In this document: positions 1-64,000 of the stretch, piece by piece | Position numbering within the stretch: position 1 is the first letter of the stretch | Layout: each line of letters starts with the position of its first letter | Assembly (NCBI GenBank): GCA_963835575.1 | Contig: CAWIGG010000006.1 | Location: forward strand, 101,151 to 165,150 | Source: an uncultured Spirochaetota bacterium | Lineage (GTDB): Bacteria > Spirochaetota > Brevinematia > Brevinematales > JAOACQ01 | Reading direction: 5' to 3' | DNA length: 64,000 nt | Made by a program: the position numbers and the translations under genes | Notes under the pieces: model-generated | What the model was told of the DNA's origin: nothing | Database searches by the model: none | The model's input: the letters and a program-made list of their open reading frames with translations, nothing else

Positions 1-1
1 T

Positions 2-1402
2 TTGAGTTTTCTTACGTTTATGTTTCTCCTTGTCCTGGGCGGTTGTTCCCTGAAGTCCGGGGGCGGCGGGAACTCGGGCGGAACGGGTACACAGAATTCT
101 TCATCGAGCGTAGTTTCTCTGTCTTTTCCGGCCGGAACGGCCGGTGTTTCCACTAATATCGGAAGCCTGACAATTTCAATTCCCTCAGGCGCGCTGGACC
201 ACAACGAAACAATAACGGTCATTCCGTATTTTTATTCTTCAGAACTGGCGGCGGTCAGGGGGATCAGCCCGTTCCCTTCCGGAGTGCAGTTCCTGCCCGA
301 CGGCCTTTCCTTCCTGAAGCCGGTAACCATTGAGATACCGACCGAACTCCCCATGGCCACAAACTCGAATTACGGGATTTTTCTATTTAACAGCCTTTCC
401 AACCGGTGGGAACAGCAGACAAATTCAGGGTTCTGCTTTGATACCGAAATAGTCCGTTATCAGATAAGCCATTTCTGCACATACGGCGTTTCCCCATGGA
501 CCGGTGAAGGTCTCGGGACTTTCGGCCAGGTTCTTGAAACCTCCGGCGGGGATGCGGCCTATGCCGCGTTAAAGGCTTCCATTCTTCAGGGCGGAGCGAT
601 CTTCCAGATGAAAAAGAAAGTCGGCGGGGACACCTACCAGGTCTGCGGCGTCGGGTTTGACGTCCAGTACAGCTACAACGGCGACGAAGACCAGTATCTT
701 GAAACAGTGGGCGACACCTCTTCGACAACCACCTATCTGAACTACAGCGAGGACCGTATTGCTTCCGGAGGCCAGCTGGTCTATACCGCCCTGGTGACGC
801 TTTACTGGAAAAAAGTCGATCTGGAAAAATACAAGGTTGATATGACGTTTAGTGTTACCAGCTCGACTTTCGACCTGGGGGGCGGAGACAGCACCACGCT
901 TTCGGGATACAGCGCCTCATTGAGCTTTACCGTCACGGTCGACCCTTCGACAAACGGCGTGTTTGTCATCGGCATGGACCCGAACTATCCGGCGCTGGAA
1001 TACAGTCCTATGAATCAAAGCCTGGGAGGCTGGACGCTGTCGACGTCGGATTCCGATTTGTGGTTCCAGAACCTCCAGTGCCCTTCAACCCTGGACCTGG
1101 AGGATGGAATATTCGGGGAAATCACCACGGCCCCCGGAACCAGTTATTTTTTTATTTTTCCTGATGATAACATTGCCTCGGTGGAGATGTGGAGCGCTGA
1201 TGAGCATGGAAATCCGGTGTATGCCACGAGTCTTTACCTGTGGGCAATATTAAGGCAGTTTACCGACGAAACAATTGAAAACGACGGGTTCCCCATGGTT
1301 CTTTCCGACGGCTGGAGTTCAAGCGGGTCCGGCGTCATGTACGGGGATATGGGAAGTATTTTTAACGGCAGTTATACGATCAATGTCTCCAAAGTGCAGT
1401 AA
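2..1402 (+). CDS. putative lipoprotein of unknown function (5' end at or just beyond window edge)
   Basis: 466-aa ORF. The N-terminus ...FMFLLVLGGC has a lipobox followed by a Gly/Ser-rich linker. TAA stop. No family recognised. Confidence 0.5.
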   Translation: MSFLTFMFLLVLGGCSLKSGGGGNSGGTGTQNSSSSVVSLSFPAGTAGVSTNIGSLTISIPSGALDHNETITVIPYFYSSELAAVRGISPFPSGVQFLPDGLSFLKPVTIEIPTELPMATNSNYGIFLFNSLSNRWEQQTNSGFCFDTEIVRYQISHFCTYGVSPWTGEGLGTFGQVLETSGGDAAYAALKASILQGGAIFQMKKKVGGDTYQVCGVGFDVQYSYNGDEDQYLETVGDTSSTTTYLNYSEDRIASGGQLVYTALVTLYWKKVDLEKYKVDMTFSVTSSTFDLGGGDSTTLSGYSASLSFTVTVDPSTNGVFVIGMDPNYPALEYSPMNQSLGGWTLSTSDSDLWFQNLQCPSTLDLEDGIFGEITTAPGTSYFFIFPDDNIASVEMWSADEHGNPVYATSLYLWAILRQFTDETIENDGFPMVLSDGWSSSGSGVMYGDMGSIFNGSYTINVSKVQ

Positions 1403-1493
1403 AGCATCCGGAGAATGTGACATAAATTCAAGGCTTCATATCCTTCTGTCATTAAAACGGCTTGACCGGCCAATATTATAGCCTTTGCTTAAT

Positions 1494-1522
1494 TTGACAA
1501 TTTACTACAAGTGTAGTATATT
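1494..1522 (+). promoter_or_regulatory. sigma70-like promoter with embedded palindromic operator
   Basis: TTGACA (1494-1499), 17-nt spacer, TATATT (1517-1522). The spacer and -10 contain the palindrome TACTACaagtGTAGTA (1503-1518). A GAAGGAG SD and the ATG at 1547 follow. Confidence 0.55.
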
Positions 1523-1546
1523 TTATCCTATTTTGAAGGAGAAAAA

Positions 1547-2305
1547 ATGCATAGATATTTGAGGAAGGGGATTTTATTATTGATTCCATTATTGCTTGTT
1601 GTCTTCGGATTGTCATTCGGCGAAAGCCCCGGTACCGATCCTCTCTGGCAGAAAGCCGTTGAAATTGCCGGTAAAAACACAAACTGGATCCCCGGAAGTA
1701 TGGTTATAAAAAACTATGTGCTGGAAGACAATGGTAATGTCAAGAAAGCCGAGGAAATAACAATGAAAGTATACCTGGATGAGAGCAATCAGCTTAAATC
1801 GGATATGGTAAAATATCTGGAAAACGGTGTTGACGTGACGGAAAGAAAGAAAAATGATATTGAGCAGGCGCAGAGGAGAAATAGGAGTACCAATCAAGGT
1901 CAGGGGATGGTTGTGGGCTTTGATAATTTGATTCCTTTCATGCCGGGCGAACAGACAAATATCTCGCTCAGCAATACCGGCCGGAAAGTGACCTATGAAA
2001 ACAGGGAATTCATCATTTACGACTATAAAAGAATAATGATTAGAGGCGAAAGACAGATTGGCAGGGCCTGGCTCGATTCTGTAACAGGCATACCTCTGAA
2101 AATCGTTTATACCGTCGATCCGCTTCCGCAGTATGTATTCAGGATAACGAACGAGGTGGTGTTTCAGACCGGCAGAAAAGGCGGATGGTATCCCGAAAGA
2201 CTGACCGTGGACGGCTCCGGAGGATTCATTCTGTTTAAAATGAATATGAACAGCACGACATTCTTCTCAGATTTCTGGAACCAGGATAAAGTTAAGAAGA
2301 AATAA
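1547..2305 (+). CDS. secreted hypothetical protein
   Basis: 252-aa ORF with a signal peptide (MHRYLRKGILLLIPLLLVVFGLSFG) and an SD upstream. No family recognised with confidence. Confidence 0.55.
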   Translation: MHRYLRKGILLLIPLLLVVFGLSFGESPGTDPLWQKAVEIAGKNTNWIPGSMVIKNYVLEDNGNVKKAEEITMKVYLDESNQLKSDMVKYLENGVDVTERKKNDIEQAQRRNRSTNQGQGMVVGFDNLIPFMPGEQTNISLSNTGRKVTYENREFIIYDYKRIMIRGERQIGRAWLDSVTGIPLKIVYTVDPLPQYVFRITNEVVFQTGRKGGWYPERLTVDGSGGFILFKMNMNSTTFFSDFWNQDKVKKK

Positions 2306-2696
2306 TCAGGGCAAAAGTTAATAACCAAAGAGATGTGAATTTCACCAAGAAGAACGGACCAATTTTTCCTGGTGCCGCTTCAATATTGAATCTTCCGCTA
2401 AGCCGCGCGAAGTCACGCCAATAATTAAAAAGTATTCTTGAAAAATTAATAATTTCACACAGGGCCCACAGAGTTCGCGGAGCTATAATAAAGATTAACT
2501 TGAAAACTCTGTGTCCTCTGTGAACTCTGTATGAAAAACAAATACCAATCTATCCTTCTTTTACTAATAGTTGGAAATCCATTCCGCGCAGCAGATGTTG
2601 CTGTTGGAAAGATTGGTCCCGTACATTGCGATAATATTATCGTAAATCGCTTTTGCCGCGGCAGAAGAATTATGGTATGGGCACAGGCAGATCCCT

Positions 2697-4491
2697 TCAT
2701 CTTCCTTTACTATGATAATATGGACAGCCGTACGGCCCGACCAATAGATCGCCGATTACGGTCCCGGGGCTGACCTCCTGGCCGGCTGAAACTTTGATCG
2801 CGTTCAATTGATTTGTCAGGAACCCTATCGCCGCGCTTGGTTCGAAGACCAGGCTGACTGTATAGGAACTGTTAATATAAATATTCACTGAAACCATAAT
2901 CTGGTAAGGCGGAGTGGAAAGGCTGTTGGTATTGTAATTGATATATTGTATAGTCCCGTAAGTCGGCGATATGATAGCGCTTTTTGTCAGATTGGTTTTA
3001 ATTTTGAGGTCGATGCCGTTATGCGGCTTGCCCGGGCCGCTCCAGTCCGGGGTCGCGAACGCGGCCACGTAATCAATATCATCCGGGTGCGCGTAATGAA
3101 ATTCCAGCGGCATAAATGTGAATTCCTTAAAGCCGCCGGGAACATCTGGCAGATTGTTCGTGTCCCTGCCGAAGGCTAAAACGGTACCGTTTGTTACGCT
3201 GAAGTCGGAAGGCCTCGGTATGTCTCCCGGCTGGTTGACTTTATAGAGTAAAACGCCGTTTGACAGCTGGTAGATCCCCGGAAATGTTTTGCCGTTATAA
3301 TTTGTGTCGCTCGCGGATGTTATTGTAAAATTTATTATTTTCGGGACGGTGTTCGTGTTTAAGTTTATTATTCCCGCGAAGAGCATCGTATTCGCGTTAT
3401 TTCCCAATAGACAGTAATTTCCGGAAAGCGTCATATGCCAGGTTTTACCGTACCAAACGCCTTCCAGTTCTGTTTCAGACGCCGGCTTCATATTTCCCAT
3501 GCCGTTGCCATGGAATTGAGAGGCCGAGCTGGGGATTTCCGATTCGGCGGGAGTGTCGGTAATGATGTCGAAATATTCCCCTCCGGCGACCATGGCGTCA
3601 ACATCCCCTTGATAAAGAGAAGAAGTTGAATTACTGCCTGCGTCGCTCATGCCCTGTAATGTTGATACGTCCGCGTCCGACGGGAAATCGAAGTATTTTT
3701 CAGCAGGGACAGAGTTATTATCCTTGATTTTAAACAGGAAGGTATTGCCGCTTCCCTTTGATATGCCGCTGCCTGCAAACCATGCCCGGTAGGAAGCGGC
3801 GCCGCCGTTCCATTTGCCTGTCAGGAGTTTGGTGAACCGGTGAGTATTTGTGTTCCCCTCCAGGTGTGTTCTTTGGGAATAAGCTGAATTCGTATATTCC
3901 ACATAGCATACCAGGTCTATGTTTATATTGCCCGTTCCTTCATCAAAGTATCCCTGCATGATGCCGCGCTCCCTCTGGCTGGAGGAATATTCACGGTACC
4001 AGCTGAGAAGGCAGTAATCAACGGTCCCGTCTTTTTTACCAGCGAAATAGTTCGCCTGGTCAGCGCTTTCCCGGTTCAGGATTTTATTATAAGTATTATC
4101 GGTCCTTCAAAAATTATAAGGAGATGTGAGTTTGATGTCCCCTGCTGAAGTGCCGCCGGTCATACATTCGTTATAAAATGATCCGGCCTGATAGAGGAAT
4201 TTGTAGATGTTGTCCAGCCCGGTTTTGTTTGTGCCGCTGTCGGTACCGGGATCATAGTCTTTAAATGTATTGTATAGTTCAAAGATCGGTCCTCCCCAAT
4301 TCCAGTTTGCTCTCGACGCTTTTGATGAGCCTTCTTGAAAATCAGGAGCGGCGTTTTTAGCGGCCTCAAAAAAAATATTTTTCTGCGTATTATTATTGCC
4401 GCTGGTGCCGGTATTATTGATATTGTTTTATGCATCCTGTAAAACAAAATGTAATTAACGCCGGAATAATCAGAGAAAGGGATTTTTTCAT
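2697..4491 (-). pseudogene. disrupted lipoprotein gene with C-terminal M23-like segment (1 frameshift + 1 in-frame TGA)
   Basis: The ATG at 4491 encodes MKKSLSLIIPALITFCFTGC (lipobox) but hits TAA after 25 codons. The body frame (NNINNTGTSGNNNTQKNIFFEAAKNAAPDFQEG...) is offset by 1 nt, with the shift near the A/T runs at 4426-4434. It carries an in-frame TGA at 4107-4109 and continues into the 420-aa ORF 2697-3959 (HNGID...AGQEVSPGTVIG). The span is 1795 nt, which is 3n+1. Confidence 0.6.
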
Positions 4492-4676
4492 ATTCAGCCC
4501 CTCTATTAAATTGTATATCAGATAAATTACACAGACGTATGATGGAAGAGTAATTTATAGACATTTTATTATATAATAATAATCCCGGCGAAACAATAAA
4601 AAAACAGGAATGTTTAAAAACAATTTTAAATCAAATTTCCATTTTATTTACTTTCCTTTATGACTTTATTAAAATT

Positions 4677-6596
4677 ATGCCTGAAAGATGGGGTTTTATT
4701 ATGCGGTTGAAACATATTAATAAACACGTCCGGTTTTTTCATCTGATTATTTTATGCTTTTTTTTAACGGGATTATCTTTCGGCGATGCCTGGAAGCTGG
4801 TCTGGAGCGATGAATTCAACAGCAATCAGATCGACAGGACAAAATGGAATTTCGCGCTCGGGGGCATCGGCTTCGGAAATAATGAGCTGGAGTATTATAC
4901 CGACAGGCCGCAGAACGCCTCTGTGGAAAACGGCAGTCTGATCATAAAAGCCGTAAAAGAACCCTATATGAGCTGTTCTTATACTTCGGCAAAAATGACG
5001 ACGCAGAGGAAAGCATTCTGGACATACGGCCGGTTTGAGATAAGAGCGAAGCTTCCCTCGGGCAAAGGCATCTGGCCGGCATTCTGGCTGATGCCGGAGG
5101 ATTGGGAAAGCCCGAATAGCGAATACGGCGGATGGCCTTCATGCGGCGAGGCTGACATTATGGAGCTGATCGGAAGCGATCCTTCGACTGTATTCGGGAC
5201 CCTTCATTATGGGGTTCCCTGGACTCACACGGGAGGTTCAAACACATTGCCCGCCGGGATGAGCTTTTCCGATGATTATCATATCTTCGCCCTGGAATGG
5301 GAACCGGGAGAATTCCGCTGGTATGTTGACGGCAGGCTTTACCTGACGCAGAACAGCTGGTTCGGCAGGAGGGAGACGGAAGCTTATGAATACACATACC
5401 CGGCCCCTTTTGACCGGGATTTCTTCCTTCAGCTTAACCTGGCCGTCGGCGGGAACTGGCCGGGCAGTCCCGGCAGTAATACGCGGTTTCCTCAAACATT
5501 AGCAATTGATTATGTCCGTGTGTACCGGAAGGACAATTACCCGCCGCTGAAGGAAAGGAAGGCGCCGGTTATCACTGAAAGCGTTGTACCGCTGAGGCCG
5601 GCGCTGCCTGATGGAAATCTTATCTATAACGGGAATTTCGATGAGACAAACATAAAAGAATACCCTCTTTACAGTGTTGTCGAGGATTCCATGATTTCGG
5701 ACACAGCGGCAAACGGTTACTGGCAGTTCCTGACCGGCTTCGCGGGCGAGGGGACTTTTTCGATTAATAAAGGCGAATTCAGGGCCGGCATAAAACTGCC
5801 GGGCAGGGAAAGCTATTCCATCCAGCTTGTCCAGATCCCCATCCTGCTTGAGAAGGAAGCGGCATATAAGCTGTCCTTTGACGCCCGGGGGGAAAAACCG
5901 CGTACGATCATGGTCAAGCTGACGGAAATCGGCGGTTCCTGGACGGCTTATTCAGGCCTGAAATTTTTCAACCTGACAACTAAAATGGAAAATTACAGCT
6001 TTGTCTTTACCATGAAAGGGGAAACGGATAAAAGGGCGCGCCTGGAATTCAATATGGGCCTGGACCTGTCATCCGTTTATCTTGATAATATCAGTTTTAC
6101 AAAGATAAACAGCGCGAAGCTGGAAAAAACGCCTTTACCGGACGGCAATTATATTTACAACGGCACGTTTGACCAGGGATCAAACAGGATGGTTGAGTGG
6201 CATTTGACGGCAGACGGCGGAGCTTCAGCAGAAGCTTCTGTTGGAAGTGAAATTCAGGAACGGAACGCAAAAATCACGATAAAAGATCCGGGGAAGGAAG
6301 CATCTTCCATAATGTTCTATCAGGAAGGACTGAGAATTGAAAAGGGAAAATCGTATATCGTCCGGTTTTCCGCGAGGTCTTCAGAGAAGAGGAGCATCCA
6401 GGCCGGGTTAACCGGGAGCGGCAATGATCCGCGGTCTTATTACAATCAGACGGTAATTCTTTCGCCCGATATGGAAATATACGCGCTTGAATTTAAAATG
6501 AAACAGGAGACCGATAAAAACGCGCGGCTGGTTTTCCGGCTGGGAAAAGAAAACCCGCAGGTTATTATTGACGATGTCAGTATGTTTGTAAAATAG
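4677..6596 (+). CDS. glycoside hydrolase family 16 (laminarinase/beta-glucanase type) with two C-terminal CBM4/9-like modules
   Basis: Shows WKLVWSDEFN, NNELEYYT, YGRFEIRAKLP and GIWPAFWLMP, plus the catalytic E-x-D-x-x-E as GEADIME. There are two repeats starting DGN(L/Y)IYNG(N/T)FD. It has a signal/TM N-terminus, and the start could be the second ATG (4701). Confidence 0.9.
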   Translation: MPERWGFIMRLKHINKHVRFFHLIILCFFLTGLSFGDAWKLVWSDEFNSNQIDRTKWNFALGGIGFGNNELEYYTDRPQNASVENGSLIIKAVKEPYMSCSYTSAKMTTQRKAFWTYGRFEIRAKLPSGKGIWPAFWLMPEDWESPNSEYGGWPSCGEADIMELIGSDPSTVFGTLHYGVPWTHTGGSNTLPAGMSFSDDYHIFALEWEPGEFRWYVDGRLYLTQNSWFGRRETEAYEYTYPAPFDRDFFLQLNLAVGGNWPGSPGSNTRFPQTLAIDYVRVYRKDNYPPLKERKAPVITESVVPLRPALPDGNLIYNGNFDETNIKEYPLYSVVEDSMISDTAANGYWQFLTGFAGEGTFSINKGEFRAGIKLPGRESYSIQLVQIPILLEKEAAYKLSFDARGEKPRTIMVKLTEIGGSWTAYSGLKFFNLTTKMENYSFVFTMKGETDKRARLEFNMGLDLSSVYLDNISFTKINSAKLEKTPLPDGNYIYNGTFDQGSNRMVEWHLTADGGASAEASVGSEIQERNAKITIKDPGKEASSIMFYQEGLRIEKGKSYIVRFSARSSEKRSIQAGLTGSGNDPRSYYNQTVILSPDMEIYALEFKMKQETDKNARLVFRLGKENPQVIIDDVSMFVK

Positions 6597-6652
6597 TTTT
6601 TTTATTAGAAATAACTAATCATAGAGTATAATTCTTAAGTAATATGTGTTGT

Positions 6653-7204
6653 AACCACAGATTACACAGATGTCACAGATGATAATTTTGAAAGTATCAG
6701 TGTAATTATGCTATAATTGTGAATATGAAAAAAGAAGAAAGTAAAGATCGTCGGGCTTATGGGATTATTGGTGCGGCTATTGAGGCACACAAAGAATTAG
6801 GATCAGGATATCTGGAAGCAGTATATTAGGAAAGCCTTGAATTAGAATTTAAACTCAGAAAAATCCCTTATATATCTCACCCCATTCTTAAGGTTTTTTA
6901 TAAAGATATTGAACTGAAAAAATATTATGTGCCTGATTTTATCGTATATAATGAAGTGATTCTGGAAATTAAAGCGGAAAGATGTTTGACGAGAGTAGAT
7001 GAGGCGCAAATAATAAACAGTTTAAAGAATTCGGGAATGAAAGTAGGTTTGCCGATTAATTTTGGTGAAAGCTCATTAAAATTCAAACGTTTTGTTTACT
7101 GAAACATATTTCATATTTCGTTTATTGTTAATAGAATGAATTCGAATTGAGATTTAATATTGATACCACAGAAATAATCTGTGAAATCAGTGAAATCTGT
7201 GGTT
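6653..7204. repeat. inverted-repeat-bracketed cassette carrying a GxxExxY ORF (CACAGAT-word arms)
   Basis: The left arm is AACCACAGATTACACAGATGTCACAGATG (6653-6681). The right arm at 7176-7204 reverse-complements to AACCACAGATTTCACTGATTTCACAGATT, matching at about 25/29 positions. Confidence 0.7.
6725..7102 (+). pseudogene. GxxExxY protein (PD-(D/E)XK-like) with in-frame TAG
   Basis: The translation MKKEESKDRRAYGIIGAAIEAHKELGSGYLEAVY*ESLELEFKL...PDFIVYNEVILEIKA... is collinear with the intact paralog at 11561-11962. The TAG at 6827-6829 sits where the paralog has CAG (EAVYQEAL). This gene is absent from the ORF track. Confidence 0.8.
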
Positions 7205-7294
7205 TCAGCCAAAAAAATTAAAAACTGAAAAAGTATACTATATAAGGATATAATTCTATATCTTTTTCTGCCGATTCTATAACAGGAGTAGAAA

Positions 7295-9097
7295 ATGGCA
7301 AACGGTCAGGAAAACGGGATACTGGAAGCCTCGCAGGAATATTCCAGGATGGCTGAGCTTCTCAAGGCGGAACGGGAGCCGGAAGCGGCCGCAATGGTCA
7401 AGCAGATCCTGGAATCCGGCGACAGCCTGCAGGACAAGATCCGCAAGATCGAGCTTATTGACGCGCAGGAAATCGGCAAAGTCATCGATGAAGCCCCTCT
7501 CAGTAAAGAGGAGGTTCAGGAGATCATCCGGAATAAGCATGTTTCCACCGATGAGGTTGCCCAGAAGAACAGTGAAAAGATCAAGATAAAGCAGATGAGG
7601 AACCCATTTTTCTTCTATTTCTTCAAGGATTATAAGAAGATCCGTGAATTCGGGAAATATTCGGGATTTATCCGTTTCGGATTGAATATCTCGGGGATCA
7701 AATTTAATTATAATCCCGTAAAATCCCTTTTTGCCGGATTGAAGAAGGACGCCGGCGAACTGATCAATGTTTTGAACTTTGTGCTGGACAAGGGCTGGAT
7801 GGATCTGGACAAGCTTGATTACAACCTGATCATCGTATTCAAACGCCTCTGCGAAGCCTTAACCGCGGTAAAAGCGCCGAAGTCTTCCTATTCATTGAAG
7901 CAGATGCTGGAGAATTATAAAGAGATTGAAACGTATTTTTTAACCTGTCAATACCAGGTTGAATATCCCGATATCATCCGTTCCAGCATTATCCAGGTTC
8001 TGGAAAAACAGCACAGGCCGGCCGGACTAGTCGAGCTGGCGGAAATTCAGGTGCGGCGGATTTTGTTTCAGGACGATGCGCCCTGCCTTTATAATTGTAT
8101 CCTTGCCCTGAATATGAGCGAATACCGGCGTTTTATAAAAATAGGCGATATGATCCGAAACCAGCAGGGCGGCGTTATCAATACGTTTTCTTTTGACTGC
8201 ACGGCCCTTATTCAGCAGAAGATCAACGTTTATATTAATGATAAAACAAAGGCCTGGCAGAACCTTCTCCAGGAAAAGGCCGAGATCGGCAAAATCCAGT
8301 ATTTTCTCAAGCATTTCATCCGGCAGGATTCCTCGGGCTACAGAAGCTACAGCTTCACCCTGCTGACGGATTTTTATGATTTTTCCTTCTATGAAGTAAA
8401 AGAAGAGAGCTTTAGTTATGATAAGAACAATACCGCCAGGCTTGCCCTGAAATTTTTCGGCAAGTTTATGAGCGAGTTTGAGAATTTCTTTATTGACAGG
8501 ATCGATATAGAGGGTTACGGGCCCGTCAGGGTTTTCAGCAGGGAGGTTTTCCAGCTGGAGATCGACAAGCTGAAGCGCGGGCTCGGCAAATTTTCGGACG
8601 CGAGCTATACATATCCCATCATTTCGAGGCGCGAGTTTTTTGAGCAGAAGACCTCCAAGAAGGAAGTCATGCCGCCGCCGCCGGTGCTCACTTTGATACA
8701 GACAGCGGATTCCCTTTCCGATATACTGGTCGGCATCGGCACCAAGCTGGGAAATATCCATATCAACCAGAAAAAAGGCCCTTCCGCCAACGGTTCTCAG
8801 AGCAGTCTCGCCCCTCTCGAGATTTCCGTAACACGGTCGCATAATGTCAGTATTCCCTACTGGTCCAACAGGATCCTCAGCGCGGGATTTTTAAAAGACA
8901 AGTTTTTTTCCGACGCCGTGGCTACAATAGCCAGCTTATGCTTCCTCTCCGCCATATACTTTTATAATATGCGTCTCTATTCCATTCTGGAAAAAGAAAT
9001 GAAGATAAGCAATATGATCGCTGAAACGCGAAAAAGCCTCGAGAGGCTGGCCGATGTGGTGACGTTTGAAAAAATCAGGAAAACGCAGTCGATTTAA
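7295..9097 (+). CDS. hypothetical protein (600 aa)
   Basis: Long ORF with an AGGAG-like SD (ACAGGAGTAG) 5 nt upstream. The N-terminus is acidic and coiled-coil-like. No domain recognised. Confidence 0.6.
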   Translation: MANGQENGILEASQEYSRMAELLKAEREPEAAAMVKQILESGDSLQDKIRKIELIDAQEIGKVIDEAPLSKEEVQEIIRNKHVSTDEVAQKNSEKIKIKQMRNPFFFYFFKDYKKIREFGKYSGFIRFGLNISGIKFNYNPVKSLFAGLKKDAGELINVLNFVLDKGWMDLDKLDYNLIIVFKRLCEALTAVKAPKSSYSLKQMLENYKEIETYFLTCQYQVEYPDIIRSSIIQVLEKQHRPAGLVELAEIQVRRILFQDDAPCLYNCILALNMSEYRRFIKIGDMIRNQQGGVINTFSFDCTALIQQKINVYINDKTKAWQNLLQEKAEIGKIQYFLKHFIRQDSSGYRSYSFTLLTDFYDFSFYEVKEESFSYDKNNTARLALKFFGKFMSEFENFFIDRIDIEGYGPVRVFSREVFQLEIDKLKRGLGKFSDASYTYPIISRREFFEQKTSKKEVMPPPPVLTLIQTADSLSDILVGIGTKLGNIHINQKKGPSANGSQSSLAPLEISVTRSHNVSIPYWSNRILSAGFLKDKFFSDAVATIASLCFLSAIYFYNMRLYSILEKEMKISNMIAETRKSLERLADVVTFEKIRKTQSI

Positions 9098-9256
9098 TTG
9101 ATCATATTAAAATGAAGTTTCTGCGGACGCGGAATAATTTAAAACAGAACTTTCTTATATTCAGGCCCGTTTTATAATATCTTCTTTCCTGCGGCAGGAC
9201 AAATCATCCTTTTCTTGTATTGCGTGAATCATTTATTCTATACCTGATTGGTGCCC

Positions 9257-9306
9257 GATAATAAAAACAGGCGGCTCAACGGGAGGGTATCCGTCCGGCC
9301 GCCTGT
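9257..9306 (-). terminator. rho-independent terminator (minus strand)
   Basis: The minus strand reads ACAGGCGGC-CGGACGGATACCCTCCCGTTGA-GCCGCCTGT followed by TTTTTATTAT, a 9-bp GC-rich stem with a U-tract. There is no U-tract on the plus strand. Confidence 0.6.
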
Positions 9307-9577
9307 CTATAGAGAGGTACTTTCTGATGAAGAGAATCGCGGTTTTCTAATTATTAATTAATGGAGATTAATTGTATGAAGACGAGGGGGTTGTCCCTGT
9401 AAAGCCGTAATGGAATCCCGCCGGCGCATCGGTTCTGCTTCGCGGCGGGCTAAGTATAGGCTTTTGCCGCCGGCGGGTATCTATATAAAATTTTGGGGCA
9501 ACCCCATGAGACCCTGAAAAAAACCTCCTTTGTTTATTTGTTTTATAGGAAAGATTTTCAAATACTACATTCGTAGT
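9262..9577 (-). ncRNA. candidate ~0.3-kb structured non-coding RNA (unclassified)
   Basis: It is bounded by a near-consensus minus-strand promoter (see 9557-9612) and the terminator at 9257-9306. No ORF of 60 aa or more is present. Long-range helices are GGGGTTGCCCC/GGGACAACCCC and CCCGCCGGCG/CGCCGGCGGG, with alternative pairings. The strand assignment is uncertain, because one helix has a U.G pair on the plus strand versus a C.A mismatch on the minus strand. Confidence 0.3.
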
Positions 9578-9612
9578 ACATATAATATACTACGCGTGTA
9601 GTATTATGTCAA
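9557..9612. promoter_or_regulatory. overlapping divergent promoters, each with a TACTAC-N4-GTAGTA palindrome in its spacer
   Basis: Plus strand: TTCAAA (9557-9562), 18 nt, TATAAT (9581-9586), with TACTACattcGTAGTA at 9563-9578. Minus strand: TTGACA (complement of 9607-9612), 17 nt, TATATT (complement of 9584-9589), with TACTACgcgtGTAGTA at 9588-9603. Confidence 0.5.
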
Positions 9613-9750
9613 GTGTTTTTGAAAATATTTTTTCCTCCGGTATTGACAAAATTGAATATTGCTTTTAAATAAATGTAATTAAATTAATGGACGCGGATTA
9701 TCGGAAGACCGGATAATCTGCAAAATTATTAATATTCGGGAAACTGTTTT

Positions 9751-10341
9751 ATGTGTAAGGAATTTAGGTATTCAATACTTCATCTTTTAGCTGTGTTTTC
9801 ATTAATTTTATTAATACTGAGCGCCTGCGATCTGCTTCAAGACCCCCCTTCCGACCGGCAGAAGACGCTGGGAGAATGGATGTATAACAGGGTAGTTTAC
9901 ATTGACGGCAGTTTTCAGACATATAACGGCAATATTATTACAATTACCTCCAGCGGCGGATCGGTCACAGTTTATACCAATTCTTCTTACACAGCTGTTG
10001 TTTTTAATGAAAAAAATTCATGTCTCTGGGAGACCTGTAATACAAACGGGAATATTATAACAAATACGGGAACCTGGTCCATAAAAGAAACGGACAAATT
10101 GCTGACTTTAACGAAGGTTAATTACACGAATATCCTTTTTATTTTTACTAATGTTTATTTCGTTTATAATTATGCCTATACCTATGACTTTATTGATGAT
10201 AATACTATAAAAATTACTGCTGAAATTGACAGCTATAACTGCATCTTTGAGAATAATACGCCGACAAATTATTCGACAAATAATATTGATATCTTTGCCG
10301 CCGCCGGGGTGAATTATGTTGAGATCGGAAAGATAAGATAG
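9751..10341 (+). CDS. lipoprotein of unknown function (AT-rich)
   Basis: 196-aa ORF with a signal peptide and lipobox (LILLILSAC). The composition is rich in N, T and Y. Confidence 0.6.
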   Translation: MCKEFRYSILHLLAVFSLILLILSACDLLQDPPSDRQKTLGEWMYNRVVYIDGSFQTYNGNIITITSSGGSVTVYTNSSYTAVVFNEKNSCLWETCNTNGNIITNTGTWSIKETDKLLTLTKVNYTNILFIFTNVYFVYNYAYTYDFIDDNTIKITAEIDSYNCIFENNTPTNYSTNNIDIFAAAGVNYVEIGKIR

Positions 10342-10442
10342 GATCCGGTATAATATAGTAAAGCGGATTAAAAAAATAAAACGGGAGAAATGTTATTTTA
10401 GAGATAATTATTTCCGTCATCATCGCTATCTTTGTTCTGGCA

Positions 10443-10802
10443 GTGGTTAATTTTGTGGTCAGGAAAAACATCTCCTTTGCCAGGAGGAATTATAAAACAA
10501 AAAACGTGGAGATCAATCTAAGCAGGACCCCATGCCCGGTCTGCGGCACAATTATAAAGGAAGGGGAAAGGGTCAAAACAACCGCTTATTCCCTGGGAAA
10601 GGAAAAGCTGGTCCTTGTTTACGGCTGTCCCGCCTGTTATCCCCCCGGTAAAGTCATAAAAAGAATATGCCCGGTCTGCAAAAATGAATTGAGAAATAAG
10701 GATTATATCCTGGCCAAAATGTGGGAAGAGGAAAACAAACTCCGTCTTCATATCATGGGCTGTTCGATATGCAAACCGAATTCTTTTGTTGTAAAAAGCT
10801 GA
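10443..10802 (+). CDS. small cysteine-rich (4x CxxC) zinc-ribbon-like protein; start uncertain
   Basis: CPVC, CPAC, CPVC and CSIC motifs are present. The frame is open from 10380 and encodes a TM-like EIIISVIIAIFVLAVVNFVV, but the only canonical start is the GTG at 10443. Confidence 0.5.
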   Translation: MVNFVVRKNISFARRNYKTKNVEINLSRTPCPVCGTIIKEGERVKTTAYSLGKEKLVLVYGCPACYPPGKVIKRICPVCKNELRNKDYILAKMWEEENKLRLHIMGCSICKPNSFVVKS

Positions 10803-10953
10803 ATTCCCCCGTTCCGCGGACAGTAAAAAATTAAACTTCAGGGCTGGCAATTTTTCCAAACTATAATATAATTATTGGGCTTTTGAATTATTGATTAAAA
10901 AAAATATATTCAATCTGGCTGTCATTTTTCTGTAAGGATAGAGGAGGCTTTTT

Positions 10954-11505
10954 ATGCTAGTACCGGCTGTATTAGGCGGCATTGTTGTAGTGATATTGCT
11001 CTGGGTGATGATGGCTTATAACGGTTTTATCAAGCTGAGGAACCAGGCGGATGAATCCTGGAGCGGTATAGACGTCCAGCTCAAGCGGCGCTATGACCTG
11101 ATCCCGAACCTTGTGGAAACCGTCAAAGGCTACGCCAAGCATGAGCAGTCCACTTTCGAGAAAGTGGTCCAGGCCAGGAACGCGGCCATGAGCGCCCAGA
11201 AAGTGGAAGATAAAGCCCAGGCGGAGAACATGCTTTCAGGCGCCCTGAAATCTATTTTTGCCCTCGCTGAAAACTATCCGGAGCTCAAGGCGAACCAGAA
11301 TTTCCTCGATCTGCAGAAGAACCTGGCGGAAATTGAGGACCAGCTCCAGAACGCCAGAAGATATTACAACGCCGTTGTCCGCGACTATAATATCCAGTGC
11401 GAAAGCTTCCCGTCTGTCATACTTGCCGGCATGTTCGGCTTCAAAAAACGGGCCTTCTTTGAAATAGCGGAAGCCGAAAAGCAGAATGTCAAGGTGCAGT
11501 TTTAA
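10954..11505 (+). CDS. lemA: LemA family protein
   Basis: N-terminal TM segment followed by YNGFIKLRNQADESWSGIDVQLKRRYDLIPNLVETVKGYAKHEQ, the typical LemA core. Confidence 0.9.
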   Translation: MLVPAVLGGIVVVILLWVMMAYNGFIKLRNQADESWSGIDVQLKRRYDLIPNLVETVKGYAKHEQSTFEKVVQARNAAMSAQKVEDKAQAENMLSGALKSIFALAENYPELKANQNFLDLQKNLAEIEDQLQNARRYYNAVVRDYNIQCESFPSVILAGMFGFKKRAFFEIAEAEKQNVKVQF

Positions 11506-11520
11506 AGGGAACTGGGTTAT

Positions 11521-11992
11521 CCGCTAAGCCACGCCAAGGAACGCTAAGAAGAATATATAATTGGTAAAAAAAATGGCTGAAGATTTATTATTTAAGGAAG
11601 AAGTTTTTAAAATCATGGGTTGTGCTATGAAAGTGCAGGATGAGTTAGGGAACGGTTTTCTGGAAGCGGTTTATCAGGAAGCTTTAGAAATTGAATTAAA
11701 GCTCATGCAAATCCCTTTTGAATCTCAGAAAAGACTGAGAATTAATTATAAAGGACAGCTGCTTCAAAAAGAATATATTGCCGATTTAATATGCTTTGAC
11801 AAAATAATATTGGAATTGAAAGTTGAAGAGAAGCTGACTTCTATTGATGAAGCTCAGATTTTAAATTATTTGAAAGTTACGGGTTTATCGCTTGGACTCA
11901 TTATAAATTTCGGATCAAAGAAGAAACTTGAGTGGAAACGTTTTGCAAACACTCAACAATAACCTTAGCGTATCTTCGCGATCCTTAGCGGG
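11521..11992. repeat. inverted-repeat-bracketed cassette carrying a GxxExxY ORF (CGCTAAG-word arms)
   Basis: The left arm is CCGCTAAGCCACGCCAAGGAACGCTAAGAAG (11521-11551). The right arm at 11963-11992 reverse-complements to CCGCTAAGGATCGCGAAGATACGCTAAGG. Confidence 0.7.
11561..11962 (+). CDS. GxxExxY protein (PD-(D/E)XK nuclease-like family)
   Basis: Contains LGNGFLEAVYQEALEIEL (the GxxExxY motif) and ADLICFDKIILELKV (a D...ExK-like motif). The start is either TTG at 11561 or ATG at 11573. Confidence 0.85.
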   Translation: MVKKMAEDLLFKEEVFKIMGCAMKVQDELGNGFLEAVYQEALEIELKLMQIPFESQKRLRINYKGQLLQKEYIADLICFDKIILELKVEEKLTSIDEAQILNYLKVTGLSLGLIINFGSKKKLEWKRFANTQQ

Positions 11993-12025
11993 AGCCCCGA
12001 AAGTGTTATAGGGAAGGAGTTGTTT

Positions 12026-13750
12026 ATGAAAAGATTTTTTATATTTATATTTCTGTTTCTTTCAATATCCCTTTCTTACGGCGAATATTTCAGCATTAAA
12101 GATTACAATATCCATGTCAAAGTCCTGAAAGACGGTGTACTGGACATTAACGAAAGAATTTCCGTCACTTTTACCGAGCCCAGGCATGGTATTTTCAGGG
12201 ATATTCCATACGGCTATACTATCACAAAGGCGCAAGGAGGCGAATCGGCCGAATATCCACTTCTTTTCGGGGATCGATATCAGGACCTTCTTTATGACAT
12301 TTCGGTCCAGAACTTTCATTATCAGGTGGAAAAAAACAATGCCATGATCCGCATCCGGATCGGTTCCAAAAACGCTTATGTGGAGGGCGACCAGGTTTAT
12401 ATTATCAATTATAAAGTTTATGGAGAGGTCCGGAGATTCAACGATTATTCCGTAATTTACTGGAACCTGACCGGCAATGAATGGCCGGTTGAAATAGATT
12501 ATGCGGTGTTCTCAATGGAACTGCCTTCCTCAGTCCCGTTAAGCTCAAAGGATTATAGAATTTATTCCGGGGTATACGGCTCGAAGGAAAACGACGCCTG
12601 CTATTATAAATATGAAGCGGATGAGCTTTCCGGAAGGACAATCCGGGCTTTAAATCCGAATGAGGGAATAACCGCCTGGATCAAGCTTCCGAAGGATTAT
12701 TTTGTAAAAAATGATATACTGGACAAACTTTTATGGCTTCAGAACAACTCGGGGCTGTTCGCTATCATTATACCTTTTTTAGTGCTGATCATCGCGTTTC
12801 TGGTCTGGAACAAATACGGGCGCGATGTAAAGATCGTGAAAATGGTCCAGTTCAAACCGCCGGAAGATATGACGCCTGCGGAGGCGGGGGTCATCATCGA
12901 TGATGTGACGGATAACAGGGATGTTCTGTGCCTGATCTATTACTGGGCGGCGGCCGGGTATCTGGAAATAGAAGAGCTGGAGAAGGGGACGCTCTTCAAA
13001 TCAAAAGACTTCAAATTGATTAAAAAGAAAGAACTGCCGGACAACGCTAAAGAATACGAGAAAACCATGTTCAATGGGCTTTTTGAGGGAAAAGAGACGG
13101 AAGTCCTGATCAGTTCGCTCAAAGACACTTTTTATACGACTTTCGACAGCGTTAAAAGCCAGCTCAATGATTATATCGGCAGTCAGGCTTTTTATACGCC
13201 GGGTTCGCGCGGCCTCCGCGCTCTCTTTATATTCCTTGCCATGGTCTTTGTTTTCGGCGGATTTTTCCTGACGTTTTTTGCCGGATGGAGCGCTCTTTAT
13301 ATCGCTTCGGGTATTGTATCGGCGGTCATTTTAATTATTTTCGGGATTTATATGCCAAAGAAGACAGCTAAAGGCCTTGAGAAATACAAAGTCCTTGAAG
13401 GTTTCAAACTTTTTATTGAAAAGGCTGAAAAGCCGAAGCTCGAGGCCCTTATGAAAGAAGACCCGAATTATTTTGACAGGACGCTTTCCTATGCCATAGC
13501 GTTCGGAATGGGCGATAAATGGGCCGCGAAATTCGCCGGCATTATCACGCAGCCGCCTTCGTGGTACCATGGGCACAGCTTTACCGCTTTCTCCACGGCG
13601 TATTTTATCAGCTCGCTGAACTCGAGCATCTCCGGTATGAGCTCGACGATGACATCCCGCCCTTCCAGCAGCGGCTCAAGCGGCGGCGGCGGATTTTCCG
13701 GCGGAGGAGGCGGGGGCGGGGGCGGGGGCGGGGGCGGAGGCAGCTGGTAG
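12026..13750 (+). CDS. DUF2207 domain-containing membrane protein with poly-Gly tail
   Basis: GGAAGGAG SD 6 nt before the ATG at 12026. It has a signal peptide, a large N-terminal domain, several TM helices, and the C-terminus SSGSSGGGGFSGGGGGGGGGGGGGGSW. This family is the usual genomic partner of LemA. Confidence 0.8.
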   Translation: MKRFFIFIFLFLSISLSYGEYFSIKDYNIHVKVLKDGVLDINERISVTFTEPRHGIFRDIPYGYTITKAQGGESAEYPLLFGDRYQDLLYDISVQNFHYQVEKNNAMIRIRIGSKNAYVEGDQVYIINYKVYGEVRRFNDYSVIYWNLTGNEWPVEIDYAVFSMELPSSVPLSSKDYRIYSGVYGSKENDACYYKYEADELSGRTIRALNPNEGITAWIKLPKDYFVKNDILDKLLWLQNNSGLFAIIIPFLVLIIAFLVWNKYGRDVKIVKMVQFKPPEDMTPAEAGVIIDDVTDNRDVLCLIYYWAAAGYLEIEELEKGTLFKSKDFKLIKKKELPDNAKEYEKTMFNGLFEGKETEVLISSLKDTFYTTFDSVKSQLNDYIGSQAFYTPGSRGLRALFIFLAMVFVFGGFFLTFFAGWSALYIASGIVSAVILIIFGIYMPKKTAKGLEKYKVLEGFKLFIEKAEKPKLEALMKEDPNYFDRTLSYAIAFGMGDKWAAKFAGIITQPPSWYHGHSFTAFSTAYFISSLNSSISGMSSTMTSRPSSSGSSGGGGFSGGGGGGGGGGGGGGSW

Positions 13751-13901
13751 AAAGAAATAATTCACAGGAAGGCGGGAAGACGGGAAGACGGGAAGGTTTT
13801 TAATGATTTATTTATTTTCATTGCCGTTCAAGTTATAAATTTATTAAACTGTGATTTGCTAGAAATTTGAAAGAACCGGAATTTCACACAGAGTGCACAG
13901 A

Positions 13902-15602
13902 CAGACTGTGTGAAAAAGGCGGTGTAAGACAATAAAGGCGGAGAAAAATCCTCAAATTTATTTTAATAAGGTATAATATGTAATCAAATTTGAGGTGTGT
14001 AAGATGAACCATATAACAGGAGAGCCAAGAGACCAGATAGTACTTTACGCGGAAACTATTGATGGTTTGATAGAAGAGAAGAACCCTGTAAGAATTATAG
14101 ACGCATATGTGAGCAGACTAAACATCAGGAGGTTGGGATTCAAAATTAAAGAGGCGAAAAAAGGGCGTCCATCCTACACAGCGGATGTATTGTTGAAAAT
14201 ATATATTTACGGATATTTGAACAAAGTCAGGACCACGAGGAAATTAGAAAACGAATGTAAAAGGAATACGGAACTGATATGGCTGACCTGCCGCTTAGCG
14301 CCTGATTTTAAGACCATAGCGGATTTCAGAAGGGATAATATTAAGGGCATAAAAAACATTTTCAAAGAGTTTTTGAAAGTATGCCGCAAATTAGAACTGC
14401 TGACATTTAAATTAACAGCGACAGATGGAACGAAAATAAGTGGGCAAAACAGTCTGGGTAATATTTATAGGCGGGAAAGCATTGAAGGAGTTGAGAAAAA
14501 GATTAATGAAAAAATAGACAAATATCTTTTGGAATTGGATAAAAATGATAAATCGGAAGAAAACGAGTTTGAGTTTTTATCCAGCAACATTGAAAAAAAG
14601 CTGGACAGCCTCAAGACAAGAAAAGAAAAAGTAGAAGCGATAAAAAAAATGTTTGAGGCCGATCCGGAACTTGAAATCGTTTACGGGAATGATCCCGACG
14701 GCAGAATTGGGAAAGATAAAGGGAAAACGGATGTTTTGTACAACGCGCAGATAGCAGTGGACGAAAAGAATAAATTGATTGTCGCGGTGGATGTAACCAA
14801 TGAAAGTAATGATGTTCATCAAGCGGGAAATATGGTTAATAAAGTTGAAGAAATAAAGAAAGAACTTGAAGCCGAACCGGGATTAAAAACCATACATGTC
14901 CTGGATGCCGGATATTATTGCGAAAGTGAGATATTACCGCTTACAGACGGGGGTCATGAAATCTATATTCCAAGCCCGCGCGATGAAAAAGAAAAAAAGT
15001 CCAGGTACAAAGAGCAGCAGAAAGAAAGTATCCCGGCAAAAGGATATCTGGCAGAAGATTTCAAGATTGATAAAGAGAAGAACCAGTTGATTTGTCCGCA
15101 AGGATTACGATTAAATAATCAAAGTGTATATCAGGATAAAAACACGGGGATTACTGTAGCGGAATTCAAGTGCAGGAACGAGAATTGTGAGAAGAAGCAT
15201 TTATGCACAAAAAGCAAAGAAGGCAGGACGGTAAAGTTATCGGTGCGAAAGGAAGATATGGATAAATTCGATGAGAAGGTCCGAAGTGAATTGGGGCAAA
15301 AGATTGTTGCAATCAGAAAAGAGTTGGCAGAACATCCATTTGGAACAATAAAAGGAAATTTTGGTTATAATAATTTCTTGCTGAAGGGGATTGATAAAGT
15401 AAAAAGCGAGTTTAATTTCACGGCATTTATCTATAATTTTAAAAGAGTTCTGAATATTGCTGGTTTTGATAAGTTATTAGCCGCAATATAGTCTGAATTT
15501 CAATGATTATCAGTAATTTTTTATTCAGGCTCTTCTTTAAAGTAAGCAGGAACCTTTAGATGCCTGATCTTATAAATGTATTCTCTTTTTTCACACAGTC
15601 TG
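13902..15602 (+). mobile_element. IS1182-family insertion sequence (~1.7 kb)
   Basis: 16-bp terminal inverted repeat CAGACTGTGTGAAAAA (13902-13917, and complement of 15587-15602) flanking a single transposase ORF. AGA is present on both flanks and may be a 3-bp duplication. Confidence 0.75.
14004..15491 (+). CDS. IS1182-family DDE transposase
   Basis: The N-terminus PVRIIDAYV...GRPSYTADVLLKIYIYGYLNKVRTTRKLENECKRNTELIWL...PDFKTIADFRRDN is the InsH-N/DUF772 type. The C-terminus HPFGTIKGNFGYNNFLLKGIDKV is also characteristic. GAGGTG SD before the ATG at 14004. Confidence 0.8.
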   Translation: MNHITGEPRDQIVLYAETIDGLIEEKNPVRIIDAYVSRLNIRRLGFKIKEAKKGRPSYTADVLLKIYIYGYLNKVRTTRKLENECKRNTELIWLTCRLAPDFKTIADFRRDNIKGIKNIFKEFLKVCRKLELLTFKLTATDGTKISGQNSLGNIYRRESIEGVEKKINEKIDKYLLELDKNDKSEENEFEFLSSNIEKKLDSLKTRKEKVEAIKKMFEADPELEIVYGNDPDGRIGKDKGKTDVLYNAQIAVDEKNKLIVAVDVTNESNDVHQAGNMVNKVEEIKKELEAEPGLKTIHVLDAGYYCESEILPLTDGGHEIYIPSPRDEKEKKSRYKEQQKESIPAKGYLAEDFKIDKEKNQLICPQGLRLNNQSVYQDKNTGITVAEFKCRNENCEKKHLCTKSKEGRTVKLSVRKEDMDKFDEKVRSELGQKIVAIRKELAEHPFGTIKGNFGYNNFLLKGIDKVKSEFNFTAFIYNFKRVLNIAGFDKLLAAI

Positions 15603-15817
15603 AGAGAGCACAGAGTAAGCTATAATTCTTTATCTGCATAAGATTAAACAATATCCCTTTGTACTCCGTGTTCTCTGTGCGGGAAAAATAATTTTTTAGG
15701 ATTCTGAAACATTATTTTTTTGCTGTCTAAATTGCAATTTCAAATCTGGAAATTAAATTTTATTTCTAAAATCTCCAGATTTTTCTTCGTGTCTTCCCGC
15801 CTTCCTGTAAAACCCGT

Positions 15818-16213
15818 CTATTTTTCTTCGACCTTTTTTATGATGATGTAAATTCCCGCTCCGATGATCAGCTCGGTAAAGAGAAGAAGGAGCCAGTTCA
15901 GGAGCGCCGGATAGCTTCCGGGAAGGCCCACGGCGAATTTCGAGAGAATAATGCGGGCAATCCAGAAGATCAGGATAATGTACATTGAGGTCCGGAGAAG
16001 CTTCTTATCGACGGCGGTAAACATGCTGACAAGCAGTATGATGCCGGCGAAAAGCTCCACAATACCGAAGATCACTTCAAGGGCCAGGGTGTATCTGAGC
16101 GTGAAATAACTTTCCTCAATGCCTGGAATGATCCCCAGGAGCCCTAATATCAGAAAGAACACCGCGATGAGAAAAATGAGAAGGTTGATGGGAGTGACTT
16201 TGTGTTTAGCCAT
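15818..16213 (-). CDS. small integral membrane protein (about 4 TM)
   Basis: 131-aa hydrophobic ORF with an AGGAGG SD 6 nt upstream, lying directly downstream of the ATPase gene. Confidence 0.6.
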   Translation of the reverse strand: MAKHKVTPINLLIFLIAVFFLILGLLGIIPGIEESYFTLRYTLALEVIFGIVELFAGIILLVSMFTAVDKKLLRTSMYIILIFWIARIILSKFAVGLPGSYPALLNWLLLLFTELIIGAGIYIIIKKVEEK

Positions 16214-16241
16214 GACGGCCTCCTTTTTATTTATTGCCTAT

Positions 16242-16267
16242 TAATCTAATCTAATCTAATCTTAATC
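16242..16267. repeat. pentanucleotide microsatellite (TAATC)4-T-(TAATC)1
   Basis: Read directly from the sequence: taatctaatctaatctaatcttaatc. It overlaps the ATPase stop codon (16262-16264) and lies in the 48-nt spacer before the membrane-protein gene. Confidence 0.85.
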
Positions 16268-16975
16268 TAAATACTTCTTCCTGTCCGTTAAAAAATCCCT
16301 GTACACTTTGTAGTAATCCGTTTCCTCATAAACAATTTTCTGTATCGGAGCGCCGTTAAAGCTGTAAATCTCGGCGCCGGGATAGGCCAGGATGATGGGG
16401 GAATGCGTCGCGATGATGTACTGGACATTCCCGGTATTGACGGTCTCTTTCATTATCTTCAGGAGTTCGATTTGCCGTTTGGGCGAGAGGGCGTTTTCGG
16501 GCTCGTCCAGGAGGTACAGCCCCTTCCTCTGGTAGCGGCTTTTAAAGAAAGCCAGGTGGCGCTCGCCATGCGAGCGGGTGATCAGGGAATCGCCGCCGAA
16601 ATAATCGAACATCGCTTTGTCGGAGCGGGCCCATTCGTCCAGGTACTCGGCGAAGTATTGAAAGATCTCCGAGGCGAAGAAAGAGCCGGGCACTTTATCC
16701 TTTTCCCATTCGATGTCGATGTAGCGGTATAGTTCCTCGGCGTATTTATTATAATAGAAGGTCGGGCGTTCCTCGTCCCTCCAGATATGGATGCCGCATT
16801 TTTTGGCCAGCGCCTTGAGCATCGTGGATTTGCCGGTCCCGTTTTCTCCGATGAAAAAAGTCACCGGCGTCTCAAATGCCATGGAATGGGTGTGGTTGAA
16901 GATGTCCAGGTTAAAGGGATAGACATTATTGACAGGGTATCTTTCGCTGTGGATATGGACTTTCTTCAGGTGCAT
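16262..16975 (-). CDS. stand-alone ABC/SMC-like AAA ATPase (COG3910-like)
   Basis: Walker A FIGENGTGKST, signature-like SHGE, Walker B LYLLDEPENALSP, and an H-loop ATHSP. Confidence 0.8.
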   Translation of the reverse strand: MHLKKVHIHSERYPVNNVYPFNLDIFNHTHSMAFETPVTFFIGENGTGKSTMLKALAKKCGIHIWRDEERPTFYYNKYAEELYRYIDIEWEKDKVPGSFFASEIFQYFAEYLDEWARSDKAMFDYFGGDSLITRSHGERHLAFFKSRYQRKGLYLLDEPENALSPKRQIELLKIMKETVNTGNVQYIIATHSPIILAYPGAEIYSFNGAPIQKIVYEETDYYKVYRDFLTDRKKYLD

Positions 16976-17038
16976 GGAGGCTCCTTCTAATCGGAAAAGT
17001 ATTGTTAGTCGAATAACTTATAACTTTAACAAAAGGCC

Positions 17039-17184
17039 CGTCATTGCGAGCATCAATTTATCTTCTTTGCCGCTGATTATCGTGCGAAGCAATCTGTAAT
17101 TTCATAAAGTCATCTTTATTTGCAGACAGTTTGCTTCGCTCTAAAATTATCAGCAAGGCATAAAACAGGATGCTCGCAATGACG
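17039..17184. repeat. nested inverted repeats with no ORF inside
   Basis: Outer: CGTCATTGCGAGCATC (17039-17054) versus GATGCTCGCAATGACG (17169-17184), a perfect 16-bp IR. Inner: GCGAAGCAATCTG (17084-17096) versus CAGTTTGCTTCGC (17127-17139), matching 12/13. Confidence 0.8.
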
Positions 17185-17223
17185 GCTTTTATTTAACATA
17201 ATCATTTTACGTTCGAAAATCCT

Positions 17224-18714
17224 TTATTGATTTAAGAATTCCTTTTTGATTTTCCCGAATTCGTCCTTGCCGCAGGCCAGGGCCGCCGTGGCCGGCGCCG
17301 CTTTTTTTACGGCCTTTACCATTTCGGCTGAAATTTCCCTGATGTCCCACTGGGCGTGGCTGTCCATGCGCAGCCTTGCGATATGATATATTTCCCTCAG
17401 GCTCGCTTTAACCAGAATTCTCCGCCTGTGCGCGTTTGTCAGAATATATTCCGCGGCGGTGCCATTATCTTTATTGAGACTGTCATACGCCTTTTCAGTT
17501 TCTTCCATAACTCGGGTAAAAAGGCCTTCCTGCCCTGTTTCCTTTATTGAGGGCGGGATTGTGAAGCCCAGCGAGGGATCGTAAGGCTGTTTAAGCAGGG
17601 TCATCATCCGGTGCCGCTTCATCTGGGCGAAGGCGCTGGAGCTGATTATGATCTCAAAAAGAAAATCGGCCGCCTCAAATTCCCTGAAGAGCGTGTCATG
17701 TTCGCCCAGGCCGCTTAAAAGCTCTTTTATAAATTTCATCTGCCCGGCCTGTCCCATTTTTTTTGCCCCGGCCAGACAGAGGCTGTAGGGCTTGCCGGAA
17801 GAGGTATGCAGAAGCGCCGCGATGATTTTCGAATCAGGGTCTTCCGTATGGTCCAGAAGCGTTACGGCGGGATTTTCTTTCTGCCCGCTGTCCGGTATTA
17901 TTTTTCCCGCCAGGTCTGCGAGCTTCTGCCGGCCGTCTTCAAGAAGTCCGTCGGATACTTCCATGCCGAACTGCTTTTTAAAAGCTTCCGGATCGGACAG
18001 TATGATGAGCGAGGGAACGATGCCCCGGGCGTTCTCGTAAAGTTTATTGACGAGTTCGCGGACTTCGCTTAATGGATGGTATTTGAGCTTCCTGATGATG
18101 TATTCAAGGTTCCTCGCGTTCGCCGAAAAACCGAGCTGGCATTCCGTGGCCATCGGCAGGGCATAGCGCGCGTCTTCCTTGGCCCATCCTTCTATTATAT
18201 TCTGCCCGGATTTTGACTCGAGCATTTCCGGGCTCTGTTTTTTCTGAAATTCATGCAGGACTGGAAAAAGCTTTTTATAGGCCTCAACCTGATTGACGAC
18301 TGTATTTCTGAAAAGTTTTTCGGCATCCTTATTGAACTCGGCCGGCATGACGTAATCGCCTTCCAGCGTGATGTACCGCTGGGACTTTTCCGTGTAGGAA
18401 CAGAGGCGGGCTTCCTCCAGCGCTTCGACAGCGAGCCTGGAAAGCCCGAGTATGTCAAAATTAAGCATTGCATGCTCGGCCACGGAATGATGTCCCATCT
18501 TAAAAACGATATTTTCGTTCGATTTTCTGGCCTTGTCCACTTCCTCCCGGGAATCGGCGCGGAGCTCGGTCACAGGGCGCGGGTCCCTGCTGATCCTGGC
18601 GTATGCCGCCGAGATGGTTTCGGGAGTGATGTTATTTTTTCCGTCCCATCCGTCTGTTTTAAGCTTTTCCAGAACGGTTGTGTCCACATTATATCCGGCC
18701 AGCTTTACTTCCAT
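17224..18714 (-). CDS. thyX: FAD-dependent thymidylate synthase ThyX, double-length (pseudo-dimeric) form
   Basis: The N-terminal half has GHHSVAEHAMLNFDILGLSR and RLCSYTEKSQRY (a ThyX motif variant). The C-terminal half has QMKRHRMMT and LREIYHIARLRMDSHAQWDIREIS. GAGGA SD before the ATG at 18714. Confidence 0.85.
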   Translation of the reverse strand: MEVKLAGYNVDTTVLEKLKTDGWDGKNNITPETISAAYARISRDPRPVTELRADSREEVDKARKSNENIVFKMGHHSVAEHAMLNFDILGLSRLAVEALEEARLCSYTEKSQRYITLEGDYVMPAEFNKDAEKLFRNTVVNQVEAYKKLFPVLHEFQKKQSPEMLESKSGQNIIEGWAKEDARYALPMATECQLGFSANARNLEYIIRKLKYHPLSEVRELVNKLYENARGIVPSLIILSDPEAFKKQFGMEVSDGLLEDGRQKLADLAGKIIPDSGQKENPAVTLLDHTEDPDSKIIAALLHTSSGKPYSLCLAGAKKMGQAGQMKFIKELLSGLGEHDTLFREFEAADFLFEIIISSSAFAQMKRHRMMTLLKQPYDPSLGFTIPPSIKETGQEGLFTRVMEETEKAYDSLNKDNGTAAEYILTNAHRRRILVKASLREIYHIARLRMDSHAQWDIREISAEMVKAVKKAAPATAALACGKDEFGKIKKEFLNQ

Positions 18715-18824
18715 TATTTTCCTCACATATGATGTTCTTATTAAGCGGATTATTATTTATAGATTTTAGAAGCTTCTGGGTTTATCAGCATGATAATAAA
18801 ATTTTACTTTAAAACGCCGTCCGG

Positions 18825-19853
18825 TTAATCCAGCGCTGTGATATTTAAAGGCGGTTTATCAATGACTTCAAAATGCACGCTCGTTTCCTTGAATAAATCC
18901 TCGTATGTTTTATCCGGATAATAGGTGCAGGTAATAAACCTTTTTATTCTTGCGTTGACAACCATCTTCGCGCAGATGATGCAGGGCGAATGGGTGCTGT
19001 AAAGCGTCGCGTCTTCCGTGCTTGAGCCATGAAGCGCCGCGTGGATGATGGCGTTCTGCTCGGCGTGGACCGCGCGGCAGACTTCATGCTGTGTGCCGGA
19101 TTTGATCCCCATCTGGTCACGGAGGCATCCCAGCTCGATGCAGTCCTTGACGCCTGAAGGGGCGCCGTTATAACCCGAGCTGATGATATGGTTGTTTTTG
19201 ACGATGATGGCGCCGATATGGTGCCTGATGCATGTGGAGCGCTCCGCGACAAGAAAGGCCATTTTCATAAAATACTCGTCCCATGTCGGCCTCTTGTAAG
19301 GCTGGTAATTCAGCTCAGTCAGGATGCCGTCAATCTTTTTATAAAGGTCTTTAATAGTACCGTCGTTATCTAATTTATAATCGGCGAGTTCGAAGCATTT
19401 GCCGAGCTGCTGGGCTTTATCGTCCCTGGAGTTTTCCCTTTCCTCTTTCTGGATAAATTCTTTTATTGTCGATCCGTCGCCGGCCCTGCCTCGTTTGAGG
19501 GCCCGTTCAAACCTTTTATTGATATCAGCCGTCACTCCGATGAGCTTAAAATCGGCCAGGTTATTCCTGAGCACCTCGATCTCATAAGTATTCCTGATGC
19601 TGTCGACAATGGCCTGGGGCGAATTTTTTATTTTAGTGATTGTCCTCTTGGCCAGAATGGAGGGGCCTTCCTTTTCCCTCAGGTCATTTCCGATGGCGAT
19701 AAGGTTGTCGCGCGTCGGTTCCATGCCCCTGTGTTTTGCCTCTTCCCGTATGATATCGGACAATGAAAACGCGATAAACTTCTTTTTTTCAACCAGGTAT
19801 TTTATCGCTTCGCCTTTTCCTGCCGCGTTCGGCCCTGTAAAACCTAAAAACAT
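18825..19853 (-). CDS. P-loop nucleotide-kinase-like domain fused to dCMP/CMP deaminase (ComEB-type) domain
   Basis: The N-terminus has GFTGPNAAGKGE (P-loop). The C-terminus has AVHAEQNAI and HSPCIICAKMV, the zinc-binding HAE...PCxxC deaminase signature. Confidence 0.8.
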   Translation of the reverse strand: MFLGFTGPNAAGKGEAIKYLVEKKKFIAFSLSDIIREEAKHRGMEPTRDNLIAIGNDLREKEGPSILAKRTITKIKNSPQAIVDSIRNTYEIEVLRNNLADFKLIGVTADINKRFERALKRGRAGDGSTIKEFIQKEERENSRDDKAQQLGKCFELADYKLDNDGTIKDLYKKIDGILTELNYQPYKRPTWDEYFMKMAFLVAERSTCIRHHIGAIIVKNNHIISSGYNGAPSGVKDCIELGCLRDQMGIKSGTQHEVCRAVHAEQNAIIHAALHGSSTEDATLYSTHSPCIICAKMVVNARIKRFITCTYYPDKTYEDLFKETSVHFEVIDKPPLNITALD

Positions 19854-19953
19854 GCCGTCCTCCAGATTTTTAAATATTTAGTGTAGTTCTAAAAACTGAC
19901 AAAAACATAAGAATTAAAAATGTATTATTCCACAAGTAAAATATTTTTGGTAT

Positions 19954-19994
19954 TTCCCAAAACACCAATTTGATATATTGGTGGTTTTTGGGAA
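19954..19994. repeat. long hairpin upstream of the kinase-deaminase gene
   Basis: TTCCCAAAACACCAAT-ttgatat-ATTGGTGGTTTTTGGGAA, a ~17-bp stem with one bulge. Confidence 0.6.
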
Positions 19995-20099
19995 TGCCCT
20001 TAATAAAAACGGGAATTATTAAGAGATATTTTATAGTGCGGAATGGAATTTTACAAAATAATCGAATGGTTTTTATTAAAAAAATAATAAATAGGAAAA

Positions 20100-21611
20100 C
20101 TATTGAGACGCGGCTTTTTTCTTTTTTTCTTTTTTTGCCTTTTTTTCCAGATAAAGCTTGGAATCGGCTTCTTCCATCATTTCTTCAATGGAATAATACT
20201 TTCCGGGCAAATAAGGCGCCGAGCCGACGGAAAAGTCAAGCGTATACGGCTTGCCGGAATTTTGATTATAGTCTTTAATGAATTCCAACATTCTTTTTCT
20301 GATCTGAGAAAATTCCTGGATGGTTGAATCAATTGCAAGAACAGCGAATTCGTCTCCGCCCCACCGGCCTATGATATCTGTCTGGCGGAATGTTTTGATA
20401 AAAATTTTCGCTGTTTCATGGATAATGGAATCCCCTTCTTTATGACCGTATGTGTCATTAATAAATTTTAAGCTGTCGATGTCGATGAAAAAAAACAGGA
20501 ATTCGCGGGGTCTCCTCTTCGAAAGATCAAGGTGCTGTCGGGCCAGAGTCATAAATCCCCTACGGTTGTATAGGCCGGTCAATTCGTCCAGAACGGAAAG
20601 CTGTTCGAGTTTTTTATAGGAGTTTTCAAGGGCCTGGAGTGTTTTTTTAAGCTCTTCTGAGATTTCATTTTCATGCTCGAGGAGCAAAGCGCCTTTTATG
20701 GCTCCGGAAATCTGGCTCCGTAATTCTTCATAGATAATATCATTGTTCTTGATCATGCTGAGCACAATGTAGCCGAAATGCTCGTTTCTCAGGAAAAGCG
20801 GCATAACAGCCGCGCTTACCTGCTCATTTGAATTTATAAACCCGGGCGGTATTATTTTATTTGTCTGAATAACCGGGTTTGAATGATTGACATGCTTGCC
20901 GCCGCGATAGTCAAGCAGTATTTTAGACTCCTGCGGGATTTCCCATTTCAGCTTGCCGTCCCACCGGATATCGCTTTTATATAAACATAATAAAAATTTC
21001 TCTATTCCAAGAATGTCGAACTGGGAAGTCAGAACTTTGATCAATTCTTGAATATTAAGAGTTGACATAATGGATTGACTGATCGAATAAATCAGGAGTT
21101 CCTGATTTCCTCTCTTTTTTAATATATTATACTGAACACGGTTCAGAAATGTGCTGTAGAGAACCTGGGCTTTAAGAAAAATATCCTCTGTTTTATTTAA
21201 TTGTTTAATATCCTTGAGATAAGGGATAATAAGCTTGCGGATAATGATTAATGCCTTTTGCAAGAAGGAGATGTCGACATCCTCTTTTATAAGCTGTTTG
21301 AGGATCTCCTCCATGCCCAGAAGAAAAAAGCTGCTTTCCGAAGGAGCGGTGATATCCTGTTTTAATTTTTTTAAAAGCCGGCCTATCAGGGCAGTATGCG
21401 ACTGATTATCAGCAAAGAAATCCTGAATTTCTTCGAAAATCTCACTGAAAATTGCCGGATCAAACTCATTCGGAATTTTACCCTGTATTTCTTCCCGGGA
21501 ATCTTCTTTTTGATCTGTTTCAAGAGAAACACTGTTCAAAAGTTCATCAGAACATCCGCAGGACTGCCGGATAACCAGTTCGGGTTGGAAGGGAAACGAT
21601 TTCAGGAACAT
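20100..21611 (-). CDS. GGDEF diguanylate cyclase with N-terminal sensor region (downstream part of a frameshifted gene)
   Basis: Contains LDELTGLYNRRGF, FFFIDIDSLKFINDTYGHKEGD and RWGGDEFAVL. The first residues (FPFQPELVIRQSCGC) look like the last strand of a LacI-type periplasmic-binding fold. Confidence 0.8.
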   Translation of the reverse strand: MFLKSFPFQPELVIRQSCGCSDELLNSVSLETDQKEDSREEIQGKIPNEFDPAIFSEIFEEIQDFFADNQSHTALIGRLLKKLKQDITAPSESSFFLLGMEEILKQLIKEDVDISFLQKALIIIRKLIIPYLKDIKQLNKTEDIFLKAQVLYSTFLNRVQYNILKKRGNQELLIYSISQSIMSTLNIQELIKVLTSQFDILGIEKFLLCLYKSDIRWDGKLKWEIPQESKILLDYRGGKHVNHSNPVIQTNKIIPPGFINSNEQVSAAVMPLFLRNEHFGYIVLSMIKNNDIIYEELRSQISGAIKGALLLEHENEISEELKKTLQALENSYKKLEQLSVLDELTGLYNRRGFMTLARQHLDLSKRRPREFLFFFIDIDSLKFINDTYGHKEGDSIIHETAKIFIKTFRQTDIIGRWGGDEFAVLAIDSTIQEFSQIRKRMLEFIKDYNQNSGKPYTLDFSVGSAPYLPGKYYSIEEMMEEADSKLYLEKKAKKEKKKKAASQ

Positions 21612-22419
21612 CCCGGCCCTCCATGAGGTCTAATAAAAGATCAACGGCTGTTTCTACCTCTTTTTTAAACGGCTGGCGGACAGTAGTGGCCGGCGGATGC
21701 GTAAATTTTATTTCCTCAATATCGTCAAATCCGGTCACTTTAATGTCCCTCGGAATTTGATAATTCATTTTATCAAGCGCCGTCATAATTCCCAGCAGCA
21801 TCTCATCGTTGGCCGCCATGATCACATCCGGTTTTACTTTACGCTTTTTCAGCAGTTCTTCAACCGCGCGGAAGCCTGAATCAAACACAAAATTTCCCGG
21901 AGCGACAAGGGAAGGATCAAAATCAATATTATTTTCTTTCAGGGCTTGTTTATAGGCCTCAAATCTGTTATCGGCTTCCTGGAATTTTTCAGGGCCTCTT
22001 ACAAAAGCGATTTTTTTTGCGCCATGCTCTTTGATAAGATGATGAACGACTTTTTTGATGCCGATCGATTCGTCAATGATCACGCTGGGTATTCCGGGGA
22101 CCTCACTGACTAAATTGACTAAAGGGATCTTTTTGAAGTGGTTGAGAAATGAGAAATATTGTTTCAATTCAATATAAACGGATAATGTAGCGTTGGAAAT
22201 AATTCCATCAACTGAATATTTATTCGCGAGGGAATAAATAATATTAAACTGGGTATTAAAATTATAAGAATAGCAAAGAGATTTGCCGGGGAAGAAAAGA
22301 ACATTAATATCTCTTTTCCTGCAGACATCAAACATAAGAGGCCAGATAACACTATGGTAAGACCCATTAAACTGGTTAATGAAAAAAGCAATTGTTTTAC
22401 GGCCGTTCTTTTTCTTCAT
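21547..22419 (-). CDS. LacI/RbsB-type sugar-binding (PBP1) domain, no HTH (upstream part of the same frameshifted gene)
   Basis: 290-aa ORF with the type-1 periplasmic-binding-fold pattern (IAFVRGPEKFQEADNRFEAYKQAL...AANDEMLLGIMTAL...ITGFDD). It overlaps the next ORF by 65 nt in another frame. Confidence 0.7.
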   Translation of the reverse strand: MKKKNGRKTIAFFINQFNGSYHSVIWPLMFDVCRKRDINVLFFPGKSLCYSYNFNTQFNIIYSLANKYSVDGIISNATLSVYIELKQYFSFLNHFKKIPLVNLVSEVPGIPSVIIDESIGIKKVVHHLIKEHGAKKIAFVRGPEKFQEADNRFEAYKQALKENNIDFDPSLVAPGNFVFDSGFRAVEELLKKRKVKPDVIMAANDEMLLGIMTALDKMNYQIPRDIKVTGFDDIEEIKFTHPPATTVRQPFKKEVETAVDLLLDLMEGRDVPEIVSLPTRTGYPAVLRMF

Positions 22420-22633
22420 TGCGGGTTAAATCCCCCTAATTGTATTATATTATTTATGTAAAATTAAATCAAGAGCATTTTATTAACTGACACGAATCAA
22501 TGAACTGTTAATAAAGACTGCTTTTTTTTCATATAAAGATAGTATCATTATAAGGATATTATAAAGTTATAAGCAGAACTGGTATAAAAATGTAATTTTA
22601 AGAATGATTCTTGATTTAATAAGAGACATTTCG

Positions 22634-23644
22634 TTAGGCGGAAACATTTTTCAACATATTCATCTGTTCTTCATTCAGATGTATATCCAGCGATTTGAGG
22701 TTCTCCTCGAGCTGTGCCCGGCTGCTGACGCCAACAACTGGAATGACCTTTGGCTGATGATGAAGAAGCCAGGCCAGGACCAGCAGGCTTTTTTTAACTC
22801 CCAATTCCAGGGATAAATCATCCAGGGCATTCAGCCGGGCGCCGGTATCCGGGCCTTCAAAAAAAGGCCAGTGGTCGTATGTCTTCCGTTTTTCGGGATT
22901 GTCATAAACGCCTTTCAGAAGCGGCGAGTAAGCGGTTAAGATTATATCAGGATTTTCCCTGAGGTAGTCCAGAAGCTCATCGCCGGTATGGGGATAGATG
23001 CCGAAGTCGGAGCCGGGTTTAGGCCTGAGATAGGAATAGCGGAGCTGGACGGCGCAGAAAGCCGCCCATCCGTTTGACCCGCTGATATTCCGGGCCTTTT
23101 CAATGCGCCACGCGCGGTAGTTGCTGCACCCTATGTGCCGGATCTTTCCCTCTTTAACTAGGCTGTTCAGTGTTTCCAGAGTTTCTTCAAGAAGAACGTT
23201 CCGGTCGTCTATATGGGTATACAGGAGGTCGATCCTGTCTGTTTGAAGTCTTTTCAGGCTTCCCTCGACGGCCTTGCGTACCGCTCCGGAGGAAAGGCCT
23301 TCGAATTCCTTTGGAAAAAGGTCCCATTTTATTTCTCCTTTTTCATCCCTTATCGCAGCCGTATCTTTCGGCCTGGCGCCAATTTTTGTCGCCAGGAAAA
23401 TTTTTTCCCTGCTTTTCCTTTCCTTAATCCATTGTCCGATAACCGTCTCGCTTTCATCGCCTGAGCCGGCCCACCAGGCGTAGTTATCGGCCGTGTCAAT
23501 AAAATTCCCGCCCGCGTCCAGAAAGCAATCGAGGATCGAATATGACTCATCCTTTTTGACGGATGTTCCCATGATCATGCATCCCAGGCAGATCCGGCTG
23601 ACCATACGGCCCGTGCGGCCGAGTTCGATTTTATCCATATACAC
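22634..23644 (-). CDS. aldo/keto reductase family oxidoreductase
   Basis: Contains LGRTGRMVSRICLGCM, FIDTADNY, IFLATK, DRIDLLYTHIDD and GKIRHIGCSNY. Confidence 0.85.
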   Translation of the reverse strand: MYMDKIELGRTGRMVSRICLGCMIMGTSVKKDESYSILDCFLDAGGNFIDTADNYAWWAGSGDESETVIGQWIKERKSREKIFLATKIGARPKDTAAIRDEKGEIKWDLFPKEFEGLSSGAVRKAVEGSLKRLQTDRIDLLYTHIDDRNVLLEETLETLNSLVKEGKIRHIGCSNYRAWRIEKARNISGSNGWAAFCAVQLRYSYLRPKPGSDFGIYPHTGDELLDYLRENPDIILTAYSPLLKGVYDNPEKRKTYDHWPFFEGPDTGARLNALDDLSLELGVKKSLLVLAWLLHHQPKVIPVVGVSSRAQLEENLKSLDIHLNEEQMNMLKNVSA

Positions 23645-23700
23645 TCCTTTTCAAACCTTTCCAATAAATTAATTATTCTTCTTTAATATTTTCAATTTTC

Positions 23701-23808
23701 ACAGGAAGACGGGAAGATACAGAGATCAATTTATGACAAACCGCCTTATTCCTTCCCGCCCCTTCAATGCGCTGCGCTTACTCAGGACATCGCTTCCCTT
23801 CTTCCTGT
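23701..23808. repeat. GGAAGACGGGAAG-word inverted repeat, empty
   Basis: ACAGGAAGACGGGAAG (23701-23716) versus CTTCCCTTCTTCCTGT (23793-23808), matching 15/16. A third arm-like copy, TTCCTTCCCGCC, lies at about 23749-23760. The word family is the same as at 13764/15808. Confidence 0.75.
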
Positions 23809-23870
23809 TAAATGTTGTAAAGCGGGCAAAAATATAATGGATATTCTTAACTTAATAATAACTAATATTC

Positions 23871-25390
23871 GTAACTATCCAGCCACTAAAAAATAGTCAC
23901 ATGAAATATTTGCATTGAGCATGAAACCATGCTATTCTATAGCATGAATGAAGATAGAAGAGAAAAAGACTGTGCGGCCTGCTTAAAACGATTTGAAGGC
24001 ATCATTGCTGATTTACAAAACCAGATAAAGGAGCAGGGTTTAATCATTCAAAGACAAGCGGAAAAGATTAAGAAATTGGAAGAACAGCTTAATAAGGACA
24101 GCCATAACAGCAATAAACCGCCGTCTTCCGATAATCCATTCCAAAATACAGTAAAGAATTTACGGAAAAAGAGCGGTAAAAAACAAGGCGGCCAGTTTGG
24201 ACATAAGGGAAATACTCTGAAGAAAGTAGAAAGCCCTGATAAGATCATAGAACATCAGGTTGAAAAATGTTCCTGTTGTGGAATTGATTTAAGTTCCGAA
24301 TCAGTTAAGCGGACGGAAAGAAGGCAGGTGTTCGATATACCTCCGATAAAAGTGGAAGTTACCGAACATCGCTCGGAAGTAAAAGATTGTCCGCATTGCG
24401 GTGCGAGAGTAACGGCGGAGTTTCCGGAAGGCATAACCAATAAGGCACAGTATGGAAAAAACATTAAAGCGCATCTGGTCTATATGAAAACATATGGGTT
24501 GATACCCTATGAAAGGCTTTCGGAATACGCCGAATGTTTATTGGGAGTGCCGCTCAGCAAGGCAACGATTGAAGGATTTATCCGGGAGACCTACAATAAA
24601 TTAGAAGAGTATGAACAGAAAGTCATAGAACTGATACTAAAAGAAGTGGTTCTTCACTGTGATGAAACCGGTATTCGGATAAAAGGGTTATTAAAATGGC
24701 TCCATGTTGCCTCGAATGAACGTTTTACCTATTATTTTTCTCATGACAAACGCGGCACAGAGGCGATGCGTGCGATGGACATTCTCACAAGATTTACCGG
24801 TATTATTATCCACGATGGATGGAAAAGTTATCTGGAATTCTTATGCCGTCATGGATTGTGTAATGTACACCATTTGAGAGAGCTAATCTGGATACATGAG
24901 GAAATGGGTCAGGAATGGGCTAAGGAGATGGGTAATCTTCTTATAAGGATTAAGAATGATAAAGAGGCAAGTTTTCCAATACCGGCGGAAAGGATTATAG
25001 AATATGATACGGAATATGACCGGATCATCGCGAAAGGATTTGCTGTAAATCCAACGCCTGAAAAGCCGGAAGGACTTGTTAAACGCGGCAGAAAAAAGCG
25101 GGGCAAGGTTTTATGCCTATTAGACCGATTAAGAAAATATAAAGAATCTGTCCTTTTATTTATGCGGGAAAAAGATGTTCCATTCAGCAACAATTTGGCG
25201 GAACGGGATATCAGAATGATAAAAGTCCAGCAGAAAATATCAGGTACATTCAGAAGCTGGAATGGAGCGGCTGCCTTTTGCAGAATCAGGGGTTATATAT
25301 CTACAGTAAAAAAGATGGGCGTCAGTGTTTATCAAGCCCTTATTGACGCGTTGAACGGCTCCGCTATTAAATATGCGGCTGGATAGTTAC
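23871..25390 (+). mobile_element. IS66-family insertion sequence (single-ORF type), intact
   Basis: Perfect 14-bp TIR GTAACTATCCAGCC (23871-23884, and complement of 25377-25390). An 8-bp direct target duplication TAATATTC lies at 23863-23870 and 25391-25398. A GTAA terminus and an 8-bp TSD are IS66 hallmarks. Confidence 0.9.
23929..25386 (+). CDS. IS66-family transposase
   Basis: Leucine-zipper N-terminus, CPHCG zinc finger, HCDETG, WLHVA, IIHDGWKSY, CNVHHLREL and PFSNNLAERDIRMIKVQQKISGTFRS. The stop codon lies inside the right TIR. Confidence 0.9.
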   Translation: MLFYSMNEDRREKDCAACLKRFEGIIADLQNQIKEQGLIIQRQAEKIKKLEEQLNKDSHNSNKPPSSDNPFQNTVKNLRKKSGKKQGGQFGHKGNTLKKVESPDKIIEHQVEKCSCCGIDLSSESVKRTERRQVFDIPPIKVEVTEHRSEVKDCPHCGARVTAEFPEGITNKAQYGKNIKAHLVYMKTYGLIPYERLSEYAECLLGVPLSKATIEGFIRETYNKLEEYEQKVIELILKEVVLHCDETGIRIKGLLKWLHVASNERFTYYFSHDKRGTEAMRAMDILTRFTGIIIHDGWKSYLEFLCRHGLCNVHHLRELIWIHEEMGQEWAKEMGNLLIRIKNDKEASFPIPAERIIEYDTEYDRIIAKGFAVNPTPEKPEGLVKRGRKKRGKVLCLLDRLRKYKESVLLFMREKDVPFSNNLAERDIRMIKVQQKISGTFRSWNGAAAFCRIRGYISTVKKMGVSVYQALIDALNGSAIKYAAG

Positions 25391-25497
25391 TAATATTCTT
25401 TTTATCAGTCAAACTATTCTTTTAAATATATTTCAATGTCAATAGAATTAAAAAAATGTTTTCATGCAAATTAACACCGCTGCACCTTTCATAAAAA

Positions 25498-25526
25498 ATG
25501 ACAATTTTGCCGGATTTTGTTATAAT
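25498..25526 (+). promoter_or_regulatory. putative sigma70 promoter of carB
   Basis: ATGACA (25498-25503), 17 nt, TATAAT (25521-25526), about 70 nt upstream of the carB ATG. Confidence 0.45.
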
Positions 25527-25594
25527 ACTTCAATTGCGTTATTCCATAAAGATATAATTGTGTAAGTCTCGATGGAGTACATTCAGAGGACTTT

Positions 25595-28500
25595 ATGCCC
25601 AAAAGGACAGATATCCATAAAATCCTGATCATAGGTGCCGGGCCGATCGTCATCGGCCAGGCCTGCGAATTCGACTATTCAGGCACACAGGCCTGCAAGG
25701 CCCTCCGCGAGGAAGGCTTTGAGGTCGTGCTGATCAATTCCAACCCCGCTACGATCATGACGGACCCGGAAATGGCCGACAGGACCTATATCGAGCCGAT
25801 CACGACGGAATATCTCGAGAAGATCATAGAAAAAGAGCGGCCCGACGCGCTTCTGCCCACGCTGGGCGGCCAGACTGCCCTGAACGCCGCCGTCAAGCTT
25901 TATGAAGAAGGGATACTCGATAAATACAAGGTTGAAATGATCGGGGCCAATTACGAGGCGATAAAAAAAGGCGAGGACAGGGAGGAGTTCAACAAAGCGA
26001 TGAAGCGGATCGGGCTCAAGGTGCCGGACAGCTTTATCATTCATTCGCTTGATGAAGCCCTTGCCGTTGTCGATAAAATCGGGTTCCCGAACGTCATCCG
26101 CCCGGCTTATACCCTCGGCGGCACCGGCGGCGGGATCGCGTACAATATTGACGAGTTTAAAGAAGTCATAAAAAGAGGACTCGACGCGAGCATCAAGAAC
26201 GAGGTCCAGATCGATAAATCGCTCCTGGGCTGGAAGGAATATGAGCTCGAGGTGATGCGCGACAAGATGGACAATGTCGTCATTGTCTGTTCGATCGAGA
26301 ACTTCGACCCGATGGGCGTCCATACGGGCGATTCCATTACAGTAGCGCCGGCGCAGACCCTGACGGACAGGGAATACCAGAGGCTCAGGGACTATTCCAT
26401 CGCCATCATCCGCGAGATCGGCGTCGACACGGGCGGGTCCAATATCCAGTTTGCCGTCAGCCCGGATAACGGCGATGTGATCGTCATCGAAATGAACCCG
26501 CGCGTTTCGCGGAGCTCGGCGCTGGCGTCAAAAGCCACGGGCTTTCCCATCGCAAAAATCGCGGCGAAACTCGCCGTCGGCTACACCCTGGATGAGATCC
26601 CCAACGACATCACAAAAGAGACGCCGGCCTCGTTCGAGCCGACGCTGGATTATGTCGTCGTCAAAATCCCCCGCTTTAATTTTGAGAAATTCAAGGAAAC
26701 AAAACCCGTCCTCGGCACGCAGATGAAATCTGTGGGCGAGGTGATGGCCATCGGGAGGACTTTCAAGGAAGCGCTTCAGAAAGGAATGCGCTCCCTTGAA
26801 AATAAATACACGGGATTGAACGACTATCTTTATGGAAAGGGCGATATTTCTCTGGAAGAGCTTAAGAAAATACTGCCGGAAAAGCTCCGCATCCCCAATC
26901 CCGAGAGGATCATCGCGGTCAAGGACGCCATCAACGCCGGGTTTACGCCGGATGAAATATTTAATTATTCAAAAATCGATAAATGGTTCCTGTTCAACAT
27001 AAAGGAAATTGTTGATATGGAATCAAGCCTTAAGGGAAAGAAGCTGGAAGAGCTTGACCGGGACAGTATGAAAGAGATCAAGCAGTACGGGTTTTCCGAC
27101 TGTCAGCTTTCAGACCTTCTCGTTGGGGACCCGGGCGAGCTGAAGGTCAGGAAATACAGAAAGTCGCTCGGCGTGGAGCCGACGTATAAGCTCGTCGATA
27201 CCTGCGCCGCCGAGTTCCAGGCAAAGACTCCTTATTTTTACTCGACGTACGAGGATGAGGACGAGGCGTTTCCCACTCAGAATAAAAAAGTGATGATACT
27301 GGGCAGCGGCCCGAACCGCATCGGACAGGGTATCGAGTTCGACTATGCCTGCGTGCATTGTTCTATGGCCCTGCGTGAAGAAGGCTATGAGACGATCATG
27401 GTCAATTCCAACCCCGAGACCGTATCGACCGATTACGATATCTCCAGCAAGCTCTATTTCGAGCCGCTGACATTCGAAGATGTTATGAATATTTATGAAA
27501 AGGAAAAACCGCTGGGCATTGTGCTTCAGTTCGGCGGGCAGACTCCGCTGAAGCTCGCGGTGCCTCTGACGAAGGCCGGCGTTCCCATCCTGGGAACTTC
27601 GTCGGAATCGATCGATATAGCGGAGGACCGCGACCGTTTTCATGACCTGATCGAAAGGCTCGGTTTTAAACAGCCGCCTTCAGCAACGGCAAAGAATTTC
27701 AAAGAGGCCGCGGAGATAGCCGAAAGGATAGGCTATCCCATACTGGCGCGCCCTTCCTATGTGCTGGGCGGCCGCGCGATGCTGATCGTTTACGGCAGGG
27801 AAGAGCTGGAAAAGTATATGAAGGAAGAGGCCGAGTCTCTGAAGGACGGCCCGGTTTTAATCGATAAATTTCTGGAGAACGCGCAGGAAATCGATGTCGA
27901 CGCCATCGGCGACGGAAAAGATGTCGTTGCGGCCGGTATCATGCAGCACATCGAACAGGCCGGCATCCATTCCGGCGACAGCGCGATGATCCTTCCGCCC
28001 ATCACGGTGGATAAAAAAATGCTGAAGGAGATCGAGCGCCAGTCCATCGCCGTCGGCAAGGCCCTTGAAGTCAAAGGCCTGATGAATATCCAGTACGCCA
28101 TAAAGGACGGGGATCTTTATTTTATAGAGGTCAACCCTCGCGCTTCCCGCACCGTTCCTTTTGTCAGCAAGGCGACGGGGGTCCAGTGGGCGAAAATGGC
28201 TTCAAAGGTCATGGTCGGACACAGCCTTAAGAGCCTCGGCATCACAGGCTATAAAGAACCGTCCTATATTTCCGTCAAGGAAGTGGTGATCCCGTTCAAT
28301 AAATTTCCCGATGTCGACGCCGTTCTCGGGCCCGAAATGAAATCGACGGGCGAAGTGATGGGCATCGATACCGGCTTCGGTACGGCCTTTCTGAAAAGCC
28401 AGCTGGCGGCCGGGGAAAAGCTTCCCAGGGACGGGACTGTGCTTGTCACGGTGAACAACCAGGACAAGCCGAAAATCGTCAGGCCGCTTCAGAAGCTCCG

Positions 28501-28825
28501 GGCCCTCGGATATAAAATCATTTCGACATCGGGCACGGCGCAGTATTTGAAGGACAATAAAATAGAAAGCGGTGTTGTCCTGAAGCTGTCGGAAGGCAGG
28601 CCGAACATCATCGACGAGATCAAGAACGGCGCCGTCCAGTTCATCTTCAATACGCCGGCCGGCAAGGAAGCCCACGCGGACAACACCTATATCCGCAAAA
28701 CGGCGACAACTCTTAAAATACCCCTCTTTACCACAATACAGGCTATGGTGGCCCTAGCCGAGGCGCTGGAAGCGCTTCATCATAAGCCGGCGGATGTTAA
28801 ACCCCTGCAGGAATATTATAAATAA
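25595..28825 (+). CDS. carB: carbamoyl-phosphate synthase large subunit
   Basis: 1076 aa. The N-terminus is [41 protein letters not shown]. The duplicated ATP-grasp halves are present (second half [20 protein letters not shown]), along with an MGS-like C-terminus. Confidence 0.97.
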
Positions 28826-28870
28826 AACAATTTATAAATAATATTTTTTAACTTCACAATAGGATAATTC

Positions 28871-28939
28871 AGGCCTCACCCCCGTCCCCTCTCCAAATTT
28901 GGAGAGGGGTGCCGAGCTTTGCGAGGCGGGGTGAAGCCT
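28871..28939. repeat. nested palindrome downstream of carB
   Basis: Outer: AGGCCTCACCCC (28871-) versus CGGGGTGAAGCCT (28927-28939). Inner: a perfect hairpin CCCCTCTCC-aaattt-GGAGAGGGG (28886-28909). Confidence 0.75.
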
Positions 28940-29030
28940 CAAAGCCTTTTTCAATTTATTTATTGTTTTGATAAAATAGTGCGCTTGCTATAAAATAGCA
29001 GAATAAAATATTTATATTATAAAAATAGAT

Positions 29031-30230
29031 ATGAAAGAAAATAATATTCCGAAAAGAAAAAACCATTGCCCGATAATCCTTCTCCATGGCTTTCTTGGCT
29101 TCGGGCGTGACGAGGGCCTCGGCATCCGCTACTGGGGCGGCCTGCAGGACATGCAGGAGATTTTGAGGAAAGACGGCTATGAAGTCTATACGGCGTCTGT
29201 CGGGCCTGTATCAAGCAACTGGGACAGGGCCTGCGAGCTTTACGCATGCATCAAAGGCGGCAGGGTGGACTACGGCGCGGCGCATTCAAAAAAGTACGGT
29301 CATCAAAGGTTCGGAAGGTCATATCCCGGACTCTATCCGGAGTGGGGAGAAAAAGACAAAAAAACGGGCCGGGTCAAAAAAGTGCATATTCTGGCCCACA
29401 GCCAGGGCGGTCAGACCGCCCGGATGTTGGTCCAGCTTCTGGAAGCCGGTTTCCCGGGAGAAAAGAAAAAAAGCAAAGGCGGCTTCAGCCCGCTCTTTAA
29501 AGGCGGAAAGCGCTGGGTTTCCGGCCTGATGACGGTTAGTTCCCCGCACGACGGTACCACTTTGGCATCACAGTTCAAATATGATAATCCCGTCTTCAGG
29601 AAATTCCTCAGTAACCTGATATTTCTGGTTAAAAAACCGGTATACGATTTCAAGCTGGAACACTGGGGCCTTGTCCGAAAAAAAGGCGAACCGGCGCTGG
29701 ATTATATAGACAGGATTTTCAGCGACAGGAACTGGTACTTTACTGATGACGGCTGTTTTTATGATACAAAGCCCGAGGGAGCGGCTGCGATGAACAGGTG
29801 GGTCGCCGCCAGGCCGGACGTTTATTATTTTTCATGGAGCACCATGGATACCAAAGATAAAAAAGGCTGGCAGGTTCCCGGGTTCTGGATGAACCCCTTT
29901 ATCAGGAGATCGGCCCGGCTTATCGGTTCCTATATGCAGAAGGGAAACGGGCTTGTCGCTGTCGACAGCCGCTGGTTTGAAAACGACGGCGTCGTCAATA
30001 CCATTTCCATGAACGGGCCCAAGATCAATTCGAAGGATAAAATCATCAAATATAATGGCAGGCCCCGGCCCGGCGTCTGGAATGACATGGGCCGTATCGG
30101 CTCCACGGACCATATCGACATCATCGGCTTCAAAACGCTCCCATGGTACAGGCCTGATGGGTTCAAAAGTCTTACCGGCTGGTACCGCTATAACGCCGCT
30201 CTTCTGGCGTCGCTCCCCGAGCGGGATTAA
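29031..30230 (+). CDS. triacylglycerol lipase, bacterial family I (Geobacillus/Staphylococcus-like)
   Basis: Contains PIILLHGFLGFGRDE, YWGG, SNWDRACELYA, VDYGAAHSKKYGHQRFGR and the nucleophile elbow HILAHSQGGQTARML. Confidence 0.85.
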   Translation: MKENNIPKRKNHCPIILLHGFLGFGRDEGLGIRYWGGLQDMQEILRKDGYEVYTASVGPVSSNWDRACELYACIKGGRVDYGAAHSKKYGHQRFGRSYPGLYPEWGEKDKKTGRVKKVHILAHSQGGQTARMLVQLLEAGFPGEKKKSKGGFSPLFKGGKRWVSGLMTVSSPHDGTTLASQFKYDNPVFRKFLSNLIFLVKKPVYDFKLEHWGLVRKKGEPALDYIDRIFSDRNWYFTDDGCFYDTKPEGAAAMNRWVAARPDVYYFSWSTMDTKDKKGWQVPGFWMNPFIRRSARLIGSYMQKGNGLVAVDSRWFENDGVVNTISMNGPKINSKDKIIKYNGRPRPGVWNDMGRIGSTDHIDIIGFKTLPWYRPDGFKSLTGWYRYNAALLASLPERD

Positions 30231-30314
30231 TATTTACATTTGAAAATTTTCAGTTCCGTTAAAATATGCTATAATGATTCAGATTCTGAATTTCATACAG
30301 CATGACAATGTAAT

Positions 30315-32213
30315 ATGGCTCTATCACCCTTATTAACGGTCCTGCGCCTGATATTGCGTCGTCTGATAGATAATCCCGGGAGAATTATTGTGAATAGAAA
30401 AAAATCAATCTGGATTTATACTGCAATTTATTTTATATTGATTTTATTTGTATTTTTTATAATAGAAATCTCTTTGAGGCTGGCCGGAGCGGGTTACAGC
30501 ACGGATTTTTTTCTCAAGACAACTGTTAATAACAAGCTATACCTGACGCCTAACAGCCTTTTTATGGCGCAGTATATGACAAAAAACAATGTCACGGTAC
30601 CCGAATGCCCGCCTTTTTATTTTCCGGCCGAAAAGGGGTCTTCCGTATTCAGGATTTATGTCATCGGGGAATCGACAAGCCAGGGGTTCCCTTATTCGAA
30701 GACTGAGGCGTTCCCCTACCGGATGGGACAGATGCTGAACAGCCTTGAATTGGGGAAGAAGGCTGAAGTAATCAATTTTTCCATGTCGGCCGTAAATTCC
30801 CACATCGGGCTCGTCCTGGCAAAAGAAGCCGTCAAATACCCGCCCGATCTGGTCATCATCTATTTCGGGCATAATGAGTTCATCGGAATCGGCGGGGCGG
30901 CAGAGTTCAATTCCATTGGATTTCAAATTAATACTCTCCTTTCACAACTCCGAATTTATCAGCTCATAAAAGAAGCTGTTTCCGGCTTCGGGAATCAGGA
31001 AAGAAACGATTTGATGACCGAAATGGCGCGGAAACAGGGGATAATTTACGGTTCGGATCTATACCGGAAAACTGTCAGCGATTTCAGCAATAATTACGAG
31101 GGAATGATCAAACTTTTTCAATCCCGGGGCATACCGGTGATCGCCTGCGGTACCGCGGCCAATCTCAAGGACTTCCCGCCGGTCATGGGCGGGTTCCTTC
31201 AGAGCAATACCGGACCTGATCTGGAAATGATCATTAATAAAAATCCAAAGGGACCTGATAAGGAAAAACTGGATGCCGTCATAAAAAATAATGCCGGGGC
31301 CTGTTTTATGGCGGGAAAACTATTCTTGAAAAATAAGAACACCCAGCTCGCGCGTTTTTATTTCCGGAAGGCCTGCGACCTGGATAGTCTCCGCTTCCGC
31401 GCTTCGTCGGAAATACAGGCCGCCGTTTCCAGCCTTGCGCAAAAATACGGCTGCCTGTATATTGATATGCAGGCAATACTGGACGGCTTTGACAGGGACG
31501 GGATCAGCGGCGACGCCCTCATCCTCGAGCATGTCCACCCGACTCTTGAAAGCGCCGGCATTATGGCGGAAAAACTTGCCGATATGATAATCTCTAATTA
31601 TTTTAAAATGATGCCGCCGGTAAAATACAATATTACGCTTTATTCAACGCTGGTCGAGAAGGAATCCGCCGCCGGCAAACTGCGGAACCTCTTCAGCGTC
31701 TATCCTTTTACGGCCGTTAAATATTTCAACCCGAAGGGTTTTGAAGGGCTCTATGATATCAGGATTGACCCGCTGAAAAAAGGACGGCTTCTGATGGAGC
31801 CGAAAAAAGGCATTGATACAAATGAGCTGGCGCTGGTCTCGAAATGGCTTTCGCCGGGCGATACCCTGGACGATGTCCATGTAAAGTTCGGACATTATCT
31901 TTTTGCCGGGAAGAACGGGAGGCAGAGGGCTGAAATGGAGTTCCGGACGGCGTTCGAGGAAAATCCCCTGAATTTTTACGCGGCGAATAACCTGGCCGTG
32001 ATGAGGCTTACCGGCGGGGATATTGACGGCGGCCTCGAAATGCTTGAAGATCTTTATACAAGGAGATTCAGAGACAAAGAGTTCCTGGAAAACCTCTGGC
32101 TGGTCTATTCTAAACAGCAGAAATTCGAGGAATCAAAAAAAATAGAAAAAATACTGCTCCCTCTGGGGGCGGATTTGAATTCCATTCAAGAACTCCTGAT
32201 TATAGGGCTTTAG
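30315..32213 (+). CDS. SGNH/GDSL-like hydrolase domain protein with C-terminal TPR-like region
   Basis: N-terminal TM segment. Block I-like YVIGESTSQG, block III-like IIYFGHNEF and block V-like LILEHVHPT are present. The C-terminal region is helical-repeat. Confidence 0.55.
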   Translation: MALSPLLTVLRLILRRLIDNPGRIIVNRKKSIWIYTAIYFILILFVFFIIEISLRLAGAGYSTDFFLKTTVNNKLYLTPNSLFMAQYMTKNNVTVPECPPFYFPAEKGSSVFRIYVIGESTSQGFPYSKTEAFPYRMGQMLNSLELGKKAEVINFSMSAVNSHIGLVLAKEAVKYPPDLVIIYFGHNEFIGIGGAAEFNSIGFQINTLLSQLRIYQLIKEAVSGFGNQERNDLMTEMARKQGIIYGSDLYRKTVSDFSNNYEGMIKLFQSRGIPVIACGTAANLKDFPPVMGGFLQSNTGPDLEMIINKNPKGPDKEKLDAVIKNNAGACFMAGKLFLKNKNTQLARFYFRKACDLDSLRFRASSEIQAAVSSLAQKYGCLYIDMQAILDGFDRDGISGDALILEHVHPTLESAGIMAEKLADMIISNYFKMMPPVKYNITLYSTLVEKESAAGKLRNLFSVYPFTAVKYFNPKGFEGLYDIRIDPLKKGRLLMEPKKGIDTNELALVSKWLSPGDTLDDVHVKFGHYLFAGKNGRQRAEMEFRTAFEENPLNFYAANNLAVMRLTGGDIDGGLEMLEDLYTRRFRDKEFLENLWLVYSKQQKFEESKKIEKILLPLGADLNSIQELLIIGL

Positions 32214-32235
32214 TTGATGAAGGGGGCTTTTTCTT

Positions 32236-33906
32236 ATGAGAAGAAAAATATTTCTTCTTTGCTTTTTACTCATACCGGCTGTGCTTGCCTTTTCCGATCT
32301 GACAAGGGATTTGATCATGGCCGTCTCAAGAGGAAAATTGAAGGATGTGCAGAAGCTTATTGAAAAAGGCGCCAAGGTCAACGATCAGTACATCAAAGAC
32401 AGGACGCCGCTCCATTGGGCGGTCCTTCAGCCGAATATCAAAATTACCGCTTATCTGATCGGTAAAGGCGCTGTGGTGGACGCCCGGGATAAAAACATGG
32501 CCACTCCTCTGCATTATTGCGCCCTTAAAAAAAATCTTGATATGGTCAAGCTCCTGGTGATGAAAGGCGCGGATATCAACGCCCCGGATAAATACGGATG
32601 GACCCCGCTGCATTATTTCACATACTATGAGGATGTCCTGGCCGTTAAATATCTCATCGTCCAGGGGGCCGTCCTGACGAACCAGTCCACGCAGAAAAAT
32701 ATCGATATCGACGAGAAATCAACCCCGCTTGATATCGCGATAAAGAAAAATTATTCCAATATAATTACGGCGCTTGAAAATCCGGATAAATACATGAGGC
32801 TTTCAAAAAGGCCGGTCCTTTTTGTCTCCTGCGCGAAAAACCTGGGGCCGGATAATATCCTGATCGCCCCCAGAAAGGGCTTTCTGAATTTTACAGTGGA
32901 AAACAAGGGAGGATTTGAGGCGTATAATGTTACGCTTGAGATGGAGAAAATCTCGAACTGCGGCGGGCTGACGCTGGAAAATCCCCCGGTTTTCGATCTC
33001 TGGAGCGGATGGAAGAGGGATTTTTCCATCGGAGTGGAGGCGGCCCCGGATATAAAAGAAGGAACGGCGCTTTTCAGGGTCTACGCCCATGAAACGAATT
33101 CTTTTATTAAAAGCGAGGATATGATGCTGGAAATTCCCATAATGCCGCCCCAGCCGCCGGCTTTTGAAATAAGCGCATCAATGGATGAATCCCCGGACAA
33201 AGCTTTCCATGCCCGGCAGAAGAGCCATCTCCGGGTCGCGGTATTAAACAAAGGCAGAGGTTATTCTGAAAATACCCTTCTGCAGATAACGCCTGTCAAA
33301 GGCTGCGAAGAAATAGCTTTCAGCTCTGTCAGTAATATACCGTTCTCTCCGGGCGAGAAAAAATACTTTGACCTGACGGCGGAAACCTCATCTGACCTCA
33401 AGGACGGGACCGCGGAGTTTCTTGTTACGGCGCAGGACCCTTATTTTCAAATAATGCAGTCTAATCTCATAAAGGTTGAGACAAAAAGGCTCTTAAAGCC
33501 GCTTCTGGCTGTTGAATTCCTTACTGACATGAAAATTGAACAATACAGCGTGACGAATTCACTCTCATCCAATCAGGGGGAGGGAGTAACCAATATAGTC
33601 ATGTTTAAAACCAATATAGAGCCGCTGATAAAGATTTTCAACCGGGGCGAGGCATCGGCCAGGGATCTTTCATTCGACCTAAGGGTTTACGCCATTGAGA
33701 CCAATAATCACAGGGAAACGAATCTCAATCAGGCTTTTCATTACAGCGTTCAGGAAATAAGGACAAATGATTTCATGATCCTGCAGGTACCGCTCTTCCT
33801 GACCAATTATCTTGATTATATGAATAATGTCTGGAATTTATCCGGAAATGACGGGGAAAAACTTTCTTTTATTAATGCCAATCTTTCTATTGAAAATATG
33901 AAATAA
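32236..33906 (+). CDS. secreted ankyrin-repeat protein with large C-terminal beta-rich region
   Basis: Signal peptide, then 4 ANK-like units (TPLHWAV..., TPLHYCALKKNLDMVKLLVMKGADINAPDKYGWTPLHY...). Confidence 0.75.
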   Translation: MRRKIFLLCFLLIPAVLAFSDLTRDLIMAVSRGKLKDVQKLIEKGAKVNDQYIKDRTPLHWAVLQPNIKITAYLIGKGAVVDARDKNMATPLHYCALKKNLDMVKLLVMKGADINAPDKYGWTPLHYFTYYEDVLAVKYLIVQGAVLTNQSTQKNIDIDEKSTPLDIAIKKNYSNIITALENPDKYMRLSKRPVLFVSCAKNLGPDNILIAPRKGFLNFTVENKGGFEAYNVTLEMEKISNCGGLTLENPPVFDLWSGWKRDFSIGVEAAPDIKEGTALFRVYAHETNSFIKSEDMMLEIPIMPPQPPAFEISASMDESPDKAFHARQKSHLRVAVLNKGRGYSENTLLQITPVKGCEEIAFSSVSNIPFSPGEKKYFDLTAETSSDLKDGTAEFLVTAQDPYFQIMQSNLIKVETKRLLKPLLAVEFLTDMKIEQYSVTNSLSSNQGEGVTNIVMFKTNIEPLIKIFNRGEASARDLSFDLRVYAIETNNHRETNLNQAFHYSVQEIRTNDFMILQVPLFLTNYLDYMNNVWNLSGNDGEKLSFINANLSIENMK

Positions 33907-34007
33907 ACCGGGCATCAGCTCTTGAAACTTCTTTTCAGTATAAAAAATGTGATAAAACCGATGACCGCGGGAAGCTTTGAAGAAGAGGGGGCTGGATGGA
34001 ACTGTCC

Positions 34008-34889
34008 TTAAAATGCGACGGTATATTTCTTTAAGAGTTTAAAGGGGGCGTAGCTGAGTTTCGCTTTCCTGAGGCCTTCAATGCCCATGTCCTGTTCCCG
34101 GTTAACAAAGGGGAATTTTTCCGCGGCCTCCTTCTGCATAAAGAGCTGGTTGATGATCTGAAAGCTGCCGGTATAGGCTGAATCCGCTTTTTCGAAATGG
34201 ATGACAAAAGTCGTTTCGTTCAGCCGCTCGCCGAATGAAAAGGCCGCCAGCTTTCCTTGAACAAAAATCAGGCCTCCCGAGGCGTTCAGCCTGTCAAAAT
34301 GGCCGATAAATTCCTGAAAGGCGGAATACTCGTCCAGAATGCTTTTGTCCACTGCATGTTTTTCACCCATCCAGGTTTCAAAGAGCTCGAGGCATTGCTT
34401 TTGATATTGCGCTTCATAACGTTTATACTCAAACGGGTAATTTTCCCTGAATTTTTTGACAAACCCTCTTTTCCCGTCGAGGCGCCAGCCTTTGAGAGTT
34501 GCAAGCGATGAGGATTTATAAATATAATCAAAGCTGTTCCTGTCGGCGAGGACCGTACAGCCGGGCTTTTTGATGTATTTTTTCTGGAATTCCGGCACAA
34601 GCTCGATCAGGCGGATATCGTGCTCCCTTCCGTAATCGATGAGGAAATTGAGCATTTTTTCACAGTCCTCGTACCCGATCGGAGGCAGGAAATACGGCCG
34701 GTCTTCCTTATCGCGGGCCGTCATAAGAAGACCATCCTCATAGACGGTAAATTCGATATTTTTAGGTTTTGACCAGATGAAAAGATTGGTAAAAGTATAT
34801 TCGGATATTTTCGGCAGATAAAGGGAAAAAAAGCGGTCGAAGACCGGTTTATCTTCCATAGTAATGCTTTTAAAATTCAAGAGGTCCAT
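34008..34889 (-). CDS. DUF2156 domain protein (lysyl-PG synthase C-terminal-like)
   Basis: Contains ISEYTFTNLFIWS..., and the overall length and pattern fit DUF2156. Confidence 0.65.
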   Translation of the reverse strand: MDLLNFKSITMEDKPVFDRFFSLYLPKISEYTFTNLFIWSKPKNIEFTVYEDGLLMTARDKEDRPYFLPPIGYEDCEKMLNFLIDYGREHDIRLIELVPEFQKKYIKKPGCTVLADRNSFDYIYKSSSLATLKGWRLDGKRGFVKKFRENYPFEYKRYEAQYQKQCLELFETWMGEKHAVDKSILDEYSAFQEFIGHFDRLNASGGLIFVQGKLAAFSFGERLNETTFVIHFEKADSAYTGSFQIINQLFMQKEAAEKFPFVNREQDMGIEGLRKAKLSYAPFKLLKKYTVAF

Positions 34890-34901
34890 ATTAACTCCGG
34901 T

Positions 34902-35228
34902 TTATTTAGTTTTTATGACTGTGTCTTCTATCCAGGCAAGATAATCTTCTGAGCCGCCTGTAATAGGCGTCGCGATGATTTCTGGGACCTGGTAAGGGTG
35001 AATTTTCTTGACGGCTTGTTCTATTTCGTCGAATAAATCCTGTTTGGTTTTAATAATCAAAGTCCATTCTTTTTTCTTTTCCCTTTTCCCCTTCCACCAA
35101 TACAGGCTCTTTACAGGCCCGCCGATCTGCACGCATGCCGCAAGCCTTGCTTCCAGCAGGGCGTCCGCTATTTTATACGCCGGTTTTTTACTATTGACCG
35201 TGACCCTGATTTCTATATAATTGTTCAT
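34902..35228 (-). CDS. cutA: divalent-cation tolerance protein CutA
   Basis: Contains RLAACVQIGGPVKSLYWWKGK...HPYQVPEIIATPI...YLAWI. Confidence 0.85.
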   Translation of the reverse strand: MNNYIEIRVTVNSKKPAYKIADALLEARLAACVQIGGPVKSLYWWKGKREKKKEWTLIIKTKQDLFDEIEQAVKKIHPYQVPEIIATPITGGSEDYLAWIEDTVIKTK

Positions 35229-35287
35229 ATGAACCCTTAATTGATGTGCGGCACATCAGCTTTTAAGAAATTTTAATATTGATTAAA

Positions 35288-35422
35288 GACCTTTGCACGG
35301 TAAACTTAAGTTAATTCGCTACCTGATAAAACTTTAGGCAATAAATTGCCGCTTTAAACTGGACTTTTGCACGGTTTCTATTTAATTATCCGTTAATGGT
35401 TTGCGGAAACCGTGCAAAAGTC
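35288..35422. repeat. GACTTTTGCACGG-word inverted repeat (plus one extra half-copy)
   Basis: Perfect 17-bp IR GACTTTTGCACGGTTTC (35362-35378) versus GAAACCGTGCAAAAGTC (35406-35422). There is a third degenerate copy, GACCTTTGCACGGTAAAC (35288-35305), and a nearby palindrome GATGTGCgGCACATC (35243-35257). Confidence 0.8.
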
Positions 35423-35472
35423 TTGATTAAATATAATAAAAAGAGAGTAAAAAGTGAAATTATCAAGTTTGT

Positions 35473-36159
35473 CTAGACAGTTTTTAAGCATTTCTCCTTT
35501 ATCTTGAACGCATCGTTCAAATGAACGACCTGATGCCGCGCGGCGGGCATCAGCAAAATTCCGGCCGTCGTTTTTCTGCCCCAGAAATCGATCAGCCAGA
35601 CGGAATCTTTGTCTTCCAGAACGCCGCCTTCATCCAGAATCCGTTTGAGCCGGTCCGGGGCCGGTTTTTTTTTCATGTCTTCATACTTTAATCCGCCGAT
35701 GATATGCCGGGTCTGCCGACCCACGGCCATGCGGTAATTCCGGAGTTCCGTCCAGTTGATTTTTGCGCTGAAATCAAGGATTTCATCCCTTGTCATGGCA
35801 TTGCCCGTGTCCCGGACGGATGTGTTCAGCCGTTTGTTCCAATCACCGCTGTTTATGACCTGGCTGTCTCCTTCTATAAGGATATTAACGGTGATGTCCT
35901 CGATGCGCGTGATATGCCAGATATTCCATGCGATTGTCAGAGCATGGCCGGCCGGCAGGGCGCGGAACATGCTTTCCGTCAGGCCGTCCCACAATTTGTC
36001 CTCGAAGGTTTGCGTTTTACTGCCCGAAACGTCCGAAGCATGAAGCAGCGCATGCATTTCCAGGCAGAGGGAGACGGCCTCAATAAATCTTCCGGGGTTG
36101 TTGATGATTTCTTTCAGCCGTGATTGTTTCGGATTCCATTGAGCGGCGGATATTGTCAT
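35473..36159 (-). CDS. hypothetical protein (possibly DinB-like helical bundle)
   Basis: 228-aa ORF. The spaced His residues and helical pattern are only weakly suggestive of DinB. Confidence 0.4.
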   Translation of the reverse strand: MTISAAQWNPKQSRLKEIINNPGRFIEAVSLCLEMHALLHASDVSGSKTQTFEDKLWDGLTESMFRALPAGHALTIAWNIWHITRIEDITVNILIEGDSQVINSGDWNKRLNTSVRDTGNAMTRDEILDFSAKINWTELRNYRMAVGRQTRHIIGGLKYEDMKKKPAPDRLKRILDEGGVLEDKDSVWLIDFWGRKTTAGILLMPAARHQVVHLNDAFKIKEKCLKTV

Positions 36160-36183
36160 ACTGTTTCCTTATTTACTGAAGAG

Positions 36184-37686
36184 TCATTTTGTCTTGAGAT
36201 ATTTATTGTAGATCCATCCCATCACCTTGTTTTTTTCATCGTAAACATAGCTCCATTTTCCCTTTTCGGCTATCACCAGCACCTTGTCTCCCTTCACAAG
36301 TACCGACGCTATGTAATATTGAGTATAGTTTTTGGACTCTTCGGCGGTCTTATCCCAGTCCTTGAAAGATTCAAACTCTATACGTCTCACGGCGACATAG
36401 TCCCCCGTCAGGACAGCCTCCGCCGGATCCTCAAGCGACAGCCGGAGCGCCGTTCTGTCCATCGTGATTTCGAAATCATCCTTTTTTACCTTGATATAAC
36501 CCCGGTTCATGGCGTAAGCGACAACATTTGAAGCGCTTTCGATCACGGGAAACATCAAGGGGTATACTCCATTGCGGTTTTTTTGGTAAATAATATTGCC
36601 GTCTTTGTCTCTGAAATAATCGCCGAGATTACCGTTTTCGTTGGCGGGTATAGTTATATACTTCCCATCCTGTCCCTCGTTTGATATAATATAAAAATTA
36701 ATATTGTTTGAAATTAAGCCTTCCTGATATTTTGATGTTTCAATTTCGATAATAGCGGTATCATTGTCGTCTGTTAAATAATAATAAGCTTTGACAGCAT
36801 CCCCTTTCTTAAGTTCCGTAAACTGGATGTTGGTCAAGCCGGGATCTGCATCTGAGGAATAGATTGAAAAGTAAACGGGTAGGGGCTTGTTGATCACAAT
36901 TTTATCCCTTATGGACACCGCTTCGCAGTTTCCGCTGTCCGGATTAAGGACAAGAATCCCGTTTTTCCCCAAAAAAAAGATTTTGCTGTTAAAATAACCG
37001 GTATCGATCAGATCGACCGCCATCGGCAGCCTGAAGAAGGCGTTTCTTTTTTCATTGAACAGGACATAGTTGTCTTCAGGAAGGTCCAATGTGCCCATTC
37101 CGGCCGTTTTCTTTCCGAAAATGATCAGGTCGACATTGCGGAATTTATAGAATTTTTTAATTTCGCACTGTGTATCCATCTCGAAGTCGACGCGCTGTCC
37201 GGTGCCGGTATCGAAAAAAGTGCAATCGCATTGAGCAGAATCGGGACTAACCCCGACGTTTGCTACAAAAAGGAACCTATTGTTGACAAGAGCAAATGCC
37301 GGCGGATAATCGGGGGTGAATTCAAATTCGCCTTTTATCGCGGAATTTTTTGCCTTGAAAGAGTATTTGAGAAAGTATCCTTTGAATGAATAATTCAATA
37401 CGCCGTCCTTGAAACGGTAAGTCCCGGTATAACTTTCCCGGTCCTCTTTTTTTATCTCGTAACTTTGAATCGAGCTCGAGCCTTTATATTCGTTCTTTTT
37501 TGCCAGGTTTTCCAGGAACAGCGTTTTATCGAGCCTTCCGGGAGACCAGTATATTTTTGCGTTGGTGACCAGTAAGGATGATTGCAGGGAATCGGAAAAA
37601 CCGATTTTTTTAGGACTTACAGGATCGCCGTAAATCATGGAAATACAATTGATAAGTATCATAAGCGGGATGAAAATGAATTTCAT
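36184..37686 (-). CDS. secreted protein with C-terminal SH3b-like domain, paralog A
   Basis: AGGAGG SD before the ATG at 37686, then the signal peptide MKFIFIPLMILINCISMIYG. The C-terminus is GDKVLVIAEKGKWSYVYDEKNKVMGWIYNKYLKTK. It is collinear with the next gene. Confidence 0.7.
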   Translation of the reverse strand: MKFIFIPLMILINCISMIYGDPVSPKKIGFSDSLQSSLLVTNAKIYWSPGRLDKTLFLENLAKKNEYKGSSSIQSYEIKKEDRESYTGTYRFKDGVLNYSFKGYFLKYSFKAKNSAIKGEFEFTPDYPPAFALVNNRFLFVANVGVSPDSAQCDCTFFDTGTGQRVDFEMDTQCEIKKFYKFRNVDLIIFGKKTAGMGTLDLPEDNYVLFNEKRNAFFRLPMAVDLIDTGYFNSKIFFLGKNGILVLNPDSGNCEAVSIRDKIVINKPLPVYFSIYSSDADPGLTNIQFTELKKGDAVKAYYYLTDDNDTAIIEIETSKYQEGLISNNINFYIISNEGQDGKYITIPANENGNLGDYFRDKDGNIIYQKNRNGVYPLMFPVIESASNVVAYAMNRGYIKVKKDDFEITMDRTALRLSLEDPAEAVLTGDYVAVRRIEFESFKDWDKTAEESKNYTQYYIASVLVKGDKVLVIAEKGKWSYVYDEKNKVMGWIYNKYLKTK

Positions 37687-37835
37687 TTTGATCCTCCTGA
37701 AATTTAATGGCTTTCCGGTAAAGATTTTCACTTTTCCATTCAGGGCATATTTTGACACAAGCTCTTTGGTCCATTTTTCAAGCTCCATAGTTTTATCTCC
37801 TTGTAGCAAAGGAGCCAAAATATTTATAAACGGAA

Positions 37836-39374
37836 CTATACTTTCGCTTTAAGGTATTTATTATATATCCATCCTGATTTTTGATTCTTGACATCATTCA
37901 CAAAGCTCCATTTTCCCTTTTCGATCAAAACGAATACCGTGTCACCGGTCATAAGTCTTGATAGGATGGGATAGTTTGAATATTCCTTCGAATCGTCCGC
38001 GGATTTTTCCCAATCCCTGAAGGCTGCCGGATCGAGATTTCTCAGATAGACATTATCCCCGGTCAGGGCGGCTTCCTTAGGCTCCTGGATCAGGATTTTA
38101 AAATTCTGCCTGTCGGCGTTAAAATCGATACCTTCCGGGTTCGGCTGGATTAGGCGGCGGTTCATTTCGAAATAGACTTGGTCCGGCGTCTTTTTAGTCA
38201 GAGGGAACGAAAGCGGGTAAATCCCCCTGCGGTTATTCTCATAGATGACGGAGCCGTTCGTGTCACTGACATAATATCGGTGAAATGAGTTGTTCAGATC
38301 GAAGACAACGGAATAGGAATCGTTCAGCCCGGCGGTATGATTGGTTATTACAGAAATAAAATCGTTTGAGACCGTCCCTGTCCAATGATAAGACGTATCG
38401 ATTTCGATGAGAGGATCGCCGTCCCGGTTGGTCGTATAAAAATAAGCCCTGATATCATGGCTGTCAGGGCCAATATGTTCCAATTGAAGGTTCGTAAATC
38501 TGAAATTAAGAAGCGGGTAGCCGTTCGTATCGCTGTATTCGTCATAGACAGGTAGGGAAACCGGTATAGTATTATGGATTGTCAGTCGGCGGTCCAGGGT
38601 CATAAGGGTGCTCTCCCCGCTCAGGGGATTGAAGGCAAAAAGCCCCCGGGTCGTCACGAAAATCAGTTTATTGTTATCATTCCGGGCATCCAGAAGGTTT
38701 CCGGGCACCGGAAACCTCATGAAGACATTCTTCTTTTCGTTGAATATGACATAGTCGTTTAACGGTATCAATATGCGGTTGATGCTCCGATTGCCGGGAT
38801 TTCCGAAAACAATGACCGTGATGTCTTTGAATTTCTCGGCAAGCTTGATCTCGGCCCGTTCCATACCGAAGCGCAGATTTTGTCCTGTGACAATATCATA
38901 AAAAGCACAGTCCATCAAATCGTAATCGGGATCTATTGCCCGCGAAACGACCATAAGAAGTCTGCCGCCGATCAAGGCGAACTCCGGCGGCTGAGAGCTG
39001 TCGGTCTGAAATTCCCCTTTGATGATATTTCCATTCTTCATTTTAAGGCTGAATTTGCCGGATATTCCCTTTACCGAATAATTCAGAACGTCAGAGCCGA
39101 AATTGTGCGATCCCGAATAATCTTTCGAGCCTTCTGTAGCCGGGCTGAATTTGTTGATTTTTAAGCCAGTGAGGGCGTTCTTTTTGGAAAGGTACTCGAA
39201 GAACAGGGATTTATCGAGCCTTCCGGACAACCAGTAGATCTTGTTATTCGTGACCTCGAGAGACGCCTGAGAGCACTCCTGAAAGTCGATGGTTTCCGTA
39301 GTCATAACATCGGCGATCGAAAATGTTGCAGGAATCAGCATAATGACGATGATGGGAATTAAAGAAAGTCTCAT
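37836..39374 (-). CDS. secreted protein with C-terminal SH3b-like domain, paralog B
   Basis: Signal peptide present. Shared blocks include VTNNKIYWLSGRLDKSLFFEYLSKKN and a C-terminus GDTVFVLIEKGKWSFVNDVKNQKSGWIYNKYLKAKV. Confidence 0.7.
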   Translation of the reverse strand: MRLSLIPIIVIMLIPATFSIADVMTTETIDFQECSQASLEVTNNKIYWLSGRLDKSLFFEYLSKKNALTGLKINKFSPATEGSKDYSGSHNFGSDVLNYSVKGISGKFSLKMKNGNIIKGEFQTDSSQPPEFALIGGRLLMVVSRAIDPDYDLMDCAFYDIVTGQNLRFGMERAEIKLAEKFKDITVIVFGNPGNRSINRILIPLNDYVIFNEKKNVFMRFPVPGNLLDARNDNNKLIFVTTRGLFAFNPLSGESTLMTLDRRLTIHNTIPVSLPVYDEYSDTNGYPLLNFRFTNLQLEHIGPDSHDIRAYFYTTNRDGDPLIEIDTSYHWTGTVSNDFISVITNHTAGLNDSYSVVFDLNNSFHRYYVSDTNGSVIYENNRRGIYPLSFPLTKKTPDQVYFEMNRRLIQPNPEGIDFNADRQNFKILIQEPKEAALTGDNVYLRNLDPAAFRDWEKSADDSKEYSNYPILSRLMTGDTVFVLIEKGKWSFVNDVKNQKSGWIYNKYLKAKV

Positions 39375-39384
39375 TCAAATCTCC

Positions 39385-40170
39385 TCATATCCCGAAATCG
39401 TATTCGATGGAAACCCTTCCGTTTTGATGCTTTTTAAAAATAAGGGATGCGAATGAAGATTCCACTGCTTGTTTATAATCTTTTCGTATTTTTAAATACT
39501 GAAGATCTGCGGTGCCGGTATGGGGAAGGGATAACGTATGCCGGGCGGCCTCAAAATGATAGTTTGTGAATTCTTCATCATTATTCAGAGCCAAATTGCT
39601 CTGATCAGCCGGGATATCGGTGCTTTTATTTATCGATTCCGTATAGTATTTTGTTATCAGATAGGCTTCCTCGATTGTTCCGGCCGGGAGATAAATAATA
39701 TATCTGCCCCATTCCCATCCCAGATCCGACTTGACAACGATGCCGTTTTCGTAAACGTCCACCGTCTCGGTCTGGGACGATTCCCCGGTATCGCCGGTAT
39801 CGTCCAGCAATACATGGTCCCGGAGCTTGAAATTGTTCGAGATATAGCTGACGAGGTCCGGGCAGGTTTTTTCCGGCGGTTTGAACCTTGTCAGATAGCC
39901 GCCGAAAACATAGCCGGTTTTATTGTCATAACGGACTTTTGCCCAATTTCCGGCAATGCCGTCGTCCATCAATTCCGTCTTTCCGGTTTGTTCAAGAAGA
40001 GTCACTTTGCCTTTGAATGGTATTTTTGCCAGGAGCTTGCTTTCTTTACCAGGCTGTTCCCTCAAGGAAAGGTATGTCGAGCACAAAGCATAATATTCGT
40101 TGCTTTGCTTCTTATCTTCGCCGCTGCAGAATACCGGGAAAAGGAAAAAAAGAATTATGAAGAACCTCAT
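39385..40170 (-). CDS. lipoprotein with N-terminal SH3b-like domain
   Basis: Lipobox (FPVFCSG), then LSLREQPGKESKLLAKIPFKGKVTLLEQTG...GNWAKVRYDNKTGYVFGGYL. Confidence 0.65.
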   Translation of the reverse strand: MRFFIILFFLFPVFCSGEDKKQSNEYYALCSTYLSLREQPGKESKLLAKIPFKGKVTLLEQTGKTELMDDGIAGNWAKVRYDNKTGYVFGGYLTRFKPPEKTCPDLVSYISNNFKLRDHVLLDDTGDTGESSQTETVDVYENGIVVKSDLGWEWGRYIIYLPAGTIEEAYLITKYYTESINKSTDIPADQSNLALNNDEEFTNYHFEAARHTLSLPHTGTADLQYLKIRKDYKQAVESSFASLIFKKHQNGRVSIEYDFGI

Positions 40171-40512
40171 TTTATCCTCCTACGAAAAATTAAAAAATGA
40201 AGGGACATGGTGTACCGGGTCTGCCGGAATAGCGCATGAAATTACATCGCATCTGCTATGTTTAAAATAATTCTGTTTTCAACCGTAATGGATTCGTTTA
40301 AATTATGATAATGCCCGATTAAATGATCCTTCAATATTTCACAAGCCCTACTATGAGTGTTATCGCTGACCAAATGTGTAAAGGAATAGGCCTTATTGAA
40401 AATAAAATTATACGCTTCTTCCAATTTGATCTTTTCTTTCCATTTCCAATCGGCTCCAGCTTTCTCAATATTGGGTTTTTCTACAGATTCGTTGAGCGAA
40501 GTTGTTGGCCAT

Positions 40513-41298
40513 CTATACTTGAGCTTCTACTTCCAATCTTTTCATTTTAACATGACAAATATTATTTTTATCTAAAGGATATTTTTGAATATAATCTTCA
40601 GCAATTTCATTAATTAAAATATTCTTCTCATTTTCTTGGACTCTTTGGATATAAGACGAAAATGCTGTTCTAATCCAGTCAAATAATCCTTCTTTTCCAA
40701 TTTGCGTCATATCTTTATCTATTAACTCGACTCTTTTAGCTTTTAAGCCAGCTTCTAATATCCAGTTCATATATTCATCTTTATCAAAATACCAAAATAG
40801 ATTTGTAAAATCTTTAAAATAACTTTTCCATTTCTCCTTTTTAATAATATTTTCTACTATTGCAATTAAATCTTCTTGATTTCCTTTTCCACCCATCTGT
40901 AAAAAAACTTTTCCATCTGGTTTTAAAGCTTTTTTTATTTTTTTTAAAACAGTTAACTGATCATTTATCCAATGAAGTGTTGCTGTCGAAAAAATAATAT
41001 TAAATTCTTTTTCAAAATTAATATTCCTTGCATCTATAAATAGAAAATCAATATTTTTATAATTTGATTTATTATATTTATTTTTTGAATAATTTATCAT
41101 TTCTAATGAAGCATCTATTCCTAATATAAAACCTTGGGGAATTAATTTTGATATTTCAGCAGTAATTATTCCATCACCACAACCAATATCTAATATTTTT
41201 TCAGTTCCTTTTAATGATAGTTTAGATATTAATTCAAAAGCCCAATATTTTTGTTGAGATGAACTTTTATTATAATCTTCAGGATTCCACTTAATCAT
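40513..41298 (-). CDS. class I SAM-dependent methyltransferase (small-molecule/Tam-like), AT-rich
   Basis: Motif I ILDIGCGDGIIT is present, with a Methyltransf_11/25-like layout. GGAGG SD upstream. Confidence 0.75.
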   Translation of the reverse strand: MIKWNPEDYNKSSSQQKYWAFELISKLSLKGTEKILDIGCGDGIITAEISKLIPQGFILGIDASLEMINYSKNKYNKSNYKNIDFLFIDARNINFEKEFNIIFSTATLHWINDQLTVLKKIKKALKPDGKVFLQMGGKGNQEDLIAIVENIIKKEKWKSYFKDFTNLFWYFDKDEYMNWILEAGLKAKRVELIDKDMTQIGKEGLFDWIRTAFSSYIQRVQENEKNILINEIAEDYIQKYPLDKNNICHVKMKRLEVEAQV

Positions 41299-41315
41299 TT
41301 AATTAACCTCCAAAT

Positions 41316-41501
41316 CGCCAACAATTTCAGCTAACGGTGCGGCTTGGCGACGTTTTGCGGTCCGAAGGACTGGCGCGACTTTTGCGTCCCACGCAGCAAA
41401 AGTCGTGACAGAGCCAAATGTGTCCGCAGGACCGAGGACCGCCCGGAGACCGCAGTCGAGGACGGACCGGAGCGCTAAGCCGTCGTTGTGCGAAGTTGGC
41501 A
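41316..41501. repeat. GC-rich ~190-bp imperfect palindrome between two AT-rich ORFs (attC-like layout)
   Basis: Minus-strand reading: TGCCAACTTCGCACAACGACGGCTTAGCGC...GCCGCACCGTTAGCTGAAATTGTTGGCG. The terminal boxes GCCAAC/GTTGGC pair. An internal hairpin CGACTTTTGC/GCAAAAGTCG is present. Confidence 0.7.
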
Positions 41502-41966
41502 TTAATTTTTGATAATTAATAAGTCTTCATTTGATGGTATTTCACCATTTTTATATTTATGTAAATCACAGTATAATAGCAATAAAATTATTGAACCAAA
41601 TCTCAATTGTTTCCAGTTTTTTCCTTTTGATTCATCAATTAAATCTTTTGCATATTTAGCTAAATTTGGACATTGATCAGCTAACTTTCTTGATTCTTTA
41701 ATTATAAAACCTTCATTTCCATTATTTATATGGTCTTGAAATTCTTTGATAAATTCATCATCTTTAATATTATTTTGAAATCTTATTTTTGATGTTATTT
41801 GCATTGCGAGCATTTCTGCATCTTGTAAATTTGATAATTTACTTTGAACATCAATTACATTAATATTTTTAATTTTTTCCCGGCTCATTTTTTTCATAAC
41901 ATTAGTAATTACCATAATTAGTATTATAACAACAACTATAAAACCTAATACATAAATAAGAGTCAT
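41502..41966 (-). CDS. hypothetical protein with N-terminal TM helix, AT-rich
   Basis: 154-aa ORF with a GGAGG SD. N-terminus MTLIYVLGFIVVVIILIMVI. No family recognised. Confidence 0.55.
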   Translation of the reverse strand: MTLIYVLGFIVVVIILIMVITNVMKKMSREKIKNINVIDVQSKLSNLQDAEMLAMQITSKIRFQNNIKDDEFIKEFQDHINNGNEGFIIKESRKLADQCPNLAKYAKDLIDESKGKNWKQLRFGSIILLLLYCDLHKYKNGEIPSNEDLLIIKN

Positions 41967-42050
41967 ATATCAAAACCTCCAACTAAAATTAATGCCAACT
42001 TCGCACAGACGGTGCGGCTATACGACGTGGCGGTGGTGTTTTTCTAATGT

Positions 42051-42950
42051 CTATTCTTCAATAAAATAATCCGTATCTACTTTGCTAATTTTAAAACTTC
42101 TTTTAATAGAAACACCCACTTCATTTTCAATCATTAATTCTGTCAATTTCTTTCCATCAATTAAAATTATAGCACAATCAATATTTTGTGCATATTCAAG
42201 TGCTTCTTTTGAAAATGAGGATGTTGTAATAAATATTCCTTTTTTAGCTCTTTTGCCTTGAAGTGCACCAACAAATTTTTGTATTTCTGGACAAACAACA
42301 ACATTATCCCATTTTTTAGCTTGAAGATATATTTTATCTAATCCCAATTTATCTTCCTTAATTATTCCATCAATACCTTCATCATTAGTTTTTTGAGTTA
42401 CTTCACCATTTTCAATATCAGAACCACCATAACCAATTTTAATTAATAAGTCAACAACTAATTTTTCAAAAAAGTATGAAGAACCATCTTTTATTTGATT
42501 AATTAATTGGAGTGACAATTCATCCGTTATTTGTTTAAAGCCAATTTCAATTAATTCATCTGGAGTTTTTTCCAATATTTCTTCACTGGTTTCTATGGAA
42601 TCATCTTTATCTGGATTTTTATTTTTTGAAAAAGCAGGAAATTCTTTTAAAAATGAAATAGTTATTTTAACCGGTGGGCTTTTTAAAACCTTTTTACCGG
42701 TAATAGTAATTTGATATTCTCCTCTGCGTGGTGATGATATTAAATCAGCCTTTTTCAAATATGCCATAGCCCAGGCAACCCTATTATAATAAAGGGGCTG
42801 AGTACCGGAAGAAATCTTTTCTTTTTGTTCATCATCAGATATTTTAAAATGGTTAATCATTTCTAATCTGATATCTCTATGTGTTTTTATTGTATCGTTC
42901 TTTAAAGCATTGAGCATTGGTAACATAATAGACTGAAAATCAGGTATCAT
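42051..42950 (-). CDS. mrr: Mrr-type restriction endonuclease (type IV)
   Basis: Mrr_N-like winged helix (LPMLNAL...YNRVAWAMAYLKKADLI...GEYQITITGKKVL). The Mrr catalytic core FEKLVVDLL...DEGIDGIIKEDKLGLDKIYLQAKKW is also present. Confidence 0.8.
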   Translation of the reverse strand: MIPDFQSIMLPMLNALKNDTIKTHRDIRLEMINHFKISDDEQKEKISSGTQPLYYNRVAWAMAYLKKADLISSPRRGEYQITITGKKVLKSPPVKITISFLKEFPAFSKNKNPDKDDSIETSEEILEKTPDELIEIGFKQITDELSLQLINQIKDGSSYFFEKLVVDLLIKIGYGGSDIENGEVTQKTNDEGIDGIIKEDKLGLDKIYLQAKKWDNVVVCPEIQKFVGALQGKRAKKGIFITTSSFSKEALEYAQNIDCAIILIDGKKLTELMIENEVGVSIKRSFKISKVDTDYFIEE

Positions 42951-43024
42951 AAGTATTTCTCCTTGAAAATATAATTCACCAGCCCACCGCCAGGTCGTCT
43001 AACTAATAATATATGAATAAAATA

Positions 43025-43975
43025 CTATCCCGGCATCAAATATCCGCCGCTTTTTCTGAGTATTTCTGCGTAGGCGGCGACGCCTTTTTCAAGAGAAGTG
43101 AATTCTTTCGAGTAGCCGGCATTGCGGAGCTGTGCGAGATCGGCGCGGGTATAGCCCTGGTATTTACCCTTAAGCTCTTCGGGGAAAGGAATGAACTCTA
43201 TTTTTGAGCCCGGGAACGATCCCTCCATTATTTCGGCGATTTTGAGAAAGCTCTCGGCCTGTCCGGTGCCGCAGTTAAAGATGCCTTTCTTTGAGGGGTT
43301 TTTCCTGAAAAAGAGATTGATGTCTACGATGTCTTTCACGAAAATAAAATCCCGTAAAAAATCCGCGCTTCCCTCAAAAAGCCTGATCCGGCTTTCTTTC
43401 ATGATCTCATTATAAAAATGATAGACGACGGAAGCCATTCTGCCCTTGTGGTTTTCCTGCGGGCCATAGACATTGAAGTACCGGAGGCCTATGATCTGGC
43501 TCCTGCTTCTATGAATGATCTTTCTGACATACTGGTCAAAAAGGTATTTGGAAAAGGCGTAGATATTCAGAGGGTATTCACAGCTTCTTTCCTCTTTAAA
43601 GCCTTTTTTACCGTCGCCGTAAACCGAAGCGGAGGAAGCGTAGATAAAGGGGATCCTGTTTTCCAGGCAGAAATGGAGGACAAGCTTGGAATATTCGTAA
43701 TTATTTTCCATCATATATTTGCCGTCCTGTTCCATCGTGTCGGAGCAGGCACCCTGAAGAAAAATGCAATCGATCTTTAATTTATTGAGATGGTTTAAAC
43801 TCCTGACGAAATCCAGTTTGTCCATATAGTCGGCGAATTCCAGGCTGTTGAGGTTTTTATGCTTTTCACTATTCTTAAGATTATCAACAATCAGAATGTC
43901 CTTTTCAGACTCATCATTCAGGCCCCTGACAAGGTTAGATCCTATAAAACCAGCTCCTCCCGTGACGACGATCAT
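43025..43975 (-). CDS. hldD: ADP-L-glycero-D-manno-heptose-6-epimerase
   Basis: MIVVTGGAGFIGSNLVRGLN...ILIVDNL...YASSASVYG...YAFSK is the classical RfaD/HldD pattern. It has a 4-nt overlap with hldE. Confidence 0.9.
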   Translation of the reverse strand: MIVVTGGAGFIGSNLVRGLNDESEKDILIVDNLKNSEKHKNLNSLEFADYMDKLDFVRSLNHLNKLKIDCIFLQGACSDTMEQDGKYMMENNYEYSKLVLHFCLENRIPFIYASSASVYGDGKKGFKEERSCEYPLNIYAFSKYLFDQYVRKIIHRSRSQIIGLRYFNVYGPQENHKGRMASVVYHFYNEIMKESRIRLFEGSADFLRDFIFVKDIVDINLFFRKNPSKKGIFNCGTGQAESFLKIAEIMEGSFPGSKIEFIPFPEELKGKYQGYTRADLAQLRNAGYSKEFTSLEKGVAAYAEILRKSGGYLMPG

Positions 43976-45390
43976 GATTTTCCAGCCTCCATTTTTTTGA
44001 TGGTATTTGTTGTCGAGTATCCTTTTAGAAAGGGAATAATAGCGGTCCGCCCGGCGAATTCTCTGCCGATGACATCTTCCGCTTTATAATCGCCGCCTTT
44101 GACCAGAATGTCCGGCCTGACGGAGCGGATCAGCCTGGCTGGAGTATCTTCGCCGAACAATACAACGGCATCTGTGACTTCCAATGCCGATAGGACTTCC
44201 GCCCGGTCGTTTTCATTGTTAACCGGCCTGCTTTTCCCTTTCAGCCGGCGGGTTGAAGCGTCGGTATTGAGGCCGATGATAAGGACGTCGCCCATTTCTT
44301 TGGCTTTTCTGAGGTATTCAACATGGCCGCGGTGCAGGATGTCAAAACAGCCGTTTGTAAAGACTATGGTTTTCCCGTCTTTTTTCCATTCTTTAACCTT
44401 GTTTAACAGTTTCGGCAGAGGCATGATTTTGCTTTCTTCTTTTTTCTCAAAGGATGTGACCAGCTCCTTTTTATTTATTGGGACAGTGCCGAACTTGCCG
44501 ACGACAATACCGGCGGCCTTGTTGGCCAGTCTGACCGCGTCAGCAAGATTCATGCCGCATGCGATGCCGGCCGACAGCGCCGCTATGACCGTATCGCCGG
44601 CTCCGGAAACATCATAAACGTCCCGCGCTTCCGTCGGAATATGAAAGACATTTTTCGGCATGATCAGGCTCATTCCCCGTTCAGAGCGGGTGACAAGAAG
44701 GTTATTAAAAGAATATTTCTTTAATATTTCCCTGCCGTGTTTTTCTATCTCGGCGTCATTGTTTTTAATGTCTTTTCCTGAAATCTCCCCGAGTTCTTTG
44801 AGGTTCGGGCTGACGAGAAAGGCATTCCGGTATTTTTCCCAGTCATTCCCCTTCGGGTCTATAATGACTGGTTTTTTGTATTTTCTGGCAGCCGCGATTA
44901 TTTTTCTGCAGAGGGCCGGTGAACAAAGGCCTTTCGCGTAATCGGAGATAATGACGGCCTGTACCCGGCCGATCAATAAATCAAGTTGCTTTTCTATTCT
45001 ATTAATGAGGGCTTCCGAAGGTTCCGCGGCCTCTTCGAAATCCAGCCGCGCGATCTGCTGGTGCTCGCCTACTATCCTGAGTTTTGTGATGGTTGGAGTA
45101 TTGGTCTGAATGAGGAGATCTTCAATATGGATTTTTTTCAGAAGGCCGGCCATGATTTTTCTATTCCCGTCTTTGCCGGCCGTACCGATCAGGAATGACC
45201 TTGCTCCCAGACCGGCGATATTATTCGACACATTGGCCGCGCCGCCCAGCGCGTAGCGGCAGCTCTGGATTTTCACTACTGGCACAGGCGCTTCCGGTGA
45301 AATCCTGCTGACGCGGCCTGTGTAATACTGGTCGAGCATCACGTCGCCGATGACAAGAATGGCCGCCTTTGAAAAATCAGGTATGTTCAT
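43972..45390 (-). CDS. hldE: bifunctional D-beta-D-heptose 7-phosphate kinase / heptose 1-phosphate adenylyltransferase
   Basis: The N-terminal ribokinase-like domain has ILVIGDVMLDQYYTGRVSRISPEAPVPVV and DVSGAGDTV. The C-terminal cytidylyltransferase domain has IVFTNGCFDILHRGHVEYL. Confidence 0.92.
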   Translation of the reverse strand: MNIPDFSKAAILVIGDVMLDQYYTGRVSRISPEAPVPVVKIQSCRYALGGAANVSNNIAGLGARSFLIGTAGKDGNRKIMAGLLKKIHIEDLLIQTNTPTITKLRIVGEHQQIARLDFEEAAEPSEALINRIEKQLDLLIGRVQAVIISDYAKGLCSPALCRKIIAAARKYKKPVIIDPKGNDWEKYRNAFLVSPNLKELGEISGKDIKNNDAEIEKHGREILKKYSFNNLLVTRSERGMSLIMPKNVFHIPTEARDVYDVSGAGDTVIAALSAGIACGMNLADAVRLANKAAGIVVGKFGTVPINKKELVTSFEKKEESKIMPLPKLLNKVKEWKKDGKTIVFTNGCFDILHRGHVEYLRKAKEMGDVLIIGLNTDASTRRLKGKSRPVNNENDRAEVLSALEVTDAVVLFGEDTPARLIRSVRPDILVKGGDYKAEDVIGREFAGRTAIIPFLKGYSTTNTIKKMEAGKS

Positions 45391-45454
45391 AGAACGTCCT
45401 TTGTTAAATATTATTCAAATTGTCATAAATTATAAATATCGAACAGCTCTTCTG

Positions 45455-46591
45455 TCAAATTAATTCCCGGAGGATGCCGGTGTCAAAATCCATGCAGGCC
45501 ATGCTGCCGCAGCCGGTTTCACATGGAGAACAGGGTTTGTCCAGAGAGAGTACGTTAATATTTCCGCCGAGCGGGCCCCATTGTTTTTTATCTCCCATAC
45601 CGCAGTAAAAGACGATCGTTTTTGTCCCGCTCCAGCCGGCCAGGTGGGAAGAAAGGCTGTCCACTGTCACGATCAGAGAGGCTTTCTTATAAAGCAATGC
45701 AAGCTGTGGAATATTAAACAGCCCCGCCGCGTTTAATGATTTTCCGGATGATATTTCCCGCGCCAGTTCTTTTTCATCACCGCTTCCTGTTATTATTATC
45801 TGAAAGCCTTTTTTCTCAAGTATATTGACGACTTCCTTCCATTTTTCATTGGACAGGCTTTTAATCCGGAGGCCGGCTCCGGGATGAACTACGGCGGTCC
45901 CGGCAGACCTTTTTATATTCTTTTTCCAGAAATCGTTCACAAAAGAAAAATCTTCTTTTGAGGGGCATATTTCATAACGCAGATTTTTTATATCAGCGTC
46001 GATTCCCAGCGGCCTGAGCACCTCAAGAAAATGCTCCGTTTCATGCCTGCCCCTTTCCCAGCCGGTCATCAGGTTCAGAAAAGGGCCGAAGCCGGCGGTC
46101 CCATGGCCGATGGTATATTTAATTCCGCCGAGCAGGGCAAGGCTTAACAGATTCCCCCGGCGGGAGCGCATAAAAAGCCCCAGGTCATAATTTTCCTTCC
46201 GTATCGCTTTCAGCGCTGAAAAATATGTCCGCATGTATTCCAGCCATTTTTTTAAGCGGGCGCTTTTACTCCGGTTCGCAAAGGAGTGGTTAATGATATG
46301 CCTTTTTTGTATATAGGGATTGTTTTCAAGGACCTGTAAAGCCCATTTTCCGCAGACGATATCGATAGCAGCGTCAGGGAATCTTTTTTGTATAAGAGGG
46401 AAAACACTTGTTAAAAGAAGCATGTCGCCGAGATGGTCGGGCTTGATGACGAGGATCTTATTTACTTTTTCAGGTATTTTCCCGCCTGATTTATGAAAGA
46501 AAAAACCGAGAGTATTATCAACCAGGGCCAGGAAAAAGCGAAGCCATGCTTTTTTTGTGAGATAGCGTGCCTTCTGACAGGTGCAGTTCAT
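45455..46591 (-). CDS. glycosyltransferase family 9 (LPS heptosyltransferase)
   Basis: Contains ILVIKPDHLGDMLLLTSVFPLIQKRFPDAAIDIV and a C-terminal VTVDSLSSHLA pattern. Confidence 0.8.
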   Translation of the reverse strand: MNCTCQKARYLTKKAWLRFFLALVDNTLGFFFHKSGGKIPEKVNKILVIKPDHLGDMLLLTSVFPLIQKRFPDAAIDIVCGKWALQVLENNPYIQKRHIINHSFANRSKSARLKKWLEYMRTYFSALKAIRKENYDLGLFMRSRRGNLLSLALLGGIKYTIGHGTAGFGPFLNLMTGWERGRHETEHFLEVLRPLGIDADIKNLRYEICPSKEDFSFVNDFWKKNIKRSAGTAVVHPGAGLRIKSLSNEKWKEVVNILEKKGFQIIITGSGDEKELAREISSGKSLNAAGLFNIPQLALLYKKASLIVTVDSLSSHLAGWSGTKTIVFYCGMGDKKQWGPLGGNINVLSLDKPCSPCETGCGSMACMDFDTGILRELI

Positions 46592-46777
46592 TCTACTGCT
46601 TCTCCTTGGTAATAATTATACATAATCTGATTATAAGTGAATAGTCTAAGTATGATTTAAAAAAAATTCAATTTTTCAGGATTCCTATTAAATACAGGGT
46701 TTTACAAAAAGAATCCTCTATCCCGCATTATTCATCTCACCCCCACAGAGGGTGTATTTTCTATAAAAAACTGCCCG

Positions 46778-48415
46778 GCTGTTCAAGCGGCCGCATAAAT
46801 TTGTCAGTTAACCTTCCGTTTTTCCGTCCAATCCTTTCTAACTTTTCAAAAATCTGTTTTTTGCAGTTACAAGGGCGCAGTTTCCCCCTTCTTTAAGCGG
46901 AGTCAAAAACATCCAGAAAGGCTTTCATTACGCAAAGCTGTCCGAGAGCCTTTGAAATACCGCTTTTTCAGTGAAACTTGAGCAAAAATGCAGCCATACT
47001 CTCCGGACTGTTTCTTTTACCTGTACAGCAACTTTCAGAATTTTTAACCGTATAGTGTCGGCTTGCGCTTTCTCATATTCTGTACCTTTCAATCCCTTCC
47101 TTAAGCGCTGCATGCATTGATAGGCAAAACCCGCAAGAATCAGCCGGAAATAATTTGCCATATATCGATGGCAGCTCAAACGGTCAAGATTCATATCCTT
47201 TTTCAGTTCCTTGATCCGGTTTTCCATATCTCCACGCTTCGCATAGAATCTGTATGCATACCTTGCCTTTGAAAATTTCCAATTGGTTATCAGATAACGG
47301 GTGTCCTGTCCCAATTCATTGCAGCGTATCCGGGCGATAATCATTCGTTCTTTTTCCCAGCTTTGTGCACGGTATTTGAAATTCGTATGAAGCGTCTTTT
47401 CTTTCCCGCTTTTTTGAAAATATGTCTTTGCCCTGCGGGATAGCTTTCTTGTCCTCTTCTCCAATCTCCGGTAACCCTTTATTCCCAGAATATAATGGAG
47501 ATCATTTTGTTCGCAATATTCGTATATCTTCGGGTTTTCAAATCCGGCGTCACCTCGCAGGATTATCCGGATCTCCGGTTGTCGCCTCCTTATTGCCAAA
47601 ACAATTCTCCTGATCATAGCAAGCGCGTCCTTTGCCGGACCCGCGTTTCCCTGCCGCAGTTTAATCGCCGCAAGGTCTCCGGTATCTCCGTCACAAACAA
47701 TCAGCGGTGAGTACATCGTTTGTTCATAAAAACCGTTGAACAGGCTTCCTTCCTGTTTACCATGCGTCGGATCATCCGTGCCGTCTATGTCAAGAACAAC
47801 ACTTTCCGCTTTACGCTCTATCAAGCTGTCAATGTACCAGTCCGTCATACAGAAATCAAGCTTCGTTATATCCCGAAGGTTTATGCTGTTCTCAAGCCTG
47901 GACAGCGTCGGCTGGCTGGACAGGGTATCTCCGCTTTCAGGTAAACGCCCTGCCGCGAATTTAAACATCGGGTCATACCGTAATACTCCCGCGTCGTTGG
48001 TGTCTTCATACCCCATGATCATTTGGCTGACCCGTTGTCCGATCAATTCACTCATTTCATGAATTATCCGGTCCTGGTCCCTGCAATCCTCAATACAACC
48101 GGATATTCTATTGATAATTCCGGTCTTTTTTAAGAGCCCGGATACCAGAAACAGCCCGCCGTCAGTGGATATGTCGCCGCCGTTCCAGTCCATCTCAATA
48201 GTCTTGCCTAAAAAGGCAAAACCGCTTGATTTTTCTTCTTGTTTATGACATACTGTTTTCACCGCGTATCTCCTCTTTGGGGTATTTTTAGGTCGCAATT
48301 AATTATATCATAAAGAGTAAAGTTACGCGGCTTTTTTTATACTTTTTTTCAGGTGAATAATCCGGGCTATTTATGGTTACCCGCAATTTATCCGCTTAAT
48401 ACGAAATTTAACAGT
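46778..48415 (-). mobile_element. IS1380-family insertion sequence (boundaries approximate)
   Basis: Imperfect terminal inverted repeats: AAGCGGccgcATAAATTtGtcaGTTAACC (46785-46813) versus GGTTACCCGCAATTTATCCGCTT (48375-48397). They may extend to the CTGTT.AA words at about 46778 and 48415. The TSD is not resolved. Confidence 0.55.
46928..48298 (-). CDS. IS1380-family DDE transposase
   Basis: 456 aa, with ISTDGGLFL, VLDIDGTDDPTHGKQEGSLFNGFYEQTMYSPL, RGDAGF and YAKRGDMENRIKELK. Confidence 0.85.
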   Translation of the reverse strand: MRPKNTPKRRYAVKTVCHKQEEKSSGFAFLGKTIEMDWNGGDISTDGGLFLVSGLLKKTGIINRISGCIEDCRDQDRIIHEMSELIGQRVSQMIMGYEDTNDAGVLRYDPMFKFAAGRLPESGDTLSSQPTLSRLENSINLRDITKLDFCMTDWYIDSLIERKAESVVLDIDGTDDPTHGKQEGSLFNGFYEQTMYSPLIVCDGDTGDLAAIKLRQGNAGPAKDALAMIRRIVLAIRRRQPEIRIILRGDAGFENPKIYEYCEQNDLHYILGIKGYRRLEKRTRKLSRRAKTYFQKSGKEKTLHTNFKYRAQSWEKERMIIARIRCNELGQDTRYLITNWKFSKARYAYRFYAKRGDMENRIKELKKDMNLDRLSCHRYMANYFRLILAGFAYQCMQRLRKGLKGTEYEKAQADTIRLKILKVAVQVKETVRRVWLHFCSSFTEKAVFQRLSDSFA

Positions 48416-48509
48416 CTTTTGAGAAATTCATTTTATATAAAGAGGGGCATAGCTGGCGGCAAGCGAAAAAGGCGCAAAACCGGTTATAAACCATCCTCCT
48501 GCTCAATTC

Positions 48510-49163
48510 TCAAAATTTCATTGCCAAACCAAAAGTTGTTGAGGCTGTACCGGCGGCATTATTATTTAAAATATATTTGTCAGAATAAAAATTATTTGAA
48601 TTTATGGATCTGGATAAATTCACATATATACCCAGGAGATTTTTATCCAAAAACTCGAAAGGATAAAAAATAAAGTGCAAATATATTCCATAATTCGCGT
48701 TATTCAAATGATAATCGGTGAGCCTGCCGGCATCTGTAACTTTTTCGTAAAAGAACCAGGAGCCGAACATACCGATGCCGAAAACAAGCCATGGATTTCC
48801 ATCTTCCCGGTTAAAAAAGTGAAAATTGTAAGTGAGCGGGATAGTCAGCGCATGTAAGAAAAACGTCCTTGTTCCTGAAATGTTATTTAAACTGTCGTTA
48901 TAAATAAAATCCTGGTTATAATATACATAATCCAGGCCGGTTTCAATATGATTGCCGTAAATATTTAATTCAGTGTGTAAACCGATATTAGCGCCCAATT
49001 TTGTGGCATGGCTTACATTAGTTGTTTCAGAAAACGGCAAAGAACCTGTCAAACCTCCCCAATTGCCTCCGGTATATATGATGATGTTCTGCCGGGCGGC
49101 TAATTTTTGAGAAAACGTCAATATTATCAATATCAATACTATTTCAGCCAATTTGTATGCCAT
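48510..49163 (-). CDS. putative outer-membrane beta-barrel protein (AT-rich)
   Basis: Signal peptide, alternating aromatic/polar strands, and a C-terminal ...FGLAMKF ending in Phe. Confidence 0.5.
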   Translation of the reverse strand: MAYKLAEIVLILIILTFSQKLAARQNIIIYTGGNWGGLTGSLPFSETTNVSHATKLGANIGLHTELNIYGNHIETGLDYVYYNQDFIYNDSLNNISGTRTFFLHALTIPLTYNFHFFNREDGNPWLVFGIGMFGSWFFYEKVTDAGRLTDYHLNNANYGIYLHFIFYPFEFLDKNLLGIYVNLSRSINSNNFYSDKYILNNNAAGTASTTFGLAMKF

Positions 49164-49181
49164 TATTTTCCTCCAGATTAT

Positions 49182-49889
49182 TTAAAATCTATAACCTATC
49201 TCAATGCCGGGAAGGGGTACAAATGTAAAAGGGCTTCCCATCCTGTCTATTTCCCGAAACCTTTGCGGAGCGCTGCTGTCGTGAAGATAGGCCAAATAGT
49301 CAGCCTCAAAAAAAACAGAAACGTATAGGGGTAAACTAAACAAGATAAAATCAAACCTATAGCCTATATCGCACATAATATACATTTGAAATCCGCTCGC
49401 GAGAAAGTTGCCATTATTATCGTAATATGCGATGTATTGGGGGCTTAATGACAGACTTACAGAAAGATTTTCCCAAATGTACCTTGTATAACCGATCCCG
49501 GACAAATATGTCCAGATATAACCCGGATAAGGTGTCAAAAGCAGCAGATCGGAAAATACACCGGCAAACTTGGATGCGCCAAGGCCGAATGTAATTGAAT
49601 TTTTTGTATCAAAACAATATTCAGCGCCGAAACTATAAAAGGGCTGAAGAACTCCATCAACCGGAACGAAGCTGAATATAAGATCGCCCGGAGGGAATCC
49701 TATATACCAATGATAATTGGTTTTTACCGTATTTATGGTAATAGAATCATTAGTCGTCATATTATTGGTTGAAAGATTATCATTAAAATTTGAATTATTC
49801 TGCAGAGCGTTTAAATTCTGAATACAGAGTAATACCAGCACTGTAAACATGCTTGACGCCAATATCTTATTCCGTGCCATAAATATCAA
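49182..49889 (-). CDS. putative outer-membrane beta-barrel protein (AT-rich)
   Basis: Signal peptide, Y/F/G-rich strands, and a C-terminal ...GIEIGYRF. Confidence 0.5.
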   Translation of the reverse strand: MIFMARNKILASSMFTVLVLLCIQNLNALQNNSNFNDNLSTNNMTTNDSITINTVKTNYHWYIGFPPGDLIFSFVPVDGVLQPFYSFGAEYCFDTKNSITFGLGASKFAGVFSDLLLLTPYPGYIWTYLSGIGYTRYIWENLSVSLSLSPQYIAYYDNNGNFLASGFQMYIMCDIGYRFDFILFSLPLYVSVFFEADYLAYLHDSSAPQRFREIDRMGSPFTFVPLPGIEIGYRF

Positions 49890-50160
49890 GCCTCCATTTT
49901 AAATTAACATGTGACTATATCATTAAATCTTGTTGCAATCAATAGGTATTTTATCCTACGGAGTTATTTTTTCTGCCCATTGGAGATTTGCATTAATTAT
50001 TAGCGATAATAGAATGTTTTACACCTTAATTAATTTAATACCCTTGTTTATTCATATAAAACTAGAGCGACAATCGAATTATAAGTGTGAAAACGAGGTA
50101 TGAAAATAAAAGATACTCTTATTAAGTTTTTAATTTTGCATAATCATGAAAGTTTACAAA

Positions 50161-51183
50161 TTATTTACATACGGCCTTATGGTCCGTCCGGCGTAGTTCC
50201 TCGGCCGCCGTTTCCGGCAGGACCGTGTTGACATAAAAACCGCCGGCATACTCCAGCCCGCCTTTTTGCTTGAGCTGGGGTATGGCGCTGACATACCAGT
50301 GATAATATCTTTCCTCTCTTTCATAATAGCAGAGCGACTGGAAAACATAATTAAAATCGGGATTTTTAAGAAGAGAGTATAGTTTGCCGAATGCCGTGAT
50401 CATGCTGTCCGAAAGGGAGCCTATTTCCTCCGGCGTTATGCAGAGGAAGGAAGGCGAGTGCTTTTTCGGCACGATCCAGAAATGATAGGGCGAAAGCGCC
50501 GCGTAAGGCGAAAGGCAGACAAAATAGTCGTTTTCATAAAAAATCCTGCCGCGTTCTGAATACTCATTATTGAGAATATCGCAGAGCATACAGCTGTCAT
50601 TCAGTTCATGATAGCGCTCCGCTTCGCGGAGCCGTATCTGTATTTCAAACGGCACGACAGGAAGCCCGTAAATCTGTGAATGGGGATGCTCCAGCGAACC
50701 GCCGGCTTTGATGCCCTGGTTTTTAAAAATGACAATATGCCTGACATACTCATTTTCCCTGATCTGCCCGGCGCGTTCTAAATAGATCTGCAGGAGCGAG
50801 GCCATTTCATCGGTATTGAAAAAAGCTAAAGTGGTATTATGCTTTGGAGTTTCAACAATGACGTCCTGAATACCGAATCCGTCTATTTCCTTGCAGAGGG
50901 GGCGGTGCCTCTTTTCCAGCTTTATATGGCGGTCGACACTGGAAAATTTATTTTCCAGGATCCTTATCTGCCATTTTCCATTTTTTTCAATCCTTGAAAC
51001 TTCCTTGTTTTCCTGAATTTGATTGCCGGGGCAGAAAGGGCAGGTATCTTTATATTCCGGGCGATGTTTCAGGATACTGATATTATCAAGCTCTTCATGT
51101 TTGAGATCCATCGGCCTTAGGGCCCTGTTCGGAGCGAAAATGACCCAGTCGTTGGTGATCATATTCTTCCGGTATATGGACAT
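50161..51183 (-). CDS. galT: galactose-1-phosphate uridylyltransferase (HIT superfamily)
   Basis: Zinc knuckle CPFCPGN and active-site GGSLEHPHSQIYGLP (the HPH.Q motif). Confidence 0.85.
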   Translation of the reverse strand: MSIYRKNMITNDWVIFAPNRALRPMDLKHEELDNISILKHRPEYKDTCPFCPGNQIQENKEVSRIEKNGKWQIRILENKFSSVDRHIKLEKRHRPLCKEIDGFGIQDVIVETPKHNTTLAFFNTDEMASLLQIYLERAGQIRENEYVRHIVIFKNQGIKAGGSLEHPHSQIYGLPVVPFEIQIRLREAERYHELNDSCMLCDILNNEYSERGRIFYENDYFVCLSPYAALSPYHFWIVPKKHSPSFLCITPEEIGSLSDSMITAFGKLYSLLKNPDFNYVFQSLCYYEREERYYHWYVSAIPQLKQKGGLEYAGGFYVNTVLPETAAEELRRTDHKAVCK

Positions 51184-51311
51184 TCTTTTCTCCTTTTTAA
51201 ATGTGAAAATTAATCCGGGAATTTAATCTTATTAACGGTGATATTATAAACATGTGTTTTAAGTATATCAATAAATAATAGATCTGCTGTTCCGATTATT
51301 AAGCGAATGTT

Positions 51312-51523
51312 TTAAGGGCAGTTCCAAAAACTCAAAATCAATCAGATATTTCCAACATAGGTTTTGGAACTGCCCCGGTTATAGAACCTCTTGTAAATTT
51401 AATTGCCGCTACCGTATAGAGTTCGCTGGTTGATGATCTTTTCAGACAGCGAACTCGGGCGGTAGCATGAACTCATATAATAGCGGCAGTTCTAAATATT
51501 TGAGTTTTTAGAACTGCCCTTAA
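51312..51523. repeat. MITE-like element: 25-bp terminal inverted repeats flanked by TTAA, three internal hairpins
   Basis: TTAAGGGCAGTTCCAAAAACTCAAA (51312-51336) versus TTTGAGTTTTTAGAACTGCCCTTAA (51499-51523), matching 24/25. Extra GGCAGTTC copies lie at about 51366 and 51485. The central IR is GCCGCTACCGTATAGAGTTCGCTG (51405-51428) versus CAGCGAACTCGGGCGGTAGC (51447-51466). Confidence 0.7.
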
Positions 51524-51583
51524 TTATATATCTGACAGCATCATTTCCCCGGCTTTTGAAGATTACCCTGCAAAACACCTTTG

Positions 51584-53425
51584 TGTCTATAAAAAAAGCG
51601 CTAAAAGTTTTAATATTTTGATATTATTTCTTGAAAAAAACAGATAAAATATATTTTTAAATAATTTCATTTATTTGACCTGTATTCCGGTATTATATAT
51701 AGAGAGAAACAAGAGAGTTATTTATGGGGATTAAGGCTTTATCCGATTCTGCCGCGGATGACGGTTTCTCTCCGGCAGGCTTTTCCTCCTATTTTCATGA
51801 GAAATGCGATAAACCTGCCGTTGCCTTTGGGGCGAACGGCAGGTGTTTTTTTCTCCTCTCCTTGTTGCCTGTCGGTTTTTATAACATGCTTCATGGACAT
51901 ACGGCAGGGTTCCCGTTAAAATAAAACGGGAGAAAAAGATGGCAAGATTTGAAAAGAACAGCCTGGAGCAGGGTGAGTTCCTCGCGATCAATATAGGCGA
52001 GCAGTTTGATGAGAATTCCAGAGAATTTATACTAAAAGAATTCATCAAAAACCGTATTAAACTGGAGGATTTCGCGGCTTACTATAAGAACAACCATAGA
52101 GGCAGAGAGATTAAAAATCCTCGGGATGTGATCTGTGCGGTACTCTACGGTTACATTACGGGAAATCGTATCAGCCGAAAGATAGAAGATTTGCTGAAAA
52201 AACACATTGGGTTTATGTATGTTTCAAACCGGCTGAAAATTGACCATTCGGTAATTTGCGAGTTCAAGGTACTTTTTCAGGAAAAGATCGAGGAGTTGTT
52301 CAGCCAGCTTTTATATATACTCAACGAAATGGGGTCTATAGATTGGGACATGGTAGTGGGTGACGGCACAAAGATCAAGGCCTACGCGAGTAAGAATAAG
52401 AATGTGGGAAAGAAACATACCCGGAAGCTGATGGACACTTACCAGAAGATGGCGGAAAAGATTGTGAAACAAGACCTGGAACTGGAAGAATCTTACCGGG
52501 AAGGCAAGCTGGAGCAGCCTTATTACGAAGCGGAGAAGAAGCGGGTATCAAGGCGGAAAAAGATTTACGATAGTGTTTTGAACCAAATCGATGAATACAA
52601 AAAACAGGTAGAGAGAGGGGAAAAGACAGACGAAGAATTCACCAACCTGACTGATCCCGAAAGCAAGCTGATGTCTGGAAATCCGCATAGTGTGTTTATA
52701 CAGGGATATAATTCGGCGATGATGGTCAGTAATAATGATGTGATTATAGATTTTGAAGCAATCACAACACCGGAAAAACAGCATACGGAAGAAATGGTAA
52801 AGAGGGTGGAACAGAAAAAAGCGGAATTAAAAGTTGATAAGGCTAGCAAATACCTTTTTGATTCGGGTTTTCAGGACATGGAAGAGACAATCCGGATGGT
52901 GGAGGAAGGAAAAGACCTTTATGTGGATACGAAAGAGCGGGATTTCAGTGATAAATCACAGAAGCGAAGAGACTTTAAACTGGAAAAGATTGATGACGAA
53001 TATATCCTGGGATGCCGGGGCGGCCGTAAGGAAAATGGGTATTTAGATCGAAATAACCAAAGATATACATTTTTGTATTCACGGAAGGGCTGTGAAAGAT
53101 GTCCATTTTTCAGTGAGTGTTATAAAAACATCAAACCGAAAACACAGCAAAAGACAGTAATTTTCAGTGAGTTTGAATTGAATAATCGGTCTAAGATTGA
53201 TGCTTATTTAACAAAACTTTACAGCGAAGAAGGGCAAAAGATATACAACCGCAGGATAGGTAAAGAACACGTATTTTCAAACATCAAAACACAGAAGGGT
53301 TATGTTCAGACAGTTTACAGAGGTCAACGGAAAGTGAATTTGGAGCTATGCTGGGTATCCCTTGCGCATAATTTTATGAAATATGCCCAATATTTGAGAA
53401 AATAGAGAGGATTTTGTATAGTCTG
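51584..53425 (+). mobile_element. second IS1182-like element (right end clear, left end tentative)
   Basis: The right terminus TTTTGTATAGTCTG (53412-53425) reverse-complements to CAGACTATACAAAA, resembling the CAGACTGTGTGAAAAA terminus of the first element. Only a weak left match exists (GTGTCTATAAAAAA at about 51584). Confidence 0.4.
51939..53405 (+). CDS. IS1182/IS5-like DDE transposase
   Basis: The N-terminal DUF772-like region has ICAVLYGYITGNRISRKIEDLL...YVSNRLKIDHSVICEF. A Cys-rich segment follows (CERCPFFSECY). The C-terminus is HVFSNIKTQKGYVQTVYRGQRKVNLELCWVSLAHNFMKY. Confidence 0.75.
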   Translation: MARFEKNSLEQGEFLAINIGEQFDENSREFILKEFIKNRIKLEDFAAYYKNNHRGREIKNPRDVICAVLYGYITGNRISRKIEDLLKKHIGFMYVSNRLKIDHSVICEFKVLFQEKIEELFSQLLYILNEMGSIDWDMVVGDGTKIKAYASKNKNVGKKHTRKLMDTYQKMAEKIVKQDLELEESYREGKLEQPYYEAEKKRVSRRKKIYDSVLNQIDEYKKQVERGEKTDEEFTNLTDPESKLMSGNPHSVFIQGYNSAMMVSNNDVIIDFEAITTPEKQHTEEMVKRVEQKKAELKVDKASKYLFDSGFQDMEETIRMVEEGKDLYVDTKERDFSDKSQKRRDFKLEKIDDEYILGCRGGRKENGYLDRNNQRYTFLYSRKGCERCPFFSECYKNIKPKTQQKTVIFSEFELNNRSKIDAYLTKLYSEEGQKIYNRRIGKEHVFSNIKTQKGYVQTVYRGQRKVNLELCWVSLAHNFMKYAQYLRK

Positions 53426-53851
53426 AGTATCGATTATTCGAAATTTATTATTAAAATCAGCTAAGCTGACAAAATTTTTATTTGCCCGCTTATTGTAAGG
53501 GGCTGGTTTGACTCCGAAAATGAAATAACCGACAGGCAAGCCGGAAAAAAGAGGCTGTATTATAAAGATCCTGATAGACCAGAAGATAATTATGCCGGTC
53601 AGAAGCGCCTTCCCGATCTGAGAGGTTAAAAGCTCTTTTGAGTAAAAGAAAGGTAAATAGGCGAAGATCAGCCAGAATAATAAAACGGAGAAGTTTGACG
53701 TATTTAATAACTGCTTTATGACTCTTTTTTTGATGGCTGGCAGTTCTTTCAGATTTTCATCCCAATTGAACGTTTTTGGGAATATAATATGGGATAGAGC
53801 GCAGATCAAATGAAAAACGCCCCCGATTTTTATTAATAGTTCATTGGGCAT
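53324..53851 (-). CDS. small membrane protein whose 3' end reads into the IS terminus
   Basis: The hydrophobic ORF has about 4 TM segments within residues 1-115. The last ~34 codons (53324-53425) are encoded by IS sequence. Confidence 0.5.
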   Translation of the reverse strand: MPNELLIKIGGVFHLICALSHIIFPKTFNWDENLKELPAIKKRVIKQLLNTSNFSVLLFWLIFAYLPFFYSKELLTSQIGKALLTGIIIFWSIRIFIIQPLFSGLPVGYFIFGVKPAPYNKRANKNFVSLADFNNKFRIIDTQTIQNPLYFLKYWAYFIKLCARDTQHSSKFTFR

Positions 53852-53894
53852 TGGCAGTTCCTTTTTTATTCATTATTTTTAATTCCGGCCGCCT

Positions 53895-54476
53895 TTACTT
53901 TTTATACATATCCTTAAACTTCTGATAATAAAATTCATGGTCTTTGCGCGGCAGGGTCTGCGATTCTCCATTTGAGTTTTCATCCAGACGGGCAAGCATC
54001 TTTTCGATTTTTTTTAATTTTTCCTCCGAATCGAAAGCCCAATCGCTTTCCGGATATTCCCGCAGGACTTTTGTGAAAAAAGATTTGGCTTTGGCCAGAT
54101 TATCTTCGGTTTCATCAGCGGTATGGCGCTCCGACGCCGAGAAATGAGTGAAGAAATAATGATACTTTGTATAATATTTATTAAAATATTCCAGCCCTTT
54201 TTTATATAAAACAGCGTCCCGGTCCGAATCTTTTTTGATCATGCTGTCTTTAGCCGGCTTTGCTTTTGCCTTCTTTTTTAAATCATCAAAACCGGCGGCG
54301 ATTATTTTATAAGCCTCATTTATCCTTGCCATGATCTTTTCCTGCTTCTTTTTCTGTTCATGGTTTGTAAAGTGGTCGGGATGGTTCTGCCCGGCAAGCC
54401 TGCGGTAAGTTTTCTTGACATCGTTCAGGGTTGCGCCGGGAGTCAGGCAGAATAGTTTTATATACTCATTAATCAT
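53895..54476 (-). CDS. J-domain (DnaJ-like) protein
   Basis: N-terminal J domain with YRRLAGQNHPDHF (the HPD motif). The remainder is helical and Lys/Glu-rich. Confidence 0.75.
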   Translation of the reverse strand: MINEYIKLFCLTPGATLNDVKKTYRRLAGQNHPDHFTNHEQKKKQEKIMARINEAYKIIAAGFDDLKKKAKAKPAKDSMIKKDSDRDAVLYKKGLEYFNKYYTKYHYFFTHFSASERHTADETEDNLAKAKSFFTKVLREYPESDWAFDSEEKLKKIEKMLARLDENSNGESQTLPRKDHEFYYQKFKDMYKK

Positions 54477-54846
54477 ATTTCCTCTTTTTGTTTATTATAA
54501 AGTTTCATCTTCTTTTTGTACAGCGGTCATCACAGGCTATTTTGCTTCCGCGGCAAAGGTTGCCGGACACTACATCAAGTTCATTGCCGAATCCGCTTCG
54601 TTCTAATCGGGTACAGGCCCCGAACATGGATGGAGAAATTTGGGGATAAATAAAAGAGATAATCGGTCCTTGGGACTTCTGACAGTTTGAAGCGGTAATT
54701 TCTTTTAAACTCATGGATTTTAATCTTTACAGGCAATTATTAATTTTTTATTTTTTTGCATTTATTGATACGCAAGAATAAAATATCAACCAATGGAATT
54801 ATAATTTTTCTTATCATTCATTAATAATTTTTGGAGGTAATTACTT

Positions 54847-56709
54847 ATGAAAAAAAGAGTGTTATTGTGTTTTTTGACTGCGATTTTAGCGCTGACAGTA
54901 TTGTCAGGATGTTCGATTCAGAAAAGTATTAATGCGGATTCGGGTACCGATTCAAATCAAACCTCGGAAATTGATACCCCTCAATTAGCTATTGTCGGCT
55001 GGACTTATCTGAACCCGGTAGCTTATTGGAGTTTTGATCAAAATGAAGGGAATTTTGTGCGGGACAACTCGGGAAGCGGAGCGGATGGAAATATTGCCGC
55101 AGGAGACGCAACCTGCGGCGTTGAAGCGGGAAAATTCGGCAGGGCGGCTTACTTTAACAACGATACCAGGGCAGGCGACATATTGGTAAAAGACCAGCCG
55201 GGATTTCAAATCGCGAATCAGATGACAATCGCCGTATGGGTCAGACCTATGGAAAATCCCATTGGAGGGGGTGAGAATATTCTCAACAAATGGTATGACT
55301 GGGGCGACGCTTACTGGTTCGGCTTAAATGATCAGGGGAAGATTGAGTTCGCAATCTCCTTTGAACCGGGGTTTGAAAACGATTTTAGGGTTATCTCAAC
55401 CCAGCCTTTGCCGTCAGGTGAATGGACGCATTGTTCCGGGGTATATAATGGACGTGAACTTATTCTTTATATCAACGGCGTGGTGGACAGCAGAACGGTC
55501 CTTCCAAGCGCATACCAGGGAAAATCCATCAGAAAATCAAATCATGATATTCACATCGGCAACTACCCCTATCTGGGATACAAAGGATTGAAAATGCTGC
55601 TGGATGAGCTGTGGTTTTTTAATTGTTCGTTAAGCCAATTTCAGGTAAATAAAATTATGACAACCAGCCCTTCTCAGATAAAATGGTCCGTAAAAAATCC
55701 CGGATTCACTCCTCCAGCCGGCGTTTACAGTGGACCCGTGAATGCTGCAATCAGTTGTGTGACATCCGGGGCAACAATCATTTATACCACGGACGGATCC
55801 ACACCCTCGTCAACACATGGATTAACCTATTCAGGCCCTATTGCCATTGAAAAGAATACCACCATCAGGGCGATTGCTTTAAAGAGCGGCTGGATAGACA
55901 GCCAGGTTGTCAGCGCGAGATATATATTACTGTCGGAGCCTAAAAATTTAACCGTGAATTTGAAAACAATGTCGTCAATAATATTAGTTTGGAATAAGCC
56001 TGACTATACCGGGTCCGGATATCCGGGATATATTGTCACATGCAAATCATCGGACGGCAGTTACCACATAATAGCAACAAATTATGCAAATTATTTCATT
56101 ATCAATAGTCTAAAATCATCCCAAAATTATATTTTTACCGTTAAAGCCGTCGATTTTTTGGGATATACATCCTCAGCGGCCTCAATATTCGTCACAACAT
56201 TAAAACGTTCTTCACCCATGTTCAATTATCCGATTAGCAATGCAACGGCTTTAGGATATTTTATTGACACAGGCGCAGATCTTTACGCGCCGACAAACAC
56301 CCCGTGCTATGCAATTGCAGATGGCGGAATCAGCATCTTCAGTAGACCTGCTTCAGCAAATAAGATATTGTATATAACCAATACTCCTTTCTTATGGACT
56401 GACTGCACAGGTAAAAAATTTACAATCAAAGGATATTCCTATGCTCATTTAAACGCATATAGCTCTGACTTGTATCATGCCGCGTATAGCGATAAATTTA
56501 TTAAATACGGAACATTAGTAGCTTATAGCGGCGCGGCTAATAATACACCTCACCTTCATTTTACTTTTATAACCGGGGAAGAAAATTTTCATGAGATTCG
56601 CGATCCGGATAATAACTTATTGAGGCGTATTACCTGGGGTAATTATCTTAACCGCGACCAGGTGTATGAGCTTTTAGGATTGGAATACGGCATGAATTTT
56701 ACCAGATAA
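54847..56709 (+). CDS. multidomain lipoprotein: LamG/ConA-like + chitobiase/Fn3-like + FN3 + C-terminal M23-like domain
   Basis: Lipobox LSGC. LamG-type LDELWFFNCSLS. PAGVYSGPVNAAISCVTSGATIIYTTDGSTPS (a CHB_HEX_C-like module). The C-terminus has DLYAPTNTPCYAIADGG...YAHL...TPHLHFTF. Confidence 0.7.
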   Translation: MKKRVLLCFLTAILALTVLSGCSIQKSINADSGTDSNQTSEIDTPQLAIVGWTYLNPVAYWSFDQNEGNFVRDNSGSGADGNIAAGDATCGVEAGKFGRAAYFNNDTRAGDILVKDQPGFQIANQMTIAVWVRPMENPIGGGENILNKWYDWGDAYWFGLNDQGKIEFAISFEPGFENDFRVISTQPLPSGEWTHCSGVYNGRELILYINGVVDSRTVLPSAYQGKSIRKSNHDIHIGNYPYLGYKGLKMLLDELWFFNCSLSQFQVNKIMTTSPSQIKWSVKNPGFTPPAGVYSGPVNAAISCVTSGATIIYTTDGSTPSSTHGLTYSGPIAIEKNTTIRAIALKSGWIDSQVVSARYILLSEPKNLTVNLKTMSSIILVWNKPDYTGSGYPGYIVTCKSSDGSYHIIATNYANYFIINSLKSSQNYIFTVKAVDFLGYTSSAASIFVTTLKRSSPMFNYPISNATALGYFIDTGADLYAPTNTPCYAIADGGISIFSRPASANKILYITNTPFLWTDCTGKKFTIKGYSYAHLNAYSSDLYHAAYSDKFIKYGTLVAYSGAANNTPHLHFTFITGEENFHEIRDPDNNLLRRITWGNYLNRDQVYELLGLEYGMNFTR

Positions 56710-56958
56710 ATAAAACTTGCTGAAAAAAGATCATTTTTAGAAAGAAAATGCCGTTTCGACGGGCTCAATCCATGTATTATAAGTATCCGGCTTTACTCAT
56801 GGTTGATTGCCCGAAGGCGGATCATTAGTGCGGTGCACCGCGGCCGGGCATTCTTCAGCGATGGCAAGGCGATGTCCCGGGCTTGCCGGGGGAAGGGGGG
56901 AAGAGCAATGCCCGTGCCGTGCAGGACGCAGTTTCGCCCCCGCTTTGTATCGCATAAA

Positions 56959-57630
56959 TCAATGTGTAAAAAAAATGACATTAAAAGCCAAACCAATAAA
57001 TAGAACACCACAGGCTTTATTTAAAATAAACGATGTTTTTTTATCCTTTCTGAGAAATCTTAAAATATCTGATGAGAATATGGCAAGTATTAAACACCAG
57101 GCAGTTCCTGTGGTAATAAACGTAAAGCCCAGGAATAAAAATGAGAATACGCCATAATTATTGATCGGATTTATAAATTGCGGTAAAAAAGCCAGAAAAA
57201 ACAACGCCACTTTAGGATTTAACAAATTGGTTAAAAAACCCTGACTGAATATCTTGAAATCACTCATTCTATTTTTATTAATCACATTATCTTGAAATAA
57301 ATCAGAGCTGCTTATAATAGTTTTTATGCCCAAGTAAATTAAATACGCGGCGCCTGAATATTTAATAATATTAAAAGCTAATGGAGAAACCTTTAATAAT
57401 GCGGCTAATCCAAGAGCGGTAATTACATTATAACATGACGCACCGGCGCAAATACCAAGAACAGATAAAATACCGGCTTTTTTTCCTTGAGCGATACTTC
57501 TGCCGACAATATAAATAGTATCCTGGCCCGGTGTGATATTTAATAATATTCCTGCAAGCAAAAAAGCAATATAATTTTGAGTGCCAAACATAAAAACCTC
57601 TAAAAAATCGCGGTCAAAATGCCGGCGCAA
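56959..57630 (-). CDS. LysE/RhtB family amino-acid exporter
   Basis: LLAGILLNITPGQDTIYIVGRSIAQGKKAGILSVLGI with 6 TM segments, the typical LysE layout. Confidence 0.8.
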   Translation of the reverse strand: MRRHFDRDFLEVFMFGTQNYIAFLLAGILLNITPGQDTIYIVGRSIAQGKKAGILSVLGICAGASCYNVITALGLAALLKVSPLAFNIIKYSGAAYLIYLGIKTIISSSDLFQDNVINKNRMSDFKIFSQGFLTNLLNPKVALFFLAFLPQFINPINNYGVFSFLFLGFTFITTGTAWCLILAIFSSDILRFLRKDKKTSFILNKACGVLFIGLAFNVIFFTH

Positions 57631-57639
57631 AGCGGCCGC

Positions 57640-58209
57640 TTAAAGCCTTAGTTTTTTACTAATTTTTAGTACATTTTCACCCAATATCTCAGCCTGTTTT
57701 AATCTTTTTTCCTGTTTTAAAATATCGCCGGGCTCGGACGCGACAGCCGTCACGCCGTTTAATTCGCCGGGGACGCAGATCATGCCGCATGACAGCATCC
57801 AGTTATAAATCGCGTTTATTGTTATCGTCTGGCCGCCGCTGCTTCCGCGTCCGACCGCCATGGCGCCGCCGGCTTTTCCCCGCAGCGGTCTTTTCATGGA
57901 AACTCCATAATGCCTGTCCAATACCGACATCAATTGCGAACTGATGTTCCGCGAGTAAACCGGACTTGCCACAATTATCGCGTCGCACCAGTCAAACGCG
58001 TCATAAAAATAATGCATATCATCTTCAATCCGGCATTTTCCTTCAGCCCGGCATGTTTCGCATCCGTCACATGGCCCAACTTTCAACTCGCTCATTTTCA
58101 AATGCTTTGTTTCCCATCCGTCTTTTTTGAATGGGTTCAGCGCATAATCAATCAATACGGCGCTGTTCCCATTTACCCGCGGCGTTCCTGAAATTCCTAA
58201 AACATTCAT
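57640..58209 (-). CDS. iron-sulfur flavoprotein / NADPH-dependent FMN reductase family
   Basis: GISGTPRVNGNS flavodoxin-like fold start and a compact cluster motif CDGCETCRAEGKC (C-x2-C-x2-C-x5-C). Confidence 0.75.
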   Translation of the reverse strand: MNVLGISGTPRVNGNSAVLIDYALNPFKKDGWETKHLKMSELKVGPCDGCETCRAEGKCRIEDDMHYFYDAFDWCDAIIVASPVYSRNISSQLMSVLDRHYGVSMKRPLRGKAGGAMAVGRGSSGGQTITINAIYNWMLSCGMICVPGELNGVTAVASEPGDILKQEKRLKQAEILGENVLKISKKLRL

Positions 58210-58403
58210 TTTTTACCTTCTATATATAATACTTGTTACAAACATAATACTTTAATATAAATATTCTGTAAAATCAAGCGGGGAATTAAGCATGATAAAA
58301 TAGAATTGATTCCGGCAAACCGGTTTATTTGACTATAGCCAGCCTGCTGGTTATATTACAAACTGATAATTATTATTGTTAATCAATATTATGGAGGCTT
58401 TCC

Positions 58404-59445
58404 ATGAAAAATACTATTTCCATTGTCTTCTGCCTGGCCCTGTTCTTTTATGCCGCAGGGCTCAATGCTCAAACTAATATCCCGGGATATAAAATAGCCA
58501 ACCGTTTTCAAATAGAAGGCGGCGGCGGCTGGGACGCACTGACAGTTGACAGCGCAAGCGGCAGGGTTTTCCTCTCCCATGGAACCATGGTGCAGGTCCT
58601 GGATGAAAAATCCGGAAAGCTGATAGGTACTATTTCCGGAACGCAGGGAGTCCACGGGATCGCGCTGGCCCCGGATTTCAACAAAGGGTTCACCAGCGAC
58701 GGCAGGGATAACACCGTCACGGTTTTCAATCTAAAAACACTGGAAATAATCGAAAAGATTCCCGTTACCGGCAGCAATCCAGACGCGATCTTCTATGACA
58801 CATTTTCTCATCTGGTTTTCGTCTTTAACGGCAGAAGCTCAAACGCGACAGTGATCAACACGAAAGATGACAAGATAACCGCGACAATTCCTCTCGCCGG
58901 AAAACCCGAATTTTCGGCATCCGATGAAAATGGGTCCGTTTATGTCAATATTGAAGACAAAAATTCGGTATCTGTCATTGACACAAAAACTCTGAGGGTG
59001 ATAAAAAACTACCCCTTGACGCCGGGTGAAGAACCGACCGGCATTGCCGTCGATAATGAAAACCACCGTCTGTTCGTCAGCTGCAATAATAAACTCATGG
59101 TCATCATGAACACGCAAAACGGAAAGATCATTACAGCTTTACCGATCGGCGGGCATGTTGACGGGGCCGCATTCGACCCCGGTTTGAAATTGGCCTTTGC
59201 ATCCAGCGGGGACGGCACTTTAACGGTCATTCAGGAGTTGAGTAAAGATATTTTTAAAGTTCCTTGACAACGCGGCGACCCGGAAAGGCGCCAGGACCAT
59301 CGCGATCGATACAAATACGCACCATCTATTTCTGCCGACGGCCGAATTCGGCCCGGCCCCAAAACCGACCGCCGAAAATCCAAGGCCGAGGCCGGTCATC
59401 AAGCCCGGAAGCTTTGTCATATTAGACATGGCTCCTGTAAATTAA
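58404..59445 (+). pseudogene. YncE/YVTN-type beta-propeller protein, split by one frameshift
   Basis: The ORF 58404-59267 ends ...DIFKVP*. A +1 frame continues with NAATRKGARTIAIDTNTHHLFLPTAEFGPAPKPTAENPRPRPVIKPGSFVILDMAPVN* (to 59445), the expected conserved C-terminus. The shift lies within gatatttttaaagtt (about 59250-59262). The span is 1042 nt, which is 3n+1. Confidence 0.7.
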
Positions 59446-59454
59446 TCCGGATAA

Positions 59455-59898
59455 TTAAAAAAGAGAAACTATAACAGCCCAGGCGGCCCCCCAGATGACG
59501 CCGCTTATGACTTCAGCTATTGAATGCCCCTTGAATTGAGGGATTTTATCCCGGATAGGTTGATGAAGCTCTGACATGAGCTGTCGAGTGAGATTGAGAT
59601 TGATTTCTATTACTCTCCGCATTTTCATGTTGTCATAGACAAAAATCCCGGCTAAAACGGCTGACAGGGCGAAAAGAGGGGTATTCCAGCCATCGTTTAA
59701 TCCGATTGCCGCCGTCACAGCGACGATAAACGCGGTATGGGCCGACGGAAAACCGCCATAATCTGCGATTTTTCTTATATCCGGGGGTTTTTTATTGAAA
59801 ACGGGTAAAAAAACTTTAATGATCTGCGAACTCACTTGCGCGATTATCGCCGCTAAAAAAGGCTTGGATGCCAGCACTTCCCAGATTTTTATATTCAT
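59455..59898 (-). CDS. divergent PAP2 family membrane protein (DUF212)
   Basis: GGFPSAHTAFIVAVTAAIG, about 4 TM segments, 147 aa. Confidence 0.75.
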   Translation of the reverse strand: MNIKIWEVLASKPFLAAIIAQVSSQIIKVFLPVFNKKPPDIRKIADYGGFPSAHTAFIVAVTAAIGLNDGWNTPLFALSAVLAGIFVYDNMKMRRVIEINLNLTRQLMSELHQPIRDKIPQFKGHSIAEVISGVIWGAAWAVIVSLF

Positions 59899-59943
59899 AT
59901 GTTCTCCTGTATTGTGACGTTAAAGCCTGAAAAACTATACTGT

Positions 59944-61227
59944 TTAATGAGCTGTCCCAGATAAATCATAAGGCCCATTATAAATTTCATAGATATTAGA
60001 ATTTCCTTTTGCGCCTTTATTGATCAGCAGGTGAATTATAGAGTCGTCATAACCTTTTATTACGGCCATATCCAGCGGTCTGATTCCGCCATTGAATTTA
60101 TATCCGGAGTCAATTACAGCCAAAGAAAACTCTTTAGTCATTCTATTTAAATTTTTAGATTTGTTAATTATCTTTTTTATTAATTCATTATCCAGTTTAT
60201 GATACAAAGCCCAATGAAGAATGGTCCATCCTTCAGGACGCTCAATATCAAAACTTGCTGTTTTATCAATTAAAAAAGCTATGTTATTTGACTTAATGCC
60301 GCAATACATCAGGTCCAAAGGACTTTCTGAAGTTCCAAACCTTTTAAATAAATAATATAATAAAATTTCTCCAAAAAGATTGTTTTCTTGAGGGTTAAGA
60401 ATATTGTCTTTATATATATCATAAAATAAATAGACAGGCTGCATTGTTTTAAAAGCGCATAAAAAATAGAAATTATTGGTATAAAATGATTCGCTCTTTA
60501 AAACCGGGGCCGGCATATTAGTGAGCATAATATTATAGATTGTGTTTATTTTATTCTCATCGGATTGAAGGCCTTCGACGGCATAATGTCTGGTCATTGA
60601 ATAAAAGAATGTTTCCTTATTATTAAAAGATAATAATGCAAATAATTTATAAAAATTCACCTCGTCTAAAGACAATAAAGTATCCATTGAAATTGCATCA
60701 TTTGAAATCATATAATCCAAGAAATTTGTGTAATTGAAATTGATTGAATCAATTAAATAACTGTTTGTATGATAGTCATACCCTAATTCGTTTATTAAAT
60801 AAATGTATATGGAAAAATATTTTCCGTTAAAATAAGAAGAAATCCTATTATCGTATAAATTAAATGCCAGATAAAAATTTGCGCCTCTTTCTACCAGATA
60901 CTTATATGTTTCCTTGTTTTCATTTGTGAAAGCGACAAAAAGCGGATAATATCCATTTGTGTCAGGCAAATTGACATTGCCTCCATTTGTAAATAAAAAT
61001 TCAATAATGTTTAAATTGTTTTTTTGCAGCGATAATGCAAATGGCGAGCAATATTGCTTATATGGAATATCATTTATTATCTTATACTTCTCTTTCATGG
61101 AAAACCCGGATAAATAATTAGTTGTATTATTATAATCATTCTTCTGTATATAATTCATTAAGTCAGAAGATTTATTACAGCTTGAAAATAAAATAAAAAT
61201 CAGAACAACCCGGATTTTTATATTCAT
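59944..61227 (-). CDS. AT-rich lipoprotein with ankyrin-like repeats
   Basis: AGGAG SD before the ATG at 61227, then MNIKIRVVLIFILFSSC (lipobox). ANK-like units include GWTILHWALYHKLDNELIKKIINK and RPLDMAVIKGYDDSIIHLLINKGAKGN. Confidence 0.6.
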   Translation of the reverse strand: MNIKIRVVLIFILFSSCNKSSDLMNYIQKNDYNNTTNYLSGFSMKEKYKIINDIPYKQYCSPFALSLQKNNLNIIEFLFTNGGNVNLPDTNGYYPLFVAFTNENKETYKYLVERGANFYLAFNLYDNRISSYFNGKYFSIYIYLINELGYDYHTNSYLIDSINFNYTNFLDYMISNDAISMDTLLSLDEVNFYKLFALLSFNNKETFFYSMTRHYAVEGLQSDENKINTIYNIMLTNMPAPVLKSESFYTNNFYFLCAFKTMQPVYLFYDIYKDNILNPQENNLFGEILLYYLFKRFGTSESPLDLMYCGIKSNNIAFLIDKTASFDIERPEGWTILHWALYHKLDNELIKKIINKSKNLNRMTKEFSLAVIDSGYKFNGGIRPLDMAVIKGYDDSIIHLLINKGAKGNSNIYEIYNGPYDLSGTAH

Positions 61228-61394
61228 ATGAACTCCTTTATTTTGAATTTCAAGTATTAATAACCAATTTTCGCTTAGCAAAGCATGCGAAGTTCAGCCA
61301 AAACTTGATTCAATTAACACATCGCTTGCAGAGCGTGTAGAATCGCAGTTAGCGGTGACTAACACAGCATAAAGCAGCTGTTAAGCACCGTTAC

Positions 61395-62225
61395 TTATTT
61401 TTCTGAATCTATCACTCTTTCCAGCCAGTCTTTTGTCAGGCAGTTAAATAATTCCGGCTGTTCTATCTCAAGATTATGACCGGCTTTATCAAGAACAACA
61501 AAGGATGCTCTCGGATAATTCTCCAGGAAATCCCATGAATCAATATACCCCACGACAGAGTCCTGTTTTCCCATGATTATTAAAACCGGTTTATCTAATG
61601 GCTGTCCCAGGCGATCAACATCAAAAGTATAAGCCGCTTTTTTCCCCCAATGATTGTTAATAAAGGTATTATCCGCGATTCTCAGTCCGGGCAATACTGA
61701 TTCTTTATATCTCATCCATACTTTTTTTGTCTGGATAACCGAATTAATTGATTCAAAATATGATCTTTCTTCATCAGACAGAATCTCACTGAGAGAATCG
61801 TCTTTTTCTAAAACGCTGAATACAGGTGCGTTTTTATATTGTGTTTCATGCCTGGCCAATGGGCAGACAAGAAGTAACCCTTTAACCATACGCTGTTTTT
61901 TCTGCACGATGCCTCTTGCCAGATACCCTCCATATGATTTTCCGGCTATAAGGAAAGGCTGATCCGGAATGACCCCTTCAATAAAATCAATTACCAGCTC
62001 CAGCATTCTATCTGCGTTTGACAGCCATTCATTTCCTTTCGTTTTTCCCATTCCCGGCAGATCAAAATAAATCCTTCTGAAAATTCCATCATATCCTGTA
62101 AACAGCGGTTCCATGCACTCTTTCAGGGACCGGTGATCCAGGCCCCATCCATGAATCATAATTATTGGCAAACCGGAACCGATAGATTCATAATAAATAT
62201 TCATTCCATGCGATTGATATTCCAT
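61395..62225 (-). CDS. alpha/beta hydrolase
   Basis: PIIMIHGWG, nucleophile elbow GKSYGGYLA, and a C-terminal GHNLEIEQPE. AGAGGGG SD before the ATG at 62225. Confidence 0.75.
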   Translation of the reverse strand: MEYQSHGMNIYYESIGSGLPIIMIHGWGLDHRSLKECMEPLFTGYDGIFRRIYFDLPGMGKTKGNEWLSNADRMLELVIDFIEGVIPDQPFLIAGKSYGGYLARGIVQKKQRMVKGLLLVCPLARHETQYKNAPVFSVLEKDDSLSEILSDEERSYFESINSVIQTKKVWMRYKESVLPGLRIADNTFINNHWGKKAAYTFDVDRLGQPLDKPVLIIMGKQDSVVGYIDSWDFLENYPRASFVVLDKAGHNLEIEQPELFNCLTKDWLERVIDSEK

Positions 62226-62344
62226 AAATTCCCCTCTTTGAAATAATTTAAAACTTCCGGCGTCAAACGGCTGCGGCAAAACGGCGTTTACCGTCCCGTC
62301 AGGAAGCCGGGTATTGTGTCATTACATCCATATCTAAATAATAA

Positions 62345-63283
62345 CTACTGCATTTCAAATACTTTTCTTATTGCAGGGACAGGAAGGCCGGACTTTTCAA
62401 CCAAAACCTCAAGTTCTTTGGCAAGGCAATTCATTTCATCCGGCGCCTGAGATACATGATATGCCAATCCAACTTCACCTAATTTTGAAGAAAGTAAAGC
62501 CCGGAATCCCGTGGCTATAATAAAACGTGGAAGAAATTTAATTATGTTTTGGCTTTTTGGAACTATTCGATATCCAAGAGCTTGAAGAACTTTAAATGAT
62601 TCACGCATCGCATCTACAAAAAGATTGAGGTCTTGAGTACTTTTGGCTAAAGTTTTAATATCAAGTCCATACTTTATTGTAAGTTTGGCAATGAGCGGAA
62701 CGCCCACGGCATGTGTGGCAAGAAAATCTAAAATACAATTTGAGGCTTTCGCTTTGAAACCTCCTTTACGTATGATATTTATAAGCCGGGTAAGTCTTGG
62801 TGTTATAGTCCCATTTATCTCGCCAAACGGCACTGCGATTGATGTAGATATCATGGCTTTTATGACACTACCTTCTCTTTTACCTGCTCCAAAAACAAAG
62901 CCCATCAAAACACGTTCTTGACCCAATGCTTTAGTATATTCATCCGGTCCTGCGAGGTTATTTATCATAAAAACTATGTTTGGAGATTTATTTTCAGCTA
63001 AAATCGGTAATAATTCTGATACTTGGTTCTTCCGTATGACAACAAAGATATAGTCATAAATGTCTTCTGAGTTCAGTTTGTTGATAACGGGCACTTTAGT
63101 AACACTACGCTTTTTGTTAAATGGATTTTCAATAATGATTCCATCTTCACGGATTTCATCGAAACGCTTTCCTCTTGCAAGTATGGTGACATTTATTCCA
63201 CCTTTATACAGAACAGAAGCACATGCTGATCCATTCACACCAGCGCCTATAACAAGTATTCTTGCATTATCGGTTCTCATCAT
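62345..63283 (-). CDS. ketopantoate reductase (ApbA/PanE) family oxidoreductase
   Basis: Rossmann start RILVIGAGVNGSACASVL. GGGAG SD before the ATG at 63283. Confidence 0.6.
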   Translation of the reverse strand: MMRTDNARILVIGAGVNGSACASVLYKGGINVTILARGKRFDEIREDGIIIENPFNKKRSVTKVPVINKLNSEDIYDYIFVVIRKNQVSELLPILAENKSPNIVFMINNLAGPDEYTKALGQERVLMGFVFGAGKREGSVIKAMISTSIAVPFGEINGTITPRLTRLINIIRKGGFKAKASNCILDFLATHAVGVPLIAKLTIKYGLDIKTLAKSTQDLNLFVDAMRESFKVLQALGYRIVPKSQNIIKFLPRFIIATGFRALLSSKLGEVGLAYHVSQAPDEMNCLAKELEVLVEKSGLPVPAIRKVFEMQ

Positions 63284-63501
63284 AATGCTCCCTGCAAATT
63301 TATTTTTAATATTTAAAATAAAATTATACACCCTTTGAAGCATAAAAATCCAAAATTATAAAATTATTCTTAATTTTTGAGCCTTTACAGTTTATGTACT
63401 CTGATTCACAGTCTGGATCAGTACTCATCCTGGTCCCCGCACAATTTTTTTATTTTATTATTTTTCTTCATCATCGTCCCCCGGCGGTTTTTTCCTGCCT
63501 A

Positions 63502-63723
63502 GGCCGGAGTTTATTTTTCATTTTCAAATCCTCCTTGCCTTTACCAGCCGGCACGGATGCCGGCGTTTGAGGGCCTCATTGTCGCTTTTCCCTTGAACTC
63601 CAAAAATTTCCGGTTTACCCCAGTGCGATGGCAACTACCCGGAAATTTTTGGAGTGATTCTAACTTCCGCCAGCAGGATGCCAGTTTGGCCCGATTAGAA
63701 AAAATGAAAGATAAACTCCGGCC
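63502..63723. repeat. nested inverted repeats with no ORF inside
   Basis: Outer: GGCCGGAGTTTATTTTTCATTTT (63502-63524) versus AAAATGAAAGATAAACTCCGGCC (63701-63723), matching 22/23. Inner: a perfect 16-bp IR CTCCAAAAATTTCCGG (63598-63613) versus CCGGAAATTTTTGGAG (63639-63654). A hairpin GCCGGCAcggaTGCCGGC lies at 63547-63564. Confidence 0.85.
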
Positions 63724-63779
63724 CCTGCTCTACCGGGGGACAATCCTGCTGCCGATGCGGCGTAGCCGCATCGTGCCCT

Positions 63780-64000
63780 TCACCTGTGCTTCGTCACCCC
63801 GATCTTCGGGCAGTATGTTTCAACAGGGCATTCGGAGCAAAGCGGCGATACCGGCCTGCAGATCGTCTGGCCGAAGGCGACAAGGATGTCGTTATACTCG
63901 ATCCACCATTCCAGGGGCAGTTTTTCACGCAGTCTGAATTCAGTTTCATCCGGCCATTTCGTTTTGACATAACCCCAGCGGTTTGATATCCGGTGTACAT
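63780..64000 (-). CDS. nth: endonuclease III, C-terminal part (5' end outside window)
   Basis: Minus-strand translation: ...[66 protein letters not shown]. It carries the [4Fe-4S] loop C-x6-C-x2-C-x5-C. The TGA stop is at 63780-63782. It is missing from the ORF track because no start codon lies inside the window. Confidence 0.85.

What the first reader, a model, noticed from the sequence alone, without database searches (positions are those of the whole stretch)
13764..15808. IS1182-family element inserted into the inner arm of a two-layer palindromic module
The convergent spacer between DUF2207 and the small membrane-protein gene is bounded by a perfect 18-bp IR, ACAGGAAGGCGGGAAGAC / GTCTTCCCGCCTTCCTGT. 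Inside it lies a CACAGAG-word IR pair. The 1.7-kb IS (TIR CAGACTGTGTGAAAAA) interrupts the left CACAGAG arm, giving ...CACACAGAGTGCACAGA|IS|AGAGAGCACAGAG.... The IS terminus itself (CAGACTGTGTG) resembles the CACAGAG word in reverse complement. This suggests either target preference for these palindromes or an evolutionary link between the IS ends and the words.
Basis: partly seen in the sequence, partly recalled or inferred. Interest (0 to 1): 0.55.

Follow-up and report, generated by a model that had tools for sequence, protein, structure and literature searches.

The report
IS1182 element targeting CACAGAG hairpin repeats
An intact IS1182-family jumping gene sits, with a 3-bp duplication, at one exact position inside a repeated 'CACAGAG' hairpin module; relatives in seven other metagenomic contigs sit at the same position of the same kind of word, so the insertion is target-directed, which is a known kind of behaviour with a new target.

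Summary
There is a perfect 18-bp outer inverted repeat, an inner inverted array of CACAGAG words, and a 1,701-bp IS with 16-bp perfect terminal repeats that splits the left inner arm.

The IS belongs to the IS1182 family by the curated NCBIfam cut-off. It made a 3-bp duplication (AGA). Removing the IS and one AGA restores three tandem words: CACAGAG-TG-CACAGAG-AG-CACAGAG.

Target preference is strongly supported. Relatives with 47-92% identical transposases, on seven unrelated metagenomic contigs, lie at the same register, CAC[NNN]|G, usually in the second word of such arrays. Other lineages with the same IS terminus each hit their own host repeat, again with 3-bp duplications.

The proposed evolutionary link between IS ends and words is not supported. 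The terminus is conserved in relatives whose targets are unrelated, and the shared motif lies inside-out in the modules.

The modules are segmented hairpins: 7-bp helices separated by 2-nt loops. The same architecture brackets GxxExxY (PD-(D/E)XK) genes in this window and in 6 of 6 viral contigs tested. The 'two layers' are one gene-less module nested inside another.

Copies of this IS elsewhere in the source genome could not be retrieved.

The parts
12020..13750 (+). DUF2207-family membrane protein gene, left neighbour; convergent with the gene on the right
   Evidence: Pfam DUF2207 (3e-24) and DUF2207_C (2e-33)
13764..13795 (+). Outer module, left arm: tandem 8-nt words ACAGGAAG GCGGGAAG ACGGGAAG ACGGGAAG. 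The perfect 18-bp repeat is 13764-13781.
   Evidence: (D2, I1)
13878..13898 (+). Inner module, left border GGAATTTCA, word 1 (CACAGAG, 13887-13893), spacer TG and the first three bases (CAC) of word 2
   Evidence: The same border GGAATTTCAC is seen in L097.
13899..13901 (.). Left copy of the 3-bp target-site duplication AGA
   Evidence: Empty-site reconstruction. 3-bp duplications in relatives.
13902..15602 (+). IS1182-family insertion sequence, 1,701 bp
   Evidence: (I3). Boundaries confirmed where flanks diverge in more than 30 related copies.
13902..13917 (+). Left terminal inverted repeat CAGACTGTGTGAAAAA
14004..15491 (+). Transposase gene, 495 aa. ATG preceded by GAGGTG. Intact reading frame.
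   Evidence: Pfam DUF772 + DDE_Tnp_1 + DDE_Tnp_1_6. NCBIfam NF033551, 318.8 bits against a cut-off of 270. Identical to P0121.
15587..15602 (-). Right terminal inverted repeat
15603..15605 (.). Right copy of the 3-bp target-site duplication AGA
15606..15615 (+). Last base (G) of word 2, spacer AG and word 3 (CACAGAG, 15609-15615) of the inner left arm
15616..15654 (+). Loop of the inner module. It contains GCTATAAT (15619-15626) and AGATTAAAC, both shared with module 2453-2536.
15655..15679 (+). Inner module, right arm: inverted words CCCTTTG TA CTCCGTG TT CTCTGTG
   Evidence: Pairs with the left arm in the reconstructed empty site.
15785..15808 (+). Outer module, right arm: CTTCGTGT CTTCCCGC CTTCCTGT. 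The perfect 18-bp repeat is 15791-15808.
15818..16213 (-). Small membrane-protein gene (131 aa), right neighbour
   Evidence: No Pfam or NCBIfam match.
2453..2536 (+). Comparator: an intact gene-less CACAGAG module. Left arm CACAGGG CC CACAGAG TT CGCGGAG, loop with GCTATAAT, right arm CTCTGTG TC CTCTGTG AA CTCTGTA. It offers unoccupied potential targets.
6656..7201 (+). Comparator: cassette with CACAGAT word arms (6656-6682 and 7176-7201) around an internal promoter-like site and a GxxExxY pseudogene (6725-7102, in-frame TAG)
11520..11993 (+). Comparator: cassette with GCTAAG-type word arms around an intact GxxExxY gene (11573-11962), lying between the LemA and DUF2207 genes

Best explanation
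A complete and probably still active IS1182-family insertion sequence transposed into the middle CACAGAG word of the left arm of a gene-less 'segmented hairpin' module. It has a DDE transposase and 16-bp terminal inverted repeats.

Insertion followed the usual staggered-cut route and duplicated 3 bp: CAC[AGA]G became CAC AGA|IS|AGA G.

The site was selected, not random. This IS clade recognises the register CAC-NNN-G of a word that follows another word, in tandem arrays of period 9. It inserts in either orientation and in either arm.

The module belongs to a repeat family built of three 7-bp helices separated by 2-nt internal loops. In the same genome and elsewhere, this architecture brackets small GxxExxY (PD-(D/E)XK) genes. 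The 'two-layer' structure is one gene-less module (CACAGAG words) nested in the centre of another (GGGAAG words), and the outer one fills the whole convergent spacer.

Shown directly: the anatomy, the duplication, family membership, recurrence of the same register in independent loci, and the hairpin potential.

Inferred: that the transposase itself reads the word, possibly helped by extrusion of the stem. Two relatives carry the left arm on one side and the right arm on the other, with the hairpin tip missing. A 3-bp staggered cut across an extruded stem would give that result.
For: Family and integrity:
- (Pfam architecture; NCBIfam above cut-off).
- D141, D301 and E443 are invariant among 29 relatives.
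- identical or 1-aa-different copies exist on other contigs.

Duplication and empty site:
-.
- 3-bp duplications are exact in most of the 31 distinct related copies examined.

Recurrence of the register (transposase identity to the window in brackets; L110/L111 and L118/L119 carry the P0107 and P0120 transposases, about 49% identical to the window's):
- L097 (92%): IS|TCCGTG AC CTCCGTG GTGAAATTCC. Same border as the window but opposite IS orientation.
- L001 (70%): CACAGAG AT CACAGA|IS|TCCGTG.
- L096 (47%): CACAGAG G CACAGAG GT CAC[AGA]|IS|[AGA]G CC CACAGAG. Only its left junction was required by the search pattern.
- L110: C[TTT]|IS|[TCT]GTG, in the middle word of a right arm.
- L111: CAC[AAA]|IS|[TTT]GTG.
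- L119: CACTGAG CG CAC[AAA]|IS|[AGA]G TA CACAGAG, then a loop and three inverted words.
- L118: C[TCA]|IS|[AGA]G.
- For L097, L001 and L096, flanking genes and flank sequences are unrelated to the window.

Other lineages with the same terminus each use one host repeat:
- About 17 copies in a Spirochaetota MAG lie at the tip of the hairpin CCCTGAGC[NNN]ACGAAGGG.
- 10 copies in a Leptospiraceae genome lie at GC[TSA]GC.

Module architecture. L096's array is the 3' arm of a GxxExxY gene. In 6 of 6 viral-contig loci the GxxExxY gene is bracketed by inverted word arrays, scoring 16-27 against a shuffled maximum of 11-12.

Literature: IS1272/TnSha1 of this family integrate into hairpin stems (PMC4923244, PMC5678879).
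Against: - No other copy of this exact IS in its own genome could be examined, so the preference rests on relatives.
- L096 was found with a pattern that required the left junction, which is ascertainment bias for that half.
- Most supporting contigs are short metagenomic assemblies. Repeats can be mis-joined there; L097 is chimeric upstream.
- Relatives intermediate in identity (54-65%) use different targets. The shared CACNNNG target of the 47% and 100% lineages therefore needs either an ancient specificity lost in between or convergence.
- Five potential target sites exist in the window and only one is occupied.
- No experiment shows that the transposase reads the word.
Confidence: 0.85

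Rival explanations
1. Structure-only targeting, as described for IS1272/TnSha1. The transposase recognises any extruded hairpin or cruciform stem, and the CACAGAG sequence and register are incidental.
For: - The family precedent reports no primary-sequence specificity (PMC4923244 and PMC5678879).
- The target lies in a hairpin stem.
- L001 and L111 look like stem cuts with loss of the hairpin tip.
- The IS of the Spirochaetota MAG also sits in a hairpin.
Against: - Eight of eight events share the same base register, CAC[NNN]|G, and mostly the same (second) word.
- The window, L096, L110 and L119 have ordinary direct duplications within a single arm, which is not how a cut across a stem would look.
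- Each related lineage has its own sequence-defined site.
- Hairpin arms made of other words in this window (CACAGAT, GCTAAG, GGGAAG) carry no insertion. This is weak evidence, since the sample is small.
Confidence: 0.08
2. Evolutionary link. The word modules derive from this IS's ends, for example as relics of abutted right-end/left-end junctions or as inside-out MITEs. The association would then reflect common descent or end mimicry.
For: - TTTCACACAG is shared by the IS ends and by both module borders in the window.
- The 8-mer TCACACAG of the conserved repeat core occurs outside the IS only at the two module borders. It also occurs in the module borders of L110 and L111.
- L002 shows a right-end-CTA-left-end junction, which is itself a palindrome.
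- L119 has an IS-end-like sequence abutting a module border.
Against: - The orientation is opposite to that of an IS or MITE end. A genuine MITE with outward-facing ends exists in L104 and looks different.
- The same terminus is kept by relatives whose targets share nothing with it.
- Modules with quite different words (GCTAAG, GGGAAG, GATGAAC, CGCAGAA) have the same architecture, so the architecture does not depend on IS-like sequence.
- An 8-mer match to a 12-nt core is expected in about 2% of 110-nt modules by chance (my estimate).
Confidence: 0.05
3. Chance insertion into an AT-rich intergenic spacer that happens to contain repeats.
For: - Only one copy is visible in the window.
- Intergenic insertions are the ones that survive selection.
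Against: About 12 register positions exist in 64 kb, so one random hit has a probability of about 2e-4. Six further events, found without reference to their flanks (L001, L097, L110, L111, L118, L119), fall in the same register.
Confidence: 0.02

Closest known systems
IS1272 / TnSha1 (IS1182 family, staphylococci)
   Same: - Same IS family and the same Pfam architecture.
- Integrates into the stems of hairpin-forming inverted repeats, often downstream of genes.
- Some relatives here (L001, L111) show the same outcome: an IS flanked by the two arms, with the hairpin tip lost.
   Different: - IS1272 is reported to make no target duplication, to delete part of the target, and to have no primary-sequence specificity (PMC4923244, PMC5678879).
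- The window IS made a clean 3-bp duplication within a single arm.
- Its clade hits a fixed base register of a defined word.
REP-targeting insertion sequences (IS1397, ISKpn1, ISPsy8 of IS3; IS621, ISPpu9, ISPpu10, ISPa11 of IS110; also IS4, IS256 and IS5 members; PMC1525189)
   Same: IS copies sit at a fixed position inside a host-specific, repeated, palindromic extragenic element. The specificity is lineage-specific.
   Different: - A different transposase family. IS1182 is not among the five families listed in PMC1525189.
- The target is not a short GC-rich REP. It is a tandem array of 7-nt words that forms a segmented stem.
REPIN/RAYT systems ('REPtrons'): a nuclease gene flanked by inverted REPs, plus many gene-less REP doublets. 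This is a comparison for the module, not for the IS.
   Same: A small nuclease-superfamily gene is bracketed by inverted repeats, and gene-less hairpin copies of the same architecture lie elsewhere in the genome.
   Different: - The gene is a GxxExxY PD-(D/E)XK protein, not a Y1/HUH transposase.
- Each cassette has its own word sequence rather than one genome-wide REP.
- Mobility is not shown.
MITEs derived from an IS
   Same: Short, gene-less, inverted-repeat-bounded and repeated. A true MITE of this IS clade exists in L104.
   Different: The window modules carry the IS-like motif facing inward, share only 8-10 nt with the IS end, and show no flanking 3-bp duplication.

Membership tests
IS1182 family | Transposase matches the curated family model above its trusted cut-off | tested here: met
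   NCBIfam NF033551, 318.8 bits against a cut-off of 270. The IS5 model scores only 67 bits against 140.
IS1182 family | Domain architecture: N-terminal DUF772, then DDE_Tnp_1, then C-terminal DDE_Tnp_1_6 | tested here: met
   Pfam hits at 7e-17, 2e-8 and 2e-18, in that order
IS1182 family | Single transposase ORF, terminal inverted repeats, length within the family range (about 1.3-1.95 kb; the range is recalled from ISfinder and Siguier 2015) | tested here: met
   1,701 bp, one 495-aa ORF, 16-bp perfect terminal repeats
IS1182 family | Conserved DDE catalytic residues | tested here: inconclusive
   D141, D301 and E443 are invariant in 29 relatives. Calling them the catalytic triad is inference; no structure or mutagenesis is available.
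IS1182 family | Demonstrated transposition | not testable with these tools
   Only indirect evidence: near-identical copies on other contigs and a clean duplication.
Repeat-targeting (REP-type) insertion sequences | Most copies lie at the same position of one repeated host element | tested here: met
   8 of 8 junction sets in the CACNNNG-targeting lineages share the register. About 17 copies in a Spirochaetota MAG lie in one hairpin. Copies in the window's own genome could not be retrieved.
Repeat-targeting (REP-type) insertion sequences | The target element is itself a multi-copy palindromic extragenic repeat in the host | tested here: met
   There are two CACAGAG modules and three further word-array modules in 64 kb.
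IS1272-type hairpin-replacing insertion | Insertion into the stem of a hairpin-forming inverted repeat | tested here: met
   The target word is in the middle helix of the reconstructed hairpin
IS1272-type hairpin-replacing insertion | No target duplication; part of the target deleted | tested here: not met
   The window has an AGA/AGA duplication and both halves of the same arm are present. The pattern is seen only in relatives L001 and L111.
IS1272-type hairpin-replacing insertion | No primary-sequence specificity | tested here: not met
   Fixed register CAC[NNN]|G in all events
IS-derived MITE (for the palindromic module) | Module termini equal the IS terminal repeats, facing outward, and are flanked by the IS's own duplication | tested here: not met
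   The shared TTTCACACAG faces inward. No 3-bp direct repeat flanks the modules. Compare the true MITE in L104.
GxxExxY (TIGR04256 / PDDEXK_3) cassette with word-array arms (for the palindromic module) | Inverted arrays of tandem 7-9-nt words bracketing a GxxExxY gene | tested here: inconclusive
   The architecture is the same as cassettes 6656-7201 and 11520-11993 and as 6 of 6 viral loci. However, the module hit by the IS and the outer module contain no gene. Only the GCTATAAT box is shared.

The most novel reading that the evidence does not exclude
The segmented-hairpin modules are the ends of an undescribed class of small mobile cassettes. Their arms are tandem 7-9-nt words with short spacers, inverted at the two ends, with an internal promoter-like box. 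Their gene is the GxxExxY PD-(D/E)XK nuclease. Gene-less modules would be non-autonomous derivatives, analogous to REPINs and RAYTs, and module-in-module nesting would produce the 'two layers'. The IS1182 clade found here would then be a specialised parasite of those arms. It would read a word register and sometimes cut across the extruded stem, which would tie the unexplained 'hairpin-replacing' behaviour of IS1272 to a defined substrate.
Probability: 0.2. Interest if true: 0.75.

Novelty: new member of a known kind. Interest (0 to 1): 0.42.

Why it matters
- It gives the IS1182 family a sequence-defined, recurrent target: CAC[NNN]G in tandem words. Two outcomes are visible at that one site, an ordinary 3-bp duplication and a junction of the two arms with the hairpin tip lost. 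Until now hairpin targeting in this family has been described as structure-only and without duplication. A defined substrate makes the mechanism testable in vitro.
- It shows that the palindromic modules scattered through this genome belong to a widespread architecture that brackets GxxExxY genes. I found no description of this in the searchable literature.
- For annotation, the locus is an ordinary intergenic IS insertion that disrupts a repeat hairpin, not a gene.

Tried and rejected
- Exact-sequence look-ups of the window transposase with either start, of its 1-aa variant P0001 and of the identical P0121 found nothing on record. Same-genome copies could therefore not be mapped.
- The first genome-contig scan, with the single protein, found no relative. 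The scan with an alignment worked.
- The near-match to the IS terminal repeat at 63921-63936 looks like a chance hit inside what appears to be coding sequence, not a second IS end.
- The hairpin-loop motif used by the Spirochaetota-MAG relative (TGAGC..CGAAG) is absent from the window, so that target type is host-specific.
- Rfam gives no family anywhere in the window at gathering thresholds.
- I considered that the words are part of a longer IS. I rejected this because the window, L096, L110 and L119 have direct, not inverted, continuation of the array on the far side, and because other lineages lack the words.
- I considered that L097 is the orthologous locus with an inverted IS. I rejected this because its neighbouring genes have no similarity to the window.
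- A 10-mer statistic for resemblance between the IS end and the module is inflated by the A-run of the terminus. I replaced it with a test on the conserved 12-nt core.
- I spent the single metagenome scan on the junction pattern. It gave one very informative locus, but it is a biased sample.
Full report
**1. The observation**

The region reads exactly as described.
- The convergent spacer between the DUF2207 gene (12020-13750, +) and a small membrane-protein gene (15818-16213, -) begins and ends with a perfect 18-bp inverted repeat, at 13764-13781 and 15791-15808. Chance expects 0.01 matches. The repeat extends to 28 nt at 89%.
- Inside lies a 1,701-bp element, 13902-15602, with perfect 16-bp terminal inverted repeats CAGACTGTGTGAAAAA.
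- It carries one intact 495-aa ORF, 14004-15491, preceded by GAGGTG.
- The junctions are ...TTTCACACAGAGTGCACAGA|IS|AGAGAGCACAGAGTAAGCTATAAT....
- CACAGAG is over-represented in the window: 9 matches against 2.1 expected. The two-word pattern gives 15 against 1.4.

**2. What the IS is**

- The protein has the DUF772 / DDE_Tnp_1 / DDE_Tnp_1_6 architecture.
- It scores 318.8 bits on NCBIfam NF033551 (IS1182 family; cut-off 270), against 67 bits on the IS5 model.
- D141, D301 and E443 are invariant among 29 relatives.
- An identical protein (P0121) and a 1-aa variant (P0001) are on record from other contigs, so the element is probably multi-copy and recently active. Those contigs could not be fetched.

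**3. Duplication and empty site**

AGA occurs on both sides of the IS, at 13899-13901 and 15603-15605. Removing the IS and one AGA gives CACAGAG-TG-CACAGAG-AG-CACAGAG: three tandem words of period 9, with the IS in the middle word.

A 3-bp duplication is the rule in the clade. It is exact in most of the 31 distinct related copies reconstructed, and off by one base in most of the rest.

**4. Is the site chosen?**

All relatives down to 47% identity keep the terminus CAGACTGTGTGA...TCACACAGTCTG, so IS boundaries can be read unambiguously. Seven further junction sets from seven different samples lie in CAC[NNN]G words at the same register.

| Locus | Transposase identity to the window | Junction |
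|---|---|---|
| L097 | 92% | IS\|TCCGTG AC CTCCGTG GTGAAATTCC. Reverse-complemented, this is GGAATTTCAC CACGGAG GT CACGGA\|IS, the same border as window 13878-13887. The other IS end is adjacent, and neighbouring genes are unrelated. |
| L001 | 70% | CACAGAG AT CACAGA\|IS\|TCCGTG... |
| L096 | 47% | CACAGAG G CACAGAG GT CAC[AGA]\|IS\|[AGA]G CC CACAGAG ATTTTATAAT |
| L110 | about 49% (P0107) | three words, an 18-nt loop, then CTTTGTG AT C[TTT]\|IS\|[TCT]GTG AC CTCTGTG |
| L111 | about 49% (P0107) | CACAGAG GT CAC[AAA]\|IS\|[TTT]GTG CC CTCTGTG |
| L119 | about 49% (P0120) | CACTGAG CG CAC[AAA]\|IS\|[AGA]G TA CACAGAG, then a loop with TATAAT and three inverted words. This is the same layout as the window. 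|
| L118 | about 49% (P0120) | CTCCGTG CC C[TCA]\|IS\|[AGA]G TT CACGGAG |

- Only L096 was found through its left junction. The others were found through the protein.
- Both IS orientations and both arms occur, and the second word from the border is usual.
- With about 12 such positions in 64 kb, random insertion is excluded.

**5. Other lineages**

| Host or IS lineage | Identity to the window | Copies examined | Target |
|---|---|---|---|
| Spirochaetota MAG MFD01476.bin.3.353 | 54% | about 17 | Tip of one repeated hairpin, stem-CCCTGAGC[YTG]ACGAAGGG-stem; the stems vary |
| A 55% relative (P0004 lineage) | 55% | 2 | TTCGG[CTG]GCTCACCACAAG |
| Leptospiraceae genome | 47% | 10 | GC[TGA/TCA]GC |

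Site specificity for a host repeat is therefore general in the clade, but the sequence read differs between lineages. This argues that the conserved terminus is not what defines the target.

**6. The 'evolutionary link'**

- The word shares only CACAG with the terminus.
- The longer match, TTTCACACAG, is between the terminus and the module border plus its first word.
- The 8-mer TCACACAG of the conserved core occurs outside the IS only at the two module borders. It also occurs in the module borders of L110 and L111.
- It faces inward, the opposite of an IS or MITE end. A genuine MITE with outward-facing ends is seen in L104.
- A match of that length is expected in about 2% of modules by chance (my estimate).
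- I therefore treat end mimicry as an open but minor possibility.

**7. What the palindromic module is**

Folding shows stacks of 7-bp helices separated by 2 x 2-nt internal loops, each word pairing with its inverted partner. The same architecture, with different words, brackets two GxxExxY genes in the window:
- 11573-11962: Pfam PDDEXK_3 at 1e-40 and TIGR04256 at 4e-42, with GCTAAG-type words.
- 6725-7102: a pseudogene with an in-frame TAG and CACAGAT words.

Further points:
- In each, a TATAAT box follows the left array. The gene-less modules, 2453-2536 and the one hit by the IS, keep GCTATAAT.
- In L096 the targeted array is the 3' arm of a GxxExxY gene.
- In 6 of 6 GxxExxY loci from viral contigs, the gene is bracketed by inverted arrays of tandem 8-9-nt words (GATGAAC, AATGAAA, ACACGAA, CGCAGAA...). 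They score 16-27 against a shuffled maximum of 11-12.
- The outer layer here, built of 8-nt units containing GGGAAG, has the same construction. The locus is therefore a gene-less module nested in the middle of another gene-less module that abuts both stop codons.
- No Rfam family matches. I found no paper describing this architecture.

**8. Mechanism**

- Shown: an ordinary transposition product with a 3-bp duplication in one arm.
- Inferred: the transposase reads CAC-NNN-G in the context of a preceding word.
- L001 and L111 carry the left arm on one side and the right arm on the other, with the triplets inverted (AAA / TTT). A 3-bp staggered cut across an extruded stem would give this. So would recombination between two IS copies, one in each arm.
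- This resembles the stem integration with tip deletion reported for IS1272/TnSha1 of the same family (PMC4923244, PMC5678879).
- PMC4923244 also notes that Siguier et al. 2015 record palindrome targeting by some IS1182 members.

**9. Comparison and novelty**

- Repeat-targeted insertion sequences are well known in the IS3, IS110, IS4, IS256 and IS5 families (PMC1525189). Hairpin targeting is known in IS1182. This is a new member of that kind.
- It differs from IS1272 in two ways: it makes a duplication, and it has a fixed sequence register.
- The more unusual item is the target itself, the word-array hairpins around GxxExxY genes.
- The host is probably a member of Spirochaetota. This is judged only from where the IS relatives and the closest named GxxExxY homologue occur, and it was not tested.

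**10. Verdict**

- Target preference is supported; the evolutionary link is not.
- The locus is an ordinary intergenic insertion by a site-specific IS.
- Moderate interest (0.42). There is a separate lead of higher potential in the cassette architecture.

Noticed in passing
window 6656-7201 and 11520-11993; loci L112-L117: GxxExxY (PD-(D/E)XK, TIGR04256) genes are bracketed by inverted arrays of tandem 7-9-nt words, with a different word in each cassette and a TATAAT box after the left array. One copy in the window is a pseudogene with an in-frame TAG. The same holds in 6 of 6 viral-contig loci. I found no description of this in the searchable literature.
   Followed up: partly
window 23701-23810 and 23929-25386: Another word-array palindrome (ACAGGAAG ACGGGAAG ... 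CTTCCCTTCTTCCTGT), related to the outer arms of the finding, lies just upstream of an IS66-family transposase gene (Pfam DDE_Tnp_IS66, 5e-47). The ends of that IS were not defined.
   Followed up: no
window 51852-53552 and 51312-51523: A second, distant IS1182-like element. Its transposase (51939-53405) is 25% identical to the first and scores 212 bits on NF033551, below the cut-off. Its imperfect 29-nt terminal repeats are at 51852-51880 and 53524-53552. About 330 bp upstream is a nested set of palindromes, including a 25-nt repeat at 96%.
   Followed up: partly
L104 159-267: A MITE of about 108 bp with the same terminal repeats (CAGGCTGTGTGAAAAG...TTTCCACACAGTCTG) and a TGA duplication. It sits immediately next to a full IS copy in the Leptospiraceae genome GCA_024233835.1.
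   Followed up: no
L002 55-95: A head-to-tail junction, right end-CTA-left end, of a 65%-identical relative. The same CTA also follows the downstream right end. This is either tandem copies reusing one target or an assembled circle junction.
   Followed up: no
L006-L022 (Spirochaetota MAG MFD01476.bin.3.353): The host repeat targeted there is a hairpin with a conserved loop (TGAGC-NNN-ACGAA) and variable stems (GCCTGCCC/GGGGCACGC, GTCACCC/GGGTGAC, TTGCCC/GGGCAA). It looks REP-like. A Y1_Tnp (PF01797) gene lies near one copy (L014). A similar hairpin lies uninterrupted beside the IS in L001.
   Followed up: partly
L119 925-961: A solitary IS-end-like sequence, CAGATTGTGTGAAAAG, abuts the outer border of the word array that carries a full IS 36 bp further on. 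It recalls the tandem left-end duplications reported for IS1272.
   Followed up: no
window 13694-13747: The DUF2207 protein ends in a run of about 18 glycines, encoded by a GGCGGG hexamer repeat of 5.5 copies. The repeat lies directly before the outer palindrome arm.
   Followed up: no

Follow-up and report, generated by a model that had tools for sequence, protein, structure and literature searches.

Three AT-rich genes between inverted arms in a spirochaete genome: a possible tandem of stem-loop-bracketed units whose arms do not match integron attC sites

The genome of a Brevinematales-like spirochaete contains an island of three minus-strand ORFs that run in the same direction and encode an Mrr-family protein, a 154-aa ORFan membrane protein and a Tam-like SAM methyltransferase, and each of these ORFs lies between inverted arms. 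Our tentative explanation, which we prefer without regarding it as settled, is that the island consists of three single-gene units in tandem, each bracketed by a stem-loop, which were acquired horizontally and derive from a family of palindromic modules resident in this genome, and that the arms are not integron attC sites. The window, i.e., the whole stretch of DNA analyzed, is 64 kb long and all positions refer to it. The GC-rich elements around the ORFs are called i to iv in minus-strand order, and the upstream and downstream arms of the three units b0/a0, b1/a1, and b2/a2.

42984-43001, minus strand: arm b0, upstream inverted arm of the mrr unit, TAGACGACCTGGCGGTGG, within element i (42977-43003)
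42051-42950, minus strand: mrr, Mrr-family (type IV, modification-dependent) restriction endonuclease, 299 aa, 28% GC (Pfam Mrr_N and Mrr_cat)
42019-42036, minus strand: arm a0, downstream inverted arm of the mrr unit, CCACCGCCACGTCGTATA, left half of element ii
41985-42019, minus strand: arm b1, upstream arm of the ORFan unit, AGCCGCACCGTC TGTGCGAAGTTGGCATTAATTTT, right half of element ii (perfect part 41985-42007)
41502-41966, minus strand: 154-aa ORFan with an N-terminal hydrophobic helix, 22% GC (ORF call)
41473-41509, minus strand: arm a1, downstream arm of the ORFan unit, AAAATTAATGCCAACTTCGCACA ACGACGGCTTAGCG, stop codon included, left end of element iii
41360-41472, minus strand: GC-rich spacer between units 2 and 3, centre of element iii, with small hairpins, e.g., CGACTTTTGC...GCAAAAGTCG
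41316-41359, minus strand: arm b2, upstream arm of the methyltransferase unit, CGCAAAACGT CGCCAAGCCG CACCGTTAGC TGAAATTGTTGGCG, right end of element iii
40513-41298, minus strand: Tam/BioC-like class I SAM-dependent (small-molecule) methyltransferase, 261 aa, 24% GC (Pfam Methyltransf_31/25/11)
40490-40510, minus strand: arm a2, downstream arm of the methyltransferase unit, GGCCAACAACTTCGCTCAACG, identical to element iv
40242-40489, minus strand: open frame without a start codon, ending in ...NIADAM and a stop, 35% GC, no domain match

An earlier note on this DNA had described the island from its letters, and the coordinates and strings that it quoted all agree with the sequence. The island ORFs are indeed more AT-rich than their neighbors: their GC fractions (mrr 0.28, 154-aa ORF 0.22, methyltransferase 0.24) compare with 0.45 for hldD and the SH3b gene and 0.43 for the whole window. 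The GC-rich elements (i 0.67, ii 0.63, iii 0.62, iv 0.57) are also placed much as it had reported, starting 12, 0, and 2 nt past the stop codons and ending 13-26 nt ahead of the next ATG, i.e., each upstream arm ends 13-26 nt 5' of its ATG and each downstream arm begins at or just past the stop. Its statement that every ORF has its own Shine-Dalgarno (SD) sequence likewise holds (AAGGAG for mrr, GGAGG for the other two). The island is co-oriented with hldD (upstream) and cutA (downstream). In three related genomes cutA directly follows hldD; here the interval holds a 7.8-kb insertion that includes the island, and cutA and LPG_synthase_C are retained 7.8 kb downstream. These three genomes lack the island. 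The frame at 40242-40489 is probably the 3' remnant of a gene that was cut off upon arrival of the island.

The mrr product has the winged-helix domain Mrr_N (9.5e-27) and the PD-(D/E)XK domain Mrr_cat (1.7e-33) that define the Mrr family, both above the curated Pfam cut-offs, and its best plasmid-borne homologues are at most 48% identical. With NCBIfam, the methyltransferase gave matches to trans-aconitate methyltransferase and BioC, all far under the cut-off, and its closest homologues (53-56% identical) are located in ordinary chromosomal contexts. The 154-aa ORF had no match in Pfam or NCBIfam, and the protein matched only itself, both among 5.8 billion sequences and with full HMMER on 1.84 billion cluster representatives; by these sequence comparisons, the middle island protein is a strict ORFan. 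A 67-aa ORF without a domain, which has been called in the 41360-41472 spacer on a Logan contig, is probably spurious.

Inverted arms surround all three ORFs, with matches of 23/23, 16/18, and about 12/15 nt for the ORFan, mrr, and methyltransferase units, respectively. When 98 ORFs from the window and three related loci were scored for flanking inverted repeats, the island ORFs ranked 1st, joint 3rd, and in a four-way tie at 7th-10th. The perfect 23-nt pair around the 154-aa ORF (41487-41509 / 41985-42007) belongs to a b1-a1 duplex of -46.7 kcal/mol (z -10.1), the mrr-flanking pair (42019-42036 / 42984-43001), already noticed in the earlier note as an inverted pair formed by element i and part of element ii, to a b0-a0 duplex of -33.2 kcal/mol (z -5.1), and the methyltransferase arms form a b2-a2 duplex of -24.4 kcal/mol (z -3.5). 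The adjacent arms a0 and b1, in contrast, do not pair with each other (-16.9 kcal/mol, z -1.8). The strength of the ORF-flanking duplexes, next to an attC-type pairing within element ii that is not significant, speaks for reading the island as a series of bracketed units. In the MFE and centroid folds of the island units and of the GxxExxY unit described below, the flanking arms form the closing stem, although the whole-unit z-scores are weak for mrr (-1.7) and the methyltransferase (-0.6), where the long-range stems nevertheless appear in the folds. By their terminal inverted repeats and predicted stable stems, the island units thus conform to the pattern of a stem enclosing a single ORF. Element iii is the only one of the four elements to form a hairpin with itself: its two ends, b2 and a1, form a duplex of -28.8 kcal/mol (z -3.9), and the fold of 41316-41501 is more stable than that of shuffled sequence (z -3.9 on the plus strand, z -2.3 on the minus strand). 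This predicted self-fold, with R/L-like boxes, resembles an attC site and counts against the bracketed-unit reading.

Similar brackets occur elsewhere in the window, where both GxxExxY genes are enclosed like the island ORFs.

11520-11990, plus strand: GxxExxY gene 11573-11962 (NCBIfam TIGR04256, 143 bits) with arms at 11520-11548 and 11963-11990
6650-7207, plus strand: GxxExxY pseudogene (in-frame TAG) with 34-nt arms of CACAGAT motifs, found by inverted-repeat search

The intact unit, which sits between lemA and a DUF2207 gene about 30 kb from the island, shows a pattern of three CGCNAAG motifs per arm at 10-nt spacing. CGCNAA[GA] at exactly this spacing occurs at four places in the 64 kb (the solo arm at 2396, both arms of this GxxExxY gene, and b2), compared with 0.5 clusters in shuffled sequence. 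If the module family is defined by CGCNAAG at 10-nt spacing, in sense upstream of the ORF and antisense downstream, b2 belongs to it, with two motifs of this type at 41343 and 41353, whereas the mrr arms contain no CGCNAAG motif. Arms a1, a2, and b1 each have single motifs (CTTCGC, CTTAGCG, or GCGAAG) in the expected orientation, and a1 contains both CTTCGC and CTTAGCG, the complements of CGCNAAG. The reverse complement of a1 furthermore aligns to the solo module 2396-2430 with a score that none of 500 shuffles reached (29), although its p-value barely survives correction for ~30 comparisons. The words GCGAAGTTGGC and AGCCGCACCGT have no other exact copy in the window, and exact patterns, which are insensitive, retrieved no second copy of any island arm from the window, the GTDB species representatives, or the JGI metagenomes; the case for family membership of the arms is therefore one of motif style plus a single modest alignment. 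As part of the same tentative explanation, we propose that the arms of the ORFan and methyltransferase units are written in a palindromic-module style resident in this genome, with short CGCNAAG-type motifs in helical phase. The alternative raised in the earlier note, that the repeats belong to a window-wide family of palindromic modules, is thus the better supported in kind, as the motif style of the arms recurs, but not at the level of exact words, which are unique in the window.

On transcription, each arm pair would close a long stalk around its ORF, as in ORF-bearing rRNA intervening sequences, and such a stalk may be a natural substrate for RNase III. Cleavage would then cut each foreign gene from read-through transcripts or else gate its translation, since the end of the stalk is only a few bases away from the SD sequence. 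Translating ribosomes would work against stems spanning 0.5-1 kb, which counts against such a stalk. As for the DNA, the units are probably the product of ORF insertion into palindromic modules, or jointly with them.

The layout of the island resembles that of integron cassettes, and the earlier note had described it in this way, while calling the attC interpretation not clean. Integrons and CALIN (attC clusters without an integrase) are known from Spirochaetes (PMC4889954; PMC8352920), and a degenerate cassette array with atypical attC sites would account for the single SD-bearing ORFs without a visible promoter, for elements that extend from a stop codon to the next start, and for a compositionally foreign cargo that includes an ORFan, as is typical of cassettes. 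It would require that element iii is a complete 186-nt attC site, element ii an internally deleted one and element iv a truncated one, and that element i is an R' core at a secondary insertion site, the cassettes having been inserted by an IntI encoded elsewhere in the genome. AAC/GTT cores are indeed present (GCCAAC...GTTGGC in element iii, of which only AAC/GTT fit the consensus, and GTTAGAC alone in element i), and the fold of element iii shows pairing of the two ends, an internal loop that is asymmetric, a bulged AACG/CGTT box, and a centre that is long and variable. Moreover, by inspection, the sequence after G|TT upstream of the ORFs complements the start of the following element (14/14, 7/8, and 16/19), as expected under crossover in R'. 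The perfect complementarity of b1 and a1, however, runs 9 nt past the presumed crossover point, which the cassette model does not predict. Element ii, for which the note had already seen no convincing 5' arm, has R' without R'' and does not pair with itself (z -1.8), so that an ad hoc deletion is needed, and element iv has R'' only. A match to an attC covariance model, the criterion of IntegronFinder and of Ghaly et al. (2021), which the note had proposed as a check, was not obtained. For the published Spirochaetes model, the consensus-state lines were transcribed exactly, other states were taken from template lines, and this partial re-implementation of the model was run with our own CYK code; the model's own consensus reaches 106 bits and the authors' cut-off is 43 bits. 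The best score in the window was 15.4 bits, at an inner hairpin of element iii; the full-length element forced onto the model scored -9 to -12 bits and, without loop penalty, fell outside the top 25 matches in the window. A second model (R2), for which 25 real class 1 attC sites were used and which, like the first, was run on both strands, recovered the held-out sites of IMP-1, IMP-4, dfrA27, and arr-3; with filters off, its scores on the island did not exceed 2.5 bits. The extrahelical bases, another check proposed in the note, are on the wrong arm: they and the longer arm should lie on the ORF-proximal R''-L'' side, as do the left-arm bulges of the Spirochaetes model and of aadA1-type sites, whereas in element iii the ORF-distal arm is the longer (spacer of 10 vs. 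7 nt; CAC vs. A), with the extra bases on the L'-R' arm (ORF sense), the reverse of a canonical attC. Among the ~45 window ORFs scanned with Pfam or NCBIfam, there was no tyrosine recombinase or PF00589-type match, and similar brackets enclose a GxxExxY gene outside any array. Exact-pattern scans of GTDB representatives, JGI metagenomes, and IMG/VR, with patterns that are insensitive, gave only chance matches in GC-rich coding DNA; plasmid blastn gave no match, and the homologues of its cargo genes (at most 56% identical) are in no case found in arrays. With two negative covariance models, the unpaired element ii, the reversed bulges of element iii, and no tyrosine recombinase among the ORFs scanned, the attC reading is not supported, and we consider a degenerate array distinctly unlikely; the cassette-like layout, SD sequences, and GTT/AAC cores stand as the note described them.

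Acquisition of a three-gene operon that is merely punctuated by ordinary host intergenic palindromes, either REP/BIME-like or mRNA-stabilizing hairpins, seems unlikely but deserves consideration. The arms would then have evolved or accumulated in place and played no role in the arrival of the genes. The window does contain many GC-rich palindromic modules in which short periodic motifs are repeated, some of them empty and others filled (2455-2545, 17038-17185, 35353-35431, and 13761-15811), the island shares their motif style, and small empty hairpins occur within the centre of element iii. Against this, the arms are placed with base-level regularity at the stops and just upstream of the SD sequences in the three island units and both GxxExxY units, none of the elements has a terminator-like T-run, and unit-specific partner arms, 23 nt long and perfect for the ORFan, are hard to obtain by accumulation in place around a recently acquired ORF of 22% GC. 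We regard it as very improbable that the units are non-autonomous passenger-gene transposons (mobile insertion cassettes or MITE-like elements), whose terminal inverted repeats would be the arms and whose transposase would act in trans. Transposon ends with multiple phased repeats, such as those of Tn7 and Mu, are binding arrays, which the phased repeats in the arms may recall, and the window has four DDE transposase genes, the nearest one 4 kb off. An ORF between terminal inverted repeats is also the defining layout of mobile insertion cassettes (MIC231, cited in PMC6542083). The arms, however, differ from unit to unit, do not significantly resemble the DNA on either side of the window's four insertion sequences (best p 0.015 in 128 comparisons), have no second copy found in the window or the GTDB representatives, and are accompanied by no target-site duplication evident by inspection. 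It is also improbable, though conceivable, that the island reflects a lineage-specific route of gene capture distinct from integrons, by which host-typed palindromic modules receive foreign ORFs that lack promoters, leaving the two arms of one hairpin on either side of the ORF. A unit would then be a circularly permuted integron cassette in which exchange takes place not at R' but at the hairpin's outer or apical end, and the GxxExxY units would be its commonest passengers or possibly its agents.

If the brackets of the preferred bracketed-unit reading are functional, they would offer a genome a compact route to domesticate foreign genes, whereby, within a host operon, each AT-rich gene has a stalk of its own that insulates it and perhaps leads to its processing, and the ORF-in-stem-loop design, so far known from rRNA intervening sequences, would be used for cargo such as a restriction nuclease. 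If the arms are recombination sites, a poorly sampled spirochaete order would possess a cassette system parallel to integrons. A practical warning is that GTT/AAC cores and an integron-like layout are insufficient for attC calls.

REP/BIME are mosaic clusters of intergenic palindromic modules; unlike these, the exact words of the island are not repeated in the window. In pdif (XerC/D) modules, genes are flanked by inverted recombination sites, whereas inspection of the island showed no 11-6-11 site of the dif kind with a TTATG-type XerD arm. Passenger ORFs between inverted repeats, without an internal transposase, are likewise found in mobile insertion cassettes and MITEs (e.g., MIC231 of Bacillus cereus), but at the island no cognate IS ends, target-site duplication, or multiple copies were found. 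With integron cassettes and CALIN, the island shares tandem co-oriented, promoterless-looking single ORFs of foreign composition with ORFan content, imperfect GC-rich palindromes with AAC/GTT inverse cores in the stop-to-start gaps, and host-typed-looking repeats around foreign-looking cargo; it differs in failing two attC models, in self-pairing of only one of four elements, in its reversed bulge asymmetry, and in having no IntI in view. As the best-pairing arms flank the ORF and are not both 3' of it, a unit resembles a cassette that has been opened not at R' but at the apex of the hairpin. The ORF-bearing intervening sequences found in 23S rRNA (S23p type, e.g., in Coxiella and Leptospira; PMC4990558) also have a small ORF within terminal inverted repeats, with a 20-30 bp stem that is an RNase III substrate, and are suspected to be selfish or mobile; the Coxiella element, which bears an ORF, is bounded by terminal inverted repeats of 28 bp, RNase III cleaves it, and mobility is suspected (PMC4990558). 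The island differs from them by its location in a protein-coding operon (hldD-cutA), with no rRNA found by Rfam in the window, by its cargo of mrr, ORFan, and methyltransferase in three tandem units, and by RNase III processing that is only proposed. The GxxExxY genes of the window (TIGR04256, PD-(D/E)XK-like) belong to another cargo family and form solitary units with different exact arm sequences, but share with the island units one arm that starts from the stop codon and another that ends ~20 nt before the ATG, GC-rich arms around an ORF of lower GC, and CGCNAAG at 10-nt spacing.

Each of the three AT-rich genes on the minus strand between hldD and a cluster of SH3b-type genes lies inside its own pair of inverted, GC-rich arms. 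Three co-oriented ORFs in this interval, spaced by GC-rich repeats, had been described in the earlier note, and this layout is borne out by coordinates, base composition, Shine-Dalgarno (SD) sequences and placement of the repeats, while all repeat strings quoted there match the window sequence exactly.

Genes of the island and its surroundings
43975-43025, minus: hldD, upstream neighbour of the island
42950-42051, minus: mrr, Mrr-family restriction endonuclease (Mrr_N and Mrr_cat domains)
41966-41502, minus: 154-aa protein without family
41298-40513, minus: Tam/BioC-type class I SAM methyltransferase (domain searches)
40170-39385, minus: first SH3b gene, the other neighbour of the island
35228-34902: cutA, kept in the window
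34889-34008: LPG_synthase_C, kept in the window

The GC content of the island genes (mrr 0.28, 154-aa ORF 0.22, methyltransferase 0.24) is foreign to the neighbouring genes (0.45) and the window (0.43); the four elements between or beside them (i, 43003->42977; ii, 42038->41993; iii, 41501->41316; iv, 40510->40490) reach 0.57-0.67. All three ORFs have their own SD, and the elements start 0-12 nt past a stop codon and end 13-26 nt ahead of the next ATG. Over the 6,968 nt of a Logan contig from the same sample, the only difference from the window is a 1-nt deletion at 41256; it shifts the reading frame of the methyltransferase near codon 14, and the gene call on that contig is 195 aa long. Either the assembly is wrong at this point or the population contains a pseudogenised variant. 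A stretch upstream of lemA (10865-10899) is 80% identical over 35 nt to methyltransferase coding sequence (41221-41255) and contains the exact 16-mer TTGGGCTTTTGAATTA; this similarity is borderline with respect to chance.

We denote the arms upstream of mrr, the ORFan (the 154-aa ORF) and the methyltransferase as b0, b1 and b2, and those downstream as a0, a1 and a2; element ii thus comprises a0 and b1, the left and right ends of element iii are a1 and b2, and element iv is a2. When all arm pairings were compared by duplex energy and z-score, the arms flanking one ORF formed stable duplexes in each unit: b1/a1 of the ORFan unit (-46.7 kcal/mol, z -10.1; 23 perfect pairs and further ones), b0/a0 of the mrr unit (-33.2 kcal/mol, z -5.1) and b2/a2 of the methyltransferase unit (-24.4 kcal/mol, z -3.5). 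Pairing of the attC type, within an inter-ORF element, is significant for element iii only (a1/b2, -28.8 kcal/mol, z -3.9). It is absent from element ii (a0/b1, z -1.8), which consequently consists of two unrelated back-to-back arms and not of a hairpin. Furthermore, the perfect complementarity of b1/a1 extends 9 nt past G|TT, the expected integron crossover separating adjacent cassettes. One rule, an ORF inside its own inverted arm pair, fits all three genes without assumed deletions. When each whole unit is folded as RNA in silico, the predicted MFE and centroid structures alike are closed by exactly these flanking arms, and in a ranking of 98 ORFs by flanking inverted repeats the island ORFs came 1st, joint 3rd and tied 7th-10th; the same scan also exposed an IS66 transposase with terminal repeats.

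The bracket design recurs elsewhere in the window, around both copies of a GxxExxY gene.

GxxExxY genes in the window
11573-11962: intact gene (TIGR04256, 143 bits), between lemA and a DUF2207 gene
6725-7102: pseudogene with an in-frame TAG after ...GYLEAVY, the sole other copy

The intact gene is enclosed in a unit (11520-11990) with 28-nt inverted arms, each carrying three CGCNAAG motifs at exact 10-nt spacing, which begin right at the stop codon and stop 24 nt short of the ATG; its predicted RNA fold closes with these arms. The pseudogene unit (6650-7207) has the same bracket design with a different arm sequence, i.e., 34-nt arms of repeated CACAGAT motifs. For the GxxExxY protein, no record was obtained from other contigs. 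Clusters of CGCNAA[GA] motifs with 10-nt spacing number four in the 64 kb: the solo arm at 2396, the two arms of the intact GxxExxY unit, and island arm b2. Shuffled sequence yields 0.5 such clusters. Single CGCNAAG-type motifs in matching orientation are present in a1, a2 and b1, and the alignment of a1 with the 2396 module outscores 500 out of 500 shuffles. The mrr arms are not of the CGCNAAG style, and the exact island words have no second occurrence in the window, so that island arms and window modules are related by style and motif and are not copies of each other. With the mrr arms excepted, the fallback proposed earlier, that the repeats belong to a window-wide family of palindromic modules, is therefore better supported by the CGCNAAG clusters and the a1-2396 alignment than is attC.

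Other palindromic structures and transposase genes were also encountered in the window. At 2394-2545 a solo CGCTAAG/CGCGAAG arm lacks an inverted partner; after it comes an "empty" hairpin that is built of CACAGAG-type motifs and contains GCTATAAT. A similar CACAGAG...GCTATAAT stretch is found at 15587-15640; at 13867-13917 there are CACAGAG-type motifs but no GCTATAAT. A larger empty hairpin (17038-17185; 60-nt arms, 77% complementary, 28-nt loop) lies between AAA ATPase and Thy1-domain genes. Four DDE transposase genes occur in the 64 kb, i.e., an IS4-like gene (46928-48298) just upstream of the GT9-hldE-hldD operon, IS66 (23929-25386) and two copies of an IS1182-like family (13995-15491 and 51939-53405), which points to a rearrangement-prone region. 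The first IS1182-like gene sits within two nested inverted-repeat pairs (13761-15811), the outer one built from GGGAAGAC motifs, and looks like an insertion sequence that landed in a palindromic module.

The resemblance to integron gene cassettes raised earlier holds for the layout; membership of the repeats in the attC family was tested with two covariance models, both with negative results. A model for Spirochaetes attC sites has been published as a supplement (Ghaly et al., 2021, PMC8352920), with a cut-off of 43 bits set by its authors. Our version, for which the consensus-state lines were transcribed and the other states taken from the template lines of the file, is approximate for non-consensus states; scored with our own CYK implementation, it gave 106 bits for its own consensus and, over the whole window on both strands, at most 15.4 bits (local score), for a hairpin within element iii. 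Aligned over its full length, with GCCAAC/GTTGGC as the ends, element iii scored at best -9 bits in the ORF-sense orientation and -12 bits for the plus strand, and with the loop-length penalty dropped it fell outside the top 25 window matches. Joint second in the window was a 75-nt palindrome, GCTTAAC...GTTAATT (61312-61386, minus; 12.7 bits, E about 0.3), with a hydrolase gene on one side and, on the other, an ankyrin-repeat ORF (59944-61281) that is AT-rich (27% GC).

The second model, for class 1 attC sites, was seeded with nine sites from arrays in 18 plasmid records and rebuilt, as R2, from the 25 found. It is a proxy, all training sites being from mobile integrons, and on untrained sites it scored 34.7 (IMP-1), 24.2 (IMP-4), 20.2 (dfrA27), 15.9 (arr-3) and 13.5 bits (catB11), the last two weak, and missed dfrA1 and dfrA14. 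With filters off, R2 gave nothing above 7 bits over 5 kb at the island and at most 2.5 bits within element iii; given its imperfect sensitivity, this negative result is informative and not absolute. The single match in the whole window (20.5 bits; 25049-25084, minus) is a 36-nt mini-palindrome, GTTTAAC...GTTGGAT, lying within the IS66 transposase gene; at this length it cannot be an attC, and it is most likely due to chance. In canonical attC sites the unpaired extra bases are in the ORF-proximal arm (left-bulge nodes of the Spirochaetes model; aadA1-type sites). In element iii the ORF-distal arm is the longer one, i.e., the polarity is reversed. No tyrosine recombinase was detected among the ~45 window ORFs scanned, the genome data behind the analysis being 64 kb. 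Like the two negative models, these two findings speak against attC sites; three defining features were tested and not found, and the island is not filed as an integron or CALIN.

Other identities of the elements fared no better. Searched against Rfam, the island had no match that passed the gathering thresholds, and relaxing to E<=5 gave a lone sub-threshold microRNA-family match inside the mrr ORF, due to chance; a terminator-like scan found none at elements i-iv, so that a known RNA or a terminator was rejected. No tRNA genes were found. As insertion-sequence ends the arms were rejected for the four insertion sequences of the window, since they resemble none of their ends, and the results do not identify the island as a mobile insertion cassette. 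Sites of the dif/pdif type were ruled out by inspection only, and an origin by hairpin-telomere (ResT-type) fusion was considered and dropped as unsupported. Collections were scanned for arm relatives by exact patterns, and no relative appeared among the matches listed: the pattern GTCGNNNAGCCGCACCGTN{6,14}GTTGGC had at least 106 matches in GTDB representatives (among which the source genome is absent), all in GC-rich coding DNA, and exact patterns gave at least 15, spurious, in JGI metagenomes and at least 44, by chance, in IMG/VR.

The island is absent from related genomes. The closest hldD homologues (73%, 68% and 69% identity) belong to spirochaete genomes of Brevinematales type, of which two come from the same sample, and all three share the gene order GT9, hldE, hldD, cutA, LPG_synthase_C, with hldD leading directly to cutA (8-nt gene overlap to 67-nt gap). 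Since cutA and LPG_synthase_C are retained in the window, ~7.8 kb (35228-43025) was inserted after hldD. Besides the AT-rich island it contains what is probably the remnant of an ORF, lacking a start codon, a tandem of three SH3b-type paralogues (261, 512 and 544 aa) and one DinB_2 gene; the paralogues and DinB_2 have host-like GC, and foreign composition is limited to the island. The start-less frame (40242-40510) reaches into the end of the methyltransferase gene, terminates in ...NIADAM*, has no family match and probably represents the 3' part left over from a gene that the island truncated. Among 5.8 billion sequences the 154-aa protein matched only itself, as it did in an exhaustive search of 1.84 billion cluster representatives. 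Homologues of the methyltransferase (<=56% identical) are ordinary chromosomal genes in ordinary contexts, those of mrr (<=48% identical) are plasmid-borne in ordinary contexts, and the island DNA had no match in plasmids. Traced via their cargo, the units gave no sign of mobility as cassettes: the ORFan has no homologue, the methyltransferase relatives are chromosomal and the mrr plasmid relatives are distant.

How such brackets might act can be proposed with modest confidence. Since hldD, the island and cutA all point the same way, each arm pair would be able to fold, in transcripts reading through the region, into a stalk enclosing its ORF, and, since the stalk ends lie a few bases from the SD, this may result in RNase III-type processing or translational gating of the units. 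As to their origin, an ORF may have inserted into the apex of a pre-existing palindromic module, ORF and arms may move together as a non-autonomous element, or a recombination system unrecognised so far may be involved. That the brackets constitute a capture system amounting to a circularly permuted integron cassette seems to us rather improbable.

Among known systems, integron cassette arrays are somewhat similar in layout. A stem around an ORF is also the design of the ORF-bearing intervening sequences of 23S rRNA, which are bordered by a ~28-bp stem, excised by RNase III and long suspected to be mobile elements (PMC4990558). The island, for which the RNA stalk is predicted, has this design in common with them and differs in its location, which is not in rRNA, and in its cargo.
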